A DNA stretch of 64,000 nucleotides from the NCBI RefSeq assembly GCF_003704095.1, contig NW_020845565.1, forward strand, positions 62,001-126,000. Direction: 5' to 3'. Of this stretch, positions 1 through 64,000 are shown one piece after another. Both the position numbers and the translations under genes were made by a program. The notes below the pieces were generated by a model that saw only the letters and a list, made by a program, of their open reading frames with translations, did not search any database and was not told where the DNA came from. How positions within the stretch are numbered: position 1 is the first letter of the stretch; each line of letters begins with the position of its first letter. Origin of the DNA: Pocillopora damicornis (taxonomy: Eukaryota).

Positions 1-14676: not shown

Positions 14677-14687
14677 GGGGAATCCCC
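14677..14687. promoter_or_regulatory. NF-kappaB site GGGGAATCCCC
   Basis: Near-palindromic match to the p50-type kappaB consensus, a few hundred bp upstream of the first exons of TNFR copy D. Confidence 0.55.
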
Positions 14688-14863
14688 TACCTACTCAACA
14701 CAGTTCCTCCATAAACCGTTCTCTCCTCTGTGATCTTAACGCCCACTAAAGATAGTCGGCTGTTTCATTAAAAGTTTTAGTCATATGAAGCTTCAAGGTT
14801 AGTTCGAAGGCAGCTCGCTAAAGACGTTTTATCTGCATGACCTCCGCTGATTTGCAGTGTTAA

Positions 14864-14874
14864 GGGGAAACCCC
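14864..14874. promoter_or_regulatory. NF-kappaB-like site GGGGAAACCCC
   Basis: Second kappaB-like 11-mer, followed directly by an AT-rich TATA-like stretch (ataataaat). Confidence 0.45.
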
Positions 14875-15245
14875 TTCATAATAAATGCGAAATCAATTAA
14901 GAGCGAACTTTCTCGTCTTATGTAAGACCATAATTCTCGTATGTTATTAGGACTGTTCATTAGGGCTAAACAAAAGCGTTTAAGTATAACAGCTGTACAT
15001 CGACGGAAATTTATGCTTTCGAGATCGGAAACTCCATGATTTTCAGCATCGAGAGTACTCATTTGAAGCAATACAAAACGGTAAGCGAGTAAAGGTGATC
15101 TAACCCTTCAATTTACACTTGCTTGATCTACAATTGTTTAACTATGTTCTGGTATGCTTTCGGCTAGACTCGATTGAGTTTGTATGTTTATTTCTTGACA
15201 CAGGCTAACAAACGACACAAACTCATTTATGATGACGAGAACGGC

Positions 15246-18200
15246 ATGAAAGGTTCTATTAAGGTGAGATAATGTTTGTAGATACTTGTTAGTGAAATTA
15301 CGCATCTTGCGTAACTAGAATTATGCCGGCAGAAAACTGACCTTCGACTAAGATTTTCGGCAGAATTCTCAGAACCAGCGGCACAGACTAAAAGCACTCA
15401 AACAAGTTAACAGATATGGAAATAATTTCCCAATGCTGTGTTGCGAAGTTGCTCACGATTATCTCCTCTGAAAAAAATTGAATAACTTGTTTGGTTTTTA
15501 TGAATGTTAATAGAATGTTACTTGTTGTTAAGGCGTGGGTAAATTATGCCGGCAGAAAGCTGGCCTTCGACTAGAATTTTCTGCAGAATTCTCGAAAAAA
15601 AGCGGCACAGACTAAAAGATCACAAACAAGTTCACAAACATGGAAATAATTTCCCATTGCTGTGTTGCGGAGTTGCTCACTGCTCCGTTATCTCCGCCGT
15701 AAACATTGAATAAGTTGTTTGGTTGTTGCGAATGTTTATTGTAGTTTAAAAATACTTCTCTGAAAAATATGTCGTGAATAATGCGTAATATAGCTCTAGC
15801 CAAAATTTGTAGCGCACGTTTCCTCTTTATCTTATATTTTTAAACATAATTTCACTAATTTGTGCAAGTTCTCGACTACTGCAATTAATAAATACTGATA
15901 TTTTTATCTTAGCTGATCCTGTTCTTATTATTGTGGTCACGATTTGCTTCTGGAAGGCCGGCGAGATGTTCCCTGTCGCGAAATTTCTTACGATACTTTC
16001 CCGATGCTCCAGAAGCTCAAATAGAGTGCATAGCATGTCCCAAGTGCCCAGAAGGAACAGGACTCACACCATTATGCGGTTCAAAGATCTCTAACTACAC
16101 CAACATCAAATGTGAACCTTGCAGAGAGAATGCGACCTTCTCTGACACACATAGCATTGAAAGCTGCAGACCCTGTCATGACTGTGGATTAAGGAACATT
16201 ATCCAGCAGTGTACCCCTTATCAAAACCGCAAATGTGGAAACAGGTGCCCTGAAAGACATTTTATGGACGACAATGGTTTCTGCCAGGAATGTTATTTTT
16301 GCTGCTCTGATGTCCGTGAGTCTTCCAGGCTGAAAAGCTGTCAAGACATTGGAATGGGCAGGGACTGGCAGTGCCTTGAGTCCCATGAGAATAGACTCTG
16401 CAAGAAAATAAGGGAGACTGTGGAAAATGCTACTTCAACTACTACTGACGTAACCACACCTGCTCCTAGTGCTGATCTCCGCCCTGCCTCTGATTCTGAC
16501 CTGAACTTAACTGGTATGGTTTCAAGTAAAGGAGACACCAGGGAACCTGTACTCAAATCCGAAAAAAACAATTCGCTTCCAGCAACAACAAAGACAGGTA
16601 CAGACAAGAGGTCGACAAAAGAAGAAGGGGAAACAGTAACATCTACATCTATAGCCTTGATAGCTATTGGGGCTGCCACTCTAGTTTTTATTTTGGGTGC
16701 AATCATTCACTACTGCTGGAAACGCTCACATTCAGACGGTAAGAAAAAGTCATACTTTTCCTTCTTTAATAGCCCGAGTATATTTTGTGACATTTATGGA
16801 ATTAGTAGACCCTTTGAGAAAATTGAGTAATTTAATAAATTCTTGCCATAATCATGTTCAAGTGGGGTTTCGCACGAAAGTACACAAATTGAAACTAAGC
16901 AAGTAGCGATTTTACTATGACCATCATATGTCAATTGTCCTCAAGTAATAAAATTATTTCATTTTAAATTTGATCTAAGGGGCCACAACCATCTCTGTCC
17001 CTTAAGTAAACTTAAATCTTGACGCTCGAACACATTAGTATGTCTCCTTCATACAACTTTTTCCAGTGTTTGTGTAAGTTAATTTGTTTTCATTCATTTT
17101 TTTTAATCAGGTAAACCTTTTTGGTTGGGTCCATAGTTTGACTCCCATTAATATTATTAAATTCATTTTTGGCTTCATCAAAGTGTACTTTGTTGATTAA
17201 TAGACACATAATAGTAACTTTCAGTGTAGCGTACAATAACACAACAATGCTTTGTTGCAGTTACAAATTCTAACGAGTGTATACCCCTGAAAGGTATACA
17301 AGGTGCCAAGGATAGAGATGGCTCAACAGAAACTGTAGAAGGTAGTGACAACTAACATAATAGTTTTGCATCACACATTCTACTGACAAGCTTTTGGACA
17401 AAAATGAATCTACTTCAAGATGTACATCTCTTGAGCAGACTTTTCTTCAAGAGGGGAGAATTAACAATCAGATCTTGGCAATCAAAGAGTTCACCTTTTA
17501 ACTCTCTAGTTCTAACTGTTCATTCTCCTCACTAGCTGTCACACATTTCCCTTTAGTTCTGTTACAAGAATTTAGGGTGGGATCAAGATAACCTCTACCT
17601 GATAAATTTGATTATTCTCATAGACTATTTGCTGGATAGTGTATGGATATTACAGGAAGAAGTTGCATGTCAATTAATTCAGGGATTTGGAGGGTTAAGA
17701 CTTTCCTGATTGTATGGTAATCAGCAAGTTGCTTTCTAGGATAACCAAACTGCTTCTTAACTTTTTTTCTCTCAGATGTGCTGGCAGATGGTGACCATGA
17801 GGAGCCTCTCACTAGTGAGCTTAGACAAGACCAGCCAAAAACTGATCTGATTCCAGCAGGTGGGGCATACATCCTGCCATTTGGTAGACTAAGTTGATTA
17901 CTTGTTTATTCTTGTTATGCAATTAAGATCATGCGATGACTGTGCTATTAGTCATTCAGATGTTGCATTTCATCTCTTACATGTACCCTCTTCTTAGCTT
18001 GGTGCAATAAATTGCACAATTGTAGCCCCATAATGGGTGTTAAAATGGAAGTAAACTCATCCCCTGAATTAGTATGTTGTACCTGGACCACAGAGGCTAA
18101 GTTTCCGTCCACTGCCAAACATTGCTCTCTTAAAAATAAAGCAATTTTTAAACCTTGGGAATCCTTAACAATTAAAGCATGTCTTTTTCCACCAATAGTA

Positions 18201-18614
18201 CTACAAAAAGCATATTTCATGTTACAACTCTAACCCCAGTTCGTTACTTTATTAATACTTTTATCCATCGAACTCTTAGATTGCAAAGTTTCCGAAATGC
18301 CACAGCTGCGTAACAATGACAATCAAATACTCTTGCACTATGTGCAAAGGATGCTGGATCCACTGGAGAAACAGACAAAGAAAAATTGGCGCTCTGTTGG
18401 GCAAATCTTGAATGTTTCAGAGGAAGACTTGGACTTGATAGAAATTGACTACAAAGCAGGAAGAAGTCCTACAGTTAGTCTTATTGATAAATTGAGCACC
18501 TTTCCAATAGTACCCTCAGTGAGAAGCTTTGTAGAAGCTCTCGTTTCTTGCAACAGGTATGATGTGGCCACCAATATTTGCAACTGGCCATGGGAGTTAC
18601 GTACTATACAATGA
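15246..18614 (+). CDS. TNF-receptor-family protein with death domain, copy D (complete; EDAR/TROY/NGFR-like architecture)
   Basis: Exons 15246-15263 (MKGSIK), 15913-16738 (LILFLLLWSRFASG signal peptide, CRDs, stalk, TM IALIAIGAATLVFILGAII), 17261-17341, 17776-17859 and 18280-18614 (death domain). All junctions GT-AG and frame-consistent. Confidence 0.9.
15321..15745. repeat. Tandem duplication of ~200 bp in the first coding intron of TNFR copy D
   Basis: aattatgccggcagaaa...gcggcacagactaaaag...aaataatttccca occurs at ~15320 and again at ~15542. Confidence 0.8.
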
Positions 18615-20331
18615 GGGAAATTATTTAGCACACTTGAAACAAGAAATAAGTAACTGGCTGTAACCTGCAGCTGTTGGGTCTACAGAGAGCCCCCCTCCAA
18701 AAAAAAAATTCCCATTAACCTCTGCACAAAACAGGGCACATAGAACATGGAACTAACTATAGACTGAAGGCTTCTAGAATCTTAATATGTTGTAAGCCAG
18801 GGAAAATGAAGGGACAATTTTTCTTATACGGTATGCTGAAAGCCACTTTAAAAACACAAAGTTAAGTTGCAGGCAACTTTAAAAAATTATTACCTTCCCA
18901 GTTTCTTATTCAAAGAGTCATATTCAGACTTGCAAATGGCAATGCCATGTTTTACACAGCTAACTTTGCCCTGCATTATATTATGCTGGCTTTCTCTTAA
19001 TCTTTTAATGACATTCTTGACATTAATCCTCTCCTATCAGCATCTTCNNNNNNNNNNNNNNNNNNNNNNNNNNNNNNNNNNNNNNNNNNNNNNNNNNNNN
19101 NNNNNNNNNNNNNNNNNNNNNNNNNNNNNNNNNNNNNNNNNNNNNNNNNNNNNNNNNNNNNNNNNNNNNNNNNNNNNNNNNCAGAAAGGAAAGAACCATA
19201 AAATTCCAGAAAGGAAGTTGGTCACAGCGCATATAATAAAATGGTTCAAAACCAAAATATACCACAAAGGAAATATTGGTCACCGAGCATACACAATAGT
19301 GGTTCAAAACCATTTAAAACCTAGGATGTGCCATTAAATTTTTTAAAGAGGAGCTTTGTGAAAACAAGGACATCAGTAAGAAGAAACAGTTACATACACA
19401 TAATTGTTATTAGTCACCACAACGAGTGGGTCATGTTCCTTGTAAATATTTTCAGGAAAAGAGTAGGTTGTGACTGAATATTTATAATTAGGACTTTATT
19501 TACTAGGTAATACTATTTAACAACAACCCAAAAGCCAACATTTCAATTTTGAATATTTCAAGGGCTTTTGGTAAAGAATCTTTGATCAGACTTTGATGGT
19601 TATATGTAGTTTTAAAATGTTTCCATTTATAGCTTTTGTGTGTCAAGTGTCATGATCAAAATTTATTTTCCTGTTATAAATGATGATGCTGTATCTGGTG
19701 ATAAATTATTACAAAATGAAATGTAACTCTAAGTGATATCTTTTTTATGAAAGTAGATGTATTTTTCTTGATGCAACATTATTTATGCTATTAAGTACGT
19801 GTAACTATTTACAATAAACTATTTTAAAACAGTAGATTATTTTTATATATGTGCTATAAAAGGCATGGTAAGTACATCTTTATTCTGCTTACAATGTCAA
19901 GTGGTAAATGTTGATACCAAAGAAAAAAAAATAAAAAAAAATAAATTCAGGTTCTGGAATCAGTGCCTGCACGGGCTGTATATCCACTGACCCAAGTAAG
20001 TGGGAACCTCTTGCTTTCTGCATCTTTTGATAACAGATGTGAAAGTTGGGACATTGGCAAGTCAGAACAGCTGTTATACAGGCAGGACTATATATTACTG
20101 TCAATGGTACACAAGCAAGTGAACTACAAAAATACTGTTTGAAAATTTTATTATCACTGTGAATTAATCAGTATACAGAGAAGAAATCAGGCCCAGTCTT
20201 GGTTGCAAGACATTCCAGTTACACAGCTCTTGTTCAAAGACAACCTGGGAAAGAAGATAAAAAGATCACAAGTGCAGTGAATCCCATTTTGGCAAAGTTA
20301 ACAGAGTTAGGAAGTGTGATTTTAATAGAAG

Positions 20332-20410
20332 AAAGCCTCAGTATTAATGTAGTCTTCAGAAGTAAATATCAGTGGATTATGACTGAATATATTAAGTCAT
20401 CACTGGCTTT
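20332..20410 (-). ncRNA. Box C/D snoRNA, 28S guide TTCAGTCATAATCC (family not recognised)
   Basis: AAAGCC-A-GTGATGA...TTCAGTCATAATCC-A-CTGA(D')...CTGAAGA(C')...CTGA-GGCTTT. Perfect 6-bp terminal stem and 14-nt complementarity to the conserved 28S segment GGATTATGACTGAA. Confidence 0.88.
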
Positions 20411-20808
20411 CAACTGGGGGTTTGAACACTGGGCATTATCTTCCAAACTAAGGATAATACCATCATGATCCACAACCTTTTCCATGACATTTTTTCGCTG
20501 TTTTCCATTGTAAACAATCAGGGCTTGGCTGAAAATACTGCAAAAATGATTATTTACTCAATATATTTCTCACCTTGCTAAATGTATTCTGAGAAAATTA
20601 TTGTCCATCTGTTCCCATGATTTCCATGGCAGAATCAAATTTGATGAACCTAGAAAAATATGAATACAACTTTCATTTTCCTTTTATTTTTCTTTTTGAC
20701 CAAAGCCCCCTTTACAATAGAACTTGAACTCTAAGAGAGGCAACTGCTCTGGTTTTCCACAAACTTTTAGTCTTCAGGATATGCAAACACAATGCAAATA
20801 CAATAATT

Positions 20809-21262
20809 CAGGGCGTGAAATTGATTTTTTTTCTGATAGCCACTTGGCTCCTAGATTATTCAAAGTGGTAGCCAATTAAAAAAAAGTTGGTTGTCATTTT
20901 CAAAGTCAAACAAACCCTTTTTTTTACACTGTCATCGTTCTAGAAATTAAGTTAGGGAAAAGATCTTTAACGTACTACAAAGTGGACAATAGAATGGATG
21001 ATATGCAATGTTTAAGCTCGCCTAAATCCATCCTAAATCTAGTTATCAATTGAGATGCATGTGCTGTGTTTTGGAAACAAACTTAACGAGGAAGTTTGCT
21101 GCGGATTTATCTTTGCAAATCTTTTTAATTTACTATATCTCTAAGTAAGGTTATGATAAAACATTCTACTTGCCAATTTGGCAACTAATTTTCAGGATTT
21201 GGTTGCCAAAGTAAAAAAATTTGTCGCATTGGCGCCTGTATTAGGTGCAATTTCACGCCCTG
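20809..21262. mobile_element. Non-autonomous DNA transposon (hAT-like MITE, 454 bp)
   Basis: Perfect 15-bp TIRs CAGGGCGTGAAATTG / CAATTTCACGCCCTG, flanked by the direct repeat TAATT. Confidence 0.8.
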
Positions 21263-21450
21263 TAATTACCTTGTAAACTAAAGGAGCATAACACTTGATC
21301 CCAAATCACAACCTACATGTACAACATCAGTTATTTGATGAGACATAATGAGAAAATACCTCACTATCACATGGAAATAGAATTAAAAATCAACAAGTAA
21401 TCATGATTGACAACTTCTCCATTAAGGCTTCTCTGGGTCACCAGAATGCT

Positions 21451-21529
21451 AGTTCAGCAATCAACCACTTTGCCATCCTGCATATCTGTAGCATGCCTTA
21501 GTTGATCATTGACTTCCCACATCACAAAC
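21451..21529 (-). ncRNA. Possible degenerate/orphan box C/D snoRNA
   Basis: C-like GTGATGT or ATGATCA, internal CAGA (D') and terminal CTGA with a short AGT/ACT stem. Sits alone in a host-gene intron like its neighbours. No convincing target. Confidence 0.35.
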
Positions 21530-21707
21530 ATATCATGTTTGATCTCTTATAATATTCAAACATACCAATTTGCAAGATTGTAACCAGAGAAGGATCTATC
21601 ATTGAACCTAAGAACTCTAATCTGTTGTTGTCAAAGTTTCAACTACAGTAATTGGTGCATTTTAACCTTTGTGCCTTATAGAACATCCCTGAAACAGTCT
21701 CTACAAA

Positions 21708-21784
21708 GTGGCCTCAGAAATTTTGGTGATATTTATCATCAGCTATATTCAAGAGTAGCAAATACTTTATGCATCATTGGCCAC
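21708..21784 (-). ncRNA. SNORD76: Box C/D snoRNA, U76/SNORD76-like
   Basis: GTGGCC-A-ATGATGC...TATTTGCTACT-C-TTGA(D')...CTGATGA(C')...CTGA-GGCCAC. Guide is complementary to 28S AGTAGCAAATA, in the register I recall for human U76. Confidence 0.85.
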
Positions 21785-22124
21785 ATCCATGATTGACAAA
21801 CATCAAAATAAATACATCTTGTTAAAAATTTCAATTAAATCACAGGACCTGTAGAATCACTACCATCAATTTTTTTTTTCAAAATCAAAGCACTTAATAA
21901 TTAATTGATGAAAATTTTCAGATATACCAGGAATGAAAAGGGGAATCAATTAGCAATAAAATTTCACTTACCATGACAGTGCCTCAACTTCTGATCTTTA
22001 ACCTGCCTGCTTTAAACCACTGGTATTCTAAACATCCAGGACAAAAAGGAAGAACAAGTGGTTAAAAAAATACAAATTAAAAAACCTTGTGTACAATTAA
22101 AGCCACAGAGAGGAGTTTTTAAGT

Positions 22125-22514
22125 TTAACCCTTAACTGTTTTCCCAACATTTCCTGAGGTGCTGATTAGGAGAATTTGTTTGACAATCAAGAGCTCCTTT
22201 AGCCGGCTATCATTTCCTTTATTCTTAGGACCTTAACCCTTTAATCCCTAGGAGTGACTAGCATTTAATTTCTCCTTACAATATCACTACTGAATCACAC
22301 ATCAGTGTTAAGAGAATAGAGGAAATGATCACCAACTGCAGAAACTCTTGATTGTTAGACAAATCCTCCTTGTCAGCACCTTGGTAAATGTACAGATAAC
22401 TGTATGGAGAATATGAATACTGATGTTAGGGTATTAAGGGTTAATGTTGGATTCCAAGATGATACTGTGAGGAGAAGTTAAAAGCCAGTCATTCTCAGGG
22501 GTTGAAGGCTTAAA
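22125..22514. mobile_element. Nested pair of TTAA-MITEs (inner copy 22233-22444 inserted in an oppositely oriented outer copy)
   Basis: Inner element TTAACCCT...AGGGTTAA. The flanks on both sides continue as the reverse complement of the same family. Confidence 0.8.
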
Positions 22515-22563
22515 GATCATGACATGTACCAAACAATTTGGAAACAGGATACCAAATACAAGA

Positions 22564-22647
22564 GGTGCATCAGGCAAAGCCAGATTTTCTAATCAAGTCA
22601 CAGAGTGACTTTATTATGTCCCTATTCTGGAGGTCATCACTTGCACC
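22564..22647 (-). ncRNA. Box C/D snoRNA, U74/SNORD74-like
   Basis: GGTGCA-A-GTGATGA...ATAGGGACA...CTGA-TGCACC with a 6-bp stem. ATAGGGACA is complementary to 28S TGTCCCTAT (U74 target region). The D' box is non-canonical. Confidence 0.7.
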
Positions 22648-22801
22648 AGACTCAACAATATAAGTTGTTGTCACATGTTGATCATGCTTACCTCACCTCA
22701 AAAACCTTGCTTGGTTAGGTCTTGGCAGTGTACCTAAGATAAGTACCCCATTGTTAGACAAAGAAAAGGAATTTCAACTTTTTCAGTTAAACCTTTTTGG
22801 T

Positions 22802-22867
22802 GGTTTCAGATAGGGGCGAAGTTTATCGTCACCATCAATCAGCTGAACTATGAACTCATCACAAACC
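22802..22867 (-). ncRNA. SNORD80: Box C/D snoRNA, U80/SNORD80-like (yeast snR60 family), double guide
   Basis: GGTTT-GTGATGA-GTT-CATAGTTCA-G-CTGA(D')...GTGACGA(C')...TTCGCCCCTAT-CTGA-AACC. Guides are complementary to 28S TGAACTATG and ATAGGGGCGAA. Confidence 0.92.
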
Positions 22868-23180
22868 ACACCAAGTAATGCAACAGCTTGAAAACTTCCT
22901 TAAAAACATTCAAGGCCAGCCTCTCAGAGGAGCAAGGCAAGAAAATCTATGATCACTGATGACTTGTAGCAGAGACAACTGTATTATTATTTTATAATTT
23001 GACTTTACCTCACCTCATTACAAACACAAATAGGAACCACAAAAATAAAAGCTGTGCAAATTTCTTATGCCATTCACTCCCTGAAACAAAAACAATTAGC
23101 TTCAATTAGAATGAGACATGCAGTTGCTTGTTAGACACCAGAAAGAAACTTGGAAGTTTTTTCAATCAGACCTTAGGGGC

Positions 23181-23246
23181 GGTTTCATATAGGGGGGAGA
23201 ATTATCATCATCAGCAATCGGCTGAACTATGAACTCATCACAAACC
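23181..23246 (-). ncRNA. Second U80-like snoRNA copy with a degenerate D-box guide
   Basis: 5' half matches 22802-22867 (GTGATGAGTTCATAGTTCAG, D' CCGA). The 3' guide has changed to TCTCCCCCCTAT and the D box to ATGA. Confidence 0.8.
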
Positions 23247-23793
23247 ACATTAGGTAAGGCAAAAACTTGTAGACTTCTTTGAGTATGAGGAAGGCCAGCC
23301 TCTTACAGGAGCAAGTTAAGAGAAAATCTAAGATCAAAAATAACTAAATCACTTTGTTGAAAACAGAGAGCCTTATTTACAGAGATTTAACCCTTTACGC
23401 ACTAACATTAGTAGTTATATTTTCCCCACTGTTCACTACACATTTCTAATAGTACTGACTAGGAGAATTTGCCTGACAATCAGGAGCTTCTTAAAGTTGT
23501 GATCATTTCCTTTATTTACATGACCTTTGCATTTGATATAAAGGAGAAATTAGCAGCCATCACTCTTAAGAGATTAAAAGATTAAATATCATTTAGATGT
23601 AATTTGCATGTTTTTGGATCAAATTACCACCTACCCCAAAAGAAAACCACACCAAGCTTTGCAAGTTTCTCCATTCAAAAGCTCCCTGAAACAAAAAGAA
23701 TAGCAGATTTAATTAGGATGTGCATGTACCACATTCAAGAACAGGGTTAGGCATGTTAACTACATGATTCTAACCCCTTGTTATCACAGACAC

Positions 23794-23863
23794 AGTGTCA
23801 GATAGAGCTAATGTCAACCTCATTACAAAAATGTTCAGTTGAACTATGCAGTCATCACACACC
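23794..23863 (-). ncRNA. Box C/D snoRNA combining a U77-type D' guide and a U44-type D guide
   Basis: GTGATGA-CT-GCATAGTTCA-A-CTGA(D')...ATGAGG(C')...ATTAGCTCTA-T-CTGA-CAC. Complementary to 28S TGAACTATGC and 18S TAGAGCTAAT. Confidence 0.88.
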
Positions 23864-24289
23864 AGTCATCAATCAGAGCTCTCTTAAAGAATGAGAAGGG
23901 GAATACTTGATTATCTACATGTAGTAGAGCATATGCAATCTTGAATGACAAAAATTAACGTATCTATTTCTATCAATAGTCTACTGAGTCTGATAATTGA
24001 TGACACTCACTTTGTTCAAGGTAAATTGAGAGTAAGAATCCAGGGCAGCTTTTCTAGCATGATGTGACGATGAAAACAACGATGACAGCACACCCAGTAA
24101 AATCTACCCTCAAATCTTGTCGGACACATCCTGCATTGGCTCATGAAATGCACCACTGACCTTGGACATTGAAACATACTTAATATAAGTGTATGAACAC
24201 CTGCCCTAAACAGAAATAATTTAATTCAAAATTCTCTGTGACCTGAGCAGTCTTAACCCTTTGGCTCCCAAGATCTCCCCTCTAGCTTC

Positions 24290-24333
24290 TAAGGTACCTA
24301 AGGTAAGGTACCTAAGGTAAGGTACCTAAGGTA
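24290..24333. repeat. Short tandem repeat (TAAGGTACCTAAGG)x~3 inside a degenerate MITE
   Basis: taaggtacctaagg-taaggtacctaagg-taaggtacctaagg is read directly from the sequence. Confidence 0.8.
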
Positions 24334-24429
24334 TGGATATTATAGGGAGAAGTTCCATGTTAATCACTTCTGAGAGTTGAAGGGTTGAAAAAGGTTAAGT
24401 CAGCTCTTGCACTTTCAGACTGTGTAAGA

Positions 24430-24509
24430 GTGCCTCAGCGATCTTGGTGGGAAAAGTTGTCATCACATCTCAATGATCAACTAGCAAATATTGAAATCAT
24501 CATTGGCAC
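24430..24509 (-). ncRNA. SNORD24: Box C/D snoRNA, U24/SNORD24, double guide
   Basis: GTGCC-A-ATGATGA...AATATTTGCTA-G-TTGA(D')...GTGATGA(C')...CCACCAAGATC-G-CTGA-GGCAC. Both guides are complementary to 28S GATCTTGGTGGTAGTAGCAAATATT, as in U24. Confidence 0.92.
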
Positions 24510-24745
24510 AAGAAACACTGTCAATACCAATGAATCACACACACTTGAAAAACACAACAATGGTAATTTTAACTCTACCCCAAAAACTAATTTGAATCCA
24601 ATATTTGAAAACTTCTTACCGGTTTGCCTTTCTCTGAACTGTTATTCACTTTGACCTTTCTCTGTAAAGTAGAGAAACGACCGAATCAGCACAATTTCTT
24701 TTCAATCACTTTTGTAACCATGAAAAATATTTAACAAAGTTATCA

Positions 24746-24825
24746 TGCATCAGGCCTATCGATCACACATCACAAAGCTTCCGATTTCAAAGCCTTCTGT
24801 GTCATAGGTTATTTCATCAGGTGCA
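24746..24825 (-). ncRNA. Box C/D snoRNA, 28S guide GATCGATAGGC (family not recognised)
   Basis: TGCA-C-CTGATGA...GTGATGT(C')...GATCGATAGGC-CTGA-TGCA. 11-nt complement to the non-vertebrate 28S motif GCCTATCGATC, ~88 nt upstream of a 3' splice site. Confidence 0.8.
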
Positions 24826-25621
24826 CATAACAGATACTGGGGTATTCTCATTACTAAGTAGCATGAAAAACAGATTAGGGACCAGTTGTTGTTTATCCCC
24901 TGGTGTGAAGGGGGTGGGGGTCTNNNNNNNNNNNNNNNNNNNNNNNNNNNNNNNNNNNNNNNNNNNNNNNNNNNNNNNNNNNNNNNNNNNNNNNNNNNNN
25001 NNNNNNNNNNNNNNNNNNNNNNNNNNNNNNNNNNNNNNNNNNNNNNNNNNNNNNNACTGAAGTTCAAGATAACTGAAATTTTTGCTAGGAACTCTTTTTC
25101 CATTTTCTCTTCAAGCAGAAGAAGATTAAGAGGGAAGGAATCCTAATATATTCCAACTTCCTGACTTGTCAAATCATACAGTAGCCAGCTTTATAGAAGT
25201 ATAGGGATACTTTCAGCAAATCTAAATATAATAACACTTACTGACACCTGACTCACATGCCCAATTTTTTCATTTGATTAGGGATGGTTCAATTTTGGAG
25301 TGTGTTATTTTGCTGAATTTTATACTGCTGGAATTGATTTTTGCAGATCAAGGACTGTTTGCATGAGATAGATTGTCTGCAAAAACTGAAACCCGCTTAA
25401 TGGATATGCTTCACCATGTCATAGTCTTGCAACAGTGGTACGACATGTAATGCACAAATTAACTGTCTTTGCTACTAAAAATAGCTCATTTAATCAAAGT
25501 ATTAGAACTTACCTTTTAGGAAGAGTTGTCTGGAGTTTTCACCTAATAGGATAAAGTATGTATTTCAAATTTCAAAGAGTAAAAAAACTAAAGTGGGGCT
25601 GTTTTTAGAAGGACAGAAAAA

Positions 25622-25706
25622 GTGTACCTTCAGTTAACACAGTCATGATTCTCTTCACTGACGCACTAAGAGAGATTCCCATTTAACAAGTTCATCACTG
25701 GTACAC
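25622..25706 (-). ncRNA. SNORD79: Box C/D snoRNA, U79/SNORD79-like
   Basis: GTGTACC-A-GTGATGA...ATGGGAATCTC-T-CTTA(D')...GTGAAGA(C')...CTGA-A-GGTACAC with a 7-bp stem. Guide GGGAATCTC is complementary to 28S GAGATTCCC. Confidence 0.85.
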
Positions 25707-26705
25707 AGTCAACTCACTGTTCTCGCTTGATGCCGTGATTGTTTTCATTCTATCACAGTTATCACCACAATCTCAATGATCTTTCCATCTGGTTCTTAGT
25801 TATCATTGGGAAAGAGTTTCATGATTATGGCGAACAATACTTGAGAGAGTTCATTTACCTTTGAAAACGACTGTTTAAGATAAACGAAATGGTCAACTTC
25901 GTACCCTGCATTTCATTTAATCAATCGTGATACCACGTGCTTTTGGTCTAATGTGCTCATTAACGGGACAATCTACACTGAAACTTTTTTCAATTTAGGT
26001 AACTACAAAAGACAGTTCAAATAAAAAATTTTATACACCTTTAGCAACAATGACATCAATCAACTTATAACGGCTTCAATATATAGTACCTTGCGTCGGT
26101 TATCAATAGGGGAGCTGGAGCGCCATCTTGGAAACGACCTTGAGACTTTTAAGTTTCACCCCATTTAAAAATGGGGCGAAACAGCGCGTAGTATGAGTCT
26201 ACGCTTTTCTAACGAGCAGTTGAGGTCTTGAACAGATATCACGCACAAAAGTAAGCAATATTTTAAAGCAGTTCACTACATCTACTTGTTGCCATTCACC
26301 CTCAAGTCGTACCTTACAACCTCGTGGGCCGCGCTTTGTACGTTAAACCTCGTTTCCACACATCACTTATCATCGTCCCGGTGAACAACGAATTTTACCG
26401 GAAAAAGCCGAAGATTCATCGTAGAAAAATGATCTTACTGTTAATATTTCCTTATCTTCCTTGAAAAAGAATTCTATCACATTCGCCCCGAGAAATTTTA
26501 TTTTATTTGAAAATCACGCATGTTTCGTTTGAAGTGAGACAAAATAAAGCTATTTGATGAACATGCAATTCGTTTTTCAGTTTGAACGTGACTTGTGAGT
26601 CATTTTGGGGGTTCAGGGAAACCGGAAGTAAGCTGTGGCAAACTCTTGCTTTGACACGACAACCGAACTTCATCCGAGCAAAATGACGAAACTCTATGGC
26701 GTGGA

Positions 26706-26757
26706 CCAATCAGAATAGGCCACCAGGAAGCAGCTTGGCCAATCAGTGAGGGCCACG
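26706..26757 (+). promoter_or_regulatory. Two ER stress response elements (ERSE, CCAAT-N9-CCACG)
   Basis: CCAAT-cagaatagg-CCACC (26706-26724, one mismatch) and CCAAT-cagtgaggg-CCACG (26739-26757, perfect), ~120 bp upstream of the BiP ATG. Confidence 0.9.
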
Positions 26758-26877
26758 CGTGATGGCGAGCGAAATATCAACCGGCTCGAGTCTTCCTTGT
26801 CAATAATTTTGTGTAGTTTTCTGAGAGTTTGAACTGTATCAGAGTTGTCGGAAGAAAAATTCAACTAGATTCCAAAG

Positions 26878-30635
<3,758 letters not shown>

Positions 30636-31914
30636 CTTGGCTTATGGTAGAGAAAAGAGACTTAAACAATTTGTACCCTTATACAATCGGGGCACACTCT
30701 TTTTACAATTCTAAAAAGCACTTTGAAAAATTGGTGAACATTGCTTGGTGGTTATGTTGTTAATCACTTTGATCAATGAAATGTCTGTGCTGCTAATGGA
30801 CATGAAACAGAAAGGAAAGTATAATATAGTGTGTACAGCTTGTTGGTAAATCAGTTGGTTATTCTCTCGCTCTTTTCATCCATTGTAAAACTCTCGATAG
30901 TTTGGGTTCTTGGAGGGCATCAGACTACAAACAATTCCTTTTATTTATCCTTTAACCCTCTCAATTTGAATTTCAAGAGAGCTAGAAAATTTTTTCATTA
31001 ATAAAAAATAACTACATGTACATTTGTCTTTTTTTACGAGTTTACACAACAGTAGTAATGTATGATAGCAGTTTCCTGTTTTTGGAAACTTTGCATTGCC
31101 TTATGGGTTGCATAGAGGTTAAAGTGTAGAAAACGGGGGGGGGGGGGNNNNNNNNNNNNNNNNNNNNNNNNNNNNNNNNNNNNNNNNNNNNNNNNNNNNN
31201 NNNNNNNNNNNNNNNNNNNNNNNNNNNNNNNNNNNNNNNNNNNNNNNTCAAACGACACTGTCATAAAGAACAAGACTGTAACATAAAGAGACGTTTTCTT
31301 CGTTACGTCAGGATACGATGGATAACCTAAATACAATGGTACAGTTCAATATTTTTCTTGCAATAATATACCGCCATATTCTTTCACTCTTGAATCTTTA
31401 ACAACATCAGTATCGATATTCTCAATACTCGTCTCTTCTCTATACATTTCCTTAGGTATTGACACGGAGAATTCGTTTAACAAGCAAAGCTTCTACGGTT
31501 GGCGATCATTTCCTTAATTCTTTTGATCTTAATGAATGATTTAGCAGTATTACTGTAAGGGGAAATTAGATACTGGTTGAGGGTTGAGGGAAGATAAAAT
31601 TAAACGCCGTATTTTAGTATGATACAACAAAGGCATTTTGCGACTGTCGACTAAATTACACCGAAGTCACCGAGTCGTTTCGTAAGGCAAAATAATTTTG
31701 ATTGTTTTTGTTCCTCGAATTTTTTTTAGCATGCAGATATTTTTTATTATGACGTAAATAGCTTTGTAGCGAGCTGAATAGTTTGTAAACTATGCTGTCT
31801 ATACTTTGTACATATATTCCACACTTCAACTACGACGTAACATAAGCCTTCAGCACAACTGAGCTTCTGACTAAGCAAAATATATACAGGGCTACAACTT
31901 CTATGAAGTCCAAC

Positions 31915-34900
31915 TCAAACCAGTTCAAGAACCTGCAAAAAATAAAAAAAAGTAAAAAATTAAAAAAAAAAGCAACGCTGCAAATGAGCCTTTAAAAATA
32001 ACTCTGCATTTTTCTTGAGGTACGTAACCACTTACAGCAACCTACGAACGAGAATAAACTCTGCGTTTGGTTGTTTGAGCGATTTTTAACCATCCATTAT
32101 CTAGAAGTTATTAAAATGGAACTTCTCCCCACAAGATCGACACATTTAACAAATAACAGGTGATGAGGGTTTAGATACTCGTCGCTTAGATGCTCCCTAA
32201 ATATTGAATTTATAGGAACATGTTGAGCATTTCTAAGCCGGATAATTACTTATCACATCAAGGTTCAAAAGCGGAGGACAGCCAAGAAAAAAGAAGAAAC
32301 GGGCTGGAAGAGGTAATATAGCAAAAAGAAAAGCGCCATAGATCACGGCTCGTTAACAAATGCCACCGTACCTTAATTGTTCCTTGACTATTTGCGGCTA
32401 CAACTACATTGGATCCCTGTTAAGAAAGCGACAAAAAGGCATATTAATGTGCACCTCGTACGATTAAAAATACGATTGGCTAGGTAAGGCCGCCGCCAGC
32501 CTCGTTTCTAGGTTTAGAAGTACCCTCAGATCGAGGCCGCGGGTCACTAGTCATCCGTACGCGTGCTTGCCGGCGCTGCGTGACCGGAAATTCGGTCCCT
32601 TGAAAAACTACATCAGTAATGTTGCTGCTTATTCCCCAGATTGACTGTGCTCTTCAAAAAAATTCAGTAATCTTTACAATGGTTCACTGCTCACTTGAAT
32701 TCTTGTTCTTAGAAAGTCAACTACTTCAATCTGCCCTAGTGGAATAAAAACTTTTTCGCTAACTTCTTGTGGGTTAAATTTCTACCCCTTTGCCTTTACA
32801 CTTTGAAGTACCTTATATCTTAAGTATTTTTGATGCTGAAATAACCTGCCGGTAGTACTCTCTAGGTCATTGTCTTAAGACAAAGATTCACTTACGGTTC
32901 TCCAGCAAACCGCGCTCACAAATTCATTCGCATCGTCTTCTTTCTTATCTTTCTCCTACAAAACCGTAAAGCAACGAAATACCTAAGCAGATGTAGCAAT
33001 GATCAACTGAACAGTGGTTGTTATATAGACCATGCGCGTAAAGGATAATGTCGGATCAATGTCAATATCTGAGCAACTGCGCACCTACCCCTCCCCTAAT
33101 CCAACTAGGGAAGGGGTAGTTGCGCAATAGTTTAGGTTTGATTCGTAAGCTGCTTTCTCGCCCAGTGCAGATGACCTAAATTCAGCCAATACTCTTGAAG
33201 AGATTTTCAGTCTAGTACAAACAAACTGGCAAATCAGCACAAAATGTGACGAGGGAACCAATGGGTTGTCAGATCCACAACATTTAACTGCCAGAAGTGC
33301 GGGAAAATACAGGGAGCAAATCGTGATGCGTTTTAGCAAATCGTGATGCNNNNNNNNNNNNNNNNNNNNNNNNNNNNNNNNNNNNNNNNNNNNNNNNNNN
33401 NNNNNNNNNNNNNNNNNNNNNNNNNNNNNNNNNNNNNNNNNNNNNNNNNCACTTACGCAGAGACAATTTCTTCTGTGTTGATAAATTTTGTATATGATAC
33501 AGCCTTCCTATGGCCTTTGAAGACTGTTATTGGCTTGGTTGTGTTTCGTAGATCATAATAATGGACGCAGTGATCTGTGAAGAGAAACTTCAAAGGTTAT
33601 GAAGGGAATATCTAGCCCGAGTACTGTCAAGAGTGCAGGGTTTTCGGTAACATTAGGAAGTACCGGATGCAGTGGTTCAGCTGGCATGTCCCCCGGGAAA
33701 TTTGTACAATTGGACTTTCTTAAATGCAACTTCCTGCGTTCCCTGAGATGAAGTACAAATGAAAAGTGAGCAATACTGATTCAGACAGATGCTCTCTGAT
33801 CAAAGGTCAGGGTTAGCTGTCGTCGAATTTGTCTGGTCAGTGATAGCTGGTACGGAAGGGGGAAAGGGATGAGGAATGATGAGTTATGATTTTATTATAC
33901 ATGTATATGACATGAATTATCTCTATCGTTTCGATTGTATGTATTACATAACTAAGTGAGTAAAATAAGGGTCAAGTCTTTCTTTGTTTAATAAATGGAA
34001 AAAACGATTTTCACTCTTGGTGTGTGAACTATCAGACGTTACAAGTCAAACAACCGGGCGTTGCGTCCGGTGTCCGGCCTGAAACGAAACCCCTGAGAGT
34101 GAGCCTGCTTGTCTTGTTTGCACTTTAGAGATTTGATCCAATAAAATGTTGTGTTCTGAACTTGAGTAAACCTTTTATTCTAGGCAAGTTTAACCTGCTG
34201 GTGGTAGAAATAGAAGGGAAGGTTGAGGGCTTTGAACTGAGCCTACTGAAAAATGTTAGGCATAACTTATCTGACCCTACAGAAGGGTACCTTGTGAATG
34301 TAGTTTAAATTCTTAGGAAAAGGTTTCCGGGCTGGGCCCAGTTGTTCAAAGGGGGCATAACGCTATCCAACGGATAAATCGCTATGCAGTGGATAAGTGT
34401 TCACAAAACGTACTGCGCTATCCACTGGATAGACATTTATCCAGTGGATAGCGTTATCCATCTTTCGAACAACTGGGGCCAGATGGATACTGTACAAACT
34501 ACATACCTGCAGAACCGAAGGATAGGTGACATCTACTTTNNNNNNNNNNNNNNNNNNNNNNNNNNNNNNNNNNNNNNNNNNNNNNNNNNNNNNNNNNNNN
34601 NNNNNNNNNNNNNNNNNNNNNNNNNNNNNNNNNNNNNNNCGCAAAACTGGCAAGGGGTACCTGAAAAGATCTGGTCTTTGATCCAGTGAAAGCATCCCAC
34701 AGAGTCACTGTGCCTTCATAATCACTGCTGGCAAGTAAACCTTTGTGATACGAGCTCCAACAGATCGAACTGTGAAACAAGCAAACAAAAAAAGTACATG
34801 AAATTTCTTGACCAACAAAGCAGCTAATATTGCACTAGTTTCAAAAAACCCAAAACAAAAAACAAAACAAAACAGATGCAAGACCAAGAGAAAGCAAAAA

Positions 34901-37900
34901 TTCTTTCTGCATATTTTTCTGTTCTTAATTCTAAGAGAGACATGGCTGGATTGAAACTGCTCATCCAAGGGCACAAATTTAATGTGTATCAACTTCAAAT
35001 TCTTCACCTCACCTGATTTTGGAATTGCACACCATTTCATTCACAGGACAATGAATATCCACCACATCTCTTATCACCATTCCATACTCAAACACCTGAT
35101 GTACCAAAAGAGAATATAAAAAGGTTTGATAGATAAGCAGTACTTATCATTATATGAGGTGTCACATCTTGTGAAAGTTAAATTTGAAAATGAGATTTCA
35201 ATGAGTGATGTGATGTCATAACGTAAGGTAAGGGGATTGAAGGTGAAAACCTACACATGCATTACAGGGAATTTGTAGGTGTAAATAAAAGTGCCAGCAT
35301 GAGCATACAAGATGATCCCAACTTGGCCTGCTAGAGATTGCCACTTTAATCCCAGCGAAAAATCCCTTGAAAGTCAAAGCTCAATTCTTGAACTTCACTG
35401 ATAGAGTTCTTCTGTTTCAGGAAGAAAAAGTTTTCAAAAAGATTTTTGAAGAGCAAGGGTTTCATATTCATACTGGGTTCTGTGAGGGTTATGAGGCTCA
35501 GATACAAAGATCCCCCTGAATTGCTGACTGCAAAAGATACTCATCAAAAGATGAGAGATAACAAAAAGAAGGGTTCTTTGCTATAATGACTATTTCTGAA
35601 ATTCTAAATGTACTAAAATAAGCCAGAAATAAAATAAAGTGTGATAAGAGTACCTTGATTTTCTTTGTAACCCCAGCAATGGCAAAGTAGTCAAAATCAC
35701 GGTCAAATTCAATGCTGTATGTTTGTGGAGAGAATAGAATTATTGAAAAATATATATGTACATGTATATACAAACTTTAACTACAGATGATTTCAAGAAA
35801 CATGGAAAGGCATTTAGAAAGAAACAATAAAACAAATTAGAATTTCATACTAGATGTAGGAAAGTTACAATCTATTCATGGAAGCATTTCAAAATATCTT
35901 GTTTCTTTTTTGATAGTGACAATAATAACAACTGAAATGGGAAGACTGGGGTCACTAGTAAAGGCACCTTTAATGTTTTACCATCATTTGCTGACAAATA
36001 CATCTTAGGAAACAAACCTTGATACTATGCTTGAGCTACTATAGATGTCAGTGGCATAACTTAGTGTTGCCAGGCAACGAAAACCACTGAACTTTGTAAA
36101 CTTGGCTAGACTTTCTGTGAAATAATCCAGGGCATCTGAGGTTCCCGCATCACCTGGAAACATTCAGAAATTCAATACCAGCAGTGCAGTCTCATCAACT
36201 AGGACACAAGTGAAATACAACTGGGAAGGAATTGCAGTTTACAGATGTACAAGAGAACCCCGCTAATTCGAACTCAGTTAACTCAAACCCCCTGCAAACT
36301 TGAACAAGATCTGATTTCCCTTGACCCAATTTTTCAGTTATTTACTACCAACTCACCCAAACAATTTTTTGTTTTCCTTGGGAGTTTGAGTTGGCAGGGT
36401 TCTACTGTATGTGTTTTTGTGGATACCGCTGGTTCCTATAAATTTTTTTTTATGCGAAGAGAAGCTGTTTAAGAGTAAAGTACTTCACCCAAGAACACCC
36501 ACAATGGCCAAATCTCAGCTTAGGGTTAGGTCTCGCAAACTGGAGTTCAGAGTGCTAACCATTGTGCCCCTATGGTATGGTATGTGGCTGCAAATACATC
36601 AAATTTCACTTTCTCACTTGGTAAATCTCCCTGCCTAATGGAAAAGTAGCATCTCTCTAGATCATCAAAGTGTTGGTGAATTCTTTTCCTTCTTGACGCT
36701 AAACTGGTGCTGCACCAAAGGTGTTTTGCTCCGTGCTGGCTTCCATTAAACCCATCTTGAGCCCCCTCTGTTTGATCGCATGATTCATCATGACTGCAAG
36801 TGGACAGGTATTGCATTACTTTACACACACTTATAAATAAACACTTTGGTTCAATTAATTTTTTTTCTTGCTTCCCAATGTTTCAAAAAAGTTCAATTAA
36901 ATATTTTATACACAAAAATAAATATTAAACTAGTTTAAAAAATTTAAAAGCAGGAGAGGAAATTTACCACTTAACAGATTAATTTAATATTATGAAATGT
37001 TACTGCAAGTTTCAATCACATGTACATTCTAAAGTTTAGAGCTAAACATATGAGTTTGTTTTAAACCTTACTCAATCATCATTGCAACAGCAAATTACAG
37101 GAGAGACAAGAAAATGAATTAAGATCATTTAGTCAGTATGCAAGACCTTTTAAACCTACAGATGCAGTGCATATGTTTTTCAAGAGTTCCATGCATGATT
37201 AATGCAGCCTTTAATGATATTTCTACAATTCTACAGGTTCAATGTTACTGGCAGCTACTATAAAATACTCAACATTTACCAACAGTCAATAGTAAAACCT
37301 CTATAAATAGTTTGTCACCTAGTTGAAGGTTCCATATCTGAACCCACTGCCACTGGGGCATTTTTAGCTGTCGGTGTGGTAGGTACAGCATGATCCTGAA
37401 GGAAATAAACAGTTTATTCATATCCTGCTCCTACATGTCAGCAATGTTTTTTTGGTTATCTTGTCCTGAATGAAGTATGTCATTAATGTTTCACTACTTT
37501 TCCATAGAGATCAGTTGATATTCAAAAGATAATCGTCCACACACACAAAAAAAACAATTTTGACACATACACAAGCCTTGCTTAATTACTTCAAATTGTA
37601 AATGTACAAGTGTGTGTATTGTAGCAGTTTTCTTAACCTTACAAATACCTCTTACTCTTTTGCAAAAATCTGACCCTTCTTTGGGTCATTTACACCATAC
37701 TAACTGTTTGTGGAAACGAGAACCACATACCACTTCACCAGCCATAAGTCTCTCAGCACCAGGGAGGAGAGTTAAGGGAGCTGGTTTTGAATATTGCCTG
37801 TTGTGACTTGCTATCATTTCCTGAAAGATTGTAGAGTAATTATTATAAGCCTATGAACACCAGTCTATTGATATCAAGTTACTGCTGTCAGTAAATTTCT

Positions 37901-40900
37901 TATCTGTATGCTTCACCAAAACCTTTTGCATTTATACAGCAGTAGTAATGTGGGTTAATAATTGACAAACAAAAAAAACAAACAACATTTGCAATTTCAC
38001 CCTGAGAGTAGATTCTTTCCCCCTCTATGGAGTTCTCCCCTAAAACCTGTTACAACTACTTCAATCTGTTCTGAACAACAGACCCAAACTTAGAGGTGCA
38101 CTTTCACTGTGTACCAAACATGGGAAATAAGCTGAACTCATGTTTCTCTTACTGAAACTCTCTTCATGTCTTCATCAATTAGTTTGACTTCTCGGGTAAG
38201 CTGATCAAGTTGCTATATTTCAAAGGAAAAAAATAGAAAAACTCAATAAGGTTGGGCTAATAATTTGTCTAACAGTAGATGCACAAACCAAGCATTTTAA
38301 CTTCTGAATGATGTTAATGATTATAAATTTTTTTTAACAAACTATACCATTGAATGCTCCGACAAACATCTTCATGTGAATGTACATATAATTTGACTGC
38401 ATGTCATGGATGGCAGTACCATACCTCTTGCTTGTGTCTCTTTACTTGTGAGAGGAAATCTTTCAGCAACTCATGTTGTATTGCTTGGCTATCCTAATAG
38501 TTACATTAAACAAAAGAACTTCAATGCAATCTACATTACATGATCACAAAGAGGCACTCTGTTTTCTGTCAGGTGGTTTTAGAAGGTCCCCCACCAACGA
38601 GGAAAAGAAGGGGCAAGGGAAAGGCTGTGAGAAAATTTTGTCTTTGAGGATGCAAATTAACAGACAGTTACTTGTATTGACTAAATTGGCACCTGTCCCT
38701 GAATAAACTTCCCCTTTGTCAGCCAAATTTTAAAATTGGTGCCATCAAGTCAATTGACACCAGCTTTACATATTCAAACCATCCTTTTTATGACCAATTT
38801 AATCTCAGAAATATAAATAGGTGTACCAACTCTGAAACTATTCCAATTTAAGCATTGCTTTTATATTAAACTACAATTTTGTAGTTTTTTTTACACAAAA
38901 AATGATCATACCTCAAAAAAAAAAAATTCCCCCCCCCCACTCCCTCCTGTCATTTCCTACTTCTTAAATACATTTCCTGACCACTACTGTAGTCTGAGAA
39001 TTTAGATCATTTTACACTTACTGCTTCTAGCATTTGTTTCTTCAGTGTCAAAACTTCCAGCAAATAATTGACATCTGTAACAGGAAAGGTAACAAAAGTC
39101 TCAGAGAGGCATCTTCACGATGAACATAGGGATACAAGTTATCTACCAAGAAGTGGATCTGGGCCATAACGCTGATAAAAAAATTATGATTTTATTTCAT
39201 AGCTTGCCTCCAGCACTGAGAACCAAACTTAAAGCATAGAAGAAAAAAGAAAACAAAAAGTGTCCTACACAGAATTTCATAAGAAATTTTACCCGCTAAG
39301 TCCCATTCATGTTGTCCTGCCAAAAGTTCCTGCAGTCCACTTCCTGCCTCATGTAGCTTTGTAAATAAAAAAAAATTCACCAAACAGATAATGGGATTAC
39401 TGAAACTTATTAGGTAGAGGTTATCTTGATCCAAAATCAAAGTCTTGTAACTAATTTAAAAGGAATTGTGGAGCAGCTAGTAAGGAGAATTTACAATCAG
39501 ATCTTGAGAGTTACAGTGTTAAGGAGCTGTCANNNNNNNNNNACCTGAGACTCCAGAACCATCTTGCTCTTTTTTTGTCCGGTTCTTTCTTTAACTTTTT
39601 GTACCAATTCATTTACTAGGATTAGCAGAAAACAAAATACATGATACATATATTGCACCTCTATAGAGCAAAAAAAAAAAAGGAAAATCAAGTACAACCA
39701 CAATAAGTAAAAATACTCCTTCCAGTTATAAAGAAGATATCAAAATATCCCAAGCACAAGTAACTACAGTCACACGGATAATGACGGGGTGACCAGGTCA
39801 TACAGGTTCCACAGAATGGGATCAAAAGTGATGATAAGATGCTATTTTCAACCGTTATTGGTCTCCTAATGTACAGTTTCTTCAAAATCGTGCTAAAAAT
39901 GCATTGCATCTTCATTGCTTCACATTAACAAAATGACAACTGATCACTATGTACAGGATGACCACTTAGCACACTGCAGTTTAAAAGGAGTTTGACTTTA
40001 TTAACTGTAGTTTTCTCAAAATACTTACATAGAAAGTTAGGAAAGATTTGATCTGGCTTGTCTATGATGTAGTTACATTTAGGACAGCGATTGCTTTCCT
40101 CCAAACTCCTTGTGATGCACTGATAACTAAAGGGTAAAAGAGACATGAGGGTAGTTTTGCATAAATGTTGCCACATTCAGCAACAAGCTACAGTAAGAAT
40201 ATTCACAAGAATAAATTAAATGATCACTAAATATAATGAAGCTCTTGATTGTTGAACAAATTCTACTTGTCAGCACCTTAAGAATTATATACAGAATAGT
40301 ATCAAGAATATGCAGACTGATATTAGGGCATAAAGGGTTAAAATGTGCCCAGACTCAAAAAGATTCTTAATTGTGAGGGTGTATAAACAGGGCACATGCA
40401 GTAGGCTGATTAACCCTATATCAATGATAGTGGATAGCATACCTAAACTGGGCAAGACACAAATTTTACCATTTACTACCCCTATGTGTATGTTAATTGA
40501 TCTTGGTTGTCATGAGGAGGTATCCCAGCTAGGATCATAGTTATAAAAATTAATGTGATTTCATGATTTGTATACAATAGCTAAATGGATTACAGATGAT
40601 TTTAGGAGTTAGAAACACTTCTCAAAGATATCATCCTGGATTAAGATCATGTTACTTTACAGACTGGGTTTTATTCCTTGATAACCACCAGATAACTTGG
40701 AAACAACTACTGGGTTGTATTGATTGGCTGCACTCTTCTTGTCTGACCATTGTGCTGTAGTTTACACATACATAGACGGTCTAACCACAATTATCTAGAT
40801 TATTTGATTATCTAGACTCACTCTCTGGTTCCATTTTTTCAGCAATACTAATTAGGCACATATAAGATCTGTAACAACTTCTCCCCATGAAACAAAGCAA

Positions 40901-42395
40901 ATGTACTTAAACAATGTGGATGCTATTCTAATGATGAAGCTTCAAATAATGATAGAATTAGCAATGCTGATCAATCACCCAGTCAATCTTTATTCATTTA
41001 CAATTGATATGAATAACTCAGAGTCAGGACAAGGTCAAGGTCAGTAATAGTTCACAAACATGGTTATTGCAATAATCCAATTAAAGTACACTGGTTAATA
41101 GGAGAGAACAATTTGTTCAGGCCAGAAGGTTAATGATGAATGCATTCAAGAGGATTTGCACATGTAGGAAATCCTGTAATAGGATTATAGTGTCTGAGAA
41201 AGAGATTGTTGGAATCATATTAAAGGATCAGCTGTTCAAGTCCAACTATCAAACTTGCTATTGTGTGTAATTTTTTATTCACTGCAAGGGACAAAAAGAA
41301 TTTGTTCCACTTTGTCCTAATGGTTTGGGACACAAATTTATACCAATTACAATTTATGCAGCCAGACACAGGGAAAAACTAACTTGAGAAAGAAATGATT
41401 TTTGATCAAGCAGTATCAAATAGAACTGTAAATGTAATGTATGTGTATCTTTAACCTCACATGTCCTTGCAACCGATCACTCAGATTTTTAGGAATGAAC
41501 TGTGCTTGTGCATGTATTTATGTCAGGTAAAGGTAAGATTTTTTGCACAGCCCTGTACTATTGTAAAACAAAGCTGCGGTCCCATGATGACCTAATGTTT
41601 ACCCAATTGTTTTCTTTATCCAAGAACTGCATGCATTATGAAGTACAGGGTTGTGCAGAAATCTTACCTATGTAAATCCTTTATCTCATGACCCACAGCT
41701 ACATGTCCACAAGCAACTGACCTTCACCAAATGTCTTGCCGCATTGTAATTCATTCAAGCATAAATGGAATTTTGAACTTGAAAAGGCTGAATTTTATGG
41801 AATTTTTTTTAACCCTATCAGTGCTGAAACAAATACTAGTCGTCATTGCTGGTGGGACTACCCTGGCGTGCATGACAAAGTTTACATATACAAATGAATT
41901 GGCATGGAAAGCTCAAAGACATCTAACTATGCAAAAAATTTAGGGCTTAACTGTGAGACAATCTCAGGTGATGTGCACACAACGAGCCACTAGGGCATTC
42001 TGATATTCAAAATTCTAAGAAAATAAATCCTTACCAAAAGGTATGTCCACATTTTGTCATGAAAGCTTCATCGATGGTGTCAAAACAGATCGGACTGTAG
42101 AAGAAAAACAAAAACAGATAAGCTAATTTGTACCACAGAGCAATTAGACTGGTTTTAAATCACGCAACATTCACTGGGAAAAAAATGCACGAAGGCAAAG
42201 ATTACTGACCCATTATGAGCAGGAAAACGTATCTAATCAATAATTTTGCTCTTACCAAACGAAATCGCTATTTTTATCGCTGAAAGAGTTCATAATTCCA
42301 CCATAAACGGGAGGATGCGGCCTCTTCCGACGACGTCCTGCTCGCCCCTGACTCGTCTGAGCAGATGTTGAATTCGAGGACGACATTTGAGCCAT
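31915..42395 (-). CDS. COP1: E3 ubiquitin ligase COP1 (RING, coiled-coil, WD40); ~20 visible exons, some hidden in gaps
   Basis: Start [13 protein letters not shown]...[66 protein letters not shown]. Further motifs [59 protein letters not shown] and [13 protein letters not shown]. Ends [12 protein letters not shown]. Confidence 0.96.
34332..34482. mobile_element. ~150 bp palindromic MITE
   Basis: CTGGGCCCAGTTGTTC...GAACAACTGGGGCCAG termini, with internal TATCCACTGGATA palindromes. Confidence 0.8.
41531..41669. repeat. Small inverted-repeat element (MITE-like) in COP1 intron 2
   Basis: AGGTAAGATTTTTTGCACAGCCCTGTACT (41531) / AGTACAGGGTTGTGCAGAAATCTTACCT (41642), ~28-bp imperfect inverted repeats. 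Confidence 0.7.
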
Positions 42396-44727
42396 AACAG
42401 TCGGGATTGTGGACGTAAGAAATCAAAAATGTTTTCTGAGAAGTATTGGTGTCATCTTCGGGGGAGCTTCCTGCGATATTTAACGTCAAGCCAAGCGAAT
42501 GAGCACAGGAGAACAGAGAAAAAATATTGCTCTGAAAGTCACGCTTGATCTGCGCACGCGTATTAAGAGCCCGGGAAATACGGCTTACCGGATCTCAGAC
42601 CCAGGGCTCCCGCGTGATATACTGAGATTCGTGTTTGCTTACTGGCTGAGTAACGGTCGATCCTGAAACATTTCGCGTTCGCTTCCAAAACTGAAATTAA
42701 ATTACGTGAAATTTAAATGTTTATTATACCTGTTATGAAATCGCTGGTAATCCTCGAAATCCAACTGGGTCTTAGTAGTGCCATTTTTTAGGAATTACAC
42801 AATTTTTTCTCTAAATCATCAAGCCATCAAGGAAACATTAAAAGAAGTCAAATCCCTAGCAATCACCATTACAAATCTATTTTTATCATAAACAAGTAAT
42901 CACATATTTCTTAAATGGTCTTAAATTTGCTTAAAGCACAAGTCCCGCGTGTTTTTCTCTTGATTTGCCTAAGCTTAGTTATACCAAACTGTACTCTTCA
43001 ACATTTGATAACTTATCTTTATGTTTCAGATATCAAATAAATCTCGTACTTGGGCAAAATGACAACGCAAACTTTCATACAACTTCAGAACAATGTTTCC
43101 TCTATTTTAAATCTTTATGTTGTAAAAACTTCAGGTTTTGTGTTGTTCTAATTGAGGTGCACTTCTTATTTCACAGCTGTTAATAAACATGTGTTCTCTG
43201 CTTCTTTCCCTGAAATGTGGCCGTCATGATTGGAATTCCCTTGAAACATATTCTCCTTAAAAATTGACTTTTTTATGCTAATAATTGGGACAAGTGAAAC
43301 AGGATCAATACCATATTGAACATTTTAACCCATACAGGTGTACTTGGACTGATATTGTTCCTGTATTAATAACGGTTTTGATCTTAAAAGTAATTTATAA
43401 GGAATTAAAGGTGACAGTGAGCTATTTAGGCAAGCTATCATTTACAATTACATTTATACCCTGACCTAACACTTAAATCGGCACCTCTAAGCAAGTCTGG
43501 AGGGAAATAACTGAAAGACTATGGGAGAAGCTCATTGTTCCTTCCTCCCAAAGATTTTCTTTCATGTTTCTGATTCCAGTTTTTTTATTTGCAACAATAG
43601 CAGTCATTCTTTCTATTTACCACCACTTTAAAGAAACAAAGGATAAGGAGATATGATTTAGTCAGCATTGGAGGAAGTGTTGCCATGACAATGACATAAA
43701 ACTCATGGTAACAGGGCACCCTAAAACTCAGAGAAAGTATACCTGGTGTGAAAAAAGCTCTTACTTCAGTAGAGATTATACTTAAAACTTTCAGCACACT
43801 TCATCAGACAAATGATTGTCTAATGAACTTTAATATACAACATGAACACAATCAAAAACTTCTTTACTGCAATATTTTTCCATTTTTGTTTATTTTCTTT
43901 AGACTAATTACAAGTAAGGATTGTATCAGAATCTATGTCCTGTTTTAAAACACAATTACACAATAATACAATATAATACAAACATTAAAGGGTATTTATG
44001 CAACACAAAACTTGAGTGAGAACTAAAAGCCAGAAATAAGTACAAAATTCAGCCTTGCATTCCCATGTATGCAATTTACAAATCTCCGTAGGAGAACTTA
44101 GTTTCTGAAATTGCCTCCTAAATGATAAGTGACACTTCTTAACAAAGAAGTAGCTTGTGTAGTTGCTTAATTTGGTTCTGACAACCTGAACTTGTGTCAC
44201 CTAATCATAACAAGGTTTGCACATGCTCAGATGTTTGACCACCATGTTTCAGGTCACTGTTCAAAGTAAGCACACTAGCTACTGCATCCTATTTCTCTCT
44301 AGCCCTTTGACTGGCTTGGGAAACTCAAAAAGAAAAGATGACTATCAATTGAGTAAAACGTAAGCCAAGGATACAGTTAAAGTGGTGCTGACAACAGTAG
44401 CTCTACACAAAAAGGGGAGAAATGGTTTGTCACTACTGGCAGCAAATCTGGCCATAACTATCAACCCTTCACCCCCAAAATCAGAAAGAGAAGTCTCCCT
44501 TATACCAGCTGTAAATTCCTTGTGAATGAGTGATAAGAATTGGGTGTATTATCCAGAGAAAACTTTTGAGGTTATATGAGTTTGTCTATTCTGATCACCT
44601 GCTTTCTGGAAGTATTGATTTTGTAAAAGGGACGTTACATGGAAGTAAGTGTTAAGGTTTGAAAAGTAATACTATATTTCCTTAGCACAACAGCATTGCA
44701 GAAACTCAGGTGCTTGCATTTCTCCTG

Positions 44728-50834
<6,107 letters not shown>

Positions 50835-51410
50835 GTGTGTCTTGACGCCCTCAAGATACCGGGCCTTTCTGCCAGACCAGGAAACTCTTCTTAATCTCTG
50901 AAAAACGCTTCTTTTGGCCCGAAAACAACAACTCCACAATGAAACCAAAGAAAAGCACACGTGAAAAGCAAGCTTGACTTGGAATTGCAATGGGTTGTGG
51001 GATTGAGTCCGAAGCACGAAATCATAGGACCGCAATGCATCAAGACTATCCTCGAACATTTTTTAAATTAAAATGAAAAGAAAACAATGCAAATCTCTGG
51101 TGGCATTCATGATGTAGTTTATTATAAGATATATTCATCTTTGAATAAGTTTTTGTACTTTTCGCATTCTTAAATATCAATATAAAAGTAACAAGCCAAA
51201 AAAGCTTGCCTACCAATAAAATACAAAGTTATCAGACATTCTGGCCTCATTCTGCATTGACTAGTGGTGTTAATGGTGCATTTGTTAGTAATAGGCAAAC
51301 TTCCAAAGGTTTTTAATCGATAAAAGACGGAATTTTGAAAACGAAACTTTCGTTTTTATAACTTGGTGGGATCCAGGTCTCCACGGCTTCACATGGCCAG
51401 GCCTCGCTCA

Positions 51411-51430
51411 GCATTGTGGGTAATTTGCAG
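51411..51430. promoter_or_regulatory. ZNF143/Staf-like motif in the WDR5-PI4KB divergent promoter
   Basis: GCATTGTGGGTAATTTGCAG resembles the reverse complement of the ACTACAnTTCCCAnAATGC motif enriched at bidirectional promoters. Confidence 0.35.
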
Positions 51431-52314
51431 CGGCAGCTGTTCTTCCTGCCTTTAACCATCATATCGGAGTTGTATAGGGAGAAACTGTTGAATTTATTTC
51501 CCTGTGGCTAGGATATCAACAGGAGATAATAGCTATACTGTTTCCTTCTGCAGTGATTTGTGCCTGAGATGATAGGGTTTACAAGGGAATGACCGGAGTA
51601 TGGAGACATCGTGAGTAGTACACGGACCGTATCAAAATCTGTCATTTGACTAAAAAGTACAATTCGCTTCACTGAACCATTGGAAAAGTCGTGCTTTCCT
51701 GGACAATCAGGAAAAATTTTGTTAGCACGTAAAAGGAATCGACTTAGATCTTCGTTAACGCTGTTGCTGTGAACATTCTAGAGGAATAGTAACTTCTGTG
51801 AGTGAATTCCATTCCGCCCTTTCCAACGACGACCACAACATCAGCTTCACTTCCGATTTGATACTAGTAGCTCCTCTTGAAATTCTTCACACCATAAGAA
51901 TTTCTTTTGTCTGGTATTGACACTTTCGGCGTCGTAACTGGTACTAACAACATCACTGCTCGGCTGAAAGAGAAGAAGAGAGCCTGTATTAATTACAGTG
52001 CACTGCTTTTTGGTCATCTTAATTCTGAAAATTTCGATACATCGGTTTCGTGCCATCGTGACACGATAAATAAACTTCATAGAGAAAACGTGATTTTTCA
52101 TTTTGTTTCCCTTTCGCAACAAAAAGTTCAAAGGTCCAGTTTTGAAATAGAAGCCAAGCAAGTTGTGCGTGGTTTGCGGTAATAAACCTCCTAAGTCCAT
52201 CTATACAGAGTACTTTGTATTCCGTGCTCTAAATGTTGCAAGAGCGCAATATAACGTCGGAATTGGCCTCTCTAAGATTTTTTTCCCAGCGGTGAAGAAT
52301 TTATTACAACGGTT

Positions 52315-63738
<11,424 letters not shown>

Positions 63739-64000
63739 TGATTGGGTTTGCCCCTTTTCTCATAAGAATCTTAGCACCAGAGTTCGTATAGAGTGTTGAA
63801 TTCTTGAAAGAGTACGGAAGTATCAAAACTAATTTTAAAGACGTGGGAAAAGTATTGATCCTTCGTGCGAGTCAGGAAGAAAAGCAATGATGCTATTGTT
63901 TTTTTGTTTTTTTTCGCTGAGAGTTTTGATTCGCGCGACGGAGTTCCCAACAAAACAGGGACTGCTCGTAGTCTAAACTCTTGTGGAGAAGGGGTTCTCT

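Follow-up and report, generated by a model that had tools for sequence, protein, structure and literature searches.

Host gene locus and transcript structure

We analysed a window of 64,000 nucleotides of Pocillopora damicornis DNA (contig NW_020845565.1, positions 62,001 to 126,000), in which a snoRNA host gene is flanked by the BiP gene on one side and a cluster of TNF-receptor genes on the other (Table 1). RNA contigs from four studies revealed a minus-strand host transcript in which 9 GT-AG introns separate 10 exons; the spliced product is about 652 nt long, and each of the nine introns contains one box C/D snoRNA. The preliminary description of this DNA had envisaged a minus-strand gene of ~13 tiny exons; the spliced host is borne out by the nine joints, but because nine GT..AG joints were found, the main isoform has 10 exons. 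Six of the nine joints, which come from poly(A)/oligo-dT and random-primed RNA runs of the four studies, were seen in all four runs, one further joint in three runs with an offset variant in the fourth, another in three runs, and the last one, 20647 to 21970, in one run. Being assembled contigs, the RNA data give no information on where transcription starts, on which strand or at what level; contigs from three of the four runs stop at 26117 on the 5′ side, and the 3′ end near 20130 was placed from the AATAAA read in the sequence.

Table 1. Features of the host gene locus, in positions of the window.
Feature	Position	Strand	Details
Non-coding snoRNA host gene	20130..26117	-	start ~26117, poly(A) site near 20130, both approximate
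Exon 1 (at least 28 nt)	26090..26117	-	joint 25540 to 26088 (cut +2), 4 runs; start approximate
snoRNA, U79 type	25622-25706	-	7-bp stem; 79 nt to 3′ splice site
Exon 2	25513..25542	-	joints, 4 runs
Assembly gap within intron 2	24924..25055	.	crossed by splice joint in 4 runs
Box C/D snoRNA	24746-24825	-	C box CTGATGA, D box CTGA, 4-6 bp stem
Exon 3	24620..24661	-	RNA contig joints
SNORD24 (U24)	24430-24509	-	both 12-nt guides intact; Rfam 57.4 bits, threshold 41
Exon 4 (150 nt, largest)	24011..24160	-	RNA contig joints
snR60/U77-type snoRNA	23793-23864	-	snR60_Z15 38.8 bits, below threshold 41
Exon 5	23635..23685	-	RNA contig joints
Putative degenerate snR60/U80 paralogue	23177-23250	-	ceN111 38.4 and snR60 34.7 bits, both below threshold
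Exon 6	23014..23080	-	RNA contig joints
snR60/U80-type snoRNA, both guides	22800-22869	-	ceN111 51.8 and snR60_Z15 45.9 bits, both above threshold
Exon 7	22697..22733	-	RNA contig joints
Box C/D snoRNA, U74 type	22564-22647	-	6-bp stem, degenerate D′ box; Rfam matches weak
Exon 8	21972..22027	-	RNA contig joints
U24-like snoRNA, U76 phase	21708-21784	-	SNORD24 60.3 bits
Exon 9	20574..20649	-	joint 20647 to 21970, one run; a second run shows a variant with 18 different letters
Box C/D snoRNA	20331-20411	-	7-bp stem; best Rfam SNORD91 33.6 bits, below threshold 51
Exon 10	20130..20244	-	AATAAA at 20147-20152; joint 20242 to 20572, 3 runs
BiP/HSP70 exons, divergent neighbour	27224..30635	+	Pfam HSP70 E 4.9e-43 and 4.8e-114

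The assembly gap is crossed by the joint 24661 to 25513 in all four runs, and one 935-nt RNA contig is collinear with both of its flanks and supplies 221 letters between them, versus 132 N in the assembly. The spanning joint and this contig indicate that the flanks form one continuous stretch with a common orientation; 132 N is probably an underestimate of the gap. No extra conserved snoRNA was identified at the gap position in orthologous loci.

Many ribosomal-protein genes serve as snoRNA hosts, and the exons might likewise encode a small functional peptide that would make this host protein-coding. Although the spliced model contains ATG ORFs of 42 (the longest), 41 and 30 aa, and human GAS5 likewise has a 50-aa ORF (PMC6288135), each frame is interrupted by 10-12 stops, and the exons are not conserved even between assemblies with BiP 89-92% identical, in which the intronic snoRNAs are conserved; we consider such a peptide extremely improbable. 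The joints and the short ORFs confirm a spliced non-protein-coding host with one C/D snoRNA per intron, as had been proposed.

In six of the nine introns, 66-107 nt separate the snoRNA from the 3′ splice site; in introns 3, 7 and 8 the distance is 269-1058 nt, for which repeat insertions or alternative exons not listed here are the probable cause. Independent or polycistronic snoRNA genes are known from plants, yeast and some protists, and unspliced stretches of this locus are also under RNA contigs, as might be expected if the snoRNAs had promoters of their own or were cut from a polycistronic precursor, with the spliced transcript as incidental read-through from a bidirectional BiP promoter. 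Exactly one snoRNA in each of nine introns, the canonical spacing of 66-107 nt in six of them and the conservation of this arrangement in five other assemblies make that origin highly unlikely.

Box C/D snoRNAs and predicted rRNA targets

All nine snoRNAs are on the minus strand. In eight of them, C and D boxes and a terminal stem of 4-7 bp are present. Eight of the nine can also pair over 9-14 nt with conserved eukaryotic rRNA sequence, and the pairing ends beside the D or D′ box. The rDNA of P. damicornis is missing from the assembly, and for this reason the guides were tested against 116 rDNA contigs of other eukaryotes. Predicted targets comprise eight 28S sites, one 18S site and one repeated 28S site. 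Ten snoRNAs had been claimed, of which nine are supported by sequence; the tentative one (~21450-21540, or 21322-21409) has neither rRNA complementarity nor conservation and is unsupported. The Rfam search recovered three snoRNAs at gathering score (SNORD24 twice, ceN111/snR60_Z15 once) and left the other six below threshold. Strong SNORD24 and snR60 matches are confined to this cluster genome-wide.

The D′ guide of the U79-type snoRNA pairs with 28S GAGA*TTCCCA (guide match in 31 rDNA loci), and its orthologue in locus L129 passes the SNORD79 threshold of 47 bits, with a score of 53.8. In the U74-type snoRNA, the D′ guide ATAGGGACA, conserved across six loci, pairs with 28S TGTC*CCTAT, 11 nt 3′ of the U79 site.

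Like yeast snR60, plant Z15 and nematode ceN111 (RF00309, RF01615), the snoRNA at 22800-22869 has both guides, with predicted sites 91 nt apart, and its D guide matches 80 rDNA loci. The coral type differs from them in lying within introns and in numbering three copies; in one copy an 18S (U44-type) guide has replaced the second guide, and another copy appears to be decaying. The former, at 23793-23864, directs its D′ guide to the 28S A1521-equivalent and its D guide to 18S TAGA*GCTAAT (U44 type); these guides match 55 and 18 rDNA loci and are invariant in six loci, and the SNORD44 match (12.9 bits) is local, extending over no more than the guide and D box. The copy at 23177-23250, detected solely through a sub-threshold Rfam match, has a D′ box CCGA, a D box ATGA and a mutated D guide, all read directly, and looks like a decaying paralogue.

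SNORD24 at 24430-24509 retains both 12-nt guides, as do its counterparts in human RPL7A and sponge RPL5 (PMC3412847), whereas its coral host is non-coding. Its guides match 80 and 116 of the 116 rDNA loci, at predicted sites 14 nt apart. In the second SNORD24 copy, the guide matches 115 of 116 rDNA loci and the D guide has diverged; its D′ box TTGA, shifted by 2 nt, moves the predicted methylation to an A lying 2 nt 5′ of the second U24 site and would confer U76 specificity. All four loci having this copy (the window, L125, L127 and L129) share an identical guide-plus-box string.

Two further snoRNAs complete the set. The one at 24746-24825 pairs its D guide with 28S GGCCTA*TCGATC (match in 19 rDNA loci), matched no Rfam family and is retained in the same place in each of the five other loci. 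The 14-nt D′ guide of the one at 20331-20411, conserved in L125 and L127, pairs with GGAT*TATGACTGAA in the 28S 3′ domain (match in eight rDNA loci).

Six of the 10 predicted methylation sites are sites of the human GAS5 snoRNAs U44, U74, U76, U77/U80 and U79, and two are U24 sites. The site spacings of 11, 91 and 14 nt match human A3809/C3820, A1521/G1612 and C2338/C2352, and the human context of the U74/C3820 site agrees with published primers (PMC6856654). Together with the rDNA complementarity and the SNORD79-threshold orthologue, these results uphold the guide types U79, U24, U77/U44, U80, U74 and U76 assigned previously.

Conservation in other assemblies

Five other assemblies, all of which keep the BiP-host adjacency, have the same eight snoRNA types upstream of BiP and on the strand opposite to it; the snoRNA order is identical wherever the locus reaches far enough. 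Eight of the nine snoRNAs are conserved in other assemblies, and BLAST conservation at orthologous loci is restricted to the snoRNAs, with none in the exons. Boxes and guides are invariant across loci, and compensatory changes occur in the terminal stems.

Relationship to vertebrate GAS5

The 183-kb contig carries COP1, a FAM20B-like gene, PI4KB, BiP and WDR5, which are all its identifiable conserved neighbours; COP1, expected near the host, is in the window, and both it and the FAM20B-like gene are within 75 kb of the host. The human counterparts of these five genes lie at 1q21-25 and 9q33-34, and the human COP1 and FAM20B orthologues flank GAS5 within ~5 Mb on 1q25. The regions 1q21-25 and 9q33-34 have been described in a published paper as paralogous.

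Human GAS5, at 1q25.1, is ~0.7 kb in length with 12 exons and 10 box C/D snoRNAs, SNORD44, 47 and 74-81 (PMC6288135), and homologues have been traced across gnathostomes (PMC4408788, PMC2653536). The coral host resembles vertebrate GAS5 in its tiny exons, one C/D snoRNA per intron, short ORFs only and snoRNAs far better conserved than exons; it has the guide types U44, U74, U76, U77/U80 and U79 and, like chicken GAS5, repeated U80-type copies. Unlike GAS5, it adds U24 and two snoRNAs without GAS5 counterpart, combines U77-type and U44-type guides on a single snoRNA, and lies head to head with BiP. The snoRNA order is not collinear with the human GAS5 order in the literature, and neither the window nor the contig yielded U47, U75, U78 or U81 types.

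The orthology with GAS5 put forward in the preliminary description draws support from the overlap at six of 10 sites (hypergeometric P ~2e-5; ~1e-3 by independent family groups) and from the neighbouring COP1 and FAM20B-like genes, with human counterparts at 1q25, as well as from the placement of all five identifiable conserved neighbours in the paralogous 1q21-25 and 9q33-34 regions. Human U77 and U44 occupy adjacent GAS5 introns, and their guide types share one snoRNA here, which we also count against convergence. The differing order and the four missing families point instead to convergent assembly, in which a host of the cnidarian lineage came by its snoRNAs independently of GAS5, through intragenic duplication and transposition, the shared guide types being old families that duplicate in place (U74/U79, U77/U80, U24/U76). 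U24, a member of this cluster, is hosted by RPL5 intron 3 in sponges and by RPL7A intron 2 in humans (PMC3412847), and therefore host switching has occurred over this time span. Drosophila snoRNAs for likely equivalent sites are dispersed over five separate loci, a kind of pattern that the earlier proposal had itself regarded as speaking against orthology. Moreover, the cluster beside BiP is absent in two more distant animal contigs, and work in chicken calls gas5-like hosts hotspots of snoRNA gain (PMC2653536). We rate orthology with vertebrate GAS5 at slightly under an even chance and consider independent assembly a serious candidate whose probability likewise falls just short of even.

Proposed function of the host gene

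The locus is very probably a polyadenylated, spliced, non-protein-coding RNA polymerase II gene whose introns are its useful products. Transcription would run away from the BiP promoter region, and the snoRNAs would be freed from the introns after splicing by debranching and then exonucleolytic trimming, accumulating as 70-85 nt RNAs. They would assemble with fibrillarin-type core proteins and direct 2′-O-methylation of the rRNA nucleotide that pairs with the fifth snoRNA position upstream of the D or D′ box, and the ~652 nt of spliced exons would be a by-product. This route of processing is inferred, as are the methylation of the predicted sites and any regulation of the host gene. As in Drosophila Uhg1-Uhg8 and mammalian UHG/SNHG1, a spliced non-coding carrier yields snoRNAs from its introns (PMC4430873, PMC2653536), although the payloads differ. 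The coral gene works like the vertebrate GAS5 and UHG genes and the fly Uhg genes.

Transcript structure and coding potential

The minus-strand gene upstream of BiP is a genuine non-coding host of multiple snoRNAs, with transcript support and with conservation across related assemblies. Assembled RNA contigs from four runs of long-RNA libraries (four studies) were placed on 20141-26140 and revealed nine joints with CT..AC ends on the plus strand, corresponding to GT..AG introns in minus-strand orientation, and all nine boundaries check out. All four runs contain six of the joints. A seventh occurs in three runs and as an offset variant in the remaining one, an eighth in three runs and the ninth in just one run; the nine GT-AG joints were seen in poly(A)/oligo-dT runs. 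The preliminary description had anticipated a spliced minus-strand transcript of about 13 exons; the splicing is borne out, whereas the main isoform comprises 10 exons of 28-150 nt each, about 652 nt in total. The longest ATG-initiated ORF in the joined model is 42 aa, and each frame contains 10-12 stops (local script). One snoRNA lies in each intron, as had been proposed, although their number is nine rather than about 10. The coral host works like GAS5 and UHG and is ordinary in kind.

At the 5' side, the RNA contigs stop at 26117, an end that need not be the true start; a CTCCCCT run begins at 26114 and a TTAAAAG motif lies ~30 nt upstream. An AATAAA is found near the opposite end of the gene (Table). 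The assembly gap in intron 2 is crossed in all four runs by the joint from 24661 to 25513, and one 935-nt contig is collinear on both flanks with 221 letters of its own in between. This shows that the two flanks form one continuous stretch with a shared orientation, and the real gap is probably longer than the assembly states. In run X6, the intron-8 joint (20642-21970) includes 18 extra letters found nowhere in the window, which could represent an unassembled micro-exon or a strain difference.

In six of nine introns the snoRNA lies 66-107 nt from the 3' splice site; the distance is larger in introns 3, 7 and 8. Four groups of bins (Table) are repeat-like: RNA contigs match them in the hundreds at 90-95% similarity, with very high summed depth. 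They are probably transposon fragments inside introns 3, 5, 7 and 8, and those in introns 3, 7 and 8 would account for the long distances there.

Table. Features of the host gene and its surroundings, with Rfam matches of the snoRNAs
Feature	Window position	Strand	Rfam match or scan result
AATAAA	20147-20152		
20411-type snoRNA	20331-20411	-	20325-20414, one of two segments with sub-threshold matches to SNORD79, SNORD91 and others (permissive scan)
Repeat-like bins	20741-21340, 22141-22540, 23341-23540, 24141-24540		
U76-type snoRNA	21708-21784	-	SNORD24 (RF00069), 21710-21782, 60.3 bits, gathering score 41
U74-type snoRNA	22564-22647	-	SNORD82, snoR44_J54, sub-threshold (permissive scan)
U80-type snoRNA	22800-22869	-	ceN111 (RF01615) / snosnR60_Z15 (RF00309), 22798-22871, 51.8 / 45.9 bits, gathering scores 43 / 41
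Degenerate U80-type snoRNA	23177-23250	-	snR60/ceN111, sub-threshold, 34.7 and 38.4 bits (permissive scan)
Dual A1521/U44-type snoRNA	23793-23864	-	snR60/ceN111, sub-threshold, 23790-23867, 38.8 bits (permissive scan)
U24-type snoRNA	24430-24509	-	SNORD24 (RF00069), 24431-24508, 57.4 bits, gathering score 41
24825-type snoRNA	24746-24825	-	added by relaxed box/stem scan, 24744-24827
Assembly gap (intron 2)	24924-25055		
U79-type snoRNA	25622-25706	-	25622-25707, the other segment with sub-threshold matches to SNORD79, SNORD91 and others (permissive scan)
Rejected snoRNA candidate	25745-25830		
Conserved segment between host start and first large BiP ORF	26652-26837		
BiP	27224-30635	+	
COP1	32261-42422	-	
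WDR5	45272-49604	-	
PI4KB	52315-52839	+	

Box C/D features and family assignment

Eight of the nine snoRNAs carry a C box (RUGAUGA) near the 5' end, a D box (CUGA) near the 3' end and a terminal stem. The degenerate U80-type snoRNA has ATGA as its D box and was detected solely as a sub-threshold Rfam match. A plain scan for the two boxes and the terminal stem finds seven snoRNAs, and the relaxed scan adds the 24825 type. One tentative member of the earlier list was discarded after rRNA-guide, conservation and box/stem checks. An extra candidate near the 5' end (Table) contains an 18S-complementary 10-mer, but its boxes are degenerate and it is not conserved.

Three box C/D snoRNAs reach Rfam curated thresholds on the minus strand of 20130-26136, namely both SNORD24 matches and snR60_Z15/ceN111; SNORD79 and SNORD44 fall below threshold. 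The window copy of the U79-type snoRNA scores 26.5 bits for SNORD79 (RF00152; threshold 47 bits). Its orthologue in L129, the most distant of five BiP-flanking loci from other assemblies, scores 53.8 bits, above threshold, and the U79-type guide is identical across all six loci. For SNORD44 (RF00287, threshold 40 bits), the local match extends over just 15 nt (model positions 45-59, 12.9 bits) and is confined to the guide and D box of the dual A1521/U44 snoRNA, which would have the SNORD44 guide function on an snR60-type body. Rfam listed no SNORD74, SNORD76, SNORD77 or SNORD80 match, even in searches of 90-100 nt, so guide phase and spacing are the basis for assigning the U74, U76, U77 and U80 types.

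Genome-wide, strong SNORD24 and snR60 matches occur only in this cluster. Outside the cluster, the highest-scoring SNORD79 match in the genome (contig C4052, 30.8 bits) was rejected because it lacks the U79 guide, and a weak SNORD24 match on contig C1208 was rejected as being devoid of U24 guides.

Predicted rRNA targets

Rfam LSU and SSU searches of the coral assembly recovered only degenerate rRNA fragments, and the most conserved 28S string, built from the U24 guides, is absent from it; the assembly seems to lack the true rDNA array. The sole rRNA-like fragments found, short and degenerate, are on G000 contigs C3123 (14998-15959) and C1013 (20040-20586). Because the assembly holds only such fragments, targets were sought in the rDNA of other eukaryotes, namely 116 eukaryotic rDNA contigs obtained from a metagenome scan with the two U24 guides as the pattern.

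Eight snoRNAs show at least 9-10 nt of rRNA complementarity adjoining a D or D' box in these contigs, and the 10-mers complementary to many rDNA contigs sit directly upstream of these boxes. On four near-complete rDNA units, the spacing is 11 nt between the targets of the U79 and U74 types, 91 nt between the two snR60 targets and 14 nt between the two U24 targets; these values equal the spacings of human A3809/C3820, A1521/G1612 and C2338/C2352, respectively. We take A3809, G1612, A2350 and 18S A166 to be the human site numbers. The numbers C2338 and C2352 are those published for U24 (PMC3412847), and the contexts of C3820 (U74) and A1521 (U77/U80) were confirmed by primers (PMC6856654).

The U76-type snoRNA scores as SNORD24, yet its D' box (TTGA) sits 2 nt further along; this shift would direct methylation to the A lying two nucleotides 5' of the second U24 site, as U76 does. 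In the dual snoRNA, an A1521-type D' guide is joined to a D guide for 18S TAGAGCTAAT. Collectively, the introns are predicted to yield snoRNA products of ~70-90 nt that would direct rRNA methylation. Guide types for the sites of U44, U74, U76, U77/U80 and U79 are present as judged by guide phase, spacing and the L129 SNORD79 match, in agreement with the GAS5-set guide types named in the preliminary description.

Conservation of the cluster beside BiP

With the last BiP exon as a handle for other assemblies, genomic loci were fetched, and five of them (BiP exon 83-93% identical) contain the same snoRNA types upstream of BiP on the opposite strand. The order is kept in every locus of sufficient extent: U79, 24825 type, U24, dual A1521/U44, U80, U74, U76 and 20411 type. 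BLAST finds similarity to the window only in the snoRNAs and in the BiP 5' region, and the exons are unconserved across assemblies except in the closest locus. Boxes and guides are invariant in the alignments, and the terminal stems vary on both sides in a compensatory manner, such as GTGGCC/GGCCAC versus GTAACC/GGTTAC in the U76 type. In a BiP tree, the five loci and the window form one clade apart from arthropods and nematodes. No such cluster adjoins BiP in L132 and L133, two contigs with BiP from more distant animals; two further BiP-flanking loci, L130 and L131, cover just 1-2 kb upstream of BiP.

All five other assemblies retain, at 73-86%, the segment that separates the host start from the first large BiP ORF; it may be a BiP 5' exon or promoter sequence common to the divergent pair.

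Comparison with vertebrate GAS5

Human GAS5 at 1q25.1 is about 0.7 kb long with 12 exons, a 5'TOP start and a 50-aa ORF, and hosts ten snoRNAs, SNORD44, 47 and 74-81 (PMC6288135). Its homologues have been described across gnathostomes (PMC4408788, PMC2653536). In favor of common descent, the coral guide types cover six of the ten GAS5 sites. Six of the ten sites predicted for the coral cluster are GAS5 sites, with a post hoc hypergeometric P of about 2e-5, or about 1e-3, likewise post hoc, when paralogous pairs are treated as single units. Counting against it, neither the window nor the 183-kb contig yielded types corresponding to U47, U75, U78 or U81. Different from GAS5, the coral gene also carries three snoRNAs outside the GAS5 set, U24 and the 24825 and 20411 types. 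The human order is U74, 75, 76, 77, 44, 78, 79, 80, 47 and 81, with which the coral order (U79, 24825 type, U24, U77+U44, degenerate U80, U80, U74, U76 and 20411 type) is not collinear; only the U77/U44 neighborhood recurs.

U24 is hosted elsewhere in sponges and humans (PMC3412847), a further point against common descent. Scattering of the set over unrelated hosts in intermediate lineages had been named beforehand as a sign of convergence rather than orthology, and the Drosophila snoRNAs for the inferred equivalent sites (CD27, CD28, CD4, CD52 and CD31) do occupy five separate loci, although fly genomes are heavily rearranged.

COP1, whose proximity had been noted before, is present in the window, where COP1, WDR5 and PI4KB form a row adjoining BiP, and a FAM20B-like gene, most similar to the FAM20B xylosylkinase, is located at ~26 kb on the same 183-kb contig (C2200). 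In humans, COP1 and FAM20B presumably both map to 1q25, no more than about 5 Mb from GAS5, with PI4KB at 1q21 and both HSPA5 and WDR5 at 9q33-34. We likewise assume that every identifiable conserved gene on this contig has its human counterpart at 1q21-25 or 9q33-34. These two are recognised paralogous regions (PMC1309616). Orthologues of the immediate human neighbors of GAS5 are absent among the ORFs scanned on the 183-kb contig, which was counted against common descent. A tyrosine kinase on the contig was rejected as ABL since it is FN3-linked, and the contig flanks yielded no further Rfam family. In L129, a weak Med22 match (1079-1276, plus strand) lies just past the 3' end of the snoRNA cluster; in humans, MED22 presumably adjoins the U24 host RPL7A at 9q34.2.

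Origin of the locus and its significance

The deep-orthology reading is alive and now has positional support. We regard it as a serious possibility, falling just short of probable, that a single host locus with multiple snoRNAs, older than the cnidarian-bilaterian split, was the common ancestor of the coral gene and vertebrate GAS5. If common descent is true, the ancestral locus was situated in a proto-1q25/9q33 region next to COP1, FAM20B and BiP, and its cargo included at least the U44, U74/U79, U76 (with U24) and U77/U80 guides.

The D guides of the dual snoRNA (18S, U44 type) and of the U80-type snoRNA (28S) occupy the same body position and differ by few substitutions and one indel. This likeness suggests that the U44 specificity arose by drift of the snR60/U80 second guide. 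Under common descent, the ancestor of U44 would be a snoRNA of U80/snR60 type in which the second guide shifted by drift from a 28S to an 18S target, and the dual snoRNA would keep the ancestral dual-guide state later split into the vertebrate neighbors U77 and U44. The locus offers a natural intermediate for dual-guide duplication and guide division, from U24 to U76 and from snR60 to U77, U80 and U44.

Vertebrates and flies have well-documented non-coding genes that host snoRNAs. Our literature search turned up neither a report of a comparable host in cnidarians nor a claim of GAS5 beyond vertebrates. Homology of non-coding hosts was traced only within gnathostomes in the literature searched (PMC4408788), and the Trichoplax annotation paper considered such homology virtually impossible to judge in early-branching animals (PMC2655684). 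The coral locus makes the age of long non-coding RNA genes testable by cargo and position across animal genomes, and provides a concrete case with coral transcripts, five related assemblies, six of ten predicted target sites shared with GAS5, and neighbors that presumably come from the same ancestral chromosome region. If common descent is true, no long non-coding RNA gene would be traceable further back than GAS5, which could be recognised only from its cargo and its position.

What the first reader, a model, noticed from the sequence alone, without database searches (positions are those of the whole stretch)
23794..23863. Single snoRNA uniting the guides of human U77 (28S) and U44 (18S)
The D' guide GCATAGTTCA and D guide ATTAGCTCTA sit in one molecule. 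In human GAS5, as I recall, U77 and U44 occupy adjacent introns and each uses one of these guides, at the same D' and D positions respectively. This may be the ancestral double-guide RNA that later subfunctionalised, which would be strong independent support for orthology of the host.
Basis: partly seen in the sequence, partly recalled or inferred. Interest (0 to 1): 0.8.

Follow-up and report, generated by a model that had tools for sequence, protein, structure and literature searches.

The report
Coral double-guide snoRNA, snR60/U80 paralogue
A real, conserved intronic box C/D snoRNA of stony corals carries one guide for a 28S rRNA site and one for an 18S site, but it is best read as a duplicate of its neighbour snR60/U80 whose second guide changed target, not the ancestor of human U77 and U44.

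Summary
On the minus strand at about 23864-23793 lies a 72-nt box C/D snoRNA. It has a C box, a D' guide GCAUAGUUCA (28S, the snR60/U80/U77 site), a perfect D' box, a weak C' box, a D guide AUUAGCUCUA (18S, the U44 site) and a D box. It sits in a 325-nt GT-AG intron that RNA contigs of four runs show spliced out. It is single-copy and is the only element in this 234-Mb assembly with the 18S guide.

Three other coral lineages, found on metagenome contigs, keep it at 90-92% identity while the flanks are randomised. All 8 variable sites fall outside the guides and boxes.

The evolutionary reading is not supported.
- In every lineage the RNA lies one intron upstream of a canonical snR60/U80 gene and resembles it along its whole length (50-55 of 70-74 positions).
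- Its orthologues score 40.8-42.4 bits on Rfam's snR60/Z15 model (cut-off 41). SNORD44 gives 12.5 bits and SNORD77 nothing.
- Published work shows that zebrafish and chicken lack U77, with U80 copies in its place and U44 separate. Neurospora pairs the U44-type guide with a U45-type guide.

The mature RNA and the methylations themselves were not shown. The scan did not find this arrangement before on other DNA.

The parts
23793..23864 (-). Predicted mature box C/D snoRNA 'u3' (about 72 nt): terminal stem, C, D' guide, D', C'-like, D guide, D
   Evidence: Sequence read. Full-length snosnR60_Z15 alignment at 38.8 bits. Orthologues in 3 other coral lineages at 90-92% identity over flanks at random level. 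The ends are inferred from the stem, not measured.
23852..23857 (-). C box UGAUGA (preceded by G)
   Evidence: Invariant in alignment A2.
23840..23849 (-). D' antisense element GCAUAGUUCA, 10 nt. It is complementary to 28S UGAACUAUGC and the fifth-nucleotide rule points at the second A of GAAC (human A1521 / yeast A817 site).
   Evidence: The target motif GGUGAACUAUGCC is present in this genome's LSU fragment and in the Rfam LSU consensus. It has the same register as the Rfam snR60/Z15 consensus. Invariant in 4 lineages.
23835..23838 (-). D' box CUGA
   Evidence: Invariant.
23819..23824 (-). C'-like box AAUGAG (GUGAAG in the other lineages); degenerate
   Evidence: This is the variable part of the RNA.
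23803..23812 (-). D antisense element AUUAGCUCUA, 10 nt. It is complementary to 18S UAGAGCUAAU and the fifth-nucleotide rule points at the A of UAG-A-GC (human A166 site).
   Evidence: The letters and register match the guide in published human RNU44. Invariant in 4 lineages. It is the only such guide in the assembly.
23798..23801 (-). D box CUGA
   Evidence: Invariant.
23686..24010 (-). Host intron (325 nt), AAA|GUGAGU ... UUUGUUUCAG|GG. The snoRNA lies about 145 nt from the 5' splice site and about 108 nt from the 3' splice site.
   Evidence: A joint 23684>24010 (cut +1, CT..AC on the + strand) appears in contigs of 4 RNA runs from 3 studies. Splice-site letters were read.
22798..22871 (-). 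Paralogue 'u1': canonical snR60/Z15/U80-type double guide (D' CAUAGUUCA to the same 28S A; D UUCGCCCCUAU to the 28S G1612-equivalent), in the intron about 22732-23011
   Evidence: Rfam snosnR60_Z15 45.9 bits and ceN111 51.8 bits, both above cut-off. Intron. It matches u3 at 50 of 74 positions here and 53-55 of 70 in the other lineages.
23177..23250 (-). 'u2': decaying copy of u1 (D' box CCGA, D box AUGA, D guide broken). It comes from a 379-bp tandem duplication seen only in the window's lineage and lies in the intron about 23080-23633.
   Evidence: It is absent as a separate gene from the metagenome orthologues.

Best explanation
This is a functional intron-encoded box C/D snoRNA of stony corals. 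It is released from a 325-nt intron of a spliced multi-snoRNA host transcript with very short exons. As a fibrillarin snoRNP it would direct two ribose methylations. Its D' guide would target the 28S adenosine that snR60/U80/U77 serve (human A1521). Its D guide would target the 18S adenosine that U44 serves (human A166).

In origin it is a tandem paralogue of the snR60/U80-type gene in the next intron. It kept the scaffold, the terminal stem and the D' guide, while its D guide was retargeted from the 28S G1612-equivalent to 18S. How the retargeting happened is unresolved. It could be a few point changes, or a short conversion tract from a lost U44-like gene. The duplication predates the split of the four coral lineages sampled. 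The RNA is now the only carrier of the 18S guide in this genome.

Shown: the anatomy, the intron and its splicing, single-copy status, conservation, paralogy, and the 28S target motif. Inferred: accumulation of the mature RNA, snoRNP assembly, the two methylations, and the direction and mechanism of the guide change.
For: - Anatomy and guide register.
- Intron 23686-24010 spliced in contigs of 4 RNA runs from 3 studies, with GUGAGU and a pyrimidine tract followed by AG.
- The host carries one snoRNA per intron, all on the same strand.
- Selection: 90-92% identity to three other coral lineages against 48-56% in the 150-nt flanks (shuffled 51 +/- 2). The 8 variable sites of 72 lie in the D'-C' spacer and the 3' stem. 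The stem change CACCA to CACUG keeps pairing through G.U.
- Paralogy with u1: 50-55 matches of 70-74, z 9-14. Other snoRNAs of the same host score 4-9 against 22-31.
- Rfam snR60/Z15 aligns the whole length at 38.8 bits here and at 40.8, 42.3 and 42.4 bits in the orthologues (cut-off 41).
- The u3-then-u1 order is conserved in all lineages.
- The D guides of u1 and u3 are 4 edits apart, P about 0.03.
- Sole 18S guide in the assembly.
- Both methylation sites are conserved between plants and humans, and guide re-assortment ('target switches') is documented in the fungal snR60 clan: PMC3511168, PMC5824354.
Against: - No small-RNA data. The polyA and random-primed contigs leave 23701-23900 almost uncovered, apart from one low-depth unspliced contig. 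A stable 72-nt RNA is therefore not demonstrated.
- The functional rDNA is missing from the assembly. The only 18S piece reads UAGAGUUUAU, 2 mismatches to the guide. It is a truncated, decayed fragment: it ends at model position 605, has many non-canonical pairs, and departs from the conserved UAAUAC.
- The window copy scores just under the Rfam cut-off.
- Both duplexes are minimal at 10 bp.
- The guide similarity to u1 (P about 0.03) is only suggestive, so an origin as an old U44 gene that acquired snR60-like parts is not excluded.
Confidence: 0.72

Rival explanations
1. One reading: this is the ancestral eumetazoan double-guide snoRNA. In vertebrates it duplicated and subfunctionalised into U77 (keeping D') and U44 (keeping D) in adjacent GAS5 introns, so it marks the host as a GAS5 orthologue.
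For: Human GAS5 has SNORD77 and SNORD44 in adjacent introns. The guide positions (D' for 28S, D for 18S) and registers match. The coral host is a multi-snoRNA gene with tiny exons that also holds a U80-type and two U24/U76-type snoRNAs.
Against: Zebrafish gas5 has no U77 but has two U80 copies and a single U44. Chicken has two double-guide U80 cognates in the U77 slot and a separate U44, and the authors derive U77 from U80 within mammals. The U44-type guide exists in Neurospora with a U45-type partner and in plants as snoR18. The coral RNA is a full-length paralogue of its U80-type neighbour. The SNORD77 and SNORD44 models do not recognise it.
Confidence: 0.05
2. Weaker ancestral model: the U44 lineage itself began as an snR60/U80 duplicate with a retargeted D guide. 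Corals keep that double-guide stage, and vertebrate U44 is the same lineage after its D' guide decayed. U77 is unrelated.
For: By eye, against the published human RNU44: the D guide and register are the same, the spacing from C' to the guide is the same, and the spacer from the C box to the second CUGA is 13 nt as in the coral RNA. The u1 and u3 D guides are only 4 edits apart.
Against: Only 5 of 13 spacer positions match the coral D' guide, close to chance. The shared ACAU after D' is variable among corals. The SNORD44 model aligns only to the D guide. In Neurospora the U44-type guide has a different partner. No non-coral animal was examined.
Confidence: 0.15
3. The 18S complementarity is fortuitous. 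The RNA would then be a redundant or decaying U80 duplicate whose D guide has drifted and is not used.
For: A decaying duplicate (u2) does exist in this host. The duplex is only 10 bp. The one 18S fragment in the assembly mismatches the guide at 2 positions.
Against: The 11 nt upstream of box D are invariant in four lineages whose introns are randomised, whereas u2 lost its boxes quickly. The letters and register equal those of the human U44 guide. No other 18S-A166-type guide exists in the genome. The 18S fragment is a truncated pseudogene.
Confidence: 0.05

Closest known systems
snR60 / Z15 / U80 (SNORD80) family, Rfam RF00309
   Same: It has the same C box, terminal-stem style and D' guide (GCAUAGUUCA plus one nt plus CUGA) for the 28S A1521/A817 site. 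It shares the last four guide letters and the D box. The Rfam alignment covers the full length at 38.8 bits here and up to 42.4 bits in orthologues. It is adjacent to a canonical member and paralogous to it.
   Different: The D guide does not target the 28S G1612/G908 site. It targets 18S instead. This pairing of targets was not found in the papers read.
SNORD44 (U44) of vertebrates; plant snoR18
   Same: The 10-nt D guide AUUAGCUCUA is the same and lies in the same register, so the same 18S adenosine is selected. It is intronic in a multi-snoRNA host with tiny exons.
   Different: No D' target is listed for U44 in the tables read. The SNORD44 covariance model matches only the guide, at 12.5 bits against a cut-off of 40. 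The 5' half of the coral RNA is snR60-like.
SNORD77 (U77) of mammals
   Same: It has the D' guide for 28S A1521 and, like the coral RNA, appears to derive from a duplicate of U80.
   Different: It is absent from zebrafish and chicken. No second target is listed for it in the papers read. The SNORD77 model gives no hit in this genome. At most it is a parallel case, not an orthologue.
Neurospora Nc CD32 and the fungal snR60 clan CD_5 'target switches'
   Same: Nc CD32 shows the U44-type D guide combined with another guide in one RNA. The CD_5 clan shows paralogues of snR60 exchanging or changing targets after duplication.
   Different: Nc CD32 pairs it with a U45-type 18S guide, not the snR60 guide, and is confined to Sordariales. 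The fungal switches involve other 25S sites.

Membership tests
Box C/D snoRNA (class) | C box RUGAUGA near the 5' end and D box CUGA near the 3' end, brought together by a short terminal stem | tested here: met
   GUGAUGA and CUGA are present. The stem is UGGUG/CACUG (three Watson-Crick pairs plus two G.U) here and UGGUG/CACCA in the other lineages.
Box C/D snoRNA (class) | Internal D' and C' boxes | tested here: met
   The D' box is a perfect, invariant CUGA. The C' box is degenerate (AAUGAG or GUGAAG) and variable.
Box C/D snoRNA (class) | An antisense element of at least 9-10 nt ending next to D or D', complementary to the organism's own rRNA | tested here: inconclusive
   28S: the 10-nt match is present in this genome's LSU fragment. 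18S: the functional rDNA is not in the assembly. The only 18S piece is a decayed fragment with 2 mismatches. The guide equals that of human RNU44.
Box C/D snoRNA (class) | Intronic position in a spliced host transcript (animal mode of biogenesis) | tested here: met
   The intron 23686-24010 is removed in contigs of 4 RNA runs.
Box C/D snoRNA (class) | A stable RNA of about 60-90 nt bound by Snu13, Nop56, Nop58 and fibrillarin, with the target 2'-O-methylated | not testable with these tools
   Only polyA and random-primed contigs were available. They do not cover the snoRNA.
snR60/Z15/U80 (RF00309) | D' guide for the 28S A1521/A817 site | tested here: met
   It is identical to the family consensus, including the register.
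snR60/Z15/U80 (RF00309) | D guide for the 28S G1612/G908 site | tested here: not met
   The D guide reads AUUAGCUCUAU, not UUCGCCCCUAU as in the neighbour u1.
snR60/Z15/U80 (RF00309) | Score at or above the Rfam gathering cut-off (41 bits) | tested here: inconclusive
   The window copy scores 38.8 bits. The orthologues score 40.8, 42.3 and 42.4 bits.
SNORD44 (RF00287) | D guide for 18S A166 in the canonical register | tested here: met
SNORD44 (RF00287) | Score at or above the Rfam gathering cut-off (40 bits) | tested here: not met
   12.5 bits, model positions 45-59 only. No locus in the genome reaches the cut-off.
SNORD77 (RF00591) | Recognition by the family covariance model (cut-off 35 bits) | tested here: not met
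   There is no hit at E <= 10 in the whole genome. In cmscan it is outcompeted by its clan mate RF00309.

The most novel reading that the evidence does not exclude
The U44 lineage as a whole may have been born from an snR60/U80 tandem duplicate by a change of a few letters in the D guide (28S G site to 18S A site). Corals would then preserve the transitional double-guide stage that vertebrates have since reduced to single-guide U44. That would be a rare caught-in-the-act case of how a new rRNA methylation guide arises from an old one.
Probability: 0.15. Interest if true: 0.55.

Novelty: new variant of a known kind. Interest (0 to 1): 0.35.

Why it matters
It gives stony corals their apparent sole guide for a deeply conserved 18S methylation. 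Loss of the equivalent snoRNA in zebrafish causes developmental defects (PMC3245925).

It is also a clean natural example of a target switch after tandem duplication. The scaffold and one guide are kept while the other guide is redirected to a different rRNA.

It carries a caution as well. Shared guide combinations and neighbourhoods are weak evidence for host-gene orthology, because guide modules re-assort repeatedly (mammalian U77, chicken U80 copies, Neurospora CD32, the fungal snR60 clan).

Tried and rejected
1. Flank homology as proof that u3 belongs to the u1/u2 duplication. The strong similarity between the stretches downstream of u3 and of u2 (z 17) turned out to be the exon plus 3' splice region copied by the recent 379-bp duplication that made u2. 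u2 is private to the window's lineage. That similarity therefore says nothing about u3. Paralogy rests on the snoRNA bodies themselves.
2. The species' own 18S. Rfam and pattern searches of the assembly found only a truncated, decayed fragment.
3. There is no supra-threshold hit anywhere. The six highest-scoring sub-threshold SNORD44 hits are not U44-like.
4. Scans for the two-guide pattern in bacterial and archaeal genome contigs and in viral contigs were blank. These collections hardly contain animal DNA, so the blanks say nothing about other animals.
5. A vestige of the snR60 D' guide in human RNU44. This was compared by eye only with the sequence printed in two papers. Five of 13 positions match, which is inconclusive. 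No human sequence was given to any sequence tool. One 14-letter term was used in the paper search.
6. A synteny survey through the divergent neighbour BiP. This was not done, because it would need a joined exon model. Likewise, the coding potential of the spliced host was not tested.
7. Smith & Steitz 1998 (PMC109273) is not held in the library. No paper on cnidarian snoRNAs of this family was found.

Full report
WHAT IS THERE

The finding's coordinates hold a box C/D snoRNA on the minus strand. Read 5' to 3' it consists of:
- stem strand UGGUG (23864-23860) and two spacer nucleotides;
- C box UGAUGA (23857-23852);
- a 13-nt spacer whose last part is the D' guide GCAUAGUUCA (23849-23840);
- one nucleotide, then D' box CUGA (23838-23835);
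- a variable spacer with a weak C' box AAUGAG (23824-23819);
- the D guide AUUAGCUCUA (23812-23803);
- one nucleotide, then D box CUGA (23801-23798);
- stem strand CACUG (23797-23793).

With the fifth-nucleotide rule, the D' guide selects the second A of 28S GGUGA-A-CUAUGCC. The D guide selects the A of 18S UAG-A-GCUAAU. Only the strand was left unstated.

HOST AND EXPRESSION

The locus is held by sequencing runs labelled coral or marine metagenome, from 10 studies. Contigs of four RNA runs from three studies were laid on 20101-26100. They show eight introns with CT..AC ends on the + strand, that is GT..AG on the minus strand. There is one snoRNA per intron and the exons are very short (about 35-150 nt).

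The candidate lies in the intron 23686-24010. That intron begins AAA|GUGAGU and ends UUUGUUUCAG|GG. The snoRNA is about 145 nt from the 5' splice site and about 108 nt from the 3' splice site.

These libraries are polyA or random-primed and are kept as contigs. They leave 23701-23900 almost empty, apart from one low-depth unspliced contig. Splicing of the host is therefore shown, but accumulation of the mature snoRNA is not.

TARGETS

The assembly has 234,350,878 bases in 4393 contigs and lacks functional rDNA.

An LSU fragment on contig C2498 still reads GAUGGUGAACUAUGCCUGAAUAGG. This matches the Rfam LSU consensus and the D' guide over 10 bp.

The only 18S piece, on contig C1013, covers model positions 4-605 and reads UAGAGUUUAU, two mismatches to the D guide. 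Its Rfam alignment shows that it is truncated and decayed. Its last third has many non-canonical pairs, conserved blocks are rewritten, and it departs from the conserved UAAUAC.

The D guide has the same ten letters, in the same register, as the guide in the human RNU44 sequence printed in PMC7439130 and PMC12956961. Chicken U44 likewise uses a 10-nt 3' guide.

UNIQUENESS AND CONSERVATION

The 101-nt region is single-copy in the genome. Pattern scans for a C box followed by the 18S guide and a D box find only this site. The SNORD44 covariance model finds nothing above its cut-off, and its best sub-threshold hits carry no such guide.

A scan of public metagenome contigs for the two-guide arrangement returned five contigs. 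They fall into three lineages: L014/L017, L015/L018 and L016. Against the window, only the snoRNAs align (77-95% identity). They appear in the same order as in the window, while introns and exons do not align.

Over the 72-nt RNA the window is 90-92% identical to these lineages. The 150-nt flanks are 48-56% identical, which is the level of shuffled sequence (51 +/- 2). Eight positions vary. Six lie in the D'-C' spacer and C' box, and two lie in the 3' stem strand, where CACCA becomes CACUG and pairing is kept by G.U. The stem, the C box, the D' guide, the D' box, the D guide and the D box are invariant.

That pattern is what selection on both guides predicts.

WHAT IT IS RELATED TO

Rfam places three elements with the same D' guide in this host.
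- u1 (22798-22871) is a canonical snR60/Z15/U80-type double guide, above the cut-off. Its D guide UUCGCCCCUAU targets the 28S G1612-equivalent site.
- u2 (23177-23250) is a decaying copy, with D' box CCGA, D box AUGA and a broken guide.
- u3 is the candidate.

u1 and u2 are a 379-bp tandem duplication, flanks included. u2 is missing from the other coral lineages, so that duplication is recent.

In every lineage u3 is followed 335-480 nt downstream by u1. Within each lineage u3 and u1 match along their whole length, at 50-55 of 70-74 positions (z 9-14). The match covers the stem, the C box, the D' guide, the C' region, the last four guide letters, the D box and the 3' stem. The other snoRNAs of the host score at background.

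The Rfam snR60/Z15 model aligns u3 end to end, at 38.8 bits here and 40.8, 42.3 and 42.4 bits in the orthologues (cut-off 41). SNORD44 aligns only to the D guide, at 12.5 bits. SNORD77 gives no hit in the genome.

The D guides of u1 and u3 are four edits apart, P about 0.03 against random 11-mers. This is suggestive, no more.

u3 is therefore best read as an old tandem paralogue of the snR60/U80 gene whose D guide now addresses 18S. It is not a half-and-half fusion of two unrelated RNAs.

THE EVOLUTIONARY CLAIM

The order is SNORD74, 75, 76, 77, 44, 78, 79, 80, 47, 81, and U77 and U80 share A1521 (PMC6856654).

But U77 is not old.
- Zebrafish gas5 lacks U77, has U80 in duplicate and has a single U44 (PMC3245925).
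- In chicken the U77 slot (intron 4) and the next intron hold two double-guide U80 cognates, and U44 sits in intron 7. The authors conclude that mammalian U77 evolved from a U80 copy (PMC2653536).

The U44-type guide, in contrast, is older than animals and keeps changing partners.
- Neurospora Nc CD32 combines it with a U45-type D' guide.
- Arabidopsis has snoR18 (PMC2780460; PMC3511168).
- Target switches among paralogues of the snR60 clan are documented in fungi (PMC5824354).

U77 and U44 therefore cannot be the two halves of a subfunctionalised ancestor of this kind, and the coral RNA cannot serve as strong evidence that its host is orthologous to GAS5. Mammalian U77 and coral u3 are better seen as parallel outcomes of duplicating U80. 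One has no second target listed in the papers read. The other carries the 18S guide in that position.

A weaker idea survives untested: that the U44 lineage itself began as such a duplicate. By eye, human RNU44 shares the D-guide register, the C'-to-guide spacing and a 13-nt spacer before its second CUGA. However, only 5 of 13 spacer letters match the coral D' guide, and the shared ACAU after D' varies among corals.

LIMITS

- No animal genomes other than the window's were searchable. The blank scans of prokaryotic and viral contigs carry no weight.
- The synteny route through the divergent neighbour BiP (27224-30635, ending in KDEL) would have needed a joined exon model and was left out.
- The human RNU44 sequence was read in papers and compared by eye only.

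VERDICT

The functional reading, a double guide for these 28S and 18S sites, is well supported by anatomy and conservation but lacks direct RNA or methylation evidence. The reading as the ancestor of U77 plus U44 is contradicted.

This is a new variant (a new pairing of targets) within a well-known family. It is of moderate interest as a clear example of guide retargeting after tandem duplication.

Noticed in passing
window 23177-23250 (-), and 23012-23121 vs 23634-23727: u2 is a decaying copy of the snR60/U80-type snoRNA (D' box CCGA, D box AUGA). It was made by a 379-bp tandem duplication that also copied the preceding exon and 3' splice region. It is absent from the three other coral lineages, so it is recent.
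   Followed up: yes
G000 C1013:20040-20586 (L002 1501-2047) and C2498:563767-564100 (L010 1329-1661): The assembly seems to lack functional rDNA. The only 18S and 28S matches covering the two target sites are truncated, mutated fragments embedded in other sequence.
   Followed up: partly
window 21710-21782 (-) and 24431-24508 (-): Two SNORD24-type snoRNAs (60.3 and 57.4 bits) sit in separate introns of the same host. The downstream copy has a weakened D guide. Both are conserved in the metagenome orthologues.
   Followed up: partly
window 22101-22500, 23387-23527 and 24301-24500: Intronic stretches show summed contig depths in the thousands in RNA runs. There is a 100-nt repeat pair (22135-22234 and 23428-23527, 73% identical) and a 14-nt minisatellite at 24290-24336. 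These probably reflect dispersed repeats inserted in the host introns.
   Followed up: no
L015 857-940 and 1168-1238; L018 2027-2110 and 2338-2408 (contigs oriented to the minus-strand sense of the window): Lineage B carries two copies of the snoRNA that is single in the window at 22568-22648. This is another lineage-specific tandem duplication in the same host.
   Followed up: no
L016 about 748-824 (+): In lineage C the snR60/U80-type neighbour (u1) has a D' box CCGA instead of CUGA, while u3 keeps a perfect D' box. This may be the start of a division of labour for the shared 28S site.
   Followed up: no
window 27224-30635 (+): An HSP70-family gene ending in KDEL (BiP-like) lies head to head with the snoRNA host. 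Its last exon is a 332-codon ORF at 29637-30635. A run of N follows at about 31100-31200 and was left as it is.
   Followed up: partly
window 20648-21969 vs 20643-21969: RNA run X18 shows an alternative joint (20642>21970) with 18 extra letters between the two sides. The other runs show the GT..AG joint 20647>21970. This could be an alternative or a strain-specific splice form of the host.
   Followed up: no
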